Virus record (IMG/VR): IMGVR_UViG_3300020178_000002
Coordinates: 248,137-312,136 of that record
Direction: 5' to 3' (one strand)
DNA: 64,000 bases
This document shows, piece after piece, positions 1 to 64,000 of this stretch (within the stretch, counting starts at the first letter, position 1; every line of letters starts with the position of its first letter). Under the pieces are notes generated by a model, which saw nothing but the letters and a program-made list of their open reading frames with translations, was not told the origin of the DNA and did no database searches. Position numbers and translations under genes: made by a program.

Positions 1-1
1 A

Positions 2-2461
2 TCTAAGAAGACATATGAACCAGGTGACATTGTTGGCCCATGTGGGATATCTAGTGACCCAGAGTGGTCATCCATTACAGAGAATGGAAAAAAGCCCCTC
101 AAATGTATGCCAAGAGAAAAAGCTCATGATATGGCAAAAAAAGACAGAGCAGAACTCGCTAAGAACAAGAAAAAACAAGAGAGTGGTGGAAAGAAGCCTA
201 CTAACACTCCTACCTTTTCTGAGGAAGCTAAAGAAGTTTTAGACAAGAAGTCTGCTCTAGGGATTACTAGAAACTCTAGGGCTGTATCGAAGCTGAAAAA
301 AGCTATCTTACACCTTTTAGCTTTCTATGCAGAAGATCAAGACAAGAAGATTACAGAGTTCTTGAGCCTTGTTTTGGATAAAGTCGAGTCTAGGCTTCAA
401 AATCAGTTCAATATCAGAAGGTTTTCTTTAGAATCTGCTTCAATAAATAGGTATGACCCTTCTGCAACTAACATTTCCCTTTACTATGCGATAAATGGGG
501 GGAGTTATAGGGTAGACCTGAACATAGGGTATTCAAACCAATACTCTAGATTTAATAGCAATGTTCCTTTGAGAAAGAGAATGGGTGTAGCTCTGTACTC
601 CATAAAAAAGGTGGCAAGTAGTTCTATCTTAATCCCACCCCCACCCTCTGAAGAAGAACACCTCCGAGAGCTTTCTGAAGTATCGTATCAGTATGAAAAT
701 AGATATAATGCTCCAGAGTTGCAGGACGCTTTAGATTCAAGTTCAGAACATCTTTTTTCAAATCTCTTACTAGAACATGGTCATGTTGAGTCACCTGTTA
801 ACATCAAATCTATGATGGATGGGATTCTGGGAAGTATAGTTATTCATAAAAGCTTCTTCAATGTCTCAAGGCCTAATGTTCTAGCTAGCAAACATGGTAT
901 TCCATTTAAGTATGACTACTTAGAGTCTGCACAGACACCTAGCTACCCTAGTGGACACACAGCTCAGGCTTACTATGCTGCTCTCTTACTTGCTGATAAA
1001 TACCCTCTCCTGAGAGAGGGTTTATTAAATATAGCCAGGATGGTTGAACAATCGAGAGTAGATAGAGGTGTCCATTACCCTTCAGACAACAAGGCAGGTA
1101 AACTACTCGCTACTGTTCTTTATGAGAATAAGAAGCTAGGAAAGAAAGCAGACTTCTTTAGAGAAGTATCTCCACCAGATTCTTTAACAAGTTTAAATCA
1201 AGGAAGTCATGGTAAGGATGAGAACCCCGATGGTGTAAATGACCACAGTTCTTTGCCTAATGGGGATTCAGCAAGGAATATAGGCAGACCTTCTCCAGAT
1301 TCTCCTAATCTGAAGTATAAAGATCTTCACAATCAACCTAGACCTACAAATGTTATAGACAGAGGGTATGTGAATAACAGTGGTAGTGGTTCAGCGAGGG
1401 TCATACCTCAGTCTTTAAAACAAGCTGGTTCTCAACCTGCACAAGATTTAGCTGGTGTGAAGACATGGGTGACTAAGACCAGACAAGATCAAATAAATAA
1501 TGACACTAACCCCGAAAAGACAAGAGCAGATTATGAAGACGGTAAGCCTCAGAGAGACAGAGTTCTACCTTTACCTAGTGGACACCCAGAGGGGAGAACG
1601 GAAGACAGGGCAGCACCGAAAGGATTTAATACTGTGCCCGATTCTAGTGGTCAGGGTGGACAGAATAGACCACCGAAAGATCCAAGTGCATTAAAAGACC
1701 AACCAGAGGGTAAAGCACTACACGAAAGACCTCGATCTAGTGCTGTTCCAGGAGAGAACTATGGACATCCTTATATAGATCAGTCTACTTCTACGGGTCT
1801 TAAACGCAGAATTGTGGGAAATACTGAATTCTGGGATGTTGAAGATGGTGAGGTTGTGGCTGGTCAGTCTAAGCGTAAGACCAACTATAGAATCAAACGC
1901 AGACTTAGGATGCGACCTAGTACAAAGTCTCTTCGCAAGAGAAGAACCAATGTACAACAAAGAAATAGGCAACGGAAGCTATATAGAAAACGAATCAAGA
2001 CAGACTCTAATTTTAGAAAGAACAGAAAAGACTATCGTAAGCAGTATTACAAGAAGCACAAAAAAAGCTCAGAAGGTGAAGTTCTTCCTTTTGAGACTCA
2101 AGGGCTAAAGAAAAGTAAGATGATTAAACAGATGCCTGCTCAAATAGATGAGATCTGGGATGTTGATGACAATGGTGAATTAATAAAAGTTGCTGTAAGG
2201 TCTTTGATGCCTCAAAAAAATAGACAGAAGAAGATGAAGGGTCAAGTCCGTATTGAATATGATAAGAAAAGAAGACGGATGTCCAAAGGTGAAAAGCACA
2301 AAGAGTCTCTCAGGGCTAAAAGAAGATATAATAGAAACCCCAATAGGGCTATAAAGTATCAACAAAACAGGAGAAAGAGGCCAAAGCCTTATAGTCGTAA
2401 GGAATTTGGTGGCCCTCGAACTAAAATCCAACAGAAAAAACAGAAAGAGAAAGATAAATGA
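2..2461 (+). CDS. Large multidomain protein with a PAP2/acid-phosphatase-like domain and very basic C-terminal blocks; 5' end lies outside the window
   Basis: Frame is open from position 2 (SKKTYEPGDIVGPCGISSDPEW...KCMPREK). PAP2 motifs SYPSGH and SRVDRGVHYPSD. R/K-rich C-terminal third. Confidence 0.75.
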   Translation, partial: SKKTYEPGDIVGPCGISSDPEWSSITENGKKPLKCMPREKAHDMAKKDRAELAKNKKKQESGGKKPTNTPTFSEEAKEVLDKKSALGITRNSRAVSKLKKAILHLLAFYAEDQDKKITEFLSLVLDKVESRLQNQFNIRRFSLESASINRYDPSATNISLYYAINGGSYRVDLNIGYSNQYSRFNSNVPLRKRMGVALYSIKKVASSSILIPPPPSEEEHLRELSEVSYQYENRYNAPELQDALDSSSEHLFSNLLLEHGHVESPVNIKSMMDGILGSIVIHKSFFNVSRPNVLASKHGIPFKYDYLESAQTPSYPSGHTAQAYYAALLLADKYPLLREGLLNIARMVEQSRVDRGVHYPSDNKAGKLLATVLYENKKLGKKADFFREVSPPDSLTSLNQGSHGKDENPDGVNDHSSLPNGDSARNIGRPSPDSPNLKYKDLHNQPRPTNVIDRGYVNNSGSGSARVIPQSLKQAGSQPAQDLAGVKTWVTKTRQDQINNDTNPEKTRADYEDGKPQRDRVLPLPSGHPEGRTEDRAAPKGFNTVPDSSGQGGQNRPPKDPSALKDQPEGKALHERPRSSAVPGENYGHPYIDQSTSTGLKRRIVGNTEFWDVEDGEVVAGQSKRKTNYRIKRRLRMRPSTKSLRKRRTNVQQRNRQRKLYRKRIKTDSNFRKNRKDYRKQYYKKHKKSSEGEVLPFETQGLKKSKMIKQMPAQIDEIWDVDDNGELIKVAVRSLMPQKNRQKKMKGQVRIEYDKKRRRMSKGEKHKESLRAKRRYNRNPNRAIKYQQNRRKRPKPYSRKEFGGPRTKIQQKKQKEKDK

Positions 2462-3093
2462 TTATAGAAGCAAGTAATTTAGCAGTATTACAGTTTGTAC
2501 TCTGCACCCTTAGAGCTGCTCACTGGTCTCATTGGACTAGCCATTGGCAAGTCAGAGGTGGTCATTTTTATGGAGACCATGAAATGATGGATAGGATTTA
2601 TAGTTCTTTAGTAGAAGAGATTGATCTTCTTGCAGAGAAGATTGCAGCTTCTGCTGGGTCAGAAGCATTAGATCCTGTTCCTCAAGCTCAACTTATGGCA
2701 AACAAGTTGCTTCCTATTGTTGAAATAAAGGGAGAAAAAGACCCTATAAAAAGGGCTTTGTTTGTAGAGGAGGCTTTGCAGTTCATATTCAAGCATTCTT
2801 ATAACATCCTTAAGGAAAGAGATGCCTTGACTCTAGGTATGGATGATTTCCTCATGTCTATTGCAAGTGCTCACGAAACCAATCTTTATCTTTTGAGACA
2901 GAGATGTGATAGTAGACCTATGTCCCGTAAAGCCTTTAACAAATACAACCCCACAGAGCTTATCTTGCAGTTATATAGAGTCCTATACAAAAATGGTCTT
3001 ACAGATACTGTTGAGTACTTAAATAAGCACAGAGTACCTAAGGTTGTAAATGATGCTTGGATAAACAGGGGTAAACTCGAGCTTATCGACTAG
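2458..3093 (+). CDS. dps: Dps/ferritin-like DNA-protection protein with C-terminal extension
   Basis: HWQVRGGHFYGDHEMMDRIY...EEIDLLAEK matches the Dps ferroxidase signature HWxxxGxxFxxxHExxD...DxxAE. Confidence 0.75.
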   Translation: MIIEASNLAVLQFVLCTLRAAHWSHWTSHWQVRGGHFYGDHEMMDRIYSSLVEEIDLLAEKIAASAGSEALDPVPQAQLMANKLLPIVEIKGEKDPIKRALFVEEALQFIFKHSYNILKERDALTLGMDDFLMSIASAHETNLYLLRQRCDSRPMSRKAFNKYNPTELILQLYRVLYKNGLTDTVEYLNKHRVPKVVNDAWINRGKLELID

Positions 3094-3115
3094 ATTCTAT
3101 TGTTAAAAAAATAAT

Positions 3116-3139
3116 CCCCCCATGTCTGTATTTGATAAT
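3116..3139 (+). promoter_or_regulatory. Putative phage promoter, CCCCC-N9/10-TTGATAA motif
   Basis: cccccc-atgtctgtat-ttgataat upstream of RBS AAAGGA and ATG 3180; motif recurs five times. Confidence 0.6.
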
Positions 3140-3179
3140 AAGAGTAAATACAGATTAAATTAGAAAAGGATTATTTATT

Positions 3180-3689
3180 ATGGCAATTCAAACAGTTGAA
3201 GTTAAAATTGAGAATCTCCCAGCCCACATTTCAGCCCCTTTCTATGGCAAGAATGTTGATGAGAATGGGAACGCTCTTCCAAGCAAGAGAGAGAAGTCTT
3301 GGACATTCACCCTAAGTAATAGTCGGTTGAATACACACATGACTTTCAAGTCTGTTCGTTCAAAAGGTGACTACCTTACTGATCCCACAACTCTATATGT
3401 TATGGATGGTAATGATGTTTATGAGAGAATCGGTACTGTCGCTTTTGGTGTCTTCCGACCCTCAGCAGTAAATACCTCTCGGTTAGTCCTAGCACAAGAG
3501 ACACTAAGCTGGTTATTGCAATCAACTCAAGAGGACATGGATAACTCTCCACACCTCAAGATTTACGCTCAGTCTCGGTGTGCTAGGTGTGCTAGAAAGC
3601 TAACGAACCCCAACTCTATCGAGTTTTTCTTTGGGCCTATTTGTCGAGGCAAGGCAAACATTAGTAAGCCTGCTCAACCTAAGAAGTAA
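3180..3689 (+). CDS. Phage protein with C-terminal Zn-ribbon (DUF6011-like)
   Basis: CARCARKLTNPNSIEFFFGPIC motif; good RBS. Confidence 0.65.
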   Translation: MAIQTVEVKIENLPAHISAPFYGKNVDENGNALPSKREKSWTFTLSNSRLNTHMTFKSVRSKGDYLTDPTTLYVMDGNDVYERIGTVAFGVFRPSAVNTSRLVLAQETLSWLLQSTQEDMDNSPHLKIYAQSRCARCARKLTNPNSIEFFFGPICRGKANISKPAQPKK

Positions 3690-3842
3690 TTTACTTCAGT
3701 AGGTCTTTTATTGCACCAAAGAAGAATGGGGAATAAAAGACAAATATCATTGTGATGTATATGTAGCTCATAACTGAAACCTTTCAAAGCTTTTAGTTTT
3801 TTCGCCATATACTCACCTAAATAAGAAAAGGCAAGGCGGTTT

Positions 3843-4013
3843 ATGAATTTTTTTGACAGGTTTATTTCTAAAAACCTAGACAATGCTTGGGTGATGCTTC
3901 CTATTAGCTCCCTATTCATGTTTGGCTATATTTTTTGCATCTCACTGTGGTTTTCTTCACCTATAATTATTTTGATGGTGATCGCCCATTATTTAGATGC
4001 TTGGGGGTTATAG
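3843..4013 (+). CDS. Small membrane protein (56 aa), not in ORF track
   Basis: MNFFDRFISKNLDNAWVMLPISSLFMFGYIFCISLWFSSPIIILMVIAHYLDAWGL; AAGG upstream. Confidence 0.45.
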   Translation: MNFFDRFISKNLDNAWVMLPISSLFMFGYIFCISLWFSSPIIILMVIAHYLDAWGL

Positions 4014-4020
4014 AAATATA

Positions 4021-4045
4021 CCCCCCCCTCATTACTATTGATAAT
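4021..4045 (+). promoter_or_regulatory. Putative phage promoter, CCCCC-N9/10-TTGATAA motif
   Basis: C8-tcattacta-ttgataat, followed by GAGGA RBS and ATG 4084. Confidence 0.6.
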
Positions 4046-4083
4046 AATAGTAAATAACAACACAAAACAGAAACGAGGATATT

Positions 4084-4161
4084 ATGATTGTACTATACAG
4101 CATTATTTTAACAGCCAGCTATACAGTTCTACTAATGAGTGCTCTTGAGGTTCAGAATTAA
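4084..4161 (+). CDS. Hydrophobic micropeptide (25 aa)
   Basis: MIVLYSIILTASYTVLLMSALEVQN; GAGGA RBS; directly downstream of promoter motif. Confidence 0.45.
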   Translation: MIVLYSIILTASYTVLLMSALEVQN

Positions 4162-4221
4162 ATGATTATTCACACAATTATTGTCATTCTAGTCATTAGT
4201 ATTATCACTGATCTATGCTAG
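4162..4221 (+). CDS. Hydrophobic micropeptide (19 aa)
   Basis: MIIHTIIVILVISIITDLC; TAAATG junction with previous ORF and GAGG upstream. Confidence 0.35.
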   Translation: MIIHTIIVILVISIITDLC

Positions 4222-4267
4222 TATATTAGTAACTATACTTTGACCTAATAGGTTTCAGTTATAGTCC

Positions 4268-4299
4268 AGCCTCTACTAATAGTAGGGGCTTTTCTTTTT
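4268..4299 (+). terminator. Intrinsic terminator
   Basis: agcctctact-aat-agtaggggct followed by T-rich run. Confidence 0.7.
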
Positions 4300-4311
4300 A
4301 GGGGAAGAAAT

Positions 4312-4545
4312 ATGGAAAAGAAAAAGCTATCTCCCCAAGCAATCGCAAACATTAAGATTAAGAACTTGCGAAATAGAACTCCAGAAGAAGCTGAAGAAGC
4401 TCGTAGGAGATTCAGGGAGAACATGGAAAGTCAAGAGGTCTTAGAGTTCATTGAAAGAGAAGTGAGCCGACAGAACCTTGAAGACGAACACAAGAAAGCA
4501 AAAGACTATCTCAAAGAGAGACTAAAGCAGATTTACTCTAGGTAA
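4312..4545 (+). CDS. Hypothetical charged helical protein
   Basis: 77-aa ORF with AGGGG RBS. Confidence 0.55.
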   Translation: MEKKKLSPQAIANIKIKNLRNRTPEEAEEARRRFRENMESQEVLEFIEREVSRQNLEDEHKKAKDYLKERLKQIYSR

Positions 4546-4584
4546 GTTGCTTAGTCCAGAGATATTCTTTTGCCTTTTTTTTGC

Positions 4585-7500
4585 CTATTTTTTTCCGTAC
4601 CTTCCGTTTATAGACCCTCTGAGATCATACCTAGATCTTTTAGGTGCTATTCTCTTTGAATCAGATCCGCCTCTGCCTGTGTATCTACCACCTGTAGCAA
4701 AGCTTTTCCCACCAGCAAGAGGGTGAGATCCACCTCTTGAGCCTTGTGCGAAGTATCTGGTTTTACCCATACTGTTTGAAGCTAACCAGATCATTCTAAC
4801 AAGTGCATCAGACATATCGTCATGTTTCCCAGCAGTTTGCGGTGCTTCCACAGTAATAAGGTGTTTTGAATGCACTGTTTGCTGTAGCTCTAAAAGCTCT
4901 GCAATATAAGGTTCGTGACCATCTACATAAGGGTCTTTCTTGTTGTAGAGCTTTAGCTTCTTATCCCACATCATGTCCTTAAAGTTTTGGAACATATTCG
5001 ATGTGATTTGTTTAGTCATGTTGACAGAAGTCAGTTGTTTCAGCCCTCTCTTTTCGAGAGCTTGTTGAAAAGGAATCCCAGCCCATTGGTCAAAGATCCC
5101 TTCAGTGAAGAAGAACTTCTTAGAATACTCAAGAACCCAATCCGCAACATCATCAAACTCTAGTCTCTCTTTATCATGGTAGATGCCTTCACCAGCTTTT
5201 ATTTGATCTACCAAGTCAAGAACTATCATATCGTCTTCAAGGTGTCCTATTGCTATTGCAGTACCATCGCCAACCAAAGCTAAGTCGATTCCAACAAAGT
5301 GTGGCTTTCTAGCTGGTGCTGATCTCTTGGGAGATAGGCTTGGGTCTACACAAGCTAAAAGGTCTTCTTCTTTCTCAATCCAGCCTCTGGTTCTATCTGT
5401 AAACTCACCACCATACTCTGTAAAGAACACAGCAGCGTTTTTGAGGTAATGCTTTTCAAACTCTTGAGCAGGGACTGTGGGGTTTACTTCCCAAGTCGGT
5501 GCTTGTACAGCTAGGATATTATCAGCAGCCGCACCACCTCTCATACCTATTTGAAATAAGTTATAAAATAGCCCTTGTCGGCCTAAAGGAGATGAAATAA
5601 GGATAACCCTACCCTCTACCTCTCCAATTGGCTTTGTGGGGTCTTCTGGGTCTTTAGCAGAATATGCAGATGTCGAAGGTACGACAGCGTTATAAACTTC
5701 TTCTGCACCAGATTGACCTGTCTCTGTAAAGTGAGCAACCTCGTCAAGAATAACGCATATATTACCAGCACCACGAAGACCTTTAGCGACACAAGACCTA
5801 AAGGTAACTTTCAGCGTTGCTTTTGCAGAGGGGTCTTCGATATACCTACCATATTTCTCTACATCTGCTGGTGTCTGAAACCTTGCATATGAGAGAGTGT
5901 TATTTGCAGTGTAAGGGCCAAAAAATGCACAGTTTCGATAGTGTCCTGACACCTCTTGATAGAGAAGTCCAGCTTGGTCTTTATCGGTCGCTACTGATAT
6001 AATCTGGATGTTATTTGAAGCAGGTAGGCCATAGAACTTTTGAGGGTTTTCTTTTTTAATAAGTTTATATGTCTCATAGGCAGCAATACAAGCAGAGATT
6101 GTTGTGTTGTGGTTCGTAAAGCCATTACCTACAAACATAGATCCATCTGGAACATTCAAGTCAAAGACATGGCTCTCAGATTCTTCAACTTTTCTAACTG
6201 GTTCAAATATGTAATCTTTATCTAGGATCTCATTTAGCTTAAGGATAGAAGATTCTGAAATCTTCGCTTCTTTTATGATACTTCTTACCTTTTCAAAGCT
6301 TGTGCTTTTCTGTCTTAAACCCAAGTCTTCATGGCTATTTAAGTAAGAGCTGATTCTAGGAGGTAGTCCTATTTCGCCACTCTTTGGGGTTGAGGTCATC
6401 CTTTTAGCTAGGGAGTCTAGCTTTTCTCTTTTCTCTTTTGAGATGAAGCCTATGTCCTTGTGGAAGATTCTGTATGAAGCCCATTTCTTTAGTCTGATTC
6501 TGTAGTAGGGCTTTCCATCTCTTATTGTTTCTTTTCGAGATGAGAACACTCCTAAGCTCAAGAGCAAGGTTTGAACCTGTTTACCTAGTAGTTCGCTTTT
6601 TGTTGTGAAAGAGACATCTCGTCTGTCTCTTGATACAGACCCATCTGTTTCAAAAAGACCTCTAATAAAAGCACATTGAACATCTCTTGGTGATCTTAGT
6701 ATAATGTCTGGTATGCATTTATCTTTATACTTTGCTTTAATCTTCCAGCCAAGATTGTGCAGGAATTTTCTGAAGTTCTTGTCATAAACGACAATCTTAC
6801 TACAGTTCTTATTTTTTTGAGGTATCTCAGCGACCTTTCCAAAAAGGGAAAACATGGTTAAGATGAGGTTTTCTTTAAAAGAGTTATCTCCTACTGTCAC
6901 AACAATACAGTTTTCTTCAGACCAAGATCCATCTCCAGCCAAGATACCTAACATCTCACCCCAATCTTTTGTGAGATACTCTGGAAATCTTTTATTTGGG
7001 TTCAGGTCTTTAGTGTATTCATTTAGCTTTACATATTGGTCAGTGAATATACTTCTTTTGTGGTTCAGGCAGGTAATGTCTCCCTCTTTTAGGTTTTCAA
7101 GATATTTCCAAGAGATGTTTAAGTTCTTATCGAGGACTTTGATTCTATGGTTTCCAGTTCCTTCTAAAGTGTACCCTGATTCTGTTTCCAATTTGAAAGT
7201 AGGTTTTATACCACCATTGTAGAAGTAAGCTGCTCTTGCAGTTTTGCCACCTTCTTGTACAACCTTAACTGATATTTTTTGGTATTCAGGTGCATCAAGG
7301 GAAGAGTCTCCTAATGAATCTATACGAACCAAACCTTTATCTGTAGGTATCAGAGTATCTCCTGTAACGCATTTACCAGATCTTCGACCTATCGAGAGAA
7401 TCATTTCCCTTCTTTGTTTTCCAGGTATGACCTCTCCTATATTGCATCTTCCCTCATCAAAAAGTTTTTTGAGGTAAGACTTTTCAGTGTGGGTTTCAAC

Positions 7501-7707
7501 TTTGGTTCTAGTCCAATCAGAAATCTGGAAAGTTTCGACATCATCTAACTCTAAGCCATAGTGTGCTTTGAGTATAACTCTCTGTACAGGAAATAGGGTC
7601 ATTTTTAGACCCCAAGAAGACTCTACAAACTCTATAATGTCTGCATCTTTTTCTGATTTTTTCCCAGCCCTAGCACTAGCACTTATAGCTACTGAGGATA
7701 AGCTCAT
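4585..7707 (-). CDS. terL: Terminase large subunit, intein-containing
   Basis: Walker A GRRSGK/TT interrupted by an intein; Walker B ILDEVAHF; ISSPLG motif; RNase H nuclease GIDLA...GDGTAIA...HDDMSDA. Confidence 0.9.
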   Translation of the reverse strand: MSLSSVAISASARAGKKSEKDADIIEFVESSWGLKMTLFPVQRVILKAHYGLELDDVETFQISDWTRTKVETHTEKSYLKKLFDEGRCNIGEVIPGKQRREMILSIGRRSGKCVTGDTLIPTDKGLVRIDSLGDSSLDAPEYQKISVKVVQEGGKTARAAYFYNGGIKPTFKLETESGYTLEGTGNHRIKVLDKNLNISWKYLENLKEGDITCLNHKRSIFTDQYVKLNEYTKDLNPNKRFPEYLTKDWGEMLGILAGDGSWSEENCIVVTVGDNSFKENLILTMFSLFGKVAEIPQKNKNCSKIVVYDKNFRKFLHNLGWKIKAKYKDKCIPDIILRSPRDVQCAFIRGLFETDGSVSRDRRDVSFTTKSELLGKQVQTLLLSLGVFSSRKETIRDGKPYYRIRLKKWASYRIFHKDIGFISKEKREKLDSLAKRMTSTPKSGEIGLPPRISSYLNSHEDLGLRQKSTSFEKVRSIIKEAKISESSILKLNEILDKDYIFEPVRKVEESESHVFDLNVPDGSMFVGNGFTNHNTTISACIAAYETYKLIKKENPQKFYGLPASNNIQIISVATDKDQAGLLYQEVSGHYRNCAFFGPYTANNTLSYARFQTPADVEKYGRYIEDPSAKATLKVTFRSCVAKGLRGAGNICVILDEVAHFTETGQSGAEEVYNAVVPSTSAYSAKDPEDPTKPIGEVEGRVILISSPLGRQGLFYNLFQIGMRGGAAADNILAVQAPTWEVNPTVPAQEFEKHYLKNAAVFFTEYGGEFTDRTRGWIEKEEDLLACVDPSLSPKRSAPARKPHFVGIDLALVGDGTAIAIGHLEDDMIVLDLVDQIKAGEGIYHDKERLEFDDVADWVLEYSKKFFFTEGIFDQWAGIPFQQALEKRGLKQLTSVNMTKQITSNMFQNFKDMMWDKKLKLYNKKDPYVDGHEPYIAELLELQQTVHSKHLITVEAPQTAGKHDDMSDALVRMIWLASNSMGKTRYFAQGSRGGSHPLAGGKSFATGGRYTGRGGSDSKRIAPKRSRYDLRGSINGRYGKK
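6106..7371 (-). mobile_element. Intein (422 aa) with LAGLIDADG homing endonuclease in the TerL P-loop
   Basis: Starts CVTGDT, block B TGNHRI, LAGLIDADG motifs LGILAGDGS and FIRGLFETDG, ends VFDLNVP...FVGNGFTNHN/T. Confidence 0.92.
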
Positions 7708-8366
7708 TATTTATCCTTTTCCATTGCTTTCTTTGCATCAATAATCCATTCAGGGTCATCTACCAAAGCCCCAAAAGTTGCAAACACACTTTCAGCTAGC
7801 TCTGGTCTAACCCCAGCTTCGTCACATGCTTTTCTGAAAGTCTCTGCAATGTGTCCAAATAGCTTTTTAAAAGCTTTTGATTCTAAATCTATCGACTTAG
7901 AGGACATGATCTCTTTTTTCTTGAGCCATGTATCACCAACTGCTCTCAAGGCATTAACTCTTCTGAGAGAGATTTGTGAAGTCGCTTCTCCCCTTCTCTC
8001 TGCTTCTTCTCTTTCAAAAGCAAGAGAGGCAGACTCTTCAGCAAGACCTACAAGCACTTGAGTTAAGACATTTTCTGACTCTGGTGCTTTTTTCGTTTCC
8101 TCTAAAACCTTGTCAGAGCTGACTTTGCTCTTTTTACGAGCTTGAAGATTATTTAAGCTCACAGAAGGGTTTGTCTTTTGAGTGTTGGCACTAGGTGAAG
8201 AGCTAGGAGATCCAGGCGTACCAAACATAACGTATGCTTCACCTGTTTTTGGGTTGATCTGGATGCTATCTGTGGGCAAAACCTCTGATGGCTTTTTCCA
8301 GACTGACTTTCCGTATTCATTTCTTACTTGTACTCTAGTAGCACCTTTAGGGATAGGTATCGACAT
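7707..8366 (-). CDS. Hypothetical protein, possible terminase small subunit
   Basis: Coupled directly upstream of terL; helical C-terminus; function inferred from position only. Confidence 0.45.
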   Translation of the reverse strand: MSIPIPKGATRVQVRNEYGKSVWKKPSEVLPTDSIQINPKTGEAYVMFGTPGSPSSSPSANTQKTNPSVSLNNLQARKKSKVSSDKVLEETKKAPESENVLTQVLVGLAEESASLAFEREEAERRGEATSQISLRRVNALRAVGDTWLKKKEIMSSKSIDLESKAFKKLFGHIAETFRKACDEAGVRPELAESVFATFGALVDDPEWIIDAKKAMEKDK

Positions 8367-8379
8367 GGCAACTTATCTT

Positions 8380-9045
8380 TCATAAAATCTCCATAGGAGA
8401 GAAGTTCTTATTCTGGAGCAGGTTAATATAAGAGCCTCCCTCCGTAAGAGTTGGGTCATATAATACATTACCATCCTTGTCTTCTAATATGAAAGGTGGG
8501 TCGCCAGCCAAGAGTAGGTAAGACAATGAATATATCTTGATAAAGACTTCATCTAGTACTCCAGAACTTTTAATGTGCAGGTGGTTTAAGTTATTAGGGT
8601 CTAGAGTTGATATTAGTCCAATCTTCATATCGTTTATGACATCATTAAGATCTGCAGCTACATCAAATTTGCTACCAGCACCTTCACCCTCTGCCCTACC
8701 GAAATACTCACCTGCTTTTAAAGCTGTAAGCCTATCTTCAAGCATATAAGACTTCCCAAAGATTTGGATTTGATCTTGAAGATAATAAGGTGGTGCATTT
8801 CCTAAGTTCTCATTTCCAAAGTCTGTTGTTTCTACTTTGAGAACTAAGAGGGTTTCTGCTTCTTTAACATTAGCAAGAACACCTGTTCCAAGTTGTGTTG
8901 TTATAACTTGAGACTCAAACACCTGTCTTGTAGGAACTGGGTTTCCAGCTTCCCCTTTAGAAGGGTCCGAAGACTTTTGACTGTGAGCGACTAGCATTTT
9001 AAATCTAGGTGATACGCTGATTCTTCTTCCATATCCAGAATACAT
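8380..9045 (-). CDS. Hypothetical protein (late/structural block)
   Basis: 221-aa ORF with AAGGAG RBS. Confidence 0.6.
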   Translation of the reverse strand: MYSGYGRRISVSPRFKMLVAHSQKSSDPSKGEAGNPVPTRQVFESQVITTQLGTGVLANVKEAETLLVLKVETTDFGNENLGNAPPYYLQDQIQIFGKSYMLEDRLTALKAGEYFGRAEGEGAGSKFDVAADLNDVINDMKIGLISTLDPNNLNHLHIKSSGVLDEVFIKIYSLSYLLLAGDPPFILEDKDGNVLYDPTLTEGGSYINLLQNKNFSPMEIL

Positions 9046-9054
9046 CTCTACTCC

Positions 9055-11406
9055 TTAAATCTCAAAGCCACCAAAAAGGATGCCACCGAGTTTTTCAGAG
9101 CTTGGCATATCTTCTTGTAATTCAATATTTTCTGATGCGGTTAGGTTGAACTCACCCTCATCATAGTTATTAACAAACAGAGAAGCTGTCTTCTCACTGT
9201 CGCTTGCATTAGCTAACCTGATCATCTCTTTTTGGTAGGTTGCAGGGCTTTCTACTATCTCTGTCACAGATGCAATGATTTGTTTGTTGTACTTTTGACA
9301 AGAACCCCCTGTATTAAACACACAAGACCCACACTTAGCTGTTTTTAATAAAGTAGGTATCTGGTTTGCTCTATGAACCAAAGATCCTTTATCACAGCCC
9401 TCTGTTCCTTTTGACATATAAGCATCTGCATCTACATAGGCATGGCCAGAGAGTCCTTCGTGTGCTTCTCTAATAGAGGCAATCCTTGAGCTATATTCAT
9501 TAAGTACATTCTGGTCAAATCTGGTTGCAAGAAGTATATCAAGCTCTTCACCTGCAGCACCTTCACTGATCTTTTGCCTAACCCATGTAGCAACTTTCAT
9601 TTCAGAAGCTGACATCTTGTTAGACTTCTTTTGGCCTAACACATGTGCTGTTTCCTCACCAACATATTGAGTAGCGGTTGAGGGTCTTGAAGCAAGGTCA
9701 AAAGCTTTTCTAACAAAGTCATTAGGGTCTTTGATAGATTCAATCTTCTTATAGTTATCTTGACTTAGCAAACCTGTTGAAAGAAGCTTTTCAACTTTAG
9801 AGTGTGCCTCTTTCCAAAGGTTAGCACTTGCTCTTTTCTCTCTGTCTGGCACAGAGTCCAAAGCTTTGCTTCTATCTTTAACCATTCGGTGTTCTGTTAA
9901 GTTGTACTCACCATAAGATGCAGTTTTACTTGGCTTCTTAATGTACTTAACTACTGAAGCAAGCTTTTCTTCTGGAGTATTCTTGCCCTTAACAACTTTC
10001 TCAACTTCTTCAAAAGAGACAAGCCCTGCTTTCACGAGCTTTGAAACTTTCAAGGCAGCTTGTAACTCCCTATTTTGAAGTTCTCTGTCTTCTTTCTTTG
10101 GTATGAGGACATTGCTTTGAACCTGTCTCTTCTTCATGTTGTGGTAAGAAGCAGATTTACCTTGACCCTCATATTCAGAAATTTTTGTAGGCTGACTTGC
10201 TACAATATAGAGTCTTTCGATTTTTTGAGATGCTGTTCTGTCAGAATCTACAATGGCTGAAACTTGTTCTTCGTCTAAGAAGTTCTGTGCAACAAGTTCA
10301 TGTGCAATTCTTTCTAGCTTCTTCTCGATTTTTGTTTGTTCAACTTCTTCATAAGATGCGACAAATATGTTTTCTTCTCTGGCATTCTTTAGTTCTTCTT
10401 GTGCTTGATCTAAAGAAATAAGGCTCGCTTGGTCTATTTGCTGAGGAAACCATGTTGCAGACTTTTCTTCTCTAGCTACACGACCCTCAATTAAGTCAAT
10501 AAATGCACTCTGAAGCCTCTCTTTTGAATTTCCAGATGCTACCTTTACCCCATAAGATTCGAGCTTAGGAAGCAAGCTTTTAGCAGCTTTATTCCAAGGT
10601 ACTTCTTTAACAACTTCCATGCCTAAGAATCTGTCAAAGGCACAGTCTTTGTTTTTAGGAATGATGTACATAGAGGTAGCACAACGTTTATTGATGACTT
10701 CGTTCCATCTGCCATTGAACAAACCTGGGAAGTGTTCTTCTTTAATATAAACACGACCATGTAGCCCATATTCAGAAGCAAGCTTAGACTTAGTTCTTAA
10801 GACATCTTTGCCCTCTACTTCTGAGAGTAGGTTCTTCATAGAGTGACCATAAGCAAGCTTTCTGTGTAGCTTCTCTTGCTTTTGTCTATAGTCATCTCCA
10901 GGTAAAGAGCTTTGGTCTTTTCTGTAAGAGTTTTGGTAAGGGATGTTTTTTCTATTGCTATTAGGGATTATGTTTATCCCATCAGTAGAAGCAGAGCCCC
11001 AAGCGTCTTGTAGAGTCATCAGTTGGTTAGCTTCAGGGTTTCCTGACTTGCCCTCTTCCATATCTTTAAGAACTTCTTCGAGAGATCTAAGTCCATCTAA
11101 ATCGGGTTCTGGTTGACTGGCTAACCAAGAGTGGTCAACTAAGTTGATATTTTGACCAGCTTCTCTTGTGATTTCTTCAATGTTCAAATCAGTATTTGTG
11201 TTTATACCTAAAGGAATATCAGAGAAAGAGGGGCTGTCATTGGGAATCATTCCTTCAGGTAGGCCAGAAAGTCCCTTTGCTTCTGGTAGCCTTGCACCAT
11301 CTAAGACACCATCATTGTAGTCTGTGTCAAAGTGGAAGCCATCTAGCATATAGTTAGACCCATTGGTCATGGAGTATCCTCCATTTGGTAGCTTACTCTC
11401 ACTCAT
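9055..11406 (-). CDS. Large hypothetical protein with internal repeats and Cys-rich C-terminus; probable head-associated protein
   Basis: 783 aa; repeated K-x-AS motifs; CGSCVFN...C cluster; same operon as terL. Confidence 0.6.
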   Translation of the reverse strand: MSESKLPNGGYSMTNGSNYMLDGFHFDTDYNDGVLDGARLPEAKGLSGLPEGMIPNDSPSFSDIPLGINTNTDLNIEEITREAGQNINLVDHSWLASQPEPDLDGLRSLEEVLKDMEEGKSGNPEANQLMTLQDAWGSASTDGINIIPNSNRKNIPYQNSYRKDQSSLPGDDYRQKQEKLHRKLAYGHSMKNLLSEVEGKDVLRTKSKLASEYGLHGRVYIKEEHFPGLFNGRWNEVINKRCATSMYIIPKNKDCAFDRFLGMEVVKEVPWNKAAKSLLPKLESYGVKVASGNSKERLQSAFIDLIEGRVAREEKSATWFPQQIDQASLISLDQAQEELKNAREENIFVASYEEVEQTKIEKKLERIAHELVAQNFLDEEQVSAIVDSDRTASQKIERLYIVASQPTKISEYEGQGKSASYHNMKKRQVQSNVLIPKKEDRELQNRELQAALKVSKLVKAGLVSFEEVEKVVKGKNTPEEKLASVVKYIKKPSKTASYGEYNLTEHRMVKDRSKALDSVPDREKRASANLWKEAHSKVEKLLSTGLLSQDNYKKIESIKDPNDFVRKAFDLASRPSTATQYVGEETAHVLGQKKSNKMSASEMKVATWVRQKISEGAAGEELDILLATRFDQNVLNEYSSRIASIREAHEGLSGHAYVDADAYMSKGTEGCDKGSLVHRANQIPTLLKTAKCGSCVFNTGGSCQKYNKQIIASVTEIVESPATYQKEMIRLANASDSEKTASLFVNNYDEGEFNLTASENIELQEDMPSSEKLGGILFGGFEI

Positions 11407-11987
11407 CTTTTACTCCTATCACTTAAATAGTCTCTTGAAGGAACAGGTTTTCCATCTTCATCTACAGGGGTGTCATTTTCTTCCTGCTCTTGCAAAGCCC
11501 AAGCTTCTGGGTCTTCTTTGATATCTTCAATATCTTCCATTACTTGCTCTAAGACTTTTGCTTGAGCAATTTGCCAATGGTCTGCTGTGACTTCATCATA
11601 TAATGTGTCCGATAAAGCAGATAGGGCTTCTACAATATTCATATATTGTCTACGCATGGCTTTTATTTCCATGATGTAGCCTCTACCCCCAAGATTCCCA
11701 TCTGGAGATATGTCTCTAGACTTAATCTTTGCAAAAGTAGAATAAGCACTCATAGCGTGGCCTAAAGAAGAGAGTGTTGCTCTCAAAACTTTTGCCATAT
11801 CTTTACTGCACTTTTTATTAAACTTATGCTCTGGGTCCATTAGCCTTCCACTTGGAGGGTGTTGTCCCCAAGCCCATGCATTAGAATCATCACCATGATC
11901 TTTAATAAAGCGAACTTCACCAGCAGTTTTTACTCTTTTGCTGGTTTGGTATCTTTGAGCTACTTTTTTAGGGTCGGCTGAACTCAT
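11403..11987 (-). CDS. Hypothetical protein
   Basis: 194 aa; N-terminal KKVAQRY...KTAG. Confidence 0.6.
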   Translation of the reverse strand: MSSADPKKVAQRYQTSKRVKTAGEVRFIKDHGDDSNAWAWGQHPPSGRLMDPEHKFNKKCSKDMAKVLRATLSSLGHAMSAYSTFAKIKSRDISPDGNLGGRGYIMEIKAMRRQYMNIVEALSALSDTLYDEVTADHWQIAQAKVLEQVMEDIEDIKEDPEAWALQEQEENDTPVDEDGKPVPSRDYLSDRSKR

Positions 11988-12039
11988 TATAAATCCCCTC
12001 TGCCTGTGTTTACTGCAAAGAGGATTTATAAATAACTTA

Positions 12040-13041
12040 TTAAGAATCTACACTTGTTTCAACAATGTCAGTTAGTCTAGCTCTAAACTCTTCATGCCAT
12101 GCTTTTTCACTAGGCATGTCAGCAGAAGAAGAAACGAAGTAAAGCTTACCTACGCTAGGATTGATGGTTGTAAACCCACGACCATCTCTTTCTTCAATTA
12201 AGAAATAGAACTGATTGTCGCTGTTGTATCCTGCTGAGATGATATTACCCTCATAGTAGAGAATTGAATAGTCTCCAATAGTTCCTTCCATTAAGTCAGA
12301 GAAGTTTCCATGTAGAGAAGTCTTCTTTTCTCTTTCCATTAACATTCTTGAAGTTAAATCTTTCCTTGCAGCAGGTGCTTTAGTTTTTCCACCTTTGTCA
12401 TAGACAATAGCATATAGAGGTTTTGGTGCATTTGAACTCAAATAAGCTCCAATGTTTTTAAAAGCTCTGTATAGACCAACACCATCATGTGGGCTAAGGC
12501 TCTTCTCTCGAATAGTCTTTAAGAGTACTTCGATCTTTGCTTTTTCAATGTTAGCTTTAGCTTGATCGTTCTTATCTTCGAACCTTTTAAGCTTTCTCTG
12601 GGCACTCTCTAGCTTTTTTGTAAGTCCACTGATTTTAACGGGATCTACTGCGATAAAGCTGAACTTGTTTCCAGGCTTTCCATTTTGTAAAGAAATTGGA
12701 GCAACTTCAATAGTACAAGACTCTTTTAAATCTTCTGGTTTGTGGATCTTAGTGATCACACAATAAATAGGGTTTTCTGGTGAGTGTGTGAGTGCACCAC
12801 AGTTCTTCTTATTTAGAGGATGAGTGCATTTATCTCCATTTACTTTAACAACTTCACCTACCTCTAAAGGGCCTTTCCTAATGGAACGCTTTTCTCCCTT
12901 AGGTTTGATGTATACGCCTTCTCCTGAAAGATATGAGATAGTGGCATCTGGAGTCATTCCTTTTGGGAAAGCTGTTCTAGCCCAAGCTGCAAATGCTGCT
13001 GGGTCGTTTGTGAGCGAGCTTGCTGAAGATATTTTAGTCAT
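12040..13041 (-). CDS. Hypothetical protein
   Basis: 333-aa ORF with AAAGGA RBS. Confidence 0.6.
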   Translation of the reverse strand: MTKISSASSLTNDPAAFAAWARTAFPKGMTPDATISYLSGEGVYIKPKGEKRSIRKGPLEVGEVVKVNGDKCTHPLNKKNCGALTHSPENPIYCVITKIHKPEDLKESCTIEVAPISLQNGKPGNKFSFIAVDPVKISGLTKKLESAQRKLKRFEDKNDQAKANIEKAKIEVLLKTIREKSLSPHDGVGLYRAFKNIGAYLSSNAPKPLYAIVYDKGGKTKAPAARKDLTSRMLMEREKKTSLHGNFSDLMEGTIGDYSILYYEGNIISAGYNSDNQFYFLIEERDGRGFTTINPSVGKLYFVSSSADMPSEKAWHEEFRARLTDIVETSVDS

Positions 13042-13200
13042 GGCTTAATCCTTTCATATTTTTTTTTATTTCCTATGTGTATTATATAAATATAAAGCCT
13101 ACAAATAAAATAAAGAGAGCAATACTCCTTAGATTGTGAGCTCTAAATAAGAGAGCTTAGGTTGAAGCTCAACCCCCACAATTCTCTGAGGAGTATATTT

Positions 13201-14493
13201 ATGCAGGAAGCAGTACTTTTAGATACGAGTGTTTTAATTCATGACCCTCTTTCAATAAAAAGCTATGGAGAAGGTGTTCAAGTTCTAATACCTATTTTTG
13301 TAGTCATGGAATTGGATGTTCTCAAGGACATGAGTAAAAGAGAGAAGGCTCATGTTGGTGCATTGGCTAGACAAGCTTCAAATCTGATTCTCGAAGCCAT
13401 AAAAGACCAGTCTGTTATTATTGTCACACATCAAGATGCTGTTGACATCAAGTCTTTGGACAGAGCTTCTCAAATAAGATATGTGGACTTACTCATTTTA
13501 CAGACCTCTATTTACCAGAACGAACACTACAACCTGACTTTGGTTTCTAAAGATGTGAACTTAAGGATTATCGCAGAGTCTTATGATATTAAGACCTCTG
13601 ACTATGTTTCAGACTCAATTTCTTCAAACATCTATGATTCCTTAGGTCTAAGGGAGTTTATGCCAAATGCTGAATTTGCAACTTCTTTGATTAAGTCGTA
13701 TTGGGAAGGTCCTGTTAATATTCCTTTTGATTCAGACTTCGAGGCATTTCAGAATGAGTATTTGTGGTTTACAGACTTCAATGGTAAGAAGCACACTTTT
13801 CAATATAAGGATTGGACTCTCTTTCCTGTAGATAAAGTTAGCACTTCTAAAGCTAAACCAAGAAACCTTGAGCAAAGAGTTGCTTTAGATATGCTTCTTG
13901 ATCCAGAGGTTCAACTTGTATCCCTTTTGGGTAAAGCAGGAACAGGCAAGACCTTTTTAGCTTTGGCAGCCGCTCTTGATCAAACAAGCCTATATAATAG
14001 AATCTTGTTATCTAAGCCTGTTGTTGATGTTGGCAAGGGTATCGGCTTCTTGCCTGGTTCTCTCTCAGAGAAGATGGAGCCTTGGATGCAAAGCTTCTTT
14101 GATAACTTAGACCAGATTAATCCTTTGTGGGACACTGCACCTATGGGAATGGAAGCTGGATCAAAAGAGATTTTCCTTGAAAAGAATCAAATTGAGATTC
14201 AACCGATACACTCAATAAGAGGTCGCTCTTTAAAGCAAGCTTACATGATTATAGATGAGGCTCAGAACTTAACAAAACATGAGATTAAGTCTATTATCAC
14301 CAGAGCAGCAGAGGGTACTAAGGTTGTATTATTAGGCGACCCTTACCAAGTAGACCACCCTTACTTAGACACGAACTCTAATGGCCTTGTTTATGTAATA
14401 GAGAAGATGAAAGGTCAGTCTATATTTGGTTGTGTTAGTCTACACAAGTCAGAAAGATCTACTTTATCAGACATTGCAGCAGATCTTTTGTAG
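13201..14493 (+). CDS. phoH: PhoH-family ATPase with N-terminal PIN domain (PhoH2 type)
   Basis: PIN motifs LLDTSVLIHDP and LVSKDVNLR; GKAGTGKT; IGFLPG; RGRS; IIDEAQN; GDPYQVD. ATG 13201 has GAGGAG RBS. Confidence 0.92.
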   Translation: MQEAVLLDTSVLIHDPLSIKSYGEGVQVLIPIFVVMELDVLKDMSKREKAHVGALARQASNLILEAIKDQSVIIVTHQDAVDIKSLDRASQIRYVDLLILQTSIYQNEHYNLTLVSKDVNLRIIAESYDIKTSDYVSDSISSNIYDSLGLREFMPNAEFATSLIKSYWEGPVNIPFDSDFEAFQNEYLWFTDFNGKKHTFQYKDWTLFPVDKVSTSKAKPRNLEQRVALDMLLDPEVQLVSLLGKAGTGKTFLALAAALDQTSLYNRILLSKPVVDVGKGIGFLPGSLSEKMEPWMQSFFDNLDQINPLWDTAPMGMEAGSKEIFLEKNQIEIQPIHSIRGRSLKQAYMIIDEAQNLTKHEIKSIITRAAEGTKVVLLGDPYQVDHPYLDTNSNGLVYVIEKMKGQSIFGCVSLHKSERSTLSDIAADLL

Positions 14494-14540
14494 TGTTTTT
14501 ATACTTTTCTTTGGTGAATGGCTGAATCAAAAGGAGTATT

Positions 14541-15083
14541 ATGTCTCTTTCATCAAAGCAAGAAAAGATACTAAAGAACTTTATCGGGAAAGAATACGTT
14601 AACCTCTACAAAAACTTCTCCCTAAGACACCACAGGGTTTCTGTAAAGTTAAAGAAGGTTATTCAAGGTTATGCGTCTGTTTATTCAGGCACGGAAAAAG
14701 GGATTGCATACTACAATGACTTTATCAAGTTGCCTGTTGTAGGTCTTAGTCTTCATCTTTTTTTTAAAACAGAGATAGACTATTACAAGATTGATGAGCC
14801 TTTCTTTTTAGGGAGGGCAAAGCCCAAGATTCTGGAAGCCCTTTCTGAAATCTTTTCACAAACTTTAGAGAATAAAAGGGATGTAGATATAGCTCGTTTC
14901 TTTGGGTTCACTGAGGAAGATATAGTTATCCCGAATGGTTTTGAGTTACATGAACCCTTTGACGAGACAGAGTATAACTTTGAAGTTGTAGATTACAGAA
15001 AAGATGGGGATAACTTAGCCCTCGAAATAAATTTCTGGATTAAGACTTATCCTCTTCTTGGGAAATCTGGAGTTGGAATCTAA
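14541..15083 (+). CDS. Hypothetical protein
   Basis: 180-aa ORF with AAGGAG RBS. Confidence 0.6.
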   Translation: MSLSSKQEKILKNFIGKEYVNLYKNFSLRHHRVSVKLKKVIQGYASVYSGTEKGIAYYNDFIKLPVVGLSLHLFFKTEIDYYKIDEPFFLGRAKPKILEALSEIFSQTLENKRDVDIARFFGFTEEDIVIPNGFELHEPFDETEYNFEVVDYRKDGDNLALEINFWIKTYPLLGKSGVGI

Positions 15084-15231
15084 GAGATTCATTTATCATT
15101 TGTATAGTAAAATCACCTCTAAAGGTATAGGTTTTACCTTTAACTACTATCTGAATCTCTTTAAAACCTTTAAGATCTTTTTTTTCGACTCCAATAAGTA
15201 TCACAGGTTGAGTTGTGCTATATTCACTCAT
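15040..15231 (-). CDS. Small hypothetical protein
   Basis: ATGA-coupled to upstream gene. Confidence 0.45.
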   Translation of the reverse strand: MSEYSTTQPVILIGVEKKDLKGFKEIQIVVKGKTYTFRGDFTIQMINESLRFQLQISQEEDKS

Positions 15232-15746
15232 ACCTTTAATGGGTTGCCATCATCATCAAAGAGCCTTTCTACATCATAAGTCCCATCTTCAGAAACCTTA
15301 ACACTCCAAAGGTCTTTAGTAGACTTGTGTACTAAAGCGTTCTCTCCAGATGCAATGTGGCTCATAAGAGATGGACCACTTAATATGATGAAGTGTTCAT
15401 CTAGGTTGGAAACTTTCATACTTGCCAGCTTCAAGAAGTCAGCAGGTACATTATCTATTTTGTTTCTGCCATCAAATCTAACAAAGATTTCATTTCCTAG
15501 ATGAGTAGTAGGTCCATTAACAGTTTCAACAGTGACGACTGTTCCTTTAGTACCCGAAGATGGGAGTTGACCAGGTATTACAATGCCATTGTTAGTGAAA
15601 GCAACTACTCTAGAACCCTCTTTAAAAGTTGCAGCTTCTTTCTTATTTTTCCTACCTACAAGATCTATCATATTTGTAGATAGGATAGCATCTATCCCAG
15701 AGGTCTTTGAGTTTGAAGTAAATGATATATCATTATTGTCCCACAT
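15228..15746 (-). CDS. Hypothetical protein (SH3-like middle part)
   Basis: Likely start MWDNND at 15746 with AGAGAG upstream. Confidence 0.55.
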   Translation of the reverse strand: MWDNNDISFTSNSKTSGIDAILSTNMIDLVGRKNKKEAATFKEGSRVVAFTNNGIVIPGQLPSSGTKGTVVTVETVNGPTTHLGNEIFVRFDGRNKIDNVPADFLKLASMKVSNLDEHFIILSGPSLMSHIASGENALVHKSTKDLWSVKVSEDGTYDVERLFDDDGNPLKV

Positions 15747-15796
15747 AGTTATCTCTCTTTCTCTTTGTTTAAGAGTAGTCAGAGATAAATAAATTA

Positions 15797-16129
15797 TCAA
15801 ATAAGGAACAAAGCATTATTTGTAAAGAACTTAAGGCTCTCCCTCAGAGGTCTGTTGCTTTCTGTTATTCTGATTTCGTAGGAAAGCTCTGTACCATAGA
15901 GGTCATCTTGTAGTTCTTCTCCAGAGGTATAGCAAAGTTTGTTGTCTCTTATGAGGTCACATCCTCTAGCAAACCACTTGTCTTGGGTGTGTTTTCTGAT
16001 AAACAAGAGAACATCAGCAAAGTCGTCTGTTTCCACAGATTCAACCTGAGACTCTTCTTTGGTTGATTCATAGTTCTCGTCAGGGTTACCTTTTATTATT
16101 TCAAATAGCTGGCAAGTATATTTTTTCAT
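15797..16129 (-). CDS. Hypothetical protein
   Basis: 110 aa with AAGGA RBS. Confidence 0.55.
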   Translation of the reverse strand: MKKYTCQLFEIIKGNPDENYESTKEESQVESVETDDFADVLLFIRKHTQDKWFARGCDLIRDNKLCYTSGEELQDDLYGTELSYEIRITESNRPLRESLKFFTNNALFLI

Positions 16130-16205
16130 GGTCTTCCTTTTTTTAATGTGGGGTATGTTAGTTCATATAACTTGGTAAAGTAATTTATAAAATGGAGTTT
16201 CGTGT

Positions 16206-17132
16206 ATGAGATATATTTATTGGTCGCATTTAAAGATGATGCGAGAGTGTCCTCAAAAGTACCTTTGGTACAAAGGTCACCCTGACCATGATTTAGGTGC
16301 AGGGGTTGGAAAGCCTAAGCCTATTCCAGATGAGAACAGAGCTTCAGAACACCATCAGCTCATGGGTTCAGTCTTATCTAAGGTAGTGGAGTTGATGTAC
16401 AACAATCAAATGTACTTAAAGCCTAAGACACTCCTTTCAGACTTAGAAGATATTGCACTAAAAGAGTTTGAGGAGTTAGAGAAGAAGCAATACATTCTTT
16501 GGACATACTTAACAAGGGATGAAGCGATAAACACCTGTACTAATGGTGTTAAGAACTTTTTAGAGATTGTTAAAACTAACAAGCTTTTAGGTCCTTACTC
16601 AGAGTCAGAGCTAAGAATGACACCACAGATCAACAAGTCTTTTAAAGTTTGTGGGATTGCAGACCTTGTATTCAAGGACAAAGAAGGGAATACCTATATC
16701 TTAGATGGTAAAAATGCTTCTACTCCTATGAAGTATGAAGATGAAGATCAGTTAAGGTGGTATGCACTTTGTTTTCGTTTAGAGTATGGCTTTGTTCCAG
16801 ACAAACTTGGCTTTTTCTATTTCAGATACCCCAAGTCTAACCCACCTAAAGACCAAGATCCTGAAACATGGACAGGTTTAGTGGAAATTTCGCTTTCAGA
16901 AGAAGACATTGAAAGACTTGGTAGAGAAGCTATTGAAACGAATAGAGCCATTGATAGAGGAGTTTTTGAAGCTAATCCTATACCAAAGCATTGCAATATG
17001 TGTACGTTTCAGCATATGTGTGAGCCACGCATAGAGCAAAGAAAGCGAAACGCAGCAAAAAGAAAGCCTAAAGATGAGGAGAAATTCTATAATGGCAATA
17101 ACACTTTTACTTTAGGGAAAGGTAAATTTTAA
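16206..17132 (+). CDS. PD-(D/E)XK nuclease (RecB/Cas4-like)
   Basis: N-terminal CPQKY; GIADLV...ILDGK; QLRWYA; C-terminal CxxCxxxxxC. Confidence 0.8.
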   Translation: MRYIYWSHLKMMRECPQKYLWYKGHPDHDLGAGVGKPKPIPDENRASEHHQLMGSVLSKVVELMYNNQMYLKPKTLLSDLEDIALKEFEELEKKQYILWTYLTRDEAINTCTNGVKNFLEIVKTNKLLGPYSESELRMTPQINKSFKVCGIADLVFKDKEGNTYILDGKNASTPMKYEDEDQLRWYALCFRLEYGFVPDKLGFFYFRYPKSNPPKDQDPETWTGLVEISLSEEDIERLGREAIETNRAIDRGVFEANPIPKHCNMCTFQHMCEPRIEQRKRNAAKRKPKDEEKFYNGNNTFTLGKGKF

Positions 17133-17386
17133 TGGATGTAAAAGACTACCTTGAAAAGAAGAATGATCTTGAGAGGAGAAAAGAAAGGCTTATTGGTAAG
17201 CTAGAAACCTCAAAAGAAAATCTTGCAAAAATTGATTCCAGGCTCAAGGAAAGAGGGATTGACCCCTCTACCTTAGATGACGAGATCGCTAGACTTAAAT
17301 CAGAACATGAAAAACACATTAAGACTATTGGTGAGCTTTTGAAGAAAGCAGAAGAAGTCTTAACTCGAATTGAAAATAGAATATAG
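17132..17386 (+). CDS. Small coiled-coil protein
   Basis: Heptad-rich 84 aa; coupled to the nuclease gene. Confidence 0.6.
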   Translation: MDVKDYLEKKNDLERRKERLIGKLETSKENLAKIDSRLKERGIDPSTLDDEIARLKSEHEKHIKTIGELLKKAEEVLTRIENRI

Positions 17387-17399
17387 AAAGGGAACAGAA

Positions 17400-18593
17400 A
17401 TGCAGATTAATATTTCTACTCCAGACCTTAAAGAAGCACTGAGCTTGTCACAGAACACTCTTGGTACAAACTCAGATATTACTTCTCACTTTGTTTTTGT
17501 TAAAGAAGGCACTAATGCAAGTGTTCTTTCTTGTACTTTACCTCGAACTTTTACCAAAGTACCTTTGGTAGGAGCTACTGTCACAGGTGATGACCCTTTT
17601 ACTGTCGAGGGCAAGCGTATCATGCAAGCCATCTCTGCTGTATCTGGTGTCCTTGAGATCAAGTCTGATGATGAGGGGGGTGTCTCTATTTCTCTTGAAA
17701 AAGGAGAGATTGCACTTCCATCACTAGACAGTGACAGTTTCCCACCTTGGATTACAAAGCTAGAGGAAGCGACTTCTATGAAGTCTATCTCGGCTTCCAT
17801 TCTTTATGATGCAATTAACTCTTTGAAGAGTTATGTGTCAGTAGAAGAAAACCGAAGACCAGAGCTTGCTATGCTTTATGTCAGTGATGGCAAAGCATAT
17901 GGGTGTGATGGTTTTGGTATGTCAGTAGCTCGACATGATGATCTTAATGGTATTGATCTCAAGATTCACACAAAAGACTTAGCACCTCTTTCTAAGTTCC
18001 TAAAAGCAAATGATGGAGGTCTTATTGAGGTTCTTTCTGGAGAACAATGCTACTTCTTTAAAGCTCAGAATGGTGCTGTGTTTGGATTGACAGATCTTCC
18101 TCACACTTTCCCTCAAGTTGTTATCAACTATGCAGAAGCATTTGATTGGACACCTCACAAGGTGTGGGCTGTGACTAAATCAAGCCTAAACACCGCAATC
18201 AAGTTCTTACGAGCAGGTGCTGATACCTCTGATTGTAAAGTTTCATTTAATGATGAGGGTGACATTCTAGCACCTTCTCTTTCTATGAGACCCTCAAGTG
18301 GAAAAGGTAGCCTAAGCTATAGTTTAGACTTAGCTAGTCTTCCTACTCCAGAGGAAGGTGTTGAGATTGTAGATCCTGGTGAGAAAATGTATCAAGATAG
18401 ACAGAGTGAAGCTTCAGATGTAAGTATTGATTCTTTCTCTTTCAACTATCTTTATATGGTTCGTGCTATGGAGTCTTTATCAGAGAACATCTTCATTGGC
18501 TGTAATCAAGAGAACAACAAGGGTTATATGGTATTTAAGGCCATTCAACCTAGTGGTCTTGAAACTGTATCTGTAGTAGGCTGGATGGTTTAA
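17400..18593 (+). CDS. DNA polymerase sliding clamp (DnaN/beta-like)
   Basis: About 397 aa; DSFP linker, RPELAMLYV...AYGCDGFGMS (cf. RPxLxGxxx...ATDGHRL), FNYLYM (cf. FNxxYL). Confidence 0.6.
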   Translation: MQINISTPDLKEALSLSQNTLGTNSDITSHFVFVKEGTNASVLSCTLPRTFTKVPLVGATVTGDDPFTVEGKRIMQAISAVSGVLEIKSDDEGGVSISLEKGEIALPSLDSDSFPPWITKLEEATSMKSISASILYDAINSLKSYVSVEENRRPELAMLYVSDGKAYGCDGFGMSVARHDDLNGIDLKIHTKDLAPLSKFLKANDGGLIEVLSGEQCYFFKAQNGAVFGLTDLPHTFPQVVINYAEAFDWTPHKVWAVTKSSLNTAIKFLRAGADTSDCKVSFNDEGDILAPSLSMRPSSGKGSLSYSLDLASLPTPEEGVEIVDPGEKMYQDRQSEASDVSIDSFSFNYLYMVRAMESLSENIFIGCNQENNKGYMVFKAIQPSGLETVSVVGWMV

Positions 18594-18594
18594 T

Positions 18595-19209
18595 ATGGAT
18601 ATCGACTCTCGCTTCAATCGTCTTAAAACATTACAAAGTTCTTGTCTTGAAAGAATTGCTTCTTTGGAAGCAGAAACTTCAATGCTTGAGCTTCAGATAA
18701 TGAAGACAACAGAGGCCAAAGCTATTTTAGACAAGATAGCAGAGGAAGAAGTGAAGCAAGGAGTCTCGGCTTATGTTAGCTTATTAGAAGAAGGTCTGAA
18801 AGCCATCTTCCCAGAACAAGATGTTGGGTTAAGTGCAGAGGTGACCAAAGTTAGAGGTAAAGTCTCTGTTAAGCTCAAGACGACATTTAAGGGTCAAGAT
18901 GGTATTGAGGTAGAGGGAGAGGGCTTAGATGCGTTTGGTGGTGCTGTTGCAACCATTCAAAGCCTTTTGCTAAGAATATCTCTTATCCTCAAGAGAGGTT
19001 TGAGACCTTTCCTAATTCTCGATGAAACTTTCCCTGCTGTGGATTCTTCTAGGTCTGAGATTCTAGTAAGTTTTTTAAAGGTTCTTTGTGAGAGATTAGG
19101 CATGGATATACTATGTATTACGCATGACTCAACAATTGCAGAGGGTGCAGATATAGGATATAAAATATACCCTAGTAAATCAGGTGCAAAGCTAAAGAGA
19201 ATAACATGA
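18595..19209 (+). CDS. Rad50/SbcC-like ABC ATPase, C-terminal half only
   Basis: Coiled coil, then signature-like FGGA, Walker B LILDE and H-loop ITHD; no Walker A. Confidence 0.75.
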   Translation: MDIDSRFNRLKTLQSSCLERIASLEAETSMLELQIMKTTEAKAILDKIAEEEVKQGVSAYVSLLEEGLKAIFPEQDVGLSAEVTKVRGKVSVKLKTTFKGQDGIEVEGEGLDAFGGAVATIQSLLLRISLILKRGLRPFLILDETFPAVDSSRSEILVSFLKVLCERLGMDILCITHDSTIAEGADIGYKIYPSKSGAKLKRIT

Positions 19210-19616
19210 GAACCAAAGGTGCGGTTAAGCATAAGCTTAAGCAAGTTAAACATCGCCTATTACAAAAAGCTGTTCGAAACAACCTAAGTAAGAAGCCTTG
19301 CAACTGTACGCACTCTGGTTTAGTTAGAGGCTCTGCATCAGAACCTTTATTTCATGTATGCTTGTTAGACTCTGATAAGCCAAAGGAATGGGAAGGCACT
19401 GTATGTGACCCTTCTGTTCCTAACACTTGTCCTTTTTTCAAGCCTACTAGAACTAAGGAAGAAATAGAGATAGAGTTTAACACTAATTTTGAAAAGCTAA
19501 TATCAGAGAATGATATTGGCAAGATTGCATCTAAGTACCCAGATGTAGCAGCTTTATTGTGGGTTCTTTCAGAAGAACAAGAGGATAGTAGTGATGATAG
19601 AGATAGTGAGACTTAA
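19206..19616 (+). CDS. Cys-rich hypothetical protein
   Basis: CNCTH...C...C...CPFF. Confidence 0.55.
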   Translation: MRTKGAVKHKLKQVKHRLLQKAVRNNLSKKPCNCTHSGLVRGSASEPLFHVCLLDSDKPKEWEGTVCDPSVPNTCPFFKPTRTKEEIEIEFNTNFEKLISENDIGKIASKYPDVAALLWVLSEEQEDSSDDRDSET

Positions 19617-20025
19617 GTCAAAAGGGAAAACTCCTTTGTTTATGGAAGTTGATGTTCCCCCTATGTGTAAGCCTTTGTTGGTTGGCAGTAGTAAAGATGG
19701 CCTTTTAAGATGGGCTGAAAGTCCTTCTAATAGAAACACCATCTTAACTTGGGGGCAGGAATCCTCTATCGAAGAAGTCCTCACAGAAATGGTTAAAATG
19801 ACCTTAGAGAGAGGTTTGGAAGAAAATTGGGGTGTGCATCAAGTTGACGAGAAAAGTGCCTTAGGACGAATGTCAGGTGTCGGCATTGAAGATGTTATAG
19901 TTAAAGAGGGTTTGGTTTTTCCAAAAGACCCCTCAGTTTTAGGTTCTTTGATCATTATGGACAACCGACTTTTCCCTGTTTTACACAATGTGAAAAGAGG
20001 AATCTGTGTCATCAAAGAACCTTAG
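19591..20025 (+). CDS. Hypothetical protein
   Basis: Operon-like overlap with neighbours. Confidence 0.5.
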   Translation: MMIEIVRLKSKGKTPLFMEVDVPPMCKPLLVGSSKDGLLRWAESPSNRNTILTWGQESSIEEVLTEMVKMTLERGLEENWGVHQVDEKSALGRMSGVGIEDVIVKEGLVFPKDPSVLGSLIIMDNRLFPVLHNVKRGICVIKEP

Positions 20026-20431
20026 CTTTATTAAAGGTGGTCTAAGAGAAGTTCACATTGAGAATTCCATTAGACTATATAATCAAGTTCTCTATCATAC
20101 TAAGAAGTACCCTTTTAGGTCACTTGCTTATGTTTTCTTTAACTTAAACAAAGAGATAGATGGAGAGTTCTTTGAGATGTCTCACTATCAAGGTTTTCAT
20201 GATATGTGTGGTCGTTCTTGGTCTATTCATGGGATAGACGTAGATCTATTCTTAGATCTTAATACAGACGTAATATCTCTCAAGCTAACTAAGGACAGTT
20301 GCTCTTTTCGAGAAGATAGGTCTTTAAAAAAGTTTAGCTATGAAGAAGTTATTGGAATCTTCATGCCTTACTATTTGTTAAAGATAAGAAGTCTCTGGAT
20401 GACTTTTAATTGTCCAGACCCTTCTCGATAG
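20006..20431 (+). CDS. Hypothetical protein
   Basis: GTG start with GAGGA RBS. Confidence 0.45.
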   Translation: MSSKNLSFIKGGLREVHIENSIRLYNQVLYHTKKYPFRSLAYVFFNLNKEIDGEFFEMSHYQGFHDMCGRSWSIHGIDVDLFLDLNTDVISLKLTKDSCSFREDRSLKKFSYEEVIGIFMPYYLLKIRSLWMTFNCPDPSR

Positions 20432-21338
20432 CAGCAACAACACCCTTGCTTTCAACTTTGATGATCTCTTGAATCACTTCTGGTTGATCTCCATACATTT
20501 CGAGAGCAATCTTAGCTCTCTTTGACCAATGCTTTGAGGTGTCCCATTCAACACCACCTGGAAGTACTTTGATCTTAGAGTTATCTTTACCAAGAGCAAT
20601 CGCACCTTGTGCAGACTCTACTCCACCATCAATGACTTGGAGGATTTGCTTGTTCTCAAGGTCTTGTTCTTCAGTAGGAGTCATCTCTGGTTCTTCTTGA
20701 GCCACATTAAGCTTTGCAGAAACATCATCTTGAAGTTCAACAACAGGTTGAGAAGCAGTTTTGCTCATTTCAGTCACAGGAGCTTCAAGATTGTCTAGTT
20801 TTGAGATCTCGGCACTTGCTTGACTTCCATCAGAGATGACAGTCTTTTGCTTAGAAGATGTAGAAAGCTTGATCGTAGAAACAGTGTCAGCATCTTGCAT
20901 TTCTGCAACACCATTTGTGACCTCTGCACCAGACTTATTCTCTACCTTTGCAACAGCAATAATATCATCGTCTTGGCTTTCAACCACTAATGGGAATCTC
21001 TTTGTTTTTTCTCCCTCTTTCTTAGGGTTTACTTCTGCAACAGACCTTTCCTCATCATACACGCTTTGGACAGGCATTTCTTTTTTAGGTGCTGGTGCTG
21101 GTGCTGGTGTGACAGGTTCGCTTACTGCTGATTCTTCTTGTACAATAGAAAGCCAACCACGTTTAACACCAGCTTTTAGTTCAGGCATTTCAGTGGTTTG
21201 TCCACTAAACTTAAGTTGGAGACCATCATATTCAACAACCTCACCCTCATAGATATTTCTTTCAAGTCTTCCAAGGTGGATGATTGTGTTTGCACGAAGT
21301 TTAGTAAATGTACCTCTTTTGAATGAGAACTCGCTCAT
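20406..21338 (-). CDS. Hypothetical protein with acidic/Pro-Ala linker
   Basis: 310 aa; GGAGGA RBS. Confidence 0.6.
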   Translation of the reverse strand: MSEFSFKRGTFTKLRANTIIHLGRLERNIYEGEVVEYDGLQLKFSGQTTEMPELKAGVKRGWLSIVQEESAVSEPVTPAPAPAPKKEMPVQSVYDEERSVAEVNPKKEGEKTKRFPLVVESQDDDIIAVAKVENKSGAEVTNGVAEMQDADTVSTIKLSTSSKQKTVISDGSQASAEISKLDNLEAPVTEMSKTASQPVVELQDDVSAKLNVAQEEPEMTPTEEQDLENKQILQVIDGGVESAQGAIALGKDNSKIKVLPGGVEWDTSKHWSKRAKIALEMYGDQPEVIQEIIKVESKGVVAAIEKGLDN

Positions 21339-21415
21339 ATTTCCTCCATAATGTCGGTATCTAAGTATTACCTTTTATTTATACCGACATAATAGAGAGA
21401 TTATGAGTAGAAAAC

Positions 21416-21997
21416 TCAATTAGGTTGGAAAATCTCACTGGTTTGTAAAGAAACCGAACCCTGTGAAGGCCTTTGCCACTTTATAATCATCCCTTCTCCA
21501 CCACTATATTCCTGTGATCTTGCAACCAAAGTATATCTCTCTCCTGCAACAACATCATAAGTACCTGTGCCTGAACCTTGACCTGTTCCATGACCACCAT
21601 AATAAGTTGTAATGCTAGTTCCCTCTATGTGTATATCCCCACCATCATCTGAATCGACAGAGAATGTGTAAGTACCTGTTTCTTTAGGTACGAAAAGGAA
21701 AGTCACTTCAACAGAAAAGTAGTTGCCACTATTAGGTACAGTAGCACCTGCACCTGTTAGTGTAGTATACACATTCCAATTAAGAGATACACTTCCACTT
21801 AAGCTCCCAGACCAACTCAAGTTTGTGTTTGAATTATTTACATCAAATAGCTTATCAAACTCTGTGGTGTTTTCAGGGTGGTCAGCATACTGAGATGTGC
21901 TGCCATTTCCAGCATGTGTGCTGAAGATACGAACATTGGTCACATTGTTTGTTAAAGGAGTCCTTACTGCCACAACTCCATGTAATGATTTCATCAT
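21416..21997 (-). CDS. PA14-domain (carbohydrate-binding) protein
   Basis: YFSVEVT...ETGTYTFSVDSDDGG...QEYSGGEGMIIKW. Confidence 0.75.
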   Translation of the reverse strand: MMKSLHGVVAVRTPLTNNVTNVRIFSTHAGNGSTSQYADHPENTTEFDKLFDVNNSNTNLSWSGSLSGSVSLNWNVYTTLTGAGATVPNSGNYFSVEVTFLFVPKETGTYTFSVDSDDGGDIHIEGTSITTYYGGHGTGQGSGTGTYDVVAGERYTLVARSQEYSGGEGMIIKWQRPSQGSVSLQTSEIFQPN

Positions 21998-22008
21998 CTT
22001 TCTTCTCC

Positions 22009-22734
22009 TTAAACTAGAACAACATTATCAGTGGGTGAGCTATAATTTTGAGCAATCTGTGAAGCACTTAGCTCAACATCATAAACCCTCATTATTCCAA
22101 ATCTACCATCAAAGTTTGTTCCATCTCCTTGGTTGGTTGCGTCTTGATACCCAAAGTTGTAATAAAAGTCACCTGTAGACTCTTCTGGTGAATCCCAAGC
22201 AACATTAACAGAACCAGAGAACTCGCCATCTAGGTAGCCTTTCACAGTTGTTCCATTATAGGTCAAGACCACTTGATGCCATTCATTAAATGAGATGTTG
22301 TCTGTAGCACCCGTAGAAGTAATCCCTGCCCCATTCCATAAGCCAAACTCAAGACTCCCATTGACTATTTCTATTGAAGTGTGATGGTAGCTTATATCTG
22401 GTGTTGCTTGGGCATTGGCCTGCATAACAACACCATTATTTGTAGGGTATATCCATAACTCTGTTGAATGGATTTCTGTTAAAGAAGAGTTTAAATTTGC
22501 TGTAGTGATATAGTCATTTACAAAAGTGAAATAGCTACCACTAAAAGCTGGTGAGCCTGTAATACTTCCATCTAGGCCATTACCAGAGATGTCTGTAATA
22601 ACAGCACCATCACCATCTTGATAAGAAGATGTTTTAAAGGTGTTATAGTGAATGACCAAGTTGTCTGTCACTATCCCCCTAAAACTGCCTCTAGCTGAAA
22701 CCACTACTCCATGAAATGTTTTCATCATATTCAT
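22009..22734 (-). CDS. LamG/concanavalin-A-like domain protein
   Basis: ELWIYP...NEWHQVVLTYNGTTVKGYLDG...FDGRFGIMRVYDVELSASQI. Confidence 0.8.
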   Translation of the reverse strand: MNMMKTFHGVVVSARGSFRGIVTDNLVIHYNTFKTSSYQDGDGAVITDISGNGLDGSITGSPAFSGSYFTFVNDYITTANLNSSLTEIHSTELWIYPTNNGVVMQANAQATPDISYHHTSIEIVNGSLEFGLWNGAGITSTGATDNISFNEWHQVVLTYNGTTVKGYLDGEFSGSVNVAWDSPEESTGDFYYNFGYQDATNQGDGTNFDGRFGIMRVYDVELSASQIAQNYSSPTDNVVLV

Positions 22735-22762
22735 TCTCCTTAGTGGCTTTAGCTTATTGGCA

Positions 22763-23098
22763 TTAGACTCCTGTCAAATCTCCAAATAAATACCACTCGT
22801 CACTTGCTATCTTTACTAGGGTTGCTGCCCCATATTGTGTAGATATATAACGATTACCACTTACAGAATTAATGGTAACACCAACTGCATTGCCAATGTT
22901 AAGTGTACCTGTGCCTTTACGGACTACAATAATCTGTGTTCCGATAGGGAAAGGAATATTGGCATTTGTATCAACTAAAACACTTTTGGCAGTAGCACTG
23001 TTCATTTCAACCAAACCACCACCATCAGAAATGGCAAGGGTGTGGTTGTCAGTTACGCTGACTATGTGGACTCTCTCTTTTTCAACTAAGTAGCTCAT
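22763..23098 (-). CDS. Small tail-fibre-associated beta-sandwich protein
   Basis: FPIGTQI...QYGAATLVK...WYLFGDL, typical of fibre-tip domains. Confidence 0.6.
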   Translation of the reverse strand: MSYLVEKERVHIVSVTDNHTLAISDGGGLVEMNSATAKSVLVDTNANIPFPIGTQIIVVRKGTGTLNIGNAVGVTINSVSGNRYISTQYGAATLVKIASDEWYLFGDLTGV

Positions 23099-23112
23099 TC
23101 AAAATCCCTTTC

Positions 23113-26100
23113 TTAGACTACATACCAAGCTGTTCCAAAAGCCATAAGAGTCAGAGAAGCACCTTGAACAACGTCTTTAGTAGCAGCACCATCTACTTCT
23201 TGACCACCACTACCATCAACAGTCAAGGTATTAGTGCCTGTGTTGAAAATCTGAAGCACATAACCATCATACCCTGCTGTGAGGTCAAAGAGATTGACAG
23301 TGCCTGCTGTACCCCCATTGCTCAGGAAGTAAGCATGTTTATTTTCAACTGCGTCTGGAGCAGAGATGCTTACAGCATTAGTTGCAAAAGCAGGACTAGC
23401 ACACTCGTAACGAGAACCTTCAGAAGCCTTAACAGTTACAACAGAATACTTACTACCAGCTCTGTCTACCTCAACCTCTCCCTCAAAAGTTGCCTTTTGA
23501 GCAGAGTCGATAGTAAGAGCAGTTGTTCCAGAGTTTAATGTGCTTCCAGAAGCTCCTGCTGAAGTAGTTTCAAATACAATCGAGCCACCATTTTCATTAC
23601 CTGTGCTCGCACCTCCAGAGACAGTAAGACTTGAACCTGCACTATCAGCACCTGTTGCCCTACCACCTCTTACTTTACTTAAGTCAAGTAATGCAAGCTC
23701 TGCATCTGTTCCTGGAACAGATGAGTCAGAACCATTAGAGTTAAGGGTTGTGTTGTCAGAGAATAGTACAAATCTTTCAGCTTCGTCTGGTTGGAAAACT
23801 AAACCACCGAATCTGATTGCCAAACTATCATTACGATATTGGAAGTAGTGACCTGTATCTGCTTGGCTAGCTTGACCGCTACCTAAGAAAATCAATGGGT
23901 CTGTCATTCTAACAGTAGCACCTAAAGAGGTGATTGAGTTTACATTCAAGTCACCTGTGATTGTGACTGTATTAGGCAACCCTACTGTCACAGTACCATT
24001 ACTGTTTGTAACAGAAATCTGGTTTGAAGTACCTTCAATTGTAAGTGCATTGTTTGTCTTCTGATTGAAGTCGTATGTACTCCCTCCACCAGAATCCGTT
24101 GTTAGACTGAATAATGTATCATCTTCATGGATAATGACTTTACCAGCACCACCATCATTAGATAGCAACCAGCGATTAACACCCTCATCCCACTGAATAA
24201 ATGTATTTGAGTCTGTTCCTCTGTCAACATAAATGAAAGCGTCTACATCTGCTGCTGCATTTGCCACACCCTCATTTAATGTTAAAGTTTTTGTCGTTGC
24301 GATAGTGACATTTTCATTAAAGGTTGCAACACCATCTACTTGTAAAGTACTCTCAAGAGTAGTTGCACCATTAGCTGTTAATGTGCCACCACCTGTTGTA
24401 GAAATATTTCCTGTTGTAGTGAGAGCATCGCTTCCAAAGTCAATTCCAGAGTTATCTCCTGTTGTGATAGAACCTGCTGCAAGAACCACCTTCGCTGCTT
24501 GGTCACTGTCTGCAATAATACTTCCTTCAGCTTGGACATTTCCAGCACCATTGAACTGCCAAACATTAGAACCCTCATCCCAATAGAAGATAGCGTCTGT
24601 GCCAGCAGTTGGTCTTGAAACAGTGATTCCAAAGTCATGTGCGTCAAGCTCTGCTGTATTATCAGAGTTGAACAGGATTGCACCTTGACTTGGGGTGTCA
24701 ATCTCAATAACACCTGTCGAGGTTTTAATGTTCCCTGTTGCTGTGACAGTAGACAATGTGCTTACAGCACCTGTCGTAGCAACTGTGAAGTTAGGGGCTG
24801 CTGTAATTGTTCCACCAACAGTGACCTGAGTCTCTGAATGTAGCTTTCCACCCTTAACAACAAATGAATCTTCTGAGTCATCCCAATCAAGTTGGACATT
24901 TGCAGTAGTGTCATTGACCTTGAAGATTGAAACATCAGCGTCTGCTGTGTCCGAGTTAACAAGAATCGCAACATTGTTTGTAGGTGCTGTCTTGATGTTT
25001 AAAGTATCATCAAGAGTAGACTGTCCTGTAACAGAAAGGGTAGTTCCTACATCAAGAGTAGTTCCCACAGTTAAATCAGCAGTTGTAGAGGTGCTTTGGT
25101 TCAATGTTGTTGTTAGAGCTGTAGTGTCGATAGTGAGGTAAGACTCACCTGCATTACCTTGCTTGATAACCAAAGCAGAGGCTTGAGTATCAGCAAGTTG
25201 TACTACAACCCCATCACCATCATTGTCAGAAAGAGTATTGATTGCAATGTCAGTAACATTTGAGATTGCACTCTCTCCCATATCAATGCCTGCAACAGTG
25301 AGTGAAGAAGAAAGAGTCAAAGCACCTGCTGTTGTAAGAACAGCCGTTGTAGTTCCTGCTGAAGTTGTGTCTCCAACAGTAAGTGCATTACCACCTGCTT
25401 TACCTTGTAGGTGCAATCCAGATTGTGCGTTTACATTGAACTCGTTATTTGTCTCATCCCAAGAGATGATTGCATTTGTTAAAGTTCCTCTTTCAATAGT
25501 AATAAGAACAGCATCGTCTTCTTCTGCAGCACCCGTTAGGTCTGAGTTGAAGAGTATACCATTTGTATTTGTAGACTCTATCTTAAGGTCTGCTTTTAAT
25601 GTTGAGATGCCATTCACACTAAGAGTAGAAGAAAGAGAAGTAGGTTGTACAAGAGTGATTAACTCAGACCCCTCTCTTGTATCAAAGGTCATGTAAGAGT
25701 CTGCGTTTCCATCAGTACTCAAATCTTTAATCTCAAGAGCATTTTCAATGTTATCTACAAGATTAATCTTGAAGCTACCTGTTGCAGCAGAAGAAGCTCT
25801 TAAGTCGTCTGTCTTAAGTTGACCTGTAACAGTAGTAATACTACTTGTGGTGTCTACATTAAGAACATCAGTACCATTAGCTTTCTCTACCACAAAAGCA
25901 GAAGCAGAACCTGTTGTAACATTTAAAGTGTTGAGGATAGAGGTAGCACCTGCATTACTTACACTAAATACATCAGCACCTACATTGATACCTGCATCTG
26001 GCTCGAACAAGGCACTTGTAATAGTGACCTTTGGAGTGTTGGTGTCAATGTTAAAGATTTCTGCATTAGCTCCTGTTTCAACTTTGAAAGCTGTTGCAGA

Positions 26101-29100
26101 AGTCTTTGTTACCAGAACCTCGCCTGTTGTAGCTAAGTTATAGTTAGCACCATCAACAGTGAACTTGTCAGTATCAACTGCAATTCCACCATTAGCGTTA
26201 ACAATCCCTGCTGAAGTAATTGTGCTAGTTGTGGTTAGAGTACCAATCTTCAAGTCACCCCAAGTATCAGGATCACCAAAGTCTGTTTCTGTAGAAGCAA
26301 CAGTAGTTGTACCCATCTTAAATGTGTCATCACCCTCATCGAAGAAGAAGATACCATCTTCTACAGCATCTCCCAGACCATCAACACCACGCTCAAAGAA
26401 AAGACCAATGTCTCTACTGTTTTGAGCATTAGCAATACCTTGGTTAAGTCGGATTACAGAATCTGTCACATCAAGGTCTGTCGAGTTAATGGTTGTTAAA
26501 GTTCCATTGACAGTCATGTTAGTGCAGGTAATAGACCCTGTTGTTGTAAGATTCTCGTCATTGAAGTTGATAGTACCTGTAGCAGAAGTCAAAGACCCAT
26601 TGTTAAAGGTAAAGTCAGCAATCTGAGAACCAACAGCAGTTGCTGTGATAGCACCTGTAACTCCAAGAGTACCACCTACAGAGGTGTTCCCATTAGAAGC
26701 ATCTACTGTAAATTGGTCAGCACCGATGGTTAGGTTGCCAGCAGAGTTTAGAGCATTAGAGATCAACCATTCATCTTCACTCTCATCCCATTGGATATAA
26801 GAGTTTGTTAAAGCACCTCTTTCTACTTCAATTTTAGCATCTCTTTCTGCACCATTTCCTGTAGCGTCAGAGTTTAGAAGTATAATAGCGTTCTGAGCGT
26901 CAGCGTTCTGAGCTAGATCATCAGATCTAACATTCAAAGCACCTGCAAGAGTAGTTACACCATTAACATGGAACTGAGTAGCTGGAGCACTCTCATTGAT
27001 ACCTACCCTGTCAGTTGTTCCATTTGTAAACAATAGGTGGGTTTGATTGTCACCCTCAACTCTAAAGTCGAAAGCATTACCATCTTCATTAACAACAATG
27101 TTTCCACCATTAAGCCCGATAGCACCATTTGTGAAACTTGCTGTTCCTGAAAAAGTAATATTCTTGCTTACAGTGATTAACTCAGAACCATCTGTGGTAT
27201 CTACTTTAAGATAGCTGGTAGCTCCCTCTTTAATCTCAAAAGAACCAGCAACATTGTCATCCATAACAACGACAACTGTATTTCCAACACTTGAAATAGT
27301 TCCTAGAGAAATCTCTCCTACATTAGTAATGTTGCCATTACTAGCATTTAAAGAGGTAACAGTCGCATCACCAGCTCCTAGAGTACCTGTTGTAGACAGG
27401 TTATTGTCGTTGAAAGATAGGTTGTTATTAACATTTGTGGTCTGGATTTGACCATTTGTTATTTCAATATCTCCAACAGTAGATCCAGAGGCTAAGGTAC
27501 TTTGACCTGTGACAGAAAGAGTACCATCAATAGAAGTATTTCCTGTTCCATCAGCAACAACGAACTTATCAGTGTCTACTACAATACCACCATTAGCTGT
27601 TAATGTGCTGTCTACTATAAGAGTACCACCTATAGAAGTGTTGCCTGTTGTATCGGCAACAGTAAAGTTATCGGCAGTAATACCACCATTAGCTGTAAAA
27701 CTACCATCCACAGTGAGAGCAGCGTCAGCATTTAATGTGTTTGAGAAGTTAGCTATGTTTGAGAAAGTTGTTTCTTGAGCTACAGTGATTAACTCGGCAG
27801 TGTTTGTAGTATCTACTTTAATATAGCTGGTAGCTCCCTCTTTAATCTCAAAAGCCCCAGCAATATTGTCATCCATAGCAACGACAACTGTAGTTCCTGC
27901 ACTTGAAATAGTGCCGAGAGAAATCTCTCCCACGCTAGTAATGTTTCCACTACTAGCATTTAAAGAGGTAACAGTGGTAGCACCTGCACCCAGAGTTCCT
28001 GTTGTAGTAAGATCCTCATTTCCAAAGTCGATAGTACCTGTATCAGAAGTCAAAGAACCATTATTAAAAGTAAAGTCAGCAATCTGAGAACCAACAGCAG
28101 TTGCTGTAATAGTGCTGGTCACAGTAAGAGTGCCACCTATAGAGGTATTTCCTGTTCCATCAGCAACAGAGAAGTTTTCTGCTGTGAGACCACCTGTTAG
28201 GGTAAGTAAGCCAGAGACAGTTGCTGTATTTAAGGAAGCATCTCCTGTTGAGGTAATGTTTAATGAAGTCCAGTTGCCTGTTGTAGACACATTTTCATTA
28301 CCGAAGTCAATACCAGCACCATCCGTAAAAGCTTCAATAGTAGTGCCTGTAAAAGTAAGACCTGCAAGTTGGTGACCATTGCTGTCTGTTGTGATAACAC
28401 CAGCATTAGAGACAGTGAAGTTTGAAGCCCCATCTACAGCACCTTGAGAGATAGCACCTACAATGTTAAGTCCATCACTTACAGAGAAGTATGCTGAAGA
28501 CTCATCCCAAGAGAGGGTTGCATAAGTGATACCTCTATCTACACGGATAAGTGTTTCATCTTCAGCATTAGCCTCATCATGTCTAAAGGTAATGCCATTA
28601 GCTGAAGAATTACTAATGTTAATGTTCCTAGTGACAATCAAATCTTGTCCCACAGTAAGATCTGTTGCTGTAGAAGCATTGTGACTCAAAGCCCATGTGC
28701 TAGTTCCATTATTCCATTGCATGGTTGCATAGGTTGGTCCATTTGAGAGGGCGACAGCAATTGAAGCATTTGCTGGAGTATTATCTGTTACTACATCAGA
28801 GTTCAGGATAATGCTGTGGTCAGCATCTTTTTCAACGAGTACAGAACCTTGAGCAGTTATATCACCTGTCAAAGTAGATGTGCTTCCAATGGTTAAAGTA
28901 CCTGTTGTAGACAAGTTGTTATCATTGAAAGATAGGTTGTTATTAACATTTGTGGTCTGGATTTGCCCATCTGTTATTTCAATGTCACCAACAGTAGAGC
29001 CAGAAGCTAGTGTGCTTTGACCTGTGACAGAAAGAGTGCCATCAATAGAAGTGTTGCCTGTGCCATCTCCTGCAACAGTGAACTTATCAGTGTCTACTGC

Positions 29101-30147
29101 AATACCTTCATTAGCATTTAACAAGCCTGAAAGTGTTGTGACCCCTGTGACACCAAGAGTTGTCGTAACGCTAATAGCACCTGTAGTTTCTAGGGATTTT
29201 AGCTTGAGGTCAGAGTAGTCTGTCGGGTTGAAGTCAGTATCCCCACCTGTACTACCATTCGGGGCTTGTGCTAGCTTAAAAATCTGATCTGTATTATCAA
29301 AGATAAATACCTGATCACCTTGAGCACCTGGGTTAGTGAAGAACAATCCGACATCACTTGCCACATCACCATTATTTAAGATCATCACAGGGTCTTCTAC
29401 TGTGAGCTGGTCGGTGTTAATGGTTGTTAAAGTACCACTGACAGTTAAGTTTCCAGATACATTAAGATCGTTAGAGACAGTCAAGTCGTTTGCAATGGTG
29501 ACATCATTAGGTAAGCCAACAGTGACAACAGTGCCATTGGTGTTGTTTCCATCATTGGTGACAGCTATTGTTGTCTCATTTGGAGTAGCAGTTAATGTTA
29601 AAGTCTGACCGAGAGGTAGGTTGTCAGTATTAGTGCCATCAGAAATTGTGATGGTACTGTTAGCCAATTTAGCATTCGTGACTTGACCCTCTTGGATGTT
29701 TACTGTTTGGATCGCATCTGTAGTGAGTGTAGCTACACCCAATGCGTCCACTTCTATATCACCACTGAAAGTAATATTTTCCCATCTACCATCATTATCG
29801 TTGTCATAGATTAGGAATTGGGCTTCTCCAAGATTTGTTAATGTCACATCTGATAACCCTCCGACAGTGATTCCACCACCAGAGTCAACGTATGCTTTGG
29901 TTGCGACATCCTGATTGTTTACAGGATCTGCAACATTTATCAATTTTTGACCATTGAAGTCGACATCTGCATTAGGTGAGATGTTTGAAAGCGTAGGGTG
30001 TGCAGTAGCAGTACCACCTTGTGTGCTTCCATCATGAACTCGAATGGTATTTAGTGTTGTATCAACTGTTATCTCACCGACTGCTCCTGTGAACGAATTG
30101 TTCTCGGCAGTAGTTCCTCTTCTTAGTTGGACTCTACGGACTGACAT
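23113..30147 (-). CDS. Giant tail fibre/adhesin (2344 aa) with Mtd-type N-terminal domain
   Basis: N-terminus VQLRRGTTAENNSFTGAVGEITVDT...RVHDGSTQGG; G/T/D/N-rich beta repeats. Confidence 0.75.
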   Translation of the reverse strand: MSVRRVQLRRGTTAENNSFTGAVGEITVDTTLNTIRVHDGSTQGGTATAHPTLSNISPNADVDFNGQKLINVADPVNNQDVATKAYVDSGGGITVGGLSDVTLTNLGEAQFLIYDNDNDGRWENITFSGDIEVDALGVATLTTDAIQTVNIQEGQVTNAKLANSTITISDGTNTDNLPLGQTLTLTATPNETTIAVTNDGNNTNGTVVTVGLPNDVTIANDLTVSNDLNVSGNLTVSGTLTTINTDQLTVEDPVMILNNGDVASDVGLFFTNPGAQGDQVFIFDNTDQIFKLAQAPNGSTGGDTDFNPTDYSDLKLKSLETTGAISVTTTLGVTGVTTLSGLLNANEGIAVDTDKFTVAGDGTGNTSIDGTLSVTGQSTLASGSTVGDIEITDGQIQTTNVNNNLSFNDNNLSTTGTLTIGSTSTLTGDITAQGSVLVEKDADHSIILNSDVVTDNTPANASIAVALSNGPTYATMQWNNGTSTWALSHNASTATDLTVGQDLIVTRNINISNSSANGITFRHDEANAEDETLIRVDRGITYATLSWDESSAYFSVSDGLNIVGAISQGAVDGASNFTVSNAGVITTDSNGHQLAGLTFTGTTIEAFTDGAGIDFGNENVSTTGNWTSLNITSTGDASLNTATVSGLLTLTGGLTAENFSVADGTGNTSIGGTLTVTSTITATAVGSQIADFTFNNGSLTSDTGTIDFGNEDLTTTGTLGAGATTVTSLNASSGNITSVGEISLGTISSAGTTVVVAMDDNIAGAFEIKEGATSYIKVDTTNTAELITVAQETTFSNIANFSNTLNADAALTVDGSFTANGGITADNFTVADTTGNTSIGGTLIVDSTLTANGGIVVDTDKFVVADGTGNTSIDGTLSVTGQSTLASGSTVGDIEITNGQIQTTNVNNNLSFNDNNLSTTGTLGAGDATVTSLNASNGNITNVGEISLGTISSVGNTVVVVMDDNVAGSFEIKEGATSYLKVDTTDGSELITVSKNITFSGTASFTNGAIGLNGGNIVVNEDGNAFDFRVEGDNQTHLLFTNGTTDRVGINESAPATQFHVNGVTTLAGALNVRSDDLAQNADAQNAIILLNSDATGNGAERDAKIEVERGALTNSYIQWDESEDEWLISNALNSAGNLTIGADQFTVDASNGNTSVGGTLGVTGAITATAVGSQIADFTFNNGSLTSATGTINFNDENLTTTGSITCTNMTVNGTLTTINSTDLDVTDSVIRLNQGIANAQNSRDIGLFFERGVDGLGDAVEDGIFFFDEGDDTFKMGTTTVASTETDFGDPDTWGDLKIGTLTTTSTITSAGIVNANGGIAVDTDKFTVDGANYNLATTGEVLVTKTSATAFKVETGANAEIFNIDTNTPKVTITSALFEPDAGINVGADVFSVSNAGATSILNTLNVTTGSASAFVVEKANGTDVLNVDTTSSITTVTGQLKTDDLRASSAATGSFKINLVDNIENALEIKDLSTDGNADSYMTFDTREGSELITLVQPTSLSSTLSVNGISTLKADLKIESTNTNGILFNSDLTGAAEEDDAVLITIERGTLTNAIISWDETNNEFNVNAQSGLHLQGKAGGNALTVGDTTSAGTTTAVLTTAGALTLSSSLTVAGIDMGESAISNVTDIAINTLSDNDGDGVVVQLADTQASALVIKQGNAGESYLTIDTTALTTTLNQSTSTTADLTVGTTLDVGTTLSVTGQSTLDDTLNIKTAPTNNVAILVNSDTADADVSIFKVNDTTANVQLDWDDSEDSFVVKGGKLHSETQVTVGGTITAAPNFTVATTGAVSTLSTVTATGNIKTSTGVIEIDTPSQGAILFNSDNTAELDAHDFGITVSRPTAGTDAIFYWDEGSNVWQFNGAGNVQAEGSIIADSDQAAKVVLAAGSITTGDNSGIDFGSDALTTTGNISTTGGGTLTANGATTLESTLQVDGVATFNENVTIATTKTLTLNEGVANAAADVDAFIYVDRGTDSNTFIQWDEGVNRWLLSNDGGAGKVIIHEDDTLFSLTTDSGGGSTYDFNQKTNNALTIEGTSNQISVTNSNGTVTVGLPNTVTITGDLNVNSITSLGATVRMTDPLIFLGSGQASQADTGHYFQYRNDSLAIRFGGLVFQPDEAERFVLFSDNTTLNSNGSDSSVPGTDAELALLDLSKVRGGRATGADSAGSSLTVSGGASTGNENGGSIVFETTSAGASGSTLNSGTTALTIDSAQKATFEGEVEVDRAGSKYSVVTVKASEGSRYECASPAFATNAVSISAPDAVENKHAYFLSNGGTAGTVNLFDLTAGYDGYVLQIFNTGTNTLTVDGSGGQEVDGAATKDVVQGASLTLMAFGTAWYVV
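27380..29100 (-). repeat. Internal duplications in the 2344-aa fibre (GTGNTSIDGTLSVTGQSTLASGSTVGDIEIT.GQIQTTNVNNNLSFNDNNLSTTGTL, two copies)
   Basis: Near-identical blocks at about 27380-27580 and 28895-29100; further repeated AVGSQIADFTFNNGSLTS and FEIKEGATSY blocks. Confidence 0.8.
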
Positions 30148-30203
30148 AGATTACTCCTTAAAAAATGACTCTAATTTAATAAACGTGTTCTATATAAACA
30201 CTA

Positions 30204-33200
30204 TTAAGAGACTAATACCCCATAGTCTTCTTTTGCATAAACAACTGCATCGTTAAGTCCAGATCCATTCCAATCAGTACTAAAGTCAGTGTTTAATACG
30301 AAAGCATCTGCTACAGAACCATAATCTATGGTTTCAATGACTCTACCTAAAACGATCAAATCAGCAACAGCATTGACATTTGACTGTGTTGGTGTGCTAA
30401 GGAGAATAAGCTCTCCAGGGCTTGTTCCTACATCGTAGTCTGTTGAAGTGCCTAAAACAGTAGGAACGTATTTATTAAGACCATTAGCAGTGGTGTATCT
30501 TAAAACTTGCTTATCGGTATCAGGTGCTGCATTAACATCAGTTAAGTTGTTTGAGCTTACTTCCACGCTTACATCAATGACATCACCTGCATCGTTATTT
30601 GCAAATGTTAAAGAATCTACACCTGTTGCAGTTCCTCCAGCAAGTGCAGTCGCAACTACATCTCTTGCTTTCTCATCGAAATTCTCAGCAACAAATTCTC
30701 CTGCATTAGAATCCCAAACAAGAACTTCATCTCCTGTAAATGCACCTGTGTTGATATTAACATCAGAATGTGTGGAAATAGATCCGAGATTAGTTAGATT
30801 CTCACCACTTATAGCACCTAGCTTACCATTCCCATCTGTAATAACTACTTTACCTGCATCTGCTACACCACCTGTAATAGTTGTGTCTAGGGTAGATACA
30901 TTACCTAGTCCAAGTGTGGTTCTTTGTGCAGTGTTATCAGCATCATCCAGTAACGCTAGACCTGCTGCTGTTATTGTTGAATTTGTTAAAGCCCCAGCCC
31001 CTGTTGTATGGAGTAGCTGATTATTCCCTAAAGGATTAAGGTCTGCTATTTCTTGAAGCAGGGTGTCTTGAGCTTGGACATCTGTTCCTATTGCTAAACC
31101 AAGAGTAGTTCTCTGTGCAGTATTATCAGCATCATCTAGTAATGCAAGACCTGCTGCTGTTATTGTGGCAGTTGTTAAAGCTCCAGCCCCTGTTGTATGG
31201 AAGAGTTTGTTATTTCCAGCAGGGTTTAGGTCAGCAAACTCTTGAAGTAGCGTATCTTGAGCTTGGACATCAGTTCCAATCTCAAGGTCTAAAGTTGCTT
31301 TTACTTGTGCCTTGGTTTGTGCAACAAAGTTATTCCCATCGCCTACAATGAAGTTTCCATCTGTATTGGCTAATCCAGAGATGTCAGAAAGATTCCCTGT
31401 TAGTTGGATAGTTAATTCACCATTTGCATCGTCATAAGTAGTTGAAATACCTGTATCGTGGTTGTTGTTAACTAACAATCCACCTGCAATGTCTTGAACA
31501 AGTTCTGTTGTGTCTGTTAGGTCATTGACAGTAAGACCACGAACCCAAGCTGCTGTTACAATCTGGGTTGCATTTGCATTTTGAGCAGGTGCAGTGATTG
31601 TACCTGTGCCTGTTACAGTTATGTTTTTATCTAAAGAGACATTCTCACCAAGAATAATTTCTTCTGCTGTATTAGTTGTGACGAAAGTAAGGTATCCATT
31701 GCCACCCTCTGTAATATTAAGGGCAGATGGCTGATTGTCTGCAAGAGAAATCTCTGCTACAGACAAAGAACCACCAAGAGTTAAGTTGCCATTGTTTAAT
31801 AAAGGTATGTTCGCTGAGTTGGAAAGGTCTGTGGTAGAAATAGTTCTGTTACTGAAAGCACCTAGTGCATCACTTACAATAAAGTGGTTAAGGGCAGGAT
31901 TTGCAATACTAACATCTCCTAGATCATCAAGGTTTGATCCAGCAGAAAGAAAATCTCCTGTGTTATTCTGGGAAGCTGTACCCAGAGCTAATGCGGTGAT
32001 AGAATCGCTCACCTGTCTGTCTGTATATGCGGTACTTGCTATTTTAGTGCTGTTATCACTTGCAGCCTGTGTTGTTACTTGCACTGTGCCTGTGAAAGTT
32101 TGATTTGCATTTAAGAGAGATATGTTCGCTGTATCAGATAAATCACTACTAGAGATAGTTCTATTACTGAAAGCACCCAGAGCGTCACTTACAATAAAGT
32201 GATTGAGAGCAGGGTTTGCAATACTAACATCACCGAGATCATCAAGGTTTGATCCAGCAGCGAGAAAGTCTCCTACATTAGAGGTAGAAGCAGTTCCTAG
32301 CCCCAAGTCTCCAATTTCAGCAACTACAAAAGCTGTTGTTGCTATCTGGGTTGTATTTGTATTAACAACAGCAGTAGGTGCTTCTGGAACGCCTGTAAAT
32401 GTCGGTCCTGCAAGTCTGGCTACAGTATTATCCACAGAAGCTGTCATTGTGTTGGCAGCATCATTATAAGTGAATGTTATATCGGTGTGGGCAGACCCAT
32501 TTGTTATGAACAGTTCATTTACAGCGTCTTGTGCTGATTCTGTAGGTGCTTGAGCTACAAACGTACTTACTCCATCCCAAACTAGAGTATGTCCAGCTTG
32601 AGCGTTTGAAGCGTCTATGTCTGAGATATTTGCTGAACTTAATGCAACACTCTCAAAAACATTAGCACCATTCGCTGTCGTGTAGATTAGTGCTTCTCCA
32701 TTATTTGGAGCTAAGTTAGCGTCTACATCAGACAAGTGAGAGAGCTGTGTTATGTTCCCCCCTACTTGGGCAACTACTGCTCTAACAAAGCTGGCAGTTG
32801 CAACCTCTCTACCAACAGAGTTATTGGCAGGGTTGTTTGCAGTGATTACAGCACCTGTTAAATCTATATCTCCTGATACAGTCAGATCTCCTGTAATAGT
32901 TTGGTTGGCATTTAAGAAAGCAATGTTGTTCGAGTCTGACAAGTTTGTTGTAGATAAAGCAACATTATCAAAGGTGGCATTAACAGCATCATATATTAAA
33001 GCCTCACCAGCTTGTGGGTTTGCTAGTGTGACTAGTGAGGATGCTAAGAAATCTCCTACATTAGAGGTAGAAGCAGTTCCAAGTCCTGATTCAAAGTCAG
33101 CTATTTCAGCGACAACAAAAGCTGTTGTTGCTAATTGAGTTGTATTTGAATTAACAGCAGCAGTAGGTGCTGTGGGAACACCTGTTAGAGCAGGGTTGTT

Positions 33201-36200
33201 CAGTCTTGCAACAGTTGCATCTACAGAGTAGTCTATTCTATTATTAATGTCATCATAAGTAACAGTAATATCAGTCTGTTGACCTGCATTAATCATGCTA
33301 CCGATAGCATCTTGTACTTCTTCAACTATTGTATTGTCCCCAACAATGAGGCTGCCTTGAGCGTTAAAGACAAGAATTTTATCTTGAGCTTTATTGGCTG
33401 TACTGACATCATTCAAGTCATTAATGGATGAAGTAGTTTTTATTAAACTTGTTCCATCACTAAGTTGGCTTGAAGAAAGCTGTGCATTCTCGAATACATT
33501 GTTTCCTGTATAAACCAAAACTTGATTAGTTAAAGGAGTTCCTGCTTGAGGATCATTTGTGATTGTCACATCACTCAAGCTATTAATAGCAGATCCTGTT
33601 GCTAAGAAGTCACCTGTATCATTTGTAACAGCAGTTCCAAATCCAAGAGTGACTCTTGCATTTACTTGATCTAATGCTAATGAAGTCCTTGCTTGTGCTG
33701 GTGTTTTTAGAACAAGGTCATTCCCATCACCAGCTAAGAAGTTGTCTGCTGTGGGTTGTGCAATAGCAGATATTTCTTCCAGCCTAGCATTTTGAGCTTG
33801 GACATCAGTCCCAATCTCAAGATTTAGGTGTGCAACTGGGTCAGCAGAGGCGATTAAATCCCTACCTTGTTGAGTTATGTCAGCAGTAGCATAGGTATTA
33901 GCACCTGTTGTGTAGATTATTTTATTGGCTGCTTGAGGATTTAACCCAGCAATAGATACAAGAGATGCTTGTAGAGTTGCAGTAACATTTCCATCATTTA
34001 CTCCACCATCATCAGTATAGGCGAAAGTAATGCCTGCACTGTGGTTTGCATGAGCAAACTGAGCACCTACAACGTCTTGGATAGATTCTGTAGATCCTGT
34101 GAAATCAGAGACTGTTAAAGCTCTAACCCAAGCAGAAGTAACAATATGATTATCATTTGCATTAGCAGCAGGTGCTAGGATAGTACCTGTACTTGTGATA
34201 GACAGACTTCCTGTTGCTGAGATATTTCCTTGAGAAGAAACATTTCCTAGTCTTAGGTTTGCATCTGAGATACCTGCCACAGCACTAAAGTCTGTTGTGT
34301 TTACATCAACAGCACCACTGTGTAATGCTAGTCTGAAGGTATCATCTCCTTCATCCCAGAAGATAACTGCATCATCTAAGTCCCCTCTTGTTAAAAGAAA
34401 ACCTAGATCATTAGCATTGTTTCCTACAAAACCATTATTAAGTTCAATTACACTATCTGCTACTGCCAAGTTATTTTGGTTATTGATATTTTGAACACCA
34501 TTAACAGTTAAGTTTTGAACAGTGATGTCACCACCTGTAGTTAGACTTGTGTTTCCAAAGTCAATAGTTCCTGTACTATCTACAATAGAACCAGAACTAA
34601 TATCCATTGTGCCATCTATTTCAACGGGCTTTAATAATCTAATTTCTTCAGCACCATCTGTGGTGTCTACCTCAATGTAAGAAACATTATTGGTAGACTC
34701 TTCAACTTTAAGGGCTATCGGCTGGTTGTCTGTAATGTTGAGCTGTACTAAGTTACCCTTTGCAGAGATTGTATTAAGCTCAATGTCATCAACATTTCCA
34801 ATATTTTGGTTATTGAGGTTTGCTCCAGAAGATAAAGTTGAGATTCCATTTACAGAGAAGTTTCCTGTTACACCTGTATTTCCATTTAGAGCATTAACAA
34901 CAAAGGCATTGTTACCTACAATAAGATCTCCACCTATGTTTATTTGATTAACTCCGAAATCAATACCTCCATTGTTAGAGGTTGTGATTGAGTTATCTGC
35001 AAGAACAAGATTTCCAATAGAAGACCCAGATTGTGCAGTAAATACTTTTCCAAATATTATACTTTCTGTGTTGTCTGTTGTATTGAAGGTTAGGTAAGCA
35101 TTAGCTCCTTCAGCTACAACAAGAGCTGCTCCATTATTGTCTGGGATAGATATGGAAGAAGTGGATAGTGAATTTACTGTCGTAGCCCCTGCATTTAGAG
35201 TTCCTGTTGTACTTATATTTATAGCACTGAAAGAAACATCTCCACCTGCACTGTTTATTGTTGCATTGTTTCCATTAGGTGTAATGGAAAGCGAGACAGC
35301 ATCTGTTAATGGGTTGATTACATTCAAACCACCATCCATAGAAGAGAGTCCATCTACATCTAAAGTACCAAGAACTGCTGTGTTTCCTGTCAACCCATCC
35401 ACAGTAAATAGGTTGCTTACATTGATTCCACCATTTGGTTTTAAGACGTTTGTTAAAACTAGCTCGTCATTATTGTTTAGAAGAGGTACTTTTGAGCCAT
35501 TCGACAGATCTGTGGTTGATATGGTTCTATTTAAGTAATTACCAAATCCATTATTCACAAGAAATTGACTGGGTGCATTACCGTTAAGGCTCACATCACT
35601 TAAATCATTTAACCCTGATCCACTTGCTAAGAAATCACCTGTGGCAGAAGTAGATGCAGTTCCTAAACCAAGAGCATTTCTTGCATCTTGACCAGAGAGG
35701 ATTGTAAACTGATTCCCATTACCTACAATGAAGTTGTTATTTCCATTGTTAAGTCCAGCAAGGATGTCTAGTTGTGCAGATTGGGTTTGTACATCTGTTC
35801 CAATCTCAAGACCCAAAGCTGTTCTAGCTTGTGCTGGTGTATTGAGTCCGAAGTTGAGACCATCACTTATCAAGATATTATTTACAGCATGTCCTACATT
35901 AACAATATCTTGAAGAGAATTAGAAAGTGTGGCTCTTACCTCAGAGCTTGGGTCATCATAAGCAAAAGTAATTCCTGTACTATGGTTTAGATGACTAAAC
36001 TGAGCACCTACAATATCTTCAACTTCTTCTTGGGTAAATCCTGTGTTGGGTGGGTCTTGTTGCACAAGGACACCACCAACAACTTGTAATATCTTTCCAT
36101 TAACTAGACCTGCACCAAAGTCAATGTCAGAAAGATCTCCTGCTGAAGAAGCATTTGTTAAAAGATTTGCTCCATCTGATAAATCTAGGGTTGATATGAT

Positions 36201-37169
36201 CCTATTCTCAAAGTTAGCTCCATTATGGACAATGAAATGATTATTAGCAGCACCAGCTATGGTGACATCATTTAGATCATTGAGTTCAGATACAGAGCTT
36301 ACTAATCCAGGTGCAAAAGAACCATTGTTATAAACAATAGTTTCTCCATTTTGGATATTCTGAATACTCACATCAGAGAGAAGTCCGATGCTAGGCAATG
36401 CTGTGAGGTTTGAACCATCTAAAGCAGGCAGTGTGTTTTGAACAGTGATTTCTAAGACATTGCCAGCGTTTGTACCAAAGTCTTTTGTTGAAGCAGTTCC
36501 TAATGCTGGGGTGTCTGCTAGATCATTGTAAGAGAGTGCTTGGTTTACAAAGCTAACACCATTGTGTCTTAAAACTTCTCCATCTAAAGCACCTGCAACT
36601 ACAACATCAAGTAGGTTATCAATAGAGAGATGGTCTATAGTAACACTTCCAGATATTTGAGAGTTGTCGTCATCATAAGTCCAAGTTATGCCCCCACCAT
36701 CGGTAAACATTGCCCCAACAAAGTCTTCAATATTTTCTTGGGTGAACCCACCACCACCATTAGCAGGGTCTACTTGTTGGAATACTCCACCTACTGCTTG
36801 TAGTATTTTTCCATTTACAATCCCATCGCCCAAATCTACATCTGTGAGTTCACCTATAGAAGTTGCATTGAGTATGCCCAGATTTGTTCTTGCATCAGCT
36901 TGAGCTTGTACTCCGAGATCTGCAATCTCAGAGAGTACGTTATCGGCCACAAGGAAGTTTTGAGGGTTGCTTCCATTCAAGGTTTCAATCTCGATTATTG
37001 CGTCTTGAATTGCAGCATGGACTTCTGCTGGATAATCGTTTGTCCAAACAACTCCATTTCTTCGGATATTTCCAACAGAGGTAAAACCATTTTCATCAGA
37101 AGTTACTGTGAAAGTGTAAACCCCAAAAGAAGTGACTACTTCATAGTTCTTACTAATTGCATCTGCCAT
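30204..37169 (-). CDS. Giant tail fibre-like protein (2321 aa)
   Basis: Repeats LxDLxDV, ARTALGLEIGTDVQAQ, PxxTGVPTAPTA...TTQLATTAFV (phage fibre repeat). Confidence 0.75.
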   Translation of the reverse strand: MADAISKNYEVVTSFGVYTFTVTSDENGFTSVGNIRRNGVVWTNDYPAEVHAAIQDAIIEIETLNGSNPQNFLVADNVLSEIADLGVQAQADARTNLGILNATSIGELTDVDLGDGIVNGKILQAVGGVFQQVDPANGGGGFTQENIEDFVGAMFTDGGGITWTYDDDNSQISGSVTIDHLSIDNLLDVVVAGALDGEVLRHNGVSFVNQALSYNDLADTPALGTASTKDFGTNAGNVLEITVQNTLPALDGSNLTALPSIGLLSDVSIQNIQNGETIVYNNGSFAPGLVSSVSELNDLNDVTIAGAANNHFIVHNGANFENRIISTLDLSDGANLLTNASSAGDLSDIDFGAGLVNGKILQVVGGVLVQQDPPNTGFTQEEVEDIVGAQFSHLNHSTGITFAYDDPSSEVRATLSNSLQDIVNVGHAVNNILISDGLNFGLNTPAQARTALGLEIGTDVQTQSAQLDILAGLNNGNNNFIVGNGNQFTILSGQDARNALGLGTASTSATGDFLASGSGLNDLSDVSLNGNAPSQFLVNNGFGNYLNRTISTTDLSNGSKVPLLNNNDELVLTNVLKPNGGINVSNLFTVDGLTGNTAVLGTLDVDGLSSMDGGLNVINPLTDAVSLSITPNGNNATINSAGGDVSFSAINISTTGTLNAGATTVNSLSTSSISIPDNNGAALVVAEGANAYLTFNTTDNTESIIFGKVFTAQSGSSIGNLVLADNSITTSNNGGIDFGVNQINIGGDLIVGNNAFVVNALNGNTGVTGNFSVNGISTLSSGANLNNQNIGNVDDIELNTISAKGNLVQLNITDNQPIALKVEESTNNVSYIEVDTTDGAEEIRLLKPVEIDGTMDISSGSIVDSTGTIDFGNTSLTTGGDITVQNLTVNGVQNINNQNNLAVADSVIELNNGFVGNNANDLGFLLTRGDLDDAVIFWDEGDDTFRLALHSGAVDVNTTDFSAVAGISDANLRLGNVSSQGNISATGSLSITSTGTILAPAANANDNHIVTSAWVRALTVSDFTGSTESIQDVVGAQFAHANHSAGITFAYTDDGGVNDGNVTATLQASLVSIAGLNPQAANKIIYTTGANTYATADITQQGRDLIASADPVAHLNLEIGTDVQAQNARLEEISAIAQPTADNFLAGDGNDLVLKTPAQARTSLALDQVNARVTLGFGTAVTNDTGDFLATGSAINSLSDVTITNDPQAGTPLTNQVLVYTGNNVFENAQLSSSQLSDGTSLIKTTSSINDLNDVSTANKAQDKILVFNAQGSLIVGDNTIVEEVQDAIGSMINAGQQTDITVTYDDINNRIDYSVDATVARLNNPALTGVPTAPTAAVNSNTTQLATTAFVVAEIADFESGLGTASTSNVGDFLASSLVTLANPQAGEALIYDAVNATFDNVALSTTNLSDSNNIAFLNANQTITGDLTVSGDIDLTGAVITANNPANNSVGREVATASFVRAVVAQVGGNITQLSHLSDVDANLAPNNGEALIYTTANGANVFESVALSSANISDIDASNAQAGHTLVWDGVSTFVAQAPTESAQDAVNELFITNGSAHTDITFTYNDAANTMTASVDNTVARLAGPTFTGVPEAPTAVVNTNTTQIATTAFVVAEIGDLGLGTASTSNVGDFLAAGSNLDDLGDVSIANPALNHFIVSDALGAFSNRTISSSDLSDTANISLLNANQTFTGTVQVTTQAASDNSTKIASTAYTDRQVSDSITALALGTASQNNTGDFLSAGSNLDDLGDVSIANPALNHFIVSDALGAFSNRTISTTDLSNSANIPLLNNGNLTLGGSLSVAEISLADNQPSALNITEGGNGYLTFVTTNTAEEIILGENVSLDKNITVTGTGTITAPAQNANATQIVTAAWVRGLTVNDLTDTTELVQDIAGGLLVNNNHDTGISTTYDDANGELTIQLTGNLSDISGLANTDGNFIVGDGNNFVAQTKAQVKATLDLEIGTDVQAQDTLLQEFADLNPAGNNKLFHTTGAGALTTATITAAGLALLDDADNTAQRTTLGLAIGTDVQAQDTLLQEIADLNPLGNNQLLHTTGAGALTNSTITAAGLALLDDADNTAQRTTLGLGNVSTLDTTITGGVADAGKVVITDGNGKLGAISGENLTNLGSISTHSDVNINTGAFTGDEVLVWDSNAGEFVAENFDEKARDVVATALAGGTATGVDSLTFANNDAGDVIDVSVEVSSNNLTDVNAAPDTDKQVLRYTTANGLNKYVPTVLGTSTDYDVGTSPGELILLSTPTQSNVNAVADLIVLGRVIETIDYGSVADAFVLNTDFSTDWNGSGLNDAVVYAKEDYGVLVS
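30910..32290 (-). repeat. Tandem and dispersed duplications in the 2321-aa fibre
   Basis: Two tandem copies of GTDVQAQDTLLQE.ADLNP...LLDDADNTAQRTTLGL and two copies of GSNLDDLGDVSIANPALNHFIVSDALGAFSNRTIS. Confidence 0.8.
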
Positions 37170-37265
37170 AATTATTGCCTCTCTTATGATGTCTCTATTT
37201 TATTAATCTTATTAAAAGACTATTAGAACACAGTATAACTCATTAGCTGATTTAAGGAGATTATA

Positions 37266-38222
37266 ATGAATAAGGTAAGAGCTTCTTTTCTAAACCTGGT
37301 AGAGGAAAAAGGCGGTTTTGTGTGCCATCACGCACACTTTGATAAATCTCATTTAATAACCCCAGAGATTCTGAGAAAAAGTCAATCTAGCCTTCAAGAA
37401 AAGTGGTACATATACAGAGACTTGAAAGAATCTTACACTAGGGAAGATCTAAGACTTCGTATGGTTCGATGTATTGAAAAAATGCGATCTCAAGGTGTTA
37501 ACAAATGTAAAACCTTCATAGATGCAGACCAGATTGTAGGTTTGACTCCTATGGAAGTTGCTGTTGAGCTAAAGAAAGAGTACTCAGCTAAAGGCTTTGA
37601 TCTGCTTCTGGCAGTTCAGCCTCTTGAGGGAGTTCTAAATCCTTTTGCTAGAGAGATTTTTGTTAAAGCCTGTGGAATGGCTGACGTTGTTGGAGGTCTT
37701 CCAGATAGAGACAAAGAGCCACTATCTCATATGGACTTTATTTTAAGCCTAGCAAAAGATTTAGGCAAAGACCTTGATGTTCATGTTGGTCAAAACAACA
37801 TACCCTCTGAACAAGAATCCGAGATGGTTGTTGATAAAGTTAAAGAGCATAACATGGAGGGTAGAGTGAACTTGGTTCATGCAATCTCTTTATCTTGCCA
37901 AACCAAAAGCAAGAGGAAAGAGGTTATACAAAAGATTAAAGATACCAATACAGGTGTGATTGTGTGCCCCTCTGCTGCAATAAGTATGAAGCAACAATCT
38001 AATGTTTCCGCCCCTATCCATAATTCCATAGCTCCTGTCTTAGAAATGCTTGAAGCTGGTGTAGATGTAATGTTAGGTGTGGATAACATACATGACCTAT
38101 TCATGCCTTTGGTTGATGGAGACCTATGGTTTGAGTGTAGGCTGATGATGGAAGCAATAAGATGCTATGACTTGGAACTGATTTCTAAAATAGCTTCAAA
38201 TAAAAGAGGTTTTAATGATTAA
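37266..38222 (+). CDS. Amidohydrolase, cytosine deaminase (CodA)-like; substrate uncertain
   Basis: HxHxDK (CHHAHFDK), DVVGGLP, DVH, RVNLVH, LGVDNIHD. Confidence 0.75.
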   Translation: MNKVRASFLNLVEEKGGFVCHHAHFDKSHLITPEILRKSQSSLQEKWYIYRDLKESYTREDLRLRMVRCIEKMRSQGVNKCKTFIDADQIVGLTPMEVAVELKKEYSAKGFDLLLAVQPLEGVLNPFAREIFVKACGMADVVGGLPDRDKEPLSHMDFILSLAKDLGKDLDVHVGQNNIPSEQESEMVVDKVKEHNMEGRVNLVHAISLSCQTKSKRKEVIQKIKDTNTGVIVCPSAAISMKQQSNVSAPIHNSIAPVLEMLEAGVDVMLGVDNIHDLFMPLVDGDLWFECRLMMEAIRCYDLELISKIASNKRGFND

Positions 38223-39456
38223 AAGATATGAACACCCTAAGATTAAAAAGATCTTCTCTCCTGAACAGAGGCTTTCTTATTTTGTAGACATCGAAAGATA
38301 CGCATCTCTTTATCATGGAGTTGAAATACCAGATATAAACATAGATTCCCTGCTTTGTAGTATGGATGAATGTGAAAAGATCACGAAGCATGAGACAGTT
38401 GCTTTCTTACAAGCTCTTTCTTATCAGTTAGATGATATTTCAAATCTTCACTTTGGTATGACAAGCTCTGATGTTTTAGATACCTGTCTTTCTTTACAAA
38501 TCAAAGAAGCATCTAGTGTTTTGGAAGATGAGATAAAGATTCTTCTCACTAGCCTTAAGACTTTCTGCTTAAAGAATAAGAATACTCTTATGGTAGGTAG
38601 ATCTCATGGTAAAGCAGGTGAATTGATCAGCTTAGGGTTTTCTTTTCTTTCTTACTATAAAGAATGGGAGAGGAACTTAGATAGACTCACTCATGCTAGA
38701 GAAGAAGTCTCTTATGGGATGGTTTCTGGTCCTATGGGTAACTTTTCAAACATTAATAGAGAGAAAGAAGACTTTATTTGCTCTAGATTAGGGATCAAAC
38801 CAGAGCCTGTTTCAACTCAAGTTATTCCAAGAGATAGACATTCCTATCTTATGTGTGTACTAGGCATCATTGGAGCATCTCTCGAAAGATTATCCACACA
38901 CATTAGAAACTTGAGTCAGTCTGGCATTGAAGAAATTTCTGAATCCTTTTCCGTTTCCCAAACAGGGAGTTCGGCTATGCCACATAAGAAGAACCCTATC
39001 TTATCAGAAAATGTGACAGGACTTGCCAGACTGTTAAAAAGTTATGTCTCTCCCTCTTTAGATAATGTTTCCCTCTGGTTTGAAAGGGATATGAGTCATT
39101 CTTCTGTTGAGAGGGTGACAATAGAAGATGCGTTTCACTTATCATGCTTTGCAGTCAAAAGAATGACTTTTGTCATTGATAGGCTTTCTGTTCATAAAGA
39201 GTCTTTGGATAAAAACATTGAAAGAGAAGGCAATCACATTTATTCTCACTCTGTTCTTTGCCATCTTATGAAAAAAGGTGTAGACAGACATGAGGCATAT
39301 CGCTTCATTCAAAAGGTCACTCAGGGAAACAAGGACTTATTTAAAGAATTAGAGACTTCCTATCCCGAGCATAAGGTAGGACAAGTGGTATTATTTAATG
39401 AATGTGTGTCAAACATAGATCATATTTTTAGGAATGTATTTGGAGATTCTAAATGA
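38215..39456 (+). CDS. purB: Adenylosuccinate lyase
   Basis: HFGMTSSDVLDT, GRSHG, GSSAMPHKKNP, ERDMSHSSVER. Confidence 0.95.
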   Translation: MIKRYEHPKIKKIFSPEQRLSYFVDIERYASLYHGVEIPDINIDSLLCSMDECEKITKHETVAFLQALSYQLDDISNLHFGMTSSDVLDTCLSLQIKEASSVLEDEIKILLTSLKTFCLKNKNTLMVGRSHGKAGELISLGFSFLSYYKEWERNLDRLTHAREEVSYGMVSGPMGNFSNINREKEDFICSRLGIKPEPVSTQVIPRDRHSYLMCVLGIIGASLERLSTHIRNLSQSGIEEISESFSVSQTGSSAMPHKKNPILSENVTGLARLLKSYVSPSLDNVSLWFERDMSHSSVERVTIEDAFHLSCFAVKRMTFVIDRLSVHKESLDKNIEREGNHIYSHSVLCHLMKKGVDRHEAYRFIQKVTQGNKDLFKELETSYPEHKVGQVVLFNECVSNIDHIFRNVFGDSK

Positions 39457-40670
39457 GTACAACGGCAGTTATAGGTGGTCAATGGGGTGATGAGGGTAAA
39501 GGTAAGATTGTTGACTTTCTTTCAGAAGGTGCAGACTATTGTGTTCGCTTTCAAGGTGGCAGTAATGCAGGTCATACTATCACAGTAAACGATCAAGTGT
39601 ATAAGCTCAGATTATTGCCCTCAGGAGTCCTTAGAGGTTCAACGGGTGTTCTTGGTGCTGGTATGGTTATAAACCTTGATGTGCTTCAATCTGAAGTCTC
39701 TTATCTACAAGAAAGAGGGATAGAGCCAAAGTTCTTTATTGATCATAGAGCACATCTTGTCACTCCAGAGCATATTTCCAATGATGTTCTTCGAGAGAAA
39801 GAATCTGGAAACAGAATTGGCACTACAAGAAATGGTATTGGCCTTTGTTATGAAGATAAAGCAAGAAGAACAGGTCTTCGTGCAGGAGATCTACTAACAG
39901 ACTTTGATTCTAAGGTAGATGCCTTTCTTAAGTTTTATGATAACAGCCCTCGTGTTAAGTTAGGTCTGGTGAAAGTTTTGAATGAGTGGAAAGACACTTG
40001 GTCTAAATACATTCGTACAGACCTCACAGATGTTCTATATAGAGCAATGCATATAGAAGATAAGGAAGTTGTTATTGAAGGGGCACAGGGGACTCTCTTG
40101 GATGTTTCACATGGAACATATCCTTTCGTTACATCTTCTCATACAATAGCCCCAAGCATTGCAGCAGGAGTAGGTGCTTCTTTACCAAGAGACTATAACT
40201 GCATTGGTGTTTTTAAAGCATACTGCACTAGAGTTGGCAAAGGGGGCTTCCCATCAGAAGATTTTACAGAAGATGGAGATGCTTTACAGAGAATCGGTAA
40301 AGAGGTAGGTGTTGTCACAAAGAGAGTTAGAAGATGTGGCTGGCTTAACCTTGATGATATGATTTATGCGAACCAGCTTAATGGCTTCACTTCAATTGTT
40401 TTAACAAAAGTGGATGTCTTAGATGGATTCTCTAAAGTTAAAGTAATGTATAAGGGTGATTTGCAAACTCTAGATGGTTGGGCAGGTTCAGGAGATGCCA
40501 AAACTTGGCTTGAGCTACCAGAGAATCTTATGAAGTTTATTGATTACATTCAAGAGAAAACAGGTGTTTCAGTTACCATGATTTCTAATGGTCCAGATCG
40601 CAAGGACACAATAATGCACCCTTTTTTAACTATGCCAAAACTTGAAACCACACCTAGCATGGAGCTTTAA
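39453..40670 (+). CDS. purA: Adenylosuccinate synthetase (canonical PurA, not PurZ)
   Basis: QWGDEGKGK with catalytic Asp; [11 protein letters not shown]; EGAQG; GTYPFVTSS; TKVDVL. Confidence 0.95.
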
Positions 40671-40671
40671 T

Positions 40672-41724
40672 ATGAGAATTGAAACAGAGTCGAAGCTGGA
40701 CTTCAAAGATGTATTGTTTAAGCCAAAGAGATCAACTCTGACCTCTCGAAAAGAAGTAGATCTAAATAGGGATTTCAAGTTCCCTCATAGTAATCGTGTC
40801 TGGAGTGGTGTTCCTATTGTAGCAGCCAACATGGACACTGTTGGAACTATTGAAGCAGGTAAGGTTCTTTCTCAGAACAATATGCTAACTTGTCTCCATA
40901 AACATTACACTGAAGATGAGTATGTAGACCTCTATAATTGGGTATATGCGAACCAAGGCTCTACTTATGCTTCCTATTGGGCTTACTCTATGGGTATTTC
41001 AGATGAGGAGTTTGCTAGATTAGAATCAGTCCAGAAGAAAACTTCTGGTAAGATTACTACAATCTGTATTGATGTCGCTAATGGATATACTGAGAGGTTC
41101 ATTAACTTTGTTTCTAAGGTTAGAAACAGATATCCAGAAGCGATTATTATTGCAGGTAATGTCGTGACTGCTGAAATAACAGAGCAGCTTATCCTAGCAG
41201 GTGCAGACATAGTAAAAGTTGGGATAGGGTCAGGGAGCGTTTGTACGACTCGTATTCAAGCTGGTGTAGGCTATCCTCAGTTGAGTGCAGTTATTGAGTG
41301 TGCAGATGCAGCACATGGTTTGAATGGTCGGATTATGTCTGATGGTGGTTGTACTTGTCCTGGAGATGTAGCTAAGGCATTTGGTGGTGGGGCTGACTTT
41401 GTAATGCTGGGTGGTATGCTTGCAGGTCATGTTGAGAACCTTAAGCTAGATGACCAAGGAAATGCTTTATTTTATGGTATGTCATCAGATACAGCTATGG
41501 ACAAGTATCATGGTGGTGTTAACGAGTATCGCTCATCAGAGGGTAGGACAGTATCTCTTGACCAAAGAGGCAATATAAAAGACACCATTCAAGACATACT
41601 TGGTGGAGTTCGTTCAACTTGTACTTATATTGGTGCGAGTGAGCTTCGTGAGCTGAGTAAATGCACGACTTTTATTCGTGTTTCTCAGCAGTACAACCCT
41701 GTGTATGAAAGCAAGACTGTTTAA
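40672..41724 (+). CDS. guaC: GMP reductase
   Basis: MRIE...[17 protein letters not shown]; ANMDTVGT; [13 protein letters not shown]; YRSSEG; no CBS domains. Confidence 0.92.
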
Positions 41725-42911
41725 ACCTTAACAGGGTCTCGCTTATTCTTGTAATAAGCAGTTATGATTTTAGCAGTGCCTGTATCCTTATCAAACTCAA
41801 AGGCTACAGTTAAGTTTTTGGTCATAGGGTCTGTCCACTCAGCTTGCATTCCATAATCTATAGCTGAGATTAAGTCTTTAGCTCTTAGGTTGTATTCATT
41901 CCTCTCGTAATACTTCTCAAGATTAAAGAAGAAAGATTTCAGTTTGTGTACTGAAATACCTCTCTGATCCATTCTGTATTGAGCATGTGAACTGATGCAG
42001 AATTGTTTAATCTTATTTAGACCACTTTTATTGCAATCTACATAGGTATAAACCTCTCTGGCTTCACTGTTAGGTATGTTCTGACCTTGTTCAAGCTTTT
42101 TGATGAGTCTTAGTTCAAGGTTGTGATCAGCGACATTTTTAATAATCCTGTCTCTGGTATGTTCTATCCCACCTGGTTTTCCTAAAGGGGGGACTAGATC
42201 AGCCTTTTTCAGAGTTTTCTTTAAATCTTGGATTTCTCTCTGGAGCGTTTTACTCAAATCCTTGATCTCTTTCCTCGTTTTGTTCCCATCCTCCTCAATA
42301 GTTTCCTCTAATATGTAACTAGTTGAAAAAGAACCAAAGGCTTTTTTTTCTCTGCTAAGGGTTTTAATCTCTTGGTTGAGTTCGTTAAGCATCTTCGATG
42401 CAGTACGAATCTGAGAAGCTCTTTTACCTCTGCTGAAGAGTCTCTTTAAGAATCTGACCCCCTTGCCTACAAGGGAGTACTTCTCCTCGATTTTTTCTTT
42501 TAGGTCTTCAAGAACTGTTCCATACTCTTTGAGGTACTCAGGCTGACCCATTAGCTCACCTAATTCAAAAGCAAGTTTTTCTAACTCTTTGTCTTTTTCT
42601 GCCTTAGAAATGTCTCTTTTCATTTCTTTTATCCTGAACTTACGCTCAATTTTTCGAGCTGCCTTGTCTTCTTTTTCTCTTTTAACTCCTTCAATGAACT
42701 TTCTTAGTCGGTAGTTATCTAATTTTTTTTGCTTAATGGTCGCTAAAAAGCCATCAAGTACCGAACCATATTCTTCAACATACTCTGGTTGAGCCTGTAA
42801 GCCAACAACCTCTTTTTCTAGGTCATCTAGGTCTTTGTCATTTATTTTATCTCTAGATACACGCTTGCTGATGTCTTTTATAGCTTCTTCTCTTTCAAGT
42901 AAGGTCTGCAT
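41721..42911 (-). CDS. Helical-repeat protein with C-terminal DUF4258/BrnT-like domain
   Basis: Two QPEY..EYG.VL repeats; C-terminal [14 protein letters not shown]...KIITAY. Confidence 0.55.
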
Positions 42912-43010
42912 ATCTTATCCTTTTTATTTTCCTTGGTTCTTGAGATCTCTAATCTCTTGGTTAATTTCGTTAAGCATCTTCGATGCAGTACGAATCTGAG
43001 AAGCTCTTTT
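42381..43010. repeat. 45-bp exact direct repeat (42381-42425 and 42966-43010) encoding [15 protein letters not shown]
   Basis: ttcgttaagcatcttcgatgcagtacgaatctgagaagctctttt occurs in both adjacent genes. Confidence 0.9.
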
Positions 43011-43859
43011 CCCTTTGCTGAACATATTCTTGAGATACTTGATGCCTTTACCTACAAGTGAGTACTTCTTCTCAATAGTTTCGTGCATTTCTTTCAGAAC
43101 ATTTTCATAGACTTTGGAGTATAGAGGGTCTGCCTCTAAAGCACCTACCTCAACAGCAAGTTCTTCTAAGTCTCTATCTTTTCTTGAGCTCTTAATAGCT
43201 CTGCCTAGATCCTTAATGGTGTCCTGCATCTCTTGCTCTAATATAGTGAATCCCTTATGGGGGAAGTTCATAGTGATCTCTACACTAAGACCCTCCACCA
43301 TGCTTAGATTAGCACCTGTGAAATCTGGGTTTAGTAAGACAGCTTTGCTAAAACTTGCTTCTGTAAGATTACTGCCTTTGAAGTCAGCACTTCTTAGTTG
43401 AACATTAGTGAAGTCAGCACTTGTAAGATCAGCACCAGAGAAGTCAGGTTTTGTTCCTTTAGCGATGTAGAATTGACTGCCTCTTAGGATGCTTTTTCTA
43501 AAGTCTGTTCCATTCAAGGTAGAACCACTGAGTTCAGCACTTCTGAGGTCAGCATCTTGTAGGTTTGCTTTTGTTAAATCTGCATAATCTAATTTGGCTT
43601 GTCTGAGATCTGCTGATTTCAAAGTAGCATCACTTAGATCAGCTTTGGTTAGTATTGCTCTTGCTAAGTCAGCACCTGTGAAGTCTGCTTCCATTAACTT
43701 AGAATTTTCGAGAGAAGACCCATGAAACGTAGCACCTCTCAGATCAGACTCTCTAAGGTCTATTTCTCTGAGATCCATATTTTTAAAAACACCTCTGGGA
43801 GCTTTTGTTTGTGGCATTACAGCTCTTTCGAGGTCTTCTTTTGTATAGTCTTTACTCAT
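42924..43859 (-). CDS. Pentapeptide-repeat protein with helical C-terminal module
   Basis: About 30 A(D/N)LxX repeats; C-terminus shared with the 396-aa neighbour. Confidence 0.9.
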   Translation of the reverse strand: MSKDYTKEDLERAVMPQTKAPRGVFKNMDLREIDLRESDLRGATFHGSSLENSKLMEADFTGADLARAILTKADLSDATLKSADLRQAKLDYADLTKANLQDADLRSAELSGSTLNGTDFRKSILRGSQFYIAKGTKPDFSGADLTSADFTNVQLRSADFKGSNLTEASFSKAVLLNPDFTGANLSMVEGLSVEITMNFPHKGFTILEQEMQDTIKDLGRAIKSSRKDRDLEELAVEVGALEADPLYSKVYENVLKEMHETIEKKYSLVGKGIKYLKNMFSKGKRASQIRTASKMLNEINQEIRDLKNQGK

Positions 43860-43903
43860 GGTTCTTAACCCTTTCTTTTTTTAGAAAGAGATTATAAATA
43901 AAC

Positions 43904-43942
43904 AAAAAAAAGCCCCACTTCCCAAATGGAAAGCAGGGCTTT
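43904..43942 (-). terminator. Intrinsic terminator (minus strand)
   Basis: aagccc...gggctt hairpin with an A-run on the + strand. Confidence 0.6.
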
Positions 43943-43962
43943 AGAAACCTATGAGCTTGAAA

Positions 43963-44325
43963 TTATTTGTTTGAGTAAACAATGAGTAGCTTACCGAGTT
44001 CTTTTTTAACCTTTTTCAGAGAAATGCTAGGTTCTAGTTTGCTGATAAGTACGCTATCTCCGAACTGAAGTAGCTGGACTGTATCTTCTAGTGTTGTGAG
44101 ATTTAATGTTCCCATTGAAGCATTCTTCAAATGTACTGTGTCACCCACAATACTGTAAGTTGTGTTTTTCTGGAGAACTACCTCTAAGACCATAAGCTCT
44201 TTTTTATAGTTGTTGTATTTACATAGAATCAGATTAGACTCTAGAGTCTCATCACAACCCTCTGGCTTTGTAGCAAACACATTGGTAGAGATAAGTAGTA
44301 AGATTCCGATTAGTAAGTTTTGCAT
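43963..44325 (-). CDS. Secreted/periplasmic hypothetical protein
   Basis: Signal peptide MQNLLIGILLLISTNVFA; preceded by promoter motif at 44363-44384. Confidence 0.6.
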   Translation of the reverse strand: MQNLLIGILLLISTNVFATKPEGCDETLESNLILCKYNNYKKELMVLEVVLQKNTTYSIVGDTVHLKNASMGTLNLTTLEDTVQLLQFGDSVLISKLEPSISLKKVKKELGKLLIVYSNK

Positions 44326-44362
44326 ATTAGATTCCTTTCATTGTCGTATATATCTACTTTAT

Positions 44363-44384
44363 ATTATCAATCCCCCTAAGGGGG
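44363..44384 (-). promoter_or_regulatory. Putative phage promoter, CCCCC-N9/10-TTGATAA motif
   Basis: Minus strand ccccc-ttaggggga-ttgataat. Confidence 0.55.
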
Positions 44385-44406
44385 TCTGTTCTTTTTAGGT
44401 CTTTTT

Positions 44407-45117
44407 ATGAAAATAATCTTATCTCCACCCTTCAGTAATTTGGCTTTAACAAACCTTTATCCTAACACCACAAGAATCATTGGCACATACACTCTAAATA
44501 AGAGAAGGGGTTTGTGGAGAGTTCTTACTACCCTTAAGAAAACAAACAGGGGCTGGGTAAATAATGTAGGCTTAAGGAATGGTGGTATTACGACAGTCCC
44601 AAACAAACCTTTCATAGTCTCTATTGCAGAGCTTGAGTCAGGTGATTGGTTACAGATGCTGAATCATTTATCTACTTTGGATAATATTCTGGGGGTAGAG
44701 CTTAATATCTCTTGCCCTAATGCTCAGGTTAAAGGGGTGGGAGAAGATCTTCTGCGTAGCTTCAATGATACTTTTAATAATGTATTTGTTAAAGTTCCTC
44801 ATAACTACCCAGAGCGTCACCTTTTTAGCTTGATAGAGTGTGGTGCAAAGGTTATTCATATTTCTAATACGAAGAAGACAGAGGTTGGTTCTCTCTCTGG
44901 TGTGGAGTTGATACAAAAAAACCTCCAAACCATTAAAACAGTGAAGAAGCATTATCCTCATGTTAAAGTGGTTGGAGGTGGTGGTATATACAACTTAGAA
45001 TCAGCTAAACAGTATATAGAAGCAGGTGCAGACTACATTTCTTTGTCTACAAGTTTGCTTAGACCTTTTCGGACATATTTCCTAATTAAAGGATTACATA
45101 CCTTCTTAGCTGACTGA
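44407..45117 (+). CDS. pyrD: Dihydroorotate dehydrogenase, compact family-1-like
   Basis: NNVGLRNGG, ELNISCPN, SNT, GSLSG, GGGGI. Confidence 0.8.
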   Translation: MKIILSPPFSNLALTNLYPNTTRIIGTYTLNKRRGLWRVLTTLKKTNRGWVNNVGLRNGGITTVPNKPFIVSIAELESGDWLQMLNHLSTLDNILGVELNISCPNAQVKGVGEDLLRSFNDTFNNVFVKVPHNYPERHLFSLIECGAKVIHISNTKKTEVGSLSGVELIQKNLQTIKTVKKHYPHVKVVGGGGIYNLESAKQYIEAGADYISLSTSLLRPFRTYFLIKGLHTFLAD

Positions 45118-45373
45118 AGCTTAAGAAGTATGCTTCTTGAGTTCCTCTTTCGAGAACTTCAACTATTGGCTTTTCATATTCAGTGTTGTATAAGATCGAA
45201 GCCCTGACATTCTGACCTCTGTTTCCTCTGTTCTGACTTTTGACTATTACAGGCCAGTTGTACTCTTCTTTGTGTTCAGAGTAAGGAGTTGCTTCATATA
45301 CTCTTTTAGCTGAGGGCTTTCCAAGTATTCTTATTAGAGTATACACTCTATCTTCTTTTAGACTGTCTAACAT
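45086..45373 (-). CDS. Hypothetical protein inserted antisense between pyrD and pyrF-pyrE
   Basis: 95 aa with GAAAGGA RBS. Confidence 0.5.
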   Translation of the reverse strand: MLDSLKEDRVYTLIRILGKPSAKRVYEATPYSEHKEEYNWPVIVKSQNRGNRGQNVRASILYNTEYEKPIVEVLERGTQEAYFLSFSQLRRYVIL

Positions 45374-45389
45374 CTAGGTGTCCTTTCGT

Positions 45390-46502
45390 ATGATTAAAAA
45401 AGTATGTGTTGGTTTAGATCTTCCTATTAATAGTTCTTTAGAAGACTATATAAAAATTATTAACGAGGTTGGCTCTACAAGCTACAAAGTCAACCCTGCC
45501 TTTGTATCGCCCCATATAATGCCATTGCTTGCTTCTGAACTCAATATAAGGGGCTTCTTTTGGATATATGATGGTAAGCTGGGTGATGTTCCTCATACAA
45601 ATGAGAGATATGCAGATTATGTATTCAATCAGCTAGGTGCAAATGCAGTCACCTTAAATCCTTTTGTTGGTCTGGAGGCACTTGAGCCTTTCTTTCAATA
45701 TGAAGATAGATACTCTTTTGTTCTTTGTAAAACTACCAACTCTGGAGATAAAAAAGCTCAGTCTGCTATGTATACAGACATAATTTCTTTAGCTTCCGAG
45801 AGAAGCAATGTAGGTATTGTCTACTCGTCACTAGATTCTGAGGGTTTGAGAGCAGTATCAGAAGGCAACTTTTTGATACTTGCACCTGGAGTGGGCTCAC
45901 AAGGTGGCTCTGCTGCAGTAGATGAGTTGAATATTCTTTATACAGTAAGTAGGACTATAATAAATTCACCTGACCCCCGTGAGACTTATCTTGAAATCAA
46001 AGGTGGTGTTGAAGCTATTCTCTTAGAGAGTTTGAGGTCTAGGGGTTTCATTAAAGAAGGTCAGTTTACACTTTCAAGTGGTCTTTCTTCTAACTACTAT
46101 ATTGACTTAAGGTGTCTTTCTTCTGACATAGACTTCTACCAAGAGGTATGTTTGCTTTTGTCTAGGCAAATAAAAACCCCTGATATACTAGGTGTCGAGA
46201 GTGGAAGCATATCTCTAGCTTCTTCTCTTGCTTGTCTTCTAGATAAACCTTTTGGTTTTGTTAGAAAGACTGCAAAGTCACATGGTACATCAAGGGTTGT
46301 TGAGGGTATCTCAGAGGGAGAAGCAACAGTTGTAGATGATGTTTTAACAACTGGTAGTAGTCTTATAAAGGCTGTTTTAAATGCTAGAGCCTCTGGTATC
46401 TATGTCAGTGAAGTTTTAGTTGTAATAGAAAGAGTTGGTTATGGTGGTAGAGAAGCTCTTGAGAGTTATGGTATTAAAGTCAATTCTTTAGCGAGACTTT
46501 AG
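45390..46502 (+). CDS. pyrF-pyrE: Bifunctional OMP decarboxylase / orotate phosphoribosyltransferase
   Basis: PyrF motifs VGLD, DGKLGDVPHT, PGVGSQGG; PyrE motifs FTLSSG..S.YYIDLR, VRKTAKSHG, VVDDVLTTG. GTG at 45378 is an alternative start. Confidence 0.88.
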   Translation: MIKKVCVGLDLPINSSLEDYIKIINEVGSTSYKVNPAFVSPHIMPLLASELNIRGFFWIYDGKLGDVPHTNERYADYVFNQLGANAVTLNPFVGLEALEPFFQYEDRYSFVLCKTTNSGDKKAQSAMYTDIISLASERSNVGIVYSSLDSEGLRAVSEGNFLILAPGVGSQGGSAAVDELNILYTVSRTIINSPDPRETYLEIKGGVEAILLESLRSRGFIKEGQFTLSSGLSSNYYIDLRCLSSDIDFYQEVCLLLSRQIKTPDILGVESGSISLASSLACLLDKPFGFVRKTAKSHGTSRVVEGISEGEATVVDDVLTTGSSLIKAVLNARASGIYVSEVLVVIERVGYGGREALESYGIKVNSLARL

Positions 46503-46825
46503 AGCCGACCTTTTGCAATTAGCTCTTTTTCAATCTTCTCTGCCAGAGAGAGATAAACCTTTTGGTTTTGTTTTTCTGTCCATTGAGCAGATTGGCTCAG
46601 GATTCGGTTCTGCTTGTCTGTCAAGAATACAAACCAATTTCCTTTTGCTTCTACCTTATAAATCAGGTGGTCTGTGAAGTGGCTTGTGCTTTTAACAACT
46701 TTCCAGCTTTCGACAGGCACTAGGTTGAAACTGTTTCTGTTTAGGTATTTCCAAACAGCCATTTGTACTGCTTGTGGTGCTTCATTGTCTTTTGTGGTGA
46801 ATAGTGGGTATTTTGCTTTAATCAT
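46499..46825 (-). CDS. Hypothetical protein
   Basis: 108 aa, coupled to upstream gene. Confidence 0.55.
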   Translation of the reverse strand: MIKAKYPLFTTKDNEAPQAVQMAVWKYLNRNSFNLVPVESWKVVKSTSHFTDHLIYKVEAKGNWFVFLTDKQNRILSQSAQWTEKQNQKVYLSLAEKIEKELIAKGRL

Positions 46826-47181
46826 TATTTTAGTCCTTTTTTGTAATCACTTGGGTTGATTTTGTCTGCTAATTGGTGTGCTGCAATCATTTGAGCTTCT
46901 ATTACAGAAGTAAGATTCTTTAGATTCACATATGTAATTCCATGATAAGAATTGAGTCTTGTATTAGAAGCTTCGGAAGACCAGCCCTCAAAATAAACTC
47001 CATGTTCATCTGTAGCAATAACTGTCAGCCTGAAGTATCTTGTGAGCTTACGCATAGGGTCGGTATGGTGGTATCCTTTTTTGGCAGCTTCACCATCACC
47101 GAACTTCTCCGTTAAAGATTTTTCAAAGAATGGCAATAGTAAATAGTCTTTCTTTATAGCTTGTAAAAATTCTTTTTTCAT
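46825..47181 (-). CDS. Hypothetical protein
   Basis: Likely start ATG 47181 with AAGGA RBS; promoter motif upstream. Confidence 0.55.
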   Translation of the reverse strand: MKKEFLQAIKKDYLLLPFFEKSLTEKFGDGEAAKKGYHHTDPMRKLTRYFRLTVIATDEHGVYFEGWSSEASNTRLNSYHGITYVNLKNLTSVIEAQMIAAHQLADKINPSDYKKGLK

Positions 47182-47215
47182 AATAGATTCCTTTTTTGTG
47201 TAAGTGTTATAAACT

Positions 47216-47240
47216 CTTATCAAAATTGTTTAAGGGGGGG
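47216..47240 (-). promoter_or_regulatory. Putative phage promoter, CCCCC-N9/10-TTGATAA motif
   Basis: Minus strand ccccccc-ttaaacaatt-ttgataag. Confidence 0.55.
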
Positions 47241-47246
47241 TTAAAA

Positions 47247-47639
47247 ATGCCTGTTCGTACTATAGTAGTTATTTGCTTATCTTTATCTTATCTGATGTTA
47301 TTTGGTTTCATTGCTAGAGAACCCCAAGAGAGGTTTGTTCTATATGCTGTGCCAGAGTCTAAAGGTTGTATTTACCCAATAAACGAGATAAAGGAGACCA
47401 AAGTAGAGCTAAGGCATGTCATTCCCTATACGAAGATACATACTTGTAAATATGATGATTCCAAAAGACTCATTAGTGTTAAGACATATAACTTTGAGAT
47501 AGGCTATCAAATGAAAAAGCCCACCCATGAAATAATCTATCATTGGGTGGGCACTAGGTTGAGTAAGGTCTCTTTTCGAGAGGCTTCTCATGGTCAGGGC
47601 GAAGTTGATGTTAGAGTCCTTGAGTTTTCAAAGAAATAA
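47247..47639 (+). CDS. Membrane-anchored hypothetical protein
   Basis: N-terminal hydrophobic helix from MPVRT. Confidence 0.5.
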   Translation: MPVRTIVVICLSLSYLMLFGFIAREPQERFVLYAVPESKGCIYPINEIKETKVELRHVIPYTKIHTCKYDDSKRLISVKTYNFEIGYQMKKPTHEIIYHWVGTRLSKVSFREASHGQGEVDVRVLEFSKK

Positions 47640-48210
47640 AACCAATGATTGGAAACTTAGCCTGACCTTGTTTTCTAAGGCTTTGAGGGATATTAGCAAA
47701 TCTAAAGTCAGCACCCTCAATGATTGCACCTGTGAAATCACAGCTAGAAACATCAGCTCCTGTGAAATCAGCCCCTCGTAAATCAGCGTTTACAAAAGAT
47801 ACCTCTTTGAGAACACTATCCGAGAAATCAGCCCCTCTGAGGTCTGATCTATAAAAGCTGGCTTTCTCTGCTTCTGTCCCTGCAAAATTAGCTCCGATAA
47901 GGGTTGCTTGAGCGAAGCTCACCTTTTCTAGCTTTGCAAACTCTAAATCTAAGCTTACTCCATAAGACTCATTTAAGTTGACCTTAGAGAGTTCAGCTTC
48001 GCTAAAGGTAGCGTTTGTTAGTTCGCAATTTTTCATAACAGAGTCTTTAATGACCAGCCCTGAAATGTTTGAGTTTACGAACTGGCAATCTGTTAGATTG
48101 CATTCATAGATTCCGACATCAATTCCAGAAGAAAGTGTAAAGTCAGAGCCTGTTAAATCCTCATTTGAAGAGGACTCTAAAATTGTATTTGTGTTATCTT
48201 GGAATCTCAT
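47611..48210 (-). CDS. Pentapeptide-repeat protein
   Basis: SDLRGADFS...ADLRGADFTGAD repeats; ATG 48210. Confidence 0.88.
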   Translation of the reverse strand: MRFQDNTNTILESSSNEDLTGSDFTLSSGIDVGIYECNLTDCQFVNSNISGLVIKDSVMKNCELTNATFSEAELSKVNLNESYGVSLDLEFAKLEKVSFAQATLIGANFAGTEAEKASFYRSDLRGADFSDSVLKEVSFVNADLRGADFTGADVSSCDFTGAIIEGADFRFANIPQSLRKQGQAKFPIIGFISLKTQGL

Positions 48211-48211
48211 A

Positions 48212-48346
48212 TTAGCCCCCAAACCCTACGGGTGTCATTGCAATGCAATATCCCAAGGTAGCTAGAGCAACCCAGATTAACAGAAGAAGTGAAATTCCTA
48301 GTTGAGTGAGGAATGATTTAATCCCGTTTGCAAAAATCTTGTACAT
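48212..48346 (-). CDS. Small membrane protein (44 aa), not in ORF track
   Basis: MYKIFANGIKSFLTQLGISLLLLIWVALATLGYCIAMTPVGFGG; AAGGAG RBS; promoter motif upstream. Confidence 0.55.
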   Translation of the reverse strand: MYKIFANGIKSFLTQLGISLLLLIWVALATLGYCIAMTPVGFGG

Positions 48347-48385
48347 GCAAAACTCCTTTTAAAAATAAATGTTTACTTATTACTA

Positions 48386-48408
48386 CTTATCGAAACCTAA
48401 ATAGGGGG
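48386..48408 (-). promoter_or_regulatory. Putative phage promoter (variant CCCCC-N10-TCGATAAG)
   Basis: Minus strand ccccc-tatttaggtt-tcgataag. Confidence 0.5.
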
Positions 48409-48470
48409 TGTGAAAAAAAGGCTCTTTTGGTATAGTTAAGGTGTTAATTTGTTCGATATGAGGAAATAAA

Positions 48471-48992
48471 ATGGGAAACAAGACATTAATTTTGGTTCGA
48501 GGTTTAAGTGGGTCTGGAAAAACAGACCTTGCAGATCTAATTGTAGGGGATAATGATGAAAGAGCATCAATCGCAATGGATGATTACTTTTATGATGACG
48601 AAGGCAATTTCAAATTTGTGCCAGAGAAATTAAAGACAGCTCATGAATGGTGCTTGAGAGGGTGTGAAGAACACATGAAAGAAGGTCTTGAGGTTGTTGT
48701 TGTTCACAATATCTTTACTAGGAAGTGGGAAGTTGATCCATATCTCGGTATTGCAAAGGATAATGGCTACCGAGTTCATATTATAAACCTCTATGATAGA
48801 GGTATGAACGACTATGAGCTTTCAGAGCAAAGTGACCACAACATAAACCCAGGTCTCATTCAACGACAGAGAAAGAGATGGGATAAGGATGTCTACAGAG
48901 ATAAGGTAATGAAACCTCAAAGACCTTTTTATGACAGAGGTTATGATAGAGGTTATGACAGAGGCTACCGCCAGAGAAAACCTTGGTACTAA
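48471..48992 (+). CDS. P-loop kinase (AAA_33, polynucleotide-kinase-like)
   Basis: LVRGLSGSGKT; DDYF; AHEWC; C-terminal YDRG x3. Confidence 0.75.
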   Translation: MGNKTLILVRGLSGSGKTDLADLIVGDNDERASIAMDDYFYDDEGNFKFVPEKLKTAHEWCLRGCEEHMKEGLEVVVVHNIFTRKWEVDPYLGIAKDNGYRVHIINLYDRGMNDYELSEQSDHNINPGLIQRQRKRWDKDVYRDKVMKPQRPFYDRGYDRGYDRGYRQRKPWY

Positions 48993-48993
48993 G

Positions 48994-49455
48994 ATGTCTA
49001 TAAGAGTAGGTAATATTGTTATCCTCCATGAAAAAGGGAAGGAATATCAGGATTACTTGGTCTTGTGCATAGAAAGAAACCCTACTTTTTTTTTAGGTGT
49101 TATTGGCATAGGCTCTCAAGTCTTCAACTTTATTACAGTGGATAAAGTTGAAGATCTGATTTTGAATGATGTCTTTGAACCAGAGACAGTAGATTTGCCT
49201 GGTACTTTTAAGATAGAGCGTGAAGATGCATTAGAAGCAGACCAACAACGAGAAGAAGTTTTCCGTAGAGGTGACCTAGTTAGCTTTTCATATTTAGAGC
49301 AAGGTGCAGAACTAAGCATTACAGGCTACTATTTAGATGTTTCTGCTGAGAAAGACTATGTTCTTATTTCGGAGAGAGGTGTGACTGTTAGAAGATTTTG
49401 GGAAGTACCTGTCACTTCGGTTGTTCTCATTTCCCAGCTTCCACTTCGTCTTTAA
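48994..49455 (+). CDS. Hypothetical protein
   Basis: Likely start MSIRVG just after the previous stop. Confidence 0.5.
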   Translation: MSIRVGNIVILHEKGKEYQDYLVLCIERNPTFFLGVIGIGSQVFNFITVDKVEDLILNDVFEPETVDLPGTFKIEREDALEADQQREEVFRRGDLVSFSYLEQGAELSITGYYLDVSAEKDYVLISERGVTVRRFWEVPVTSVVLISQLPLRL

Positions 49456-49548
49456 ACCAAGGATCTGTTTGATCTTTATACTTTAATGGTCTTGGGTCAT
49501 CTTCTATGAAGAACCCTGCTATTGTGAAGATCGAGATAATTGTAATAG

Positions 49549-49983
49549 CTAACATATTGAATCCTTGTAATTTTTAATTGCCCTATAGCAGTTTGATTTG
49601 TTTTCATACCCTAATGCATCCGCTATTTCTTGGTATGTCATATTTTTTTCTGTTCTTAAAGTGTAAGCAGCTTTGGCCATACTTTGTTTCCTATAAGGAA
49701 GCTCTATATTTTTATTATTACAGAATATGGCTATTCTGGTTTGAGCAGTTGTTTCTCCTATATTGAGATACAATGCAATATCTTTTAGAGACATGCCATT
49801 CACATATAGGTCATAACACTTTTTGTGATTGACACTTGGTCTAGGGAAAGAGAGTTGATGTCTTAGTGCATAGTTTCTTACTATGTGTTTGGAATCTTCT
49901 TCCCTAAACCCTAAAGAGCTACCTATTTCTTTATGTGTCATTCCTTGCATATACATTTGATATGCTTGTTCAGATTTTTGCAT
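49549..49983 (-). CDS. Triple helix-turn-helix DNA-binding protein
   Basis: GMTHKEIGSSLG, GMSLKDIALYLNI, MTYQEIADALGY. Confidence 0.7.
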   Translation of the reverse strand: MQKSEQAYQMYMQGMTHKEIGSSLGFREEDSKHIVRNYALRHQLSFPRPSVNHKKCYDLYVNGMSLKDIALYLNIGETTAQTRIAIFCNNKNIELPYRKQSMAKAAYTLRTEKNMTYQEIADALGYENKSNCYRAIKNYKDSIC

Positions 49984-50281
49984 CTTTCACTACTTCTACT
50001 TTTTCAGCTAAGGAAGACATTCTCTTTTCCATGCTTGAAATAAGCTTTCTGTCTTCTTTAGATAAAGAGTAAAGGTTTGACCTCTGTTCAAAAGAAACAA
50101 CACACAGGCCGTATTCTAGGCTTGTTTTCAATCCTCTATCTAAAACTTCAAGCCATAAGAGAGATGCTGTAAATGCATCACACTCTTCTTCCACAGAAAG
50201 ATGTATGTGTGGACATCCTTTTTCAATTTTTATCTTCAAGGCATTAGCTAGAGAAGGTTCTATATAGAGGATTGGTTTCAT
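49970..50281 (-). CDS. Hypothetical protein
   Basis: 103 aa in operon. Confidence 0.5.
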   Translation of the reverse strand: MKPILYIEPSLANALKIKIEKGCPHIHLSVEEECDAFTASLLWLEVLDRGLKTSLEYGLCVVSFEQRSNLYSLSKEDRKLISSMEKRMSSLAEKVEVVKDAKI

Positions 50282-50290
50282 TTTGATTCC

Positions 50291-51241
50291 TTAGTTGCCA
50301 AACAAGTCTTCCCACCAGCAGGCACAATCCCATTTCTTTTGTGTGATATGGTGGTGTCCAATTACACCTGTAAAGTCATTAATCAAATAATTCTTATCGA
50401 CAACACCATGATAGAAATCACCATCATAAGACTGTCCATCAGAGCCACAAGGGAACTGATAAGGTATCTCTAATACGTCACAAAGAGACTTAACTGCTTC
50501 TTGTACAGCAAGTTTAACTCTTGGTTCAAGTGTTAGTACTTTCTTGTCACCTCTACCTGTATTATTATCCATTGTATCAATTCGATAGCCTTTCTTTGTG
50601 TAGTGATCTTTCCACTTCAAAGAAGGCTGCTGACAAATGTCAATACCGACAGAATAACTATTAGCCCACCCAGCATGCCAAGACTTATGGTTTAAGTCCA
50701 TGTATTGATAAACAGTTGCAATACCCTCTGGTGAAACACCGATTCCTGCATGTGAGCTTACTTTTCTGTCTGGGCTTGAAAATACTCTATAACAGTGGTG
50801 AGGGTCAAGGCCACCCCAATGCACAACAATAAAGGTAGGCTTTCTTCCATTTCGAGATGAGAAGTGACCAAATCTATGGAGATCAAGACCGCCTCTTTGA
50901 TCAAAGTTCTTAAAGACAACTTCTTCATGGCTGTCTACTTTGATTCTTCTGTCATTATAAGTCCAGAAAGGTTCATGGGCTTCAACAAAGTCAAACTTCT
51001 TTAAAAGAGCAGACCATGTTCCTCTGCCTAGTTTCCCATCAACACTTGCACCTGCTCCAAAGGTATCTTCTTGAAATGCTTCTACTGCAAGTGCGAAGTC
51101 TTCACTCTCATGGCAAGAGCCTAGACCAGGATAACAATTAATAGCACTTTCAGGGATAATACCTTCCCAGCCAACAGATGAAGAAGCTTTCTTATTATAT
51201 GCACAAGCTGATGATCTTGTTTGTATTATTACAGATGACAT
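50291..51241 (-). CDS. N-acetylmuramoyl-L-alanine amidase (endolysin) with peptidoglycan-binding domain
   Basis: AVEAFQ...VDGKLGRGTW (PG-binding); IVVHW, SSH, SWHAG..NSYSVGID, IGHH...KWDC. Confidence 0.8.
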   Translation of the reverse strand: MSSVIIQTRSSACAYNKKASSSVGWEGIIPESAINCYPGLGSCHESEDFALAVEAFQEDTFGAGASVDGKLGRGTWSALLKKFDFVEAHEPFWTYNDRRIKVDSHEEVVFKNFDQRGGLDLHRFGHFSSRNGRKPTFIVVHWGGLDPHHCYRVFSSPDRKVSSHAGIGVSPEGIATVYQYMDLNHKSWHAGWANSYSVGIDICQQPSLKWKDHYTKKGYRIDTMDNNTGRGDKKVLTLEPRVKLAVQEAVKSLCDVLEIPYQFPCGSDGQSYDGDFYHGVVDKNYLINDFTGVIGHHHITQKKWDCACWWEDLFGN

Positions 51242-51270
51242 ATCTATTTTCCTTTCTGTGAGTTTTACAC

Positions 51271-52656
51271 ATGTCTCTACATTTATTTATACCCTCTATA
51301 AATGAAATCTTAGCTCTTTTAATAAAAAGTCATGCTTCTTCTGGAGGCACTGTTTTGTTATCAAGGGCAGGCAAGGTTTGGAATAACCCCTCTACTAAGT
51401 CTATACTTAATGCTTGGCATCCAAAAGACATCGCAGGGAAACTACTTCAGAATTCTTTTTTAGAGCTTTGTGATGGTGGTGATGGTGGCAAAATGTCTGT
51501 GTTCATCGCCTGCTCACTGATAAAAAGCTTCTATCGGTTAAGTGTCTCAGAAGATTATCAAGAGAAGAATGTTAAAGAATCCTTGTCTGGTATTCTAGGG
51601 CAAATAAAAGCTTTTCCCTCTAGTGAAGATATTTTAATAAAAGTGGGTCTTCAGAGTGGTCTGGATATAGAGGATGTTAAAAGTGTAGCTCAATCTATCT
51701 CGCTATCTGGTGCTTCTTCTTCACACATCTCTTTAGAGAAATGGGAGGGTGTAGGCTGTGAGGTCATACAGACAGACTCTTTCCTTGCTAATTTGAAGAT
51801 ACATTCAGATAAAGAAGTCTATCTCAAGGGTGCTATGTTCGTCTTATTTCAGAAACCACTCTTTGAGGTAAAAGAGATAGTTCCAGTTATGGAATTCATG
51901 TCTTCTTTTGAAGGTAGGCCTTTAGTTGTAATAGCCCCGATGGTTGGTGGTGGAGCTCTCAAAACGATAAATCTTAATAGGAACAAAGGAGTTTTGGAAG
52001 CTTATGCTTGTGATGCACCAAGAGTAACTTGGTCAGAAGGCTGGCTTGAAGATATGGCTTCCTTTACAGGTGCAACAGTCTATAATACTTCATTTGATTC
52101 AGAGTTTAAGCCTGTGTTTTTTGGTTCTGCTTTAGAGGTAGTTTTAAACTACAATGAAATGGTCGTCACTCCTTATGATGAACATGTTGAAAGAACATCA
52201 GAGAGAGCAGACTTTCTTTTAAAAGAAGCTGAACTTTCTCCTTTCCCTCATACTCAGGATACTTTGAGGAAAAGAGCCAATGCTCTGAATGGTACTTTAG
52301 TTAGATTAAAAGTTGGTGGTGTAACAGAGTCAGAATCTAGGTGGAGAAGGGTTCTTATTGAAAAAGCTCTTATCTCAATGTCTGATGTAAATCGCTCTGG
52401 CTATGTTAAAGGTTCTATTCCCTGTTTGTATAATATAGAAACAAACAATCCAATACTAGAGAGAGCATTAAAGTCACCTTTCAATGTTGTTTGTCACAAT
52501 TTAGGTAAGGCTGTTAATGATAAAACAGTCTGGGAGTCTCCCTTGTTGTATGAGCTTTTTCCAGCTTCTCGACTTTCAAATTTGATAACAAAAGCAGTTT
52601 CAGTGGCTACCACTATTGGTTCAGTAAGTCACATTGTAGAAAAGGAAAAAAGATGA
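51271..52656 (+). CDS. Divergent GroEL/Cpn60-like chaperonin
   Basis: GDG.., RPLVVIA, LEDMASFTGATV, RLKVGGVTESE, ERALKSP, AVSVATTI. Confidence 0.7.
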   Translation: MSLHLFIPSINEILALLIKSHASSGGTVLLSRAGKVWNNPSTKSILNAWHPKDIAGKLLQNSFLELCDGGDGGKMSVFIACSLIKSFYRLSVSEDYQEKNVKESLSGILGQIKAFPSSEDILIKVGLQSGLDIEDVKSVAQSISLSGASSSHISLEKWEGVGCEVIQTDSFLANLKIHSDKEVYLKGAMFVLFQKPLFEVKEIVPVMEFMSSFEGRPLVVIAPMVGGGALKTINLNRNKGVLEAYACDAPRVTWSEGWLEDMASFTGATVYNTSFDSEFKPVFFGSALEVVLNYNEMVVTPYDEHVERTSERADFLLKEAELSPFPHTQDTLRKRANALNGTLVRLKVGGVTESESRWRRVLIEKALISMSDVNRSGYVKGSIPCLYNIETNNPILERALKSPFNVVCHNLGKAVNDKTVWESPLLYELFPASRLSNLITKAVSVATTIGSVSHIVEKEKR

Positions 52657-52964
52657 AGATTCTAAAAAGATATGAAATCCCTTTAGATGATGTAAACGAA
52701 ATTATGATGAACATAGAGTCATACCAGAGAATGCTAAATTTTTATGGGGAGTGGGTGGAGAAGCATGGGGAATATGATTATGTAGACGAGAGGGTTCGAG
52801 ACCTATCTGGCATTCTCTGTGAGTATTTGATTGCAAGAGAATATGTAAAAGAGGGTGCGAGGACATTTGGTGATGATAAGACAGTTTATGCATCTGTTGA
52901 GTTGGAGTTTAAAAAGAAGTACCCAAATCTCGAATACCCTTTTTCAAAGGTTTCAGGCAAATGA
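52653..52964 (+). CDS. Hypothetical protein
   Basis: ATGA-coupled on both sides. Confidence 0.55.
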   Translation: MKILKRYEIPLDDVNEIMMNIESYQRMLNFYGEWVEKHGEYDYVDERVRDLSGILCEYLIAREYVKEGARTFGDDKTVYASVELEFKKKYPNLEYPFSKVSGK

Positions 52965-53608
52965 TTATTACAATATTAAGAAAGCCTTTAGAGGGAAGCG
53001 TAGCTGATAATGTACTTAAACATGGTTGTGGTGCTTTAAACATAGATGCGTCAAGAGTTTCCTCTCACGACAAAACAAAAAACCACAGTCGCAAGCCAGA
53101 GGCTTCTAAACCAAAAGGCATTTATGGAGACTCAAAAGAACAAGAGACACATCAGACAAAGGGTCAAGAGATTGGTAGGTTTCCTGCTAACTTTATTCTG
53201 ACTCACCGAGAGGGCTGTGAGTTAAAAGGCACTAAGAAAATTAAAAGTTCTTCTGGAAGAGGTGCTGTGAAAAAAGAGTCCTCTGCTGAAAAGTTGGGTA
53301 ATCAAGGATATTCTTACTCTAAAGAGTCAAGAAAAGAAGGTACTGTTATGATTTGTCATGTAGATGAAGATGGGAAAGAGACAGTAGCAGATTGGGCTTG
53401 TGTAGAGGGTTGTCCTGTTAAAGAGATAGATCGACAAAGTGGTTCGATAAAGAGTGGTGGTCGCTCTGCCAAAAACTACGCAGACAGCGATTCTGATCGG
53501 CTTGTCTATGGAGGGTTCTCTGGAGTGGCGAAAGAAATACAGCCCTCAAGTGGTGGTGCTTCTAGGTTCTTTAAACAGTTTAAGAAAGAAGAATCAAATG
53601 AACCCTAA
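52961..53608 (+). CDS. Stand-alone DNA methyltransferase central segment, cassette 1
   Basis: RKPLEGSVADNVLKHGCGALNIDA...GRFPANFIL...DWACVEGCP...GGASRFFKQF; lacks DPPY and FxGxG. Confidence 0.75.
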   Translation: MIITILRKPLEGSVADNVLKHGCGALNIDASRVSSHDKTKNHSRKPEASKPKGIYGDSKEQETHQTKGQEIGRFPANFILTHREGCELKGTKKIKSSSGRGAVKKESSAEKLGNQGYSYSKESRKEGTVMICHVDEDGKETVADWACVEGCPVKEIDRQSGSIKSGGRSAKNYADSDSDRLVYGGFSGVAKEIQPSSGGASRFFKQFKKEESNEP

Positions 53609-54050
53609 GCATCTTTCTGTAAGAGTGAAGCAATGTGACCTCATAGCTTCAAACTCTCCCTGTCCAAGAAGAAAAGTAGGTGCTCTTATCATAGACCCAG
53701 ATAACAATGTTGTTATTAGTGAGGGGTATAATGGTACTCCTAGAAGTTCTGATAAGCAGTATTGTGGTGGCTCTGTCTGTAGAAGGACAGAGGATAATAT
53801 AAAGAGTGGTACTAGGAATGATGTTGGATGTCACCACGCTGAAATGAATGCAATACTAAATGCAACTAGGGTAGGGCAGTCTACTCTAGGTAAATGGTTA
53901 ATTGTAAACTGTGACCCTTGTCTCATGTGTGCAAAAGCAATTCACCACAGTGGGATAGTGAGAGTTTACTGTCCTAAAGAGTTCTCTGGGAATCATAAAG
54001 AAGGTCTAAAATATCTTCTTGAAAACAGTATTGAGGTAGAAGATTTATGA
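53598..54050 (+). CDS. dCMP deaminase
   Basis: SPCPRRKVGA, GYNGTP, HAEMNAI, PCLMC; start ATG 53598. Confidence 0.9.
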   Translation: MNPKHLSVRVKQCDLIASNSPCPRRKVGALIIDPDNNVVISEGYNGTPRSSDKQYCGGSVCRRTEDNIKSGTRNDVGCHHAEMNAILNATRVGQSTLGKWLIVNCDPCLMCAKAIHHSGIVRVYCPKEFSGNHKEGLKYLLENSIEVEDL

Positions 54051-54166
54051 GTAAAGTAGTTATTTGCAAAAGATGTGGCAAAGACTTAAAATATGGCTGG
54101 AAATGTTCTGCAAGACCTGATTTGTCTTGTGTTCCTTATTCTAAATACTTAGAGGGTAAGCCATGA
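54047..54166 (+). CDS. 39-aa Cys-rich mini-protein, not in ORF track
   Basis: MSKVVICKRCGKDLKYGWKCSARPDLSCVPYSKYLEGKP; ATGA overlaps on both sides. Confidence 0.6.
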   Translation: MSKVVICKRCGKDLKYGWKCSARPDLSCVPYSKYLEGKP

Positions 54167-54843
54167 GGGTAGTTTGTATTTCAGATACTCATAATCAGCA
54201 TGATAAAATAGATCTTCCAGATGGGGATGTTTTAATCCATGCTGGTGATTGGACAGGTACAGGAACTCAGAGACAAGTTATAAGCTTTATTCGCTGGTTT
54301 GCTAGTCAACCTCATAAGCATAAGATACTTATTGCAGGAAACCATGAAGTAACTATGGACACTGATTTCTATAAGCAAGCATGGCCTTCTTTTCATAAGG
54401 AACAGCTTCCTTATCAAGATATTAAAGATTATGTCTTGAGAGAAGAAGATATTTTCTACTTAGAAAATAGTGAAGTTGTGATAGAGGGTGTTAAATTTTA
54501 TGGGAGTCCTTATCAACCTGCTTTTGGTGGCTGGGCTTTTGGTGCTAATAGAGGATTTGAAACAAAGTCTACTTGGTCTAAGATACCAGAAGATACAGAT
54601 GTTCTTATTACTCATGGACCACCTAAAGATATAGGAGATAGGTTAGAGATTGGTGACTGTGTTGGGTGTGAGGATCTTCTTTATAGGATAAGAGAAGTTA
54701 AACCCTCACTTCACATCTTTGGTCATATACATGAGGGGTATGGTGAATATAAAATTGGAGATACTGTCTTTTTAAATGCTTCGATCTGTGATGAAAACTA
54801 TAAGTTGACAAATAAACCTTTAGAATGGGAGTTGGATAAGTGA
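54163..54843 (+). CDS. Metallophosphoesterase (MPPED/239FB-like)
   Basis: ISDTH, HAGD, AGNHE, THGPP, FGHIHE. Confidence 0.9.
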   Translation: MRVVCISDTHNQHDKIDLPDGDVLIHAGDWTGTGTQRQVISFIRWFASQPHKHKILIAGNHEVTMDTDFYKQAWPSFHKEQLPYQDIKDYVLREEDIFYLENSEVVIEGVKFYGSPYQPAFGGWAFGANRGFETKSTWSKIPEDTDVLITHGPPKDIGDRLEIGDCVGCEDLLYRIREVKPSLHIFGHIHEGYGEYKIGDTVFLNASICDENYKLTNKPLEWELDK

Positions 54844-55457
54844 TTATTACAATATTAAGAAAGCCTTTAGAGGGGAGTGTGGCAGATAATGTTTTAAAAC
54901 ATGGTTGTGGTGCATTGAATATAGATGCTTCTAGGATTAGTACCTCTGACAACCTCAATGGCGGAGCTTATGCTGAGTCTGCGAGTGAGAGACATGACGG
55001 AAAAGAGAACTGGAGGTATGAACGAGGTAAAGCAGGAGAGTATGAGCAACCGAAAGGCAGGTGGCCTGCTAACTTTATCCTCATGCATAAAGAGGGTTGT
55101 GAGTTAAAAGGAACTAAGAAAGTAAAGTCGAATGGTCATTGGACTCAAAAAGCAAATATTGGGAAGTTCTATGAGGGGGGTTGGAATCATCAAGAAATAG
55201 ATGAGGGGAACAAGATGTCTGATGAAGATGGGAAAGAGGCTGTAGCAGATTGGGCTTGTGTAGAGGGTTGTCCTGTTCAGAGTTTAGATGCCCAAACAGG
55301 CATCTTGCGTAGTGGCAAAGATGTAAATCCAACAACTTCAAAAGTTAGTGGCTTTTTTGGTCAAACAGATAACTACTATTCGGCAAAGTCGAATTATGGG
55401 GATAGCGGAGGTGCTTCTAGGTTCTTCAAGCAATTCAAGAAAGGAAATGAAAAATGA
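54840..55457 (+). CDS. Stand-alone DNA methyltransferase central segment, cassette 2
   Basis: Same four conserved blocks as cassette 1, with unrelated spacers. Confidence 0.75.
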   Translation: MIITILRKPLEGSVADNVLKHGCGALNIDASRISTSDNLNGGAYAESASERHDGKENWRYERGKAGEYEQPKGRWPANFILMHKEGCELKGTKKVKSNGHWTQKANIGKFYEGGWNHQEIDEGNKMSDEDGKEAVADWACVEGCPVQSLDAQTGILRSGKDVNPTTSKVSGFFGQTDNYYSAKSNYGDSGGASRFFKQFKKGNEK

Positions 55458-56243
55458 TAGAGATTAAAATAGGTGATTGCACCGAAAGACTAAAAGATTT
55501 AGAGGACAACTCAGTTGATGCTGTTATATCAGACCCTCCTTATGGGCTTAAATTTATGTCTAAGGGCTGGGATGATATAGGTGATGGCAGCCAGCAAAGA
55601 GAATGGCACAGAAAGTGGCTTACAGAGGCATACAGAGTTCTTAAGCCTAATGGAGTTATTAAAGCTTTCTCTGGGTCGAGAACTTTCCACCATCTGATAG
55701 CAATGATGGAAGAGATAGGGTTTGAAGACTTAAAAGTGGAGTCTTGGAGTTATGGTTCAGGTTTTCCTAAGTCTCACAATGTGAGCAAAGCGATAGATAA
55801 GTTAGGTGGTCGTCAATATAAGGCAATACCTGCTTCTGGTGTAGGGTTTATGAACTCAGATAAAGAGAACTGGAATGCTTGTCACAACCAACTCATTCCT
55901 GTCTCAGAAGAAACAGAAGAAGCTAAAGTTTGGAATGGTTGGGGTACGGCTCTTAAACCTTCATGGGAGCCTGTCTGTGTTGGAGTTAAGAAATGATTAT
56001 TACAATATTAAGAAAGCCCCTAGAAGGGAGCGTAGCAGATAATGTGCTGAAACATGGATGTGGTGCTTTGAACATAGATGCCACTAGGATTGGTTTAGAG
56101 ACTATGGTTTCTAGGTCTATGGGTAGTCTAGGGGTTATGCACGATGATAATTGGGAATCTAAACCTATTGAAGCTAAAGAAGCCACAGGCAGGTGGCCTG
56201 CTAACTTTATCCTCATGCATAAAGAGGGTTGTGAGTTAAAAGG
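55055..56243 (+). repeat. 57-bp exact repeat shared by cassettes 2 and 3 (55055-55111 and 56187-56243)
   Basis: aggcaggtggcctgctaactttatcctcatgcataaagagggttgtgagttaaaagg; all three cassettes also share tgattattacaatattaagaaagcc at their starts. Confidence 0.9.
55454..55996 (+). CDS. N6-adenine/N4-cytosine DNA methyltransferase, N-terminal catalytic part
   Basis: GDC...SVDAVISDPPYG; RVLKPNG; YGSGFPKS; WGTALKPSWEP; no SAM-binding motif I. Confidence 0.85.
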   Translation: MIEIKIGDCTERLKDLEDNSVDAVISDPPYGLKFMSKGWDDIGDGSQQREWHRKWLTEAYRVLKPNGVIKAFSGSRTFHHLIAMMEEIGFEDLKVESWSYGSGFPKSHNVSKAIDKLGGRQYKAIPASGVGFMNSDKENWNACHNQLIPVSEETEEAKVWNGWGTALKPSWEPVCVGVKK

Positions 56244-56598
56244 CTCTAAAAAAATTAAAGAGGGCAAAGCTAATAAAGATAAGGGTGGCTCATTTAGAGA
56301 AGTGGGTCTTTATGAAGATGGGTTGAAGACTAGAGCTGTAGACCATTTTCAAGGAGAAGAAGAGATAGAAGATTGGGCTTGTGTAAAGGATTGTCCTATT
56401 AGGAAACTAGACCTGCAAAGTGGTCAAGTCAAAGGTTGGTCGAGTCAAAACCATAATACTTTTAATCCATATCAAGGAAACTCGTTCCACAACTCGTCAA
56501 CCCAAAGACAAGGATATAAAGAGGGGTATAACGATGATGGAGGGGCTTCTCGGTTCTTCAAGCAATTTAAGAAAGGTAATGAAAAATGGAAGATATGA
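55993..56598 (+). CDS. Stand-alone DNA methyltransferase central segment, cassette 3 (in native position)
   Basis: Same conserved blocks; lies between the catalytic and SAM-binding genes. Confidence 0.75.
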   Translation: MIITILRKPLEGSVADNVLKHGCGALNIDATRIGLETMVSRSMGSLGVMHDDNWESKPIEAKEATGRWPANFILMHKEGCELKGSKKIKEGKANKDKGGSFREVGLYEDGLKTRAVDHFQGEEEIEDWACVKDCPIRKLDLQSGQVKGWSSQNHNTFNPYQGNSFHNSSTQRQGYKEGYNDDGGASRFFKQFKKGNEKWKI

Positions 56599-57359
56599 TT
56601 GAGTATTTTAAAGTAATGATAACCCCACCTGTAGAAGAGCCTATTATCTTAGTAGGTAAGCCCTCTGAGATTGATTATACCAGCTTCATGGCTTTAGAGG
56701 GGGCTTCCATCGTTCCCATATATAACCCATCTGTACATGGGATCATTTTACTTGGAGAACCCACAGAGGAAGAATCGAGTTTAATCAATGAGATTCTACT
56801 TCCAGGTGCTCATGTTATTCTTATCCCAGAAGATATTGGATATAAGGGTGTTATCTCCCTTGAAGACAAGGGTGGTTTAGAAGTTAGAGATGCCATTTTT
56901 GTAGCAGACGAGAACTCAGAGTTCTGCTATACTTCTAAAGCAAGTAGAGGTGAGCGAGAAGCAGGTCTTTCTAACTTCGATGAGAAAGAGGGTCATGGTA
57001 CATTTAGGGCAACTAGAGATCAAGCTATGCTAACAGGTTCTGGTAATGTTAGGGACAACAAGCGTAAGAATATCCATCCTACTGTTAAGCCAATAGAGAT
57101 AATGGAATGGTGTGCTAGAGATATAGAACCTAGCTCTACTGTTGTAGACCCTTTTATGGGGTCTGGAACAACAGGTATCGCTATGTCTAAACTACACCAT
57201 GACTTTGTAGGGATAGAGCTTAATCCTGAATATGCTAAAATATGTGAGGCGAGGATGAAGTATTGGAAACCTGTGGACACAAAGATTATTTCAGAGAACC
57301 CTGTCGAAGAAGAAGACCAACAGGTCTTCACAGGGCAAGTTTCTCTATTTGACTTTTAG
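56586..57359 (+). CDS. DNA methyltransferase, C-terminal SAM-binding part with degenerate N-terminal region
   Basis: YTSKASRGER, NIHPTVKP, VVDPFMGSGTTG, GIEL; no DPPY. Confidence 0.85.
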   Translation: MEDMIEYFKVMITPPVEEPIILVGKPSEIDYTSFMALEGASIVPIYNPSVHGIILLGEPTEEESSLINEILLPGAHVILIPEDIGYKGVISLEDKGGLEVRDAIFVADENSEFCYTSKASRGEREAGLSNFDEKEGHGTFRATRDQAMLTGSGNVRDNKRKNIHPTVKPIEIMEWCARDIEPSSTVVDPFMGSGTTGIAMSKLHHDFVGIELNPEYAKICEARMKYWKPVDTKIISENPVEEEDQQVFTGQVSLFDF

Positions 57360-58633
57360 TAGAGGTTACGCTCAAAACGTGCAGCTACTCTTTCTGCTAG
57401 CATTTCTTCTTGAGATGCTTTGCGAAGCAGGAGCTTCTTCACAGATCGACCAAGACTCATATCCATCTTTGTGGCTCTGTCGGTCTTTATTCCTCTTAGG
57501 TTAACCTTTGTGAGGTCAACACCTGTAAGGTCAGCACCATGTAGAGTAGCACCTGTAAGGTCAGCACCAGAAAGGTCTACATTTCTAAGATCAGTTCCTG
57601 TCAGATCAGCATCTTTTAGAGTAGCACCTTTTAAAGATTTTGCCTTTGAAAGGTCAGCATACTCTAGGCTAGCACCAGAAAGGTCAGCACCAGAAAGATC
57701 AGATCTTTCAAAGTCAGCACCAGAAAGGTCAGCTCCTTTTAAAGATGTTCCTGAGAATACAACTTCTGTAAAGTCACAATTAGAGAGATTAGCTCTGTCA
57801 AGAACAGCAGCACTAAAGTCTGACCCTGTAAAGTCTACACCAATAGCTTTGCAACCAGAAAAATCAGCACCATTGAACTTGGTGTTCTTTACATCAGAAG
57901 CATCAGCAAATTTCCCTCCCACATACTTAATGCCTGCAAGATTGCATCTTGTAAAGGTTGTTCCTTCTAGACCATCTTCGTCAGTAATGGTGATGCCTTT
58001 TAAGTGGGTTGAAATTAGAGTAGAGTCTTTAAAAGAAGCTATTTCATCTACTCCTGTAAATTTAACTCCTGTTAAAATGTTGTCTTGGAACTCTACACCT
58101 AAGAGATTAGCACTTGTAAAGTCTGTGGCAGTTATACCATCTGCGTTTGTAAAATCAGCACCGATTAAAGTAGCTTTTGTAAAATCTGTTCCAGTTAAGC
58201 AACTTAGTTGTAAGTTAGCACCTGTTAGGTTAGCACCTTTAAAGTCACTACCTTTTAGATTTGCACCTTCAAAATCAGCTCTGAGTAGTTTAAACCCAGC
58301 AAAGTTTGATAGCTCAATCTCGGATTCTTGGAAATTTGTGTGGCTCAGATCATTTTTCGGAATACCAAGGCTAGTAAAGTCTGTCTGGTTGAAGTTTATT
58401 TCAGAAAGATCTTTATTCTTCAGTACTCCAGCCACAGATTTAATGTCGTCAGGATAGCTGTTTAAGTATTCTTTGACTTTACCGCCTTCGAGAGCTTTTT
58501 GATAAGCTTCATCTTTTTCTCGGAATTCTTTTAGCTCTTTGCCTTGAAGAGCTGGTTCAGCAGCATACATTCTCTCCATATATGCTTTTCTTTTCATTCT
58601 CATACGAGCTTCGTAATATGATCTTCTTCTCAT
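57356..58633 (-). CDS. Long pentapeptide-repeat protein
   Basis: Many ADLSG/ADLTG repeats; basic leader; tail RKASQEEMLAERVAARF. Confidence 0.9.
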   Translation of the reverse strand: MRRRSYYEARMRMKRKAYMERMYAAEPALQGKELKEFREKDEAYQKALEGGKVKEYLNSYPDDIKSVAGVLKNKDLSEINFNQTDFTSLGIPKNDLSHTNFQESEIELSNFAGFKLLRADFEGANLKGSDFKGANLTGANLQLSCLTGTDFTKATLIGADFTNADGITATDFTSANLLGVEFQDNILTGVKFTGVDEIASFKDSTLISTHLKGITITDEDGLEGTTFTRCNLAGIKYVGGKFADASDVKNTKFNGADFSGCKAIGVDFTGSDFSAAVLDRANLSNCDFTEVVFSGTSLKGADLSGADFERSDLSGADLSGASLEYADLSKAKSLKGATLKDADLTGTDLRNVDLSGADLTGATLHGADLTGVDLTKVNLRGIKTDRATKMDMSLGRSVKKLLLRKASQEEMLAERVAARFERNLY

Positions 58634-58733
58634 TGGTTTACCCTTTTCAGTAAATGTACAGCAAAGTAGTTTTATAAATGATCTACAAAAAAGATTTTGA
58701 TAATAGGATTACTAACAGTCTTATGGAGAAGCT

Positions 58734-58922
58734 ATGATAGAAGTTATTAAAGATGTGCCTTTAAAGTGTTTTAATGATGGTAAGACATACCTTGTAAAAG
58801 CAGGTACTCAATTCCACATTGTTGAAAGAAAGGGTGTTTTTTACTTGAGATACAAGCACCTGTACTTTACTTTTGTAGAAGGCACTGTAGCCAGAAACCC
58901 ACGATTTTTTAAAAGTGTGTGA
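58734..58922 (+). CDS. Small hypothetical protein
   Basis: GGAG RBS; TTGATAAT upstream. Confidence 0.55.
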   Translation: MIEVIKDVPLKCFNDGKTYLVKAGTQFHIVERKGVFYLRYKHLYFTFVEGTVARNPRFFKSV

Positions 58923-58966
58923 AAAAGTTATATCTCACCCTCTATTATTGTATAATATAGATATGT

Positions 58967-59040
58967 GGGCCTTTAGCTCAGTTGGTTAGAGCACCCGACT
59001 CATAATCGGGCGGTCCTGGGTTCAAGCCCCAGAGGGCCCA
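58967..59040 (+). tRNA. tRNA with CAT anticodon, most like tRNA-Ile2 (lysidine type); Met not excluded
   Basis: Full cloverleaf GGGCCTT/AGGGCCC, loop CTCATAA; resembles ileX-type tRNAs; TGTATAAT promoter upstream. Confidence 0.88.
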
Positions 59041-59045
59041 CTACA

Positions 59046-59079
59046 AAGGAAGCATCTTTATGAGGGCTTCCTTTTTTTT
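59046..59079 (+). terminator. Intrinsic terminator
   Basis: aaggaagc...gcttcctt followed by T-run. Confidence 0.7.
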
Positions 59080-59096
59080 ATCTTGAGGGATGTCAC

Positions 59097-59330
59097 ATGG
59101 GAAGTACTAAACTTGTTATAGAAGAAACCACAAATGGGTGGGTGGTCAAAACACTTGATTGTGAAGGTGTGGAGATTACCTATGTTTATGAAGACCTTGA
59201 GGGTACTGATTCTTCTAGGGCTAAGGCTTTCAAGAGGTTATTGTTTGAACACTTCTCCCATGTGTTTGCTAGTAAACGTAAAGCTGGGTTAGATGTTATG
59301 GTTCTGGAGAAAGGTTGGGGAGAAGTATGA
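59097..59330 (+). CDS. Hypothetical protein
   Basis: GAGGG RBS. Confidence 0.5.
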   Translation: MGSTKLVIEETTNGWVVKTLDCEGVEITYVYEDLEGTDSSRAKAFKRLLFEHFSHVFASKRKAGLDVMVLEKGWGEV

Positions 59331-59536
59331 AAAGGACTTTATTTATTAAAAAGAATGGTGCTGAGTTCTACAAGGAACTGAGTAAAGAAGAGAGGAGACA
59401 GAAAGTCATCTCTTTAGAGGTACAGAAGAAAACTACAGCAATGCAAGTAGCTAAAGACCCTATGCTTTTGTTTGGGTCTGCTGTTAAATACAAGCGTTGT
59501 GTTGAAGCTGGTTTCTTGAGCTTCAAAGAAATCTGA
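59327..59536 (+). CDS. Hypothetical protein
   Basis: ATGA overlap; MKRTLF start. Confidence 0.5.
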   Translation: MKRTLFIKKNGAEFYKELSKEERRQKVISLEVQKKTTAMQVAKDPMLLFGSAVKYKRCVEAGFLSFKEI

Positions 59537-59574
59537 AAAAACTCCTTGTTTTAGTCTCGGCTTTGTATAATAAC

Positions 59575-59850
59575 TATGTCGGTCATGTTAGACCTTTGTT
59601 CTTTGACATTTAGAACAACTCCTTAGGGAGGCTTCCTACAGGTAAAGCTGTTGGGTTGTGTGGTATGCCCTTTCACCTCTTTGGTTAGGAGGTGTCTCCT
59701 GCTCTGTTGTTCCGTGGAGTGGGGCAAAACGGAACGCTTATCATATCTGATCTCTATTTGGTGAGATTTAGGGTTCGATTCCCACAGATGTGCTAGGCCC
59801 TCTTAAATTTAGCTCATTTTGAACGGTGTGTATCTAACTTTCGAGGGTCT
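59575..59850 (+). ncRNA. Structured non-coding leader: hairpins, H-type pseudoknot and tRNA-like element
   Basis: TGTATAAT at about 59564; no ORF; pairing blocks listed in findings. Confidence 0.45.
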
Positions 59851-59857
59851 AATTTTT

Positions 59858-59930
59858 GCTGGTGTAGCTCAATTGGCAGAGCAACTGATTTGTAATCAGT
59901 AGGTTATGGGTTCAAGTCCCTTCACCAGCT
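59858..59930 (+). tRNA. tRNA-Thr(TGT)
   Basis: GCTGGTG/CACCAGC acceptor; anticodon arm ctgat-TTGTAA..atcag; T-loop TTCAAGT. Confidence 0.92.
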
Positions 59931-59935
59931 TTTTT

Positions 59936-60007
59936 GGGTTGTTAGCTCAATGGTAGAGCACACGACTTTTAATCGTTAGGTTCTGGGTTCGAGTCCCAGA
60001 CGACCCA
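59936..60007 (+). tRNA. tRNA-Lys(TTT)
   Basis: GGGTTGT/ACGACCC; loop CTTTTAA; T-loop TTCGAGT. Confidence 0.92.
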
Positions 60008-60054
60008 CTTTGAATTTTTGCTAAAGTCATCACGCTGGTTCAAGGATAATAATA

Positions 60055-60360
60055 ATGAGCGAGAAAAAAACATATACGATAAGAAGAAAATATGGTTGGG
60101 ATGTTTACTCATACCATGTTGGTTGGAAAGAGATTGAGCTAACTGAGGAACAAATCGCAGAGGTTCGTGCTAATCCTGACTTGCTTGATGACGATGAATG
60201 GTTAGATAAAGCCTTTGATTGGGTTGATATGGATGAGGAGGAGTTGGTCACAGACTCTTGGTGTAAGGGTGGTGTTGACCAAATTCCCCTAGAGACTGAG
60301 ATTGATTTCTACATTGAGGATCTTACAGGAGAAGAAGATGAGTCGGAAGATCAAGGTTAA
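60055..60360 (+). CDS. Very acidic hypothetical protein (paralog 1)
   Basis: LVTDSWCKGGVDQIP. Confidence 0.6.
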   Translation: MSEKKTYTIRRKYGWDVYSYHVGWKEIELTEEQIAEVRANPDLLDDDEWLDKAFDWVDMDEEELVTDSWCKGGVDQIPLETEIDFYIEDLTGEEDESEDQG

Positions 60361-60664
60361 ATACGAGTGGACCATCTGGGCTCACTACGAAGGGTATAAA
60401 GAGATTGATGTTGATGAACACCCAGAGCTTTTAGAGAAGATCAAAGACAACTTTGAATCTATCGAGGACTTACAAACCGACATGAATACATGGGACTATG
60501 TTTGTGAGGATATTTGTGAGATCGAAGGTGAACATCTTGTATCTGATGAATGGTGTAAGGGTGGGGTTAATCAGATGCCTTTCAAGGTTGAACTAACCAA
60601 CATTGAATTTGATGAACTTTTACATCCAGAAGAGGATGAAGAAGATGATAAACCTAAAGGATAA
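60338..60664 (+). CDS. Very acidic hypothetical protein (paralog 2)
   Basis: LVSDEWCKGGVNQMP; start MSRKIK. Confidence 0.6.
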   Translation: MSRKIKVKYEWTIWAHYEGYKEIDVDEHPELLEKIKDNFESIEDLQTDMNTWDYVCEDICEIEGEHLVSDEWCKGGVNQMPFKVELTNIEFDELLHPEEDEEDDKPKG

Positions 60665-60933
60665 TGGTTATGGGTGAGAGAGAAGACTTGATTGAAAGAT
60701 ACAAGGAAGCAAACCTAAAGAGAATAAAATATGGCTTTTTGAGTGCTATCTGTTTTCCTGTTGGGTTTCACTTGATTTTAATCATAAGTCATATTTTAGA
60801 TATTGATCTTTTGTTTCCCATACTCTTTTTTATTGTTCTTCCTGTTTCTCAAATAGCTTTTATAGCTTTATGGTTTAGTAATCATACTCACCAGAGTGAT
60901 TTAGAAGCAAGGATAAAAATAAAGTCAAAATAA
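60664..60933 (+). CDS. Two-TM membrane protein
   Basis: Two hydrophobic helices. Confidence 0.55.
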   Translation: MVMGEREDLIERYKEANLKRIKYGFLSAICFPVGFHLILIISHILDIDLLFPILFFIVLPVSQIAFIALWFSNHTHQSDLEARIKIKSK

Positions 60934-61011
60934 TTGTTGGCTTCTAGTCCTTTATTGTATAATACATACATGAGCTTGCCTTATAGCTTAATATTAAAGG
61001 CAACTCTTTAA

Positions 61012-61083
61012 GCATCAGTAGCTCAGTGGAAGAGCAGTGGCCTTCTAAGCCATTGGTCGTAGGTTCAAATCCTACCTGATGTA
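61012..61083 (+). tRNA. tRNA-Arg(TCT)
   Basis: GCATCAG/CTGATGT; loop CTTCTAA; T-loop TTCAAAT. Confidence 0.9.
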
Positions 61084-61167
61084 CTCGACAAAGCTCTCTC
61101 CCAGTATTTAAGGTTGGATTTAAGTCCTGTTAGACATGTTGAACAGCATTGGGGCTTTGTCGTACTT

Positions 61168-61240
61168 GCACTCATAGCTCAGTTGGAAGAGCACCACTTT
61201 CCTAAAGTGGGGGTCGCAGGTTCAAGCCCTGCTGGGTGTA
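61168..61240 (+). tRNA. tRNA-Arg(CCT)
   Basis: GCACTCA/TGGGTGT; ccact-TTCCTAA-agtgg; T-loop TTCAAGC. Confidence 0.88.
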
Positions 61241-61322
61241 CTAGGTTCTCTATATTTTTTTGTAGTTTACAAGAAGCGAGAAAGAATAACTTTGCTAGAG
61301 TTGTTTAGAGAACCTAACTTAT

Positions 61323-61364
61323 ACACTTGTTAGGTTTTTGCAGGTTCGAGTCCTGTCAAGTGTT
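61323..61364 (+). ncRNA. tRNA-like minihelix (acceptor stem and T-arm only)
   Basis: ACACTTG-10 nt-GCAGG-TTCGAGT-CCTGT-CAAGTGT. Confidence 0.55.
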
Positions 61365-61367
61365 CTG

Positions 61368-61436
61368 GCTCTCCCCTACTTTATTTTTTAATCATTAGAG
61401 AAAATTAGGCAAAAGTAGAGGAGAGCTTTTTTTTTA
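61368..61436 (+). terminator. Long-stem terminator
   Basis: gctctcccctacttt...aaagtagaggagagc followed by T-run. Confidence 0.55.
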
Positions 61437-61521
61437 TTTTTCCTTTCGTGTGTCGGTATAATTAAGTTGAGCATGTTGCTCAATCTCCAAACACACACAC
61501 ACACATGAAAGGATATATCCT

Positions 61522-61725
61522 ATGGGAGATAATAAAAGGAACGCTTACGAGATCAGAGAGTCTCTTCTTGGTATGGCTATTGGCATTTTATCAGATCGAG
61601 ATTCGAGACTGCGTGAGAATGAGTACTTGAAGCCAGAAGGCAATCGTCAGCCTGTTGAAGGTTATGATGTTGATGAGGTTATCAAGATTGCTAATAAGCT
61701 AGACTCTTTTGTGAGTCAAAGTTAA
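61522..61725 (+). CDS. Small phage protein
   Basis: NAYEIRESLL...DEVIKIANKLDSFVS; GAAAGGA RBS. Confidence 0.6.
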   Translation: MGDNKRNAYEIRESLLGMAIGILSDRDSRLRENEYLKPEGNRQPVEGYDVDEVIKIANKLDSFVSQS

Positions 61726-61729
61726 TTAT

Positions 61730-61847
61730 ATAAGTGCGGTGATAGCATACAGGGTTCTACTAACTATTTTCGTATATACGACCCAGTGAGGAATAAGACA
61801 AGTTAGGAATACTCACTTACTTGCAGGTTTTAACCCTGCCACTTATA
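61730..61847 (+). ncRNA. Expanded tRNA-like RNA
   Basis: ATAAGTG/CACTTAT acceptor-like stem, GCAGG-TTTTAAC-CCTGC T-arm, about 85-nt non-canonical middle. Confidence 0.4.
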
Positions 61848-61929
61848 TTACTAGCTTACACCCCACATGGTTTTCCATGTTAGCTAGGTTCAGGTCTTTT
61901 GTTGTTGTGATCTGAATTGGGGTGACTAA

Positions 61930-62002
61930 GGACCATTCGTCTAGGGGTCTAGGACTCCAGCCTTTCACGCTGGCAACACGGGTTCAAATCCCGTATGGTT
62001 CA
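61930..62002 (+). tRNA. tRNA-Glu(TTC)
   Basis: GGACCAT/ATGGTTC; ccagc-CTTTCAC-gctgg; T-loop TTCAAAT. Confidence 0.9.
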
Positions 62003-62004
62003 TT

Positions 62005-62040
62005 AAAGCCTTTCCTATTCTTAGGAAGGGCTTTTTTTTT
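62005..62040 (+). terminator. Intrinsic terminator
   Basis: aaagcctttccta-ttct-taggaagggcttt followed by T-run. Confidence 0.75.
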
Positions 62041-62115
62041 GGCTTGTGGAAGCCTAGCTTTTATAAGTTAGGGTGGACTCACAGTGAGCCAAATACTTTA
62101 ATAGGAGAAAAGATT

Positions 62116-62703
62116 ATGAATCTTGACATTGAAAATGGCACAATTATTACTTTCCATACACAAAGAGTTGGGAAGAAAGACTTAAAAAAAGATGGTGGGG
62201 TACATCGAGGTAGACACCATGTTAAAGTAACTATGCTTGTTGGAACAGACTATAAAACTGTCGCTGGTATTGACTTTATGAAGCTCTATGAGAAAAATCC
62301 TGATGACTACTACGACAAGTTTAATTCTATGGGCATTGTTGAAGACATGGACAAATGGGCATTTAGTTGTGCTTGGCACAGCAGAAGTCTTTATGAAGGG
62401 TTGTACGAAAGCTCAAGAGGCGAAAACACTTACAATAAGCATTTTGATGTTTATGACCCACATCCTTGTGGTGTTCGTGGTGTCCTAGTCCACAAAGAAA
62501 CAGGAGGCATCTATCTTATGGGGATTTTAATCAATGAAGAGATTGTTGAAGAAGATCCTAATGGTGATGCAAGAAAGAGTACATACTCTAAAGAGCGTAA
62601 GATTGTTAGAGCTATCCAGAAAGAGTTTGGACTCGTTTCAGGTAAGTGGAGAAGCTATAAGCTTCCTGCTGGAACAACAATCAATGGTCTTGAAGCCAAA
62701 TAG
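62116..62703 (+). CDS. Hypothetical protein
   Basis: ATG 62116 with AGGAG RBS. Confidence 0.6.
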   Translation: MNLDIENGTIITFHTQRVGKKDLKKDGGVHRGRHHVKVTMLVGTDYKTVAGIDFMKLYEKNPDDYYDKFNSMGIVEDMDKWAFSCAWHSRSLYEGLYESSRGENTYNKHFDVYDPHPCGVRGVLVHKETGGIYLMGILINEEIVEEDPNGDARKSTYSKERKIVRAIQKEFGLVSGKWRSYKLPAGTTINGLEAK

Positions 62704-62714
62704 GATTATTTCAA

Positions 62715-63047
62715 ATGGGATTAGATCAAACAGCTTTCATTCGTAAAGAAGGCGAAAAAGACACTACTATAATGACTTGGAGGAAACACGCTAACCTTGA
62801 GGGCTGGATGCATGAGTTGTATCGAGACAAAGGTAACGAGGGTGTTTTTAATCAAGAAGAAGTATCTTTAACAAAAGAAGACTTAACCCGACTCATGGAA
62901 GAGAACAACGAAGGCTTAGATGAAGCCTGTGGCTTCTTTTGGGGTGTTTCTGATGAAGAAGATAAGATAAACACAACCTTATTCATTATCCAAGCTCTTG
63001 AAGCCCTTGAAAAGGGGTATGAGGTGATCTACACATCTTGGTGGTAG
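62715..63047 (+). CDS. Phage hypothetical protein
   Basis: MGLDQ...WRKHANLEGWM...GFFWG...IYTSWW, a pattern familiar from phage ORFs. Confidence 0.65.
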   Translation: MGLDQTAFIRKEGEKDTTIMTWRKHANLEGWMHELYRDKGNEGVFNQEEVSLTKEDLTRLMEENNEGLDEACGFFWGVSDEEDKINTTLFIIQALEALEKGYEVIYTSWW

Positions 63048-63089
63048 TTTATTTATAGGTCACTCTATAGAAAAGCGAAGGAGATATGA

Positions 63090-63845
63090 ATGTCTAAAAT
63101 AAAACAACTTGAAATGAGAATTGCCAGACTAGAGAAACAATCTGCAATGACTATGGAAAACAAAAACAAGATACTAGGTAAGGGTTGTTATGTAAGCCTT
63201 AGCAAAGGTGGTAACATCAAACTAGTAGAGCAGTTTCCAAAAATAAAAAGAGGTATGACTCTCAGGGTAACTGAGTGGAATCGTCTTACTTATCTGTGGA
63301 GGCTTGATAATTTTCCAGAGTTGAAATCACAAAACCTCTTTGACAATGATCTAAGGCGAAAAATTAGATATGCTGACTATGATCGAGCTAAGAAGATTAT
63401 TCAATCTAAGATTGATGAAGTCAAAAAAGAGACTTACAACAATCGAGTTAGGCATCTGAAGAAAGATTTAAAAAATCTTGGAGGAAACCCATACCCATCC
63501 AAGCTCTTTAAGGTTTTGGAAAAAAATACCAAAGCACATGAAGAAGTTAAGAAAGCTATTGAGGTAGAGCCTTATCACTATGAAGACATAGAGGCTAGAG
63601 GTAAAGACTTCTCTATAGAAGTAAGATGGGATTACTCTAAGATAGAAGCAGATGGCAGTTATAAAGACCCTTATGAGGGAATGAGTACTTTCTACACTAC
63701 AAAGACAAGAGCAAGTGCTAGGAATCTATGGTATCTGGTGAGCAGCATGGGTCATGACATAGAAGATTATACTTTAGAGGAGTTCCTTGCCTTAGCAAAG
63801 AGTAAGAGAATATCTTTAAGGTATGTTCCTAGTATTTGGAGATAG
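63090..63845 (+). CDS. Hypothetical protein
   Basis: AAGGAG RBS; leader LEMRIARLEKQSA. Confidence 0.6.
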   Translation: MSKIKQLEMRIARLEKQSAMTMENKNKILGKGCYVSLSKGGNIKLVEQFPKIKRGMTLRVTEWNRLTYLWRLDNFPELKSQNLFDNDLRRKIRYADYDRAKKIIQSKIDEVKKETYNNRVRHLKKDLKNLGGNPYPSKLFKVLEKNTKAHEEVKKAIEVEPYHYEDIEARGKDFSIEVRWDYSKIEADGSYKDPYEGMSTFYTTKTRASARNLWYLVSSMGHDIEDYTLEEFLALAKSKRISLRYVPSIWR

Positions 63846-64000
63846 TACATAGGCTCTGTTATGGAAATCTTTGAGGGTTGTTAAAATCTAGGTTTTCGAC
63901 CTCGACACCACTTTGATTCTTCTGGTGTCCAATGGAGTCTAGCTTTCCCTCTTTTCTTTTTAAGAGCCATTTCAGCTTTCATTGCTTCTGATCTGTCAGC

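Follow-up and report, generated by a model that had tools for sequence, protein, structure and literature searches.

Recombining cassettes of a split, predicted DNA methyltransferase in a jumbo phage

The stretch of DNA that was analysed (64,000 nucleotides, referred to here as the window) is the end of a 312-kb jumbo-phage genome. It carries the genes of a beta-class N6/N4 DNA methyltransferase that is split into three ORFs, with methyltransferase activity and specificity being inferred. The N module carries the DPPY motif, the M module is the recognition-region insert, and the C module carries FxGxG. The M module is present in three paralogous copies, named cas1 to cas3. Each M module has four constant blocks (A to D) and three variable segments (V1 to V3). 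The features of the locus, in window coordinates, are as follows.

52961..53608 (+), cas1, M module (215 aa), V types 1.6 / 2.7 / 3.8, separated from the rest of the locus by the dCMP deaminase and phosphoesterase genes
54840..55457 (+), cas2, M module (205 aa), GTG start overlapping the stop of the phosphoesterase gene, V types 1.1 / 2.3 / 3.5
55454..55996 (+), MT_N, catalytic half (180 aa) with motif IV DPPY, with its own variable segment at about residues 113-160
55993..56598 (+), cas3, M module (201 aa) lying between N and C, V types 1.4 / 2.1 / 3.2
56586..57359 (+), MT_C, AdoMet-binding half (257 aa) with motif I FMGSG, HPTVKP and its own copy of the D-block element (EFCYTSKAS)
52962..52986 (+), block A exact 25-mer, copy 1; the whole block A (residues 1-33) spans 52961-53059
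54841..54865 (+), block A exact 25-mer, copy 2; the whole block A spans 54840-54938
55994..56018 (+), block A exact 25-mer, copy 3; the whole block A spans 55993-56091
55055..55111 (+), block B exact 57-mer in cas2, encoding GRWPANFILMHKEGCELKG
56187..56243 (+), block B exact 57-mer in cas3; the copies are direct repeats 1132 bp apart and flank MT_N
53384..53419 (+), block C (DWACVEGCPV) exact 36-mer in cas1, identical to 55242-55277 in cas2; the cas3 equivalent lies at about 56371-56424
55407..55457 (+), block D (GGASRFFKQFKK) plus tail in cas2, holding the Shine-Dalgarno sequence and ATG of MT_N; the equivalents are 53552-53608 in cas1 (leading into the dCMP deaminase start) and 56539-56598 in cas3 (leading into MT_C)
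54939..55055 (+), V1 of cas2; the other variable segments are V2 55128-55247 and V3 55302-55406 in cas2, V1 56092-56187, V2 56260-56370 and V3 56425-56538 in cas3, and V1 53060-53173, V2 53246-53389 and V3 53444-53551 in cas1

MT_N and MT_C each matched one half of Pfam PF01555. MT_N matched positions 1-96 (54.7 bits) and MT_C matched positions 154-219 (57.5 bits), against a cut-off of 26.7. The DPPY of MT_N (residues 27-30) is invariant in an alignment of 20 N modules, and DPFMGSGTTG of MT_C (residues 188-197) has invariant columns in an alignment of 16 C modules. The tail of MT_N (WEPVCVGVKK) duplicates the head strand of the M modules. Residues 109-226 of MT_C aligned to the fused family with an hhalign probability of 99.8%, while residues 1-108 form a conserved extra domain. 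The cassettes had no Pfam hit at E up to 0.01, but cas1 matched phrog_3008 'DNA methyltransferase' (positions 2-86, E 1.4e-9) and is a paralogue of cas3 (E 1.7e-40).

The first-pass annotation had reported a 57-bp exact repeat in cas2 and cas3, a 25-bp exact block at the start of all three cassettes, and near-identical 3' ends, and all of these were confirmed. The two copies of the 57-mer are identical and their flanking bases differ (A/C on both sides). The 25-mer has 3 matches in the window, against 0 in 100 dinucleotide-preserving shuffles even with 2 mismatches allowed. The 3' pattern gcttct.ggttctt.aa.ca.tt.aagaaag holds in the three-way alignment. Moreover, cas1 and cas2 share exact runs of 34 bp (52962-52995 = 54841-54874) and 36 bp (block C), and cas1 and cas3 share 26 bp including the ATG. 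The annotated interval, 54840-56598, left out cas1. The annotation also described the sequences between the blocks as non-homologous; they differ in type among the three cassettes, but the 3' part of V2 in cas1 and cas2 (DEDGKE.VA) is homologous. Identity at synonymous sites, which had also been noted, is uneven. For block B of cas2 and cas3, 16 of 17 degenerate codons are the same, and for block A 18-19 of 28 are the same, while the saturated baseline is 0.31-0.53 in single-copy orthologues.

To examine how the locus varies, we compared it with related phage contigs (designated here by L and a number). Separate ORFs with ATGA-type overlaps and SD-like purine runs recur in about 44 contigs. 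Gene orders include NMC, MNC, MNMC, NMMNMMC and MNMNNMNC, always with one C placed last. Fused N-M-C relatives also exist (L009; more than 8000 family members), and L009 reads N-M-C in one ORF, with which N-cas3-C is colinear. Some fused relatives have two M modules in one ORF: L055 (905 aa), L067 (697 aa) and L151 (753 aa). A blastn search against the phage collection gave no match, and no cultured phage in the GenBank phage collection carries the split form. Exact 27- and 32-nt probes from cas2 V1 and cas3 V3 found only the second contig of the same phage in the viral contigs, although the first probe straddled the single mismatch to L049.

Truncated and chimeric modules exist in relatives, such as M versions of 103-107 aa, an M fused to an N tail (L007:2143-2655) and a split N in L036. 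The locus might therefore be the debris of a once-fused methyltransferase broken by frameshifts and duplications, with identity blocks that merely reflect recent duplication. However, the same ORF boundaries recur in about 44 independent contigs whose other proteins are only 45-60% identical, within-type dN/dS of the variable segments is 0.14-0.21, the variable segments of the paralogues are of different ancient types, which recent duplication would not give, and the complex is predicted with a high score (see below). Decay is thus very unlikely, and an assembly or sequencing frameshift artefact was rejected because of the recurring boundaries. We also considered whether frameshifting or ribosome hopping joins N, M and C into one chain. 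A stop codon in the M frame lies directly upstream of the ATG, no slippery heptamer was seen by eye, and the MNC order in relatives cannot give a colinear fusion.

The first-pass annotation had proposed that recombination at the constant blocks could mix the variable segments combinatorially, and the comparison supports this. Among 74 distinct M modules from related contigs, the V types combine as often as random assortment predicts. V1xV2 gave 24 combinations in 32 modules (random mean 24.7, fully linked minimum 12), V2xV3 gave 25 in 28 (24.5; 13), and V1xV3 gave 40 in 49 (42.9; 19). There are 4, 5 and 9 all-four-combination sets, respectively, and a smaller data set agreed. Constant blocks cluster by genome, while V types are shared across genomes.

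Each V segment of cas2 and cas3 has its nearest relative in a different phage. V1 of cas2 (exact runs 54927-54991 and 54993-55053) is 98% identical in DNA to L049_2743, with pS 0.04, although the groEL-like protein of L049 is only 47% identical and other members of the same V1 type show pS 0.8-0.97. V2 of cas2 scores 26-30 identical bases per 30-nt window against L117_1069. V3 of cas3 is 94% identical to L013_6521 and L028_5397, and V1 of cas3 shares a 58-nt exact run with L013_7136. The flanks score about 20-23 of 30 (about 70-77%), and the patches end inside the constant blocks. The only other contig of this phage (L010) has the same arrangement, with 2 mismatches in 9479 bp. It is not shown that shuffling goes on within this phage population today, or that all 27 combinations of the segments work.

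The proposal of recent gene conversion holds for blocks A and B. The 25-mer is exact only in the three copies of this genome, while 64 foreign modules differ at 2-9 positions. The three copies of block A are each other's nearest neighbours (9-11 differences against at least 12, over 84 nt), and block B shows 0 differences between cas2 and cas3, against at least 6 to any foreign module. The nearest neighbour lies on the same contig in 12.7% of cases, against 1.5% after shuffling (0 of 2000 shuffles reach it). The state of these blocks could also arise by import of foreign V segments into resident cassettes, rather than by conversion between resident copies. Recent conversion does not hold specifically for block C or the 3' ends, where foreign modules are as close as the paralogues. 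Block C is conserved family-wide (identical 30 nt in L014 and L016), as is block D, and the 3' block also carries the Shine-Dalgarno sequence and start codon of the next gene. The gene between cas2 and cas3 is indeed the DPPY catalytic half, so an unequal crossover would delete or duplicate it. Relatives differ in exactly such module counts and orders.

General homologous recombination fits best. The genome has a RecA family hit of 143 bits (G000:206560-207420, G000 being the genome), and this RecA/UvsX-type recombinase probably carries out the exchange. Programmed shuffling, by a shufflon, a phase-variable hsdS-type switch or a diversity-generating retroelement, might be suggested by several cassettes with sharply bounded constant blocks. 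However, all copies are direct repeats and no inverted repeats join the cassettes, the genome has no resolvase or invertase hit, and the only integrase-like hit is below the cut-off (20.2 bits) and about 215 kb away. There is no reverse transcriptase (RVT_1) hit, and variation is by discrete types, not adenine-directed point changes. Programmed shuffling is therefore highly improbable.

Alternatively, only N-cas3-C might be used as an enzyme, with cas1 and cas2 kept as an archive for gene conversion, resembling silent pilS or vls cassettes. Indeed, cas3 alone sits between N and C as in fused relatives, cas1 is separated from the locus by two unrelated genes, and blocks A and B are homogenised as expected if conversion is frequent. 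On the other hand, all three cassettes are complete ORFs with a start codon, an SD-like purine run upstream and a stop/start overlap with the upstream gene, and no truncated, start-less copies occur in the window. In six or more relatives the only M lies upstream of N (order MNC), so that position is a working one, and the V segments are under purifying selection within types. We consider the archive model unlikely.

The constant blocks are predicted to be the surfaces by which M docks onto N and C. A predicted complex of N, C and cas3 scored 0.89, against 0.35 for the best of 3 controls. That mark was reached by 58 of 80 solved complexes and 2 of 110 mismatched pairs, although these counts hold only roughly here and the score comes from the model's own confidence with shallow alignments. 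The runs agree in at least 75% of contacts and the partner's pLDDT is at least 56. The cassette residues in the interface are 1-31, 64-77, 133-143 and 185-194, which are the constant blocks only. AlphaFold models of single chains were poor: MT_C had pLDDT 48.9, and the fused homologue L009, modelled with 96 sequences, had 50.1, and about 30 across the M region. The placement of V1-V3 next to DNA therefore rests on sequence position alone. Residues 1-108 of MT_C may be a degenerate second catalytic half (GEPT in place of DPPY), in which case it is unclear how N reaches the AdoMet site. The register is plausible and the predicted secondary structure fits, but the homology is not significant (hhalign E 0.003-0.008, probability 5-11%).

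The closest solved structure by sequence is CcrM (PDB 6PBD). Residues 5-102 and 359-438 of L009 align to CcrM 15-131 and 179-259 (E 1e-21), and by this alignment the M module lies between the equivalents of CcrM Loop-45 and Loop-6E, both of which read bases (PMC6787082). CcrM has about 50 residues where this family has the N tail plus the whole M module of about 200 residues, and it is one polypeptide with a C-terminal DNA-binding domain. Since V1 to V3 lie where beta-class enzymes carry their DNA-reading loops, and exist as discrete, ancient types under purifying selection, their most likely function is target-sequence recognition. The V segments might instead be exposed loops diversified for another reason, such as escaping a host factor that recognises or inhibits the methyltransferase. 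They are absent from the predicted interface, poorly predicted, and rich in G/S/N/K, as flexible loops often are, and V2 can be missing entirely (short modules; fused-family consensus). However, the types are discrete, old and conserved, and V3 type 3.2 recurs in the distant fused enzyme L009, a pattern that suits defined binding functions better than an arms-race surface. This alternative therefore seems doubtful.

Taken together, we favour, with a probability of roughly 0.7, a model in which the identity blocks are the DNA of four conserved structural segments of the M module and also tracts of homology where ordinary homologous recombination crosses over. Such recombination has homogenised blocks A and B among the three copies in this genome and has exchanged V1, V2 and V3 independently, both between cassettes and between co-infecting relatives, so that the segments are in free assortment across the clade. 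Unequal crossover between direct repeats also changes module number and order, explaining the many architectures in relatives. It is inferred that the phage makes several methylation specificities from one C subunit and renews them by segment exchange to keep up with host restriction systems.

In the Type III mod genes of Helicobacter pylori, which also encode beta-class N6-adenine methyltransferases, variable recognition sequences (TRDs) move between genes by homologous recombination in DNA that encodes conserved flanking motifs, and TRD and non-TRD parts give incongruent relationships (Furuta and Kobayashi 2012, PMC3467074; PMC3077401; PMC3983042). Here, the enzyme is split into three genes, two internal constant blocks allow three segments to assort independently, the modules form tandem arrays, and the carrier is a jumbo phage. 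No nuclease family was found among the ORFs scanned between about 44.4 and 63.8 kb of the window, which holds nucleotide-metabolism, pentapeptide-repeat and lysis genes as well as unannotated ORFs. In Type I HsdS subunits a separate polypeptide generally carries the variable recognition parts between conserved regions and docks on shared catalytic subunits, and recombination in the conserved regions creates new specificities (PMC3874165). The cassettes have no Pfam hit to a Type I S-subunit family, and they have three variable segments and four blocks rather than two TRDs with a central and a terminal conserved region. HsdS pairs with a complete HsdM, whereas here the catalytic fold itself is divided between N and C. 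The multispecific C5-cytosine methyltransferases of Bacillus phages (SPR, phi3T, rho11s) seem to carry several recognition modules in tandem inside a single polypeptide, so that one enzyme protects against several host restriction systems, while the core here is PF01555 and the modules are separate ORFs. M.AquI and M.EcoHK31I are probably likewise assembled from separately encoded pieces, but they are probably C5 enzymes in two single-copy pieces. We found no description of a system like the present one in the literature searched.

More tentatively, this clade might run a combinatorial methyltransferase, in which one C subunit is shared by several interchangeable N halves, each with its own variable loop, and several M subunits, each a mosaic of three independently exchangeable segments. 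A single locus would then write many methylation motifs and re-programme them by recombination. It would be an S-subunit-like design evolved inside a Type II-like beta-class enzyme, with module arrays of at least 10 genes in some relatives (for example L103).

The three-way split of one Rossmann-type fold, with the junction strands duplicated on both partners, bears on how proteins become split and reassemble. If the M modules set target specificity, this locus is a natural, modular kit for DNA-sequence recognition by a beta-class methyltransferase, and small exchangeable segments (about 35-50 residues) bounded by fixed blocks could be matched to sub-sites of methylation motifs. It would show how large phages keep pace with diverse host restriction systems without carrying a whole enzyme per motif, and it would extend specificity change through recombination in motif-coding DNA from bacterial Type I and Type III systems to phage orphan enzymes.

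The record spans 312,136 bp with direct terminal repeats and is rated complete, and the window is its last 64 kb, with a G+C content of about 39%. The genes around the finding are phage-like and include an N-acetylmuramoyl-L-alanine amidase, a metallophosphoesterase and a GroEL-like protein (51271-52656, phrog_5725), which has no Pfam hit but is conserved immediately upstream of the methyltransferase locus in most relatives. Pyrimidine-metabolism genes are also present at 44407-46502 and 53598-54050, namely a dihydroorotate-dehydrogenase-like gene, an OMP decarboxylase fused to a phosphoribosyltransferase domain, and dCMP deaminase. The deaminase probably starts at the ATG at 53598, which overlaps the end of cas1. 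Two pentapeptide-repeat proteins are encoded on the minus strand at 57356-58633 and 47611-48222, and the first accounts for the dense short direct repeats detected at 57494-58290.

The first-pass annotation had described an exact 57-bp repeat, a 25-bp block common to three cassettes, and near-identical 3' ends, and all three elements are present. Positions 55055-55111 and 56187-56243 are identical over 57 bp and differ on both flanks. A 25-mer is identical at 52962-52986, 54841-54865 and 55994-56018, and none of 100 dinucleotide-preserving shuffles gave a match, even with two mismatches allowed. The 3' ends follow the pattern that had been described. Moreover, cas1 and cas2 share exact runs of 34 and 36 bp. 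The three cassettes are ORFs, and no other copy exists in the genome. The ORFs of the locus are as follows.

52961-53608, cas1, 215 aa, middle module (M)
54840-55457, cas2, 205 aa, middle module (M)
55454-55996, N, the ORF between cas2 and cas3, carrying DPPY
55993-56598, cas3, 201 aa, middle module (M)
56586-57359, C, the ORF after cas3, carrying FMGSG

N matches positions 1-96 of Pfam N6_N4_Mtase, while C matches positions 154-219. The M cassettes match the first 86 positions of phrog_3008, a phage "DNA methyltransferase" family whose later positions match C. Distant relatives encode N, M and C colinearly in one ORF of 400-560 aa, for example the 452-aa protein of contig L009. This fused family has more than 8000 members in the protein collection, and some are named adenine-specific DNA methyltransferases by their sources. 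Therefore, the window holds one beta-class methyltransferase split into three genes, with two extra copies of the middle gene. Some fused relatives (L055, 905-aa ORF; L067, 697 aa; L151, 753 aa) carry two M modules in tandem inside one polypeptide (N-M-M-C). Another fused N-M-C enzyme, from a 485-kb uncultured phage (L099, LR745208.1:22100-34690), has DPPA instead of DPPY as its motif IV, and its V3 (the third variable segment of M) resembles the type seen in contigs L037 and L043.

The junction elements are duplicated on both partners. N ends with WEPVCVGVKK and M begins with IITILRKP, while the fused protein has this strand once (PIVMARKP). Similarly, M ends with GGASRFFKQFKK and C contains EFCYTSKAS, while the fused protein has ASRFFYCPKAS once. 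Each gene has an SD-like purine run upstream, and stop/start overlaps of the ATGA type join cas1, cas2, N and cas3 to the gene before them. Interestingly, the C-terminal residues of the phosphoesterase (KPLEWELDK; end of the gene, 54805-54843) and a stretch near the end of orf103 (52898-52915) resemble the tail of N (KPSWEPVCVGVKK), and this may be a scar of N tails that travelled with cas2 and cas1.

To test whether the split is real, we scanned viral and metagenome contigs and obtained about 44 distinct contigs of the same clade, many with the GroEL-like gene upstream. In all of them N, M and C are separate ORFs. Module number and order vary and include NMC, MNC, MNMC (this phage), NNMC, NMNC, NMMNMMC and MNMNNMNC, and arrays such as MMNNNNNMNMM (contig L103) or five M in a row (contig L163) also occur. 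C is single and last wherever the contig reaches it. The MNC order cannot yield a colinear fusion by any recoding, so the pieces must work as separate polypeptides if they work at all. Chimeric and shortened modules were also identified, such as an M fused to an N tail (L007:2143-2655) and M versions of 103-150 aa that lack V2 (the second variable segment) or more. These are what unequal crossovers at the blocks would leave behind. Two C modules (L036:7644-9557 and L022:1639-3525) carry an in-frame insert of about 360 aa with Hint and LAGLIDADG matches, and thus they probably hold inteins, while one N module (L027:5238-7001) has an in-frame insert of about 400 aa with no Pfam match. A second contig of this same phage from another sample (L010) matches window 54522-64000 with 2 mismatches and has the same arrangement.

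Alignment of the cassettes defined four constant blocks: A (residues 1-33), B (GRWPANFIL..H.E.CELKG.KK.K), C (DW.C.E.CP...LD.QSG) and D (GGASRFFKQFKK). They separate three variable segments, V1, V2 and V3, of about 30-50 residues each. The His and Cys residues in blocks B and C (..H.E.C.. and DW.C.E.CP) bracket V2 and look like a zinc knuckle, and short modules and the fused-family consensus lack both V2 and these residues. N modules likewise have one variable segment, at about residues 113-160, between constant parts. It is of several types, and the type in the window was not seen in the other 19 N modules aligned.

To examine whether the segments are shuffled, we collected 74 distinct M modules, 69 of them with recognisable anchors, and grouped each segment into types by single linkage at 50% identity or more. 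This gave 19 V1 types, 8 V2 types and 19 V3 types. The number of distinct pairings is what random assortment gives and far above full linkage, and the first 41 modules gave the same picture.

Table. Pairings of variable-segment types among M modules.
V1xV2: 24 combinations in 32 modules; shuffled mean 24.7; linked minimum 12; all-four-combination sets 4
V2xV3: 25 combinations in 28 modules; shuffled mean 24.5; linked minimum 13; all-four-combination sets 5
V1xV3: 40 combinations in 49 modules; shuffled mean 42.9; linked minimum 19; all-four-combination sets 9

For cas2 and cas3, each segment has its nearest relative in a different phage. The near-identical patches are about 60-150 nt long and end inside the constant blocks, which are only about 70-77% identical in the same pairs. 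The GroEL-like protein of L049 is only 47% identical to that of the window, whereas pS for the shared V1 is 0.04, against 0.8-0.97 for other members of the same type. That exchange is recent relative to the divergence of the two genomes.

Table. Nearest relatives of the variable segments of cas2 and cas3 (contigs or their modules).
cas2: V1, L049 (98% DNA); V2, L117 (26-30 of 30 per window); V3, L014/L016 (75%)
cas3: V1, L013_7136 (86%, with a 58-nt exact run); V2, L007 (74%); V3, L013_6521 and L028_5397 (94%)

There is also evidence for homogenisation inside this genome. Among 67-69 modules, the three copies of block A in the window are each other's nearest neighbours, with 9-11 differences in 84 nt against 12 or more to any foreign module. 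The exact 25-mer occurs in no foreign module, and the foreign modules differ at 2-9 positions, mostly synonymous. Block B of cas2 and cas3 has 0 differences, against at least 6 to any foreign module, and it also shares a derived Met (FILMHKEGC) seen in that context nowhere else. Across all contigs, the nearest neighbour in constant DNA lies on the same contig in 12.7% of cases, against 1.5% after shuffling labels, and none of 2000 shuffles reached the observed value. Blocks C and D behave differently, since foreign modules are as close as the paralogues. Furthermore, block D with its tail holds the ribosome-binding site and start codon of the following gene. Therefore, the 3' identity, which the first-pass annotation had taken as part of the evidence for recent gene conversion or recombination, is family-wide conservation with an extra constraint and not a sign of recent conversion. 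The share of identical codons at identical residues in the blocks between genomes is 0.54-0.72, moderately above the 0.31-0.53 seen in the single-copy GroEL-like and C genes. More recent common ancestry of the blocks through recombination would produce this.

All copies are direct repeats. No resolvase and no reverse transcriptase was found in the genome, and its only integrase-like match is below the cut-off and far away, but it does encode a RecA/UvsX-type protein (143 bits). Exact runs of 25-57 bp are probably in the range that homologous recombination systems can use. General homologous recombination, either between copies in one genome or between co-infecting relatives, is the best-supported mechanism, while programmed inversion, a DGR and a silent-cassette system each fail a defining feature.

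The closest described process is TRD movement between Type III mod genes of H. pylori by recombination in motif-coding DNA (PMC3467074). Type I HsdS subunits and the multispecific C5 enzymes of Bacillus phages are functional analogues. Four things appear new here: the three-way split of a beta-class enzyme, the multi-copy N and M genes around a single C, the subdivision of the recognition region into three freely assorting segments, and the setting in jumbo phages. We found no description of such a system in the literature searched, and no cultured phage record in the GenBank phage collection carries the split form.

Within types, the V segments evolve under purifying selection, with dN/dS of 0.14, 0.21 and 0.18, and V3 type 3.2 of cas3 recurs in the distant fused enzyme of L009. 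The types are therefore old and functional, not drifting linkers. By sequence alignment to CcrM, the closest solved structure (6PBD, E 1e-21), everything from the N variable loop to block D lies between the equivalents of CcrM residues 131 and 179. That places it between Loop-45 (residues 119-133) and Loop-6E (172-194), which are two of the four loops that read the bases of GANTC (PMC6787082).

A three-chain prediction (N, C and cas3, with cas3 as the partner) scored 0.89, with the best of three controls at 0.35. That mark was reached by 58 of 80 solved complexes and 2 of 110 mismatched pairs, although these counts hold only roughly here, because we used our own alignments and three chains. 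The runs agree in at least 75% of contacts, and the pLDDT of the partner is at least 56. The cassette residues in the confident predicted interface are 1-31, 64-77, 133-143 and 185-194, which are the four constant blocks and none of V1-V3. In this model the first strand of the cassette pairs with C residues 74-80 and 98-105, and the other blocks touch N residues 95-117 and 156-173. Residues 1-108 of C are conserved, with an invariant HG.ILL.EPT, and look by eye like a degenerate catalytic half (LKPGAHV, EVRDAIF), but the profile comparison is not significant and the single-chain model is poor. If this reading is right, how N reaches the AdoMet site is unexplained. The prediction supports, but does not show, a picture in which the constant blocks dock the module and the variable segments stay free for DNA.

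The genome carries at least four further PF01555 methyltransferase loci (genome positions 75151-75852, 75951-76655, 95814-96443 and 247067-248200, the last reaching window 1-64), and the match at 247466-248200 holds one in-frame TAG. These loci fit heavy investment in DNA methylation. We infer that the M modules are probably exchangeable recognition subunits, and that the locus is probably a multi-specific, re-programmable phage methyltransferase for evading restriction.
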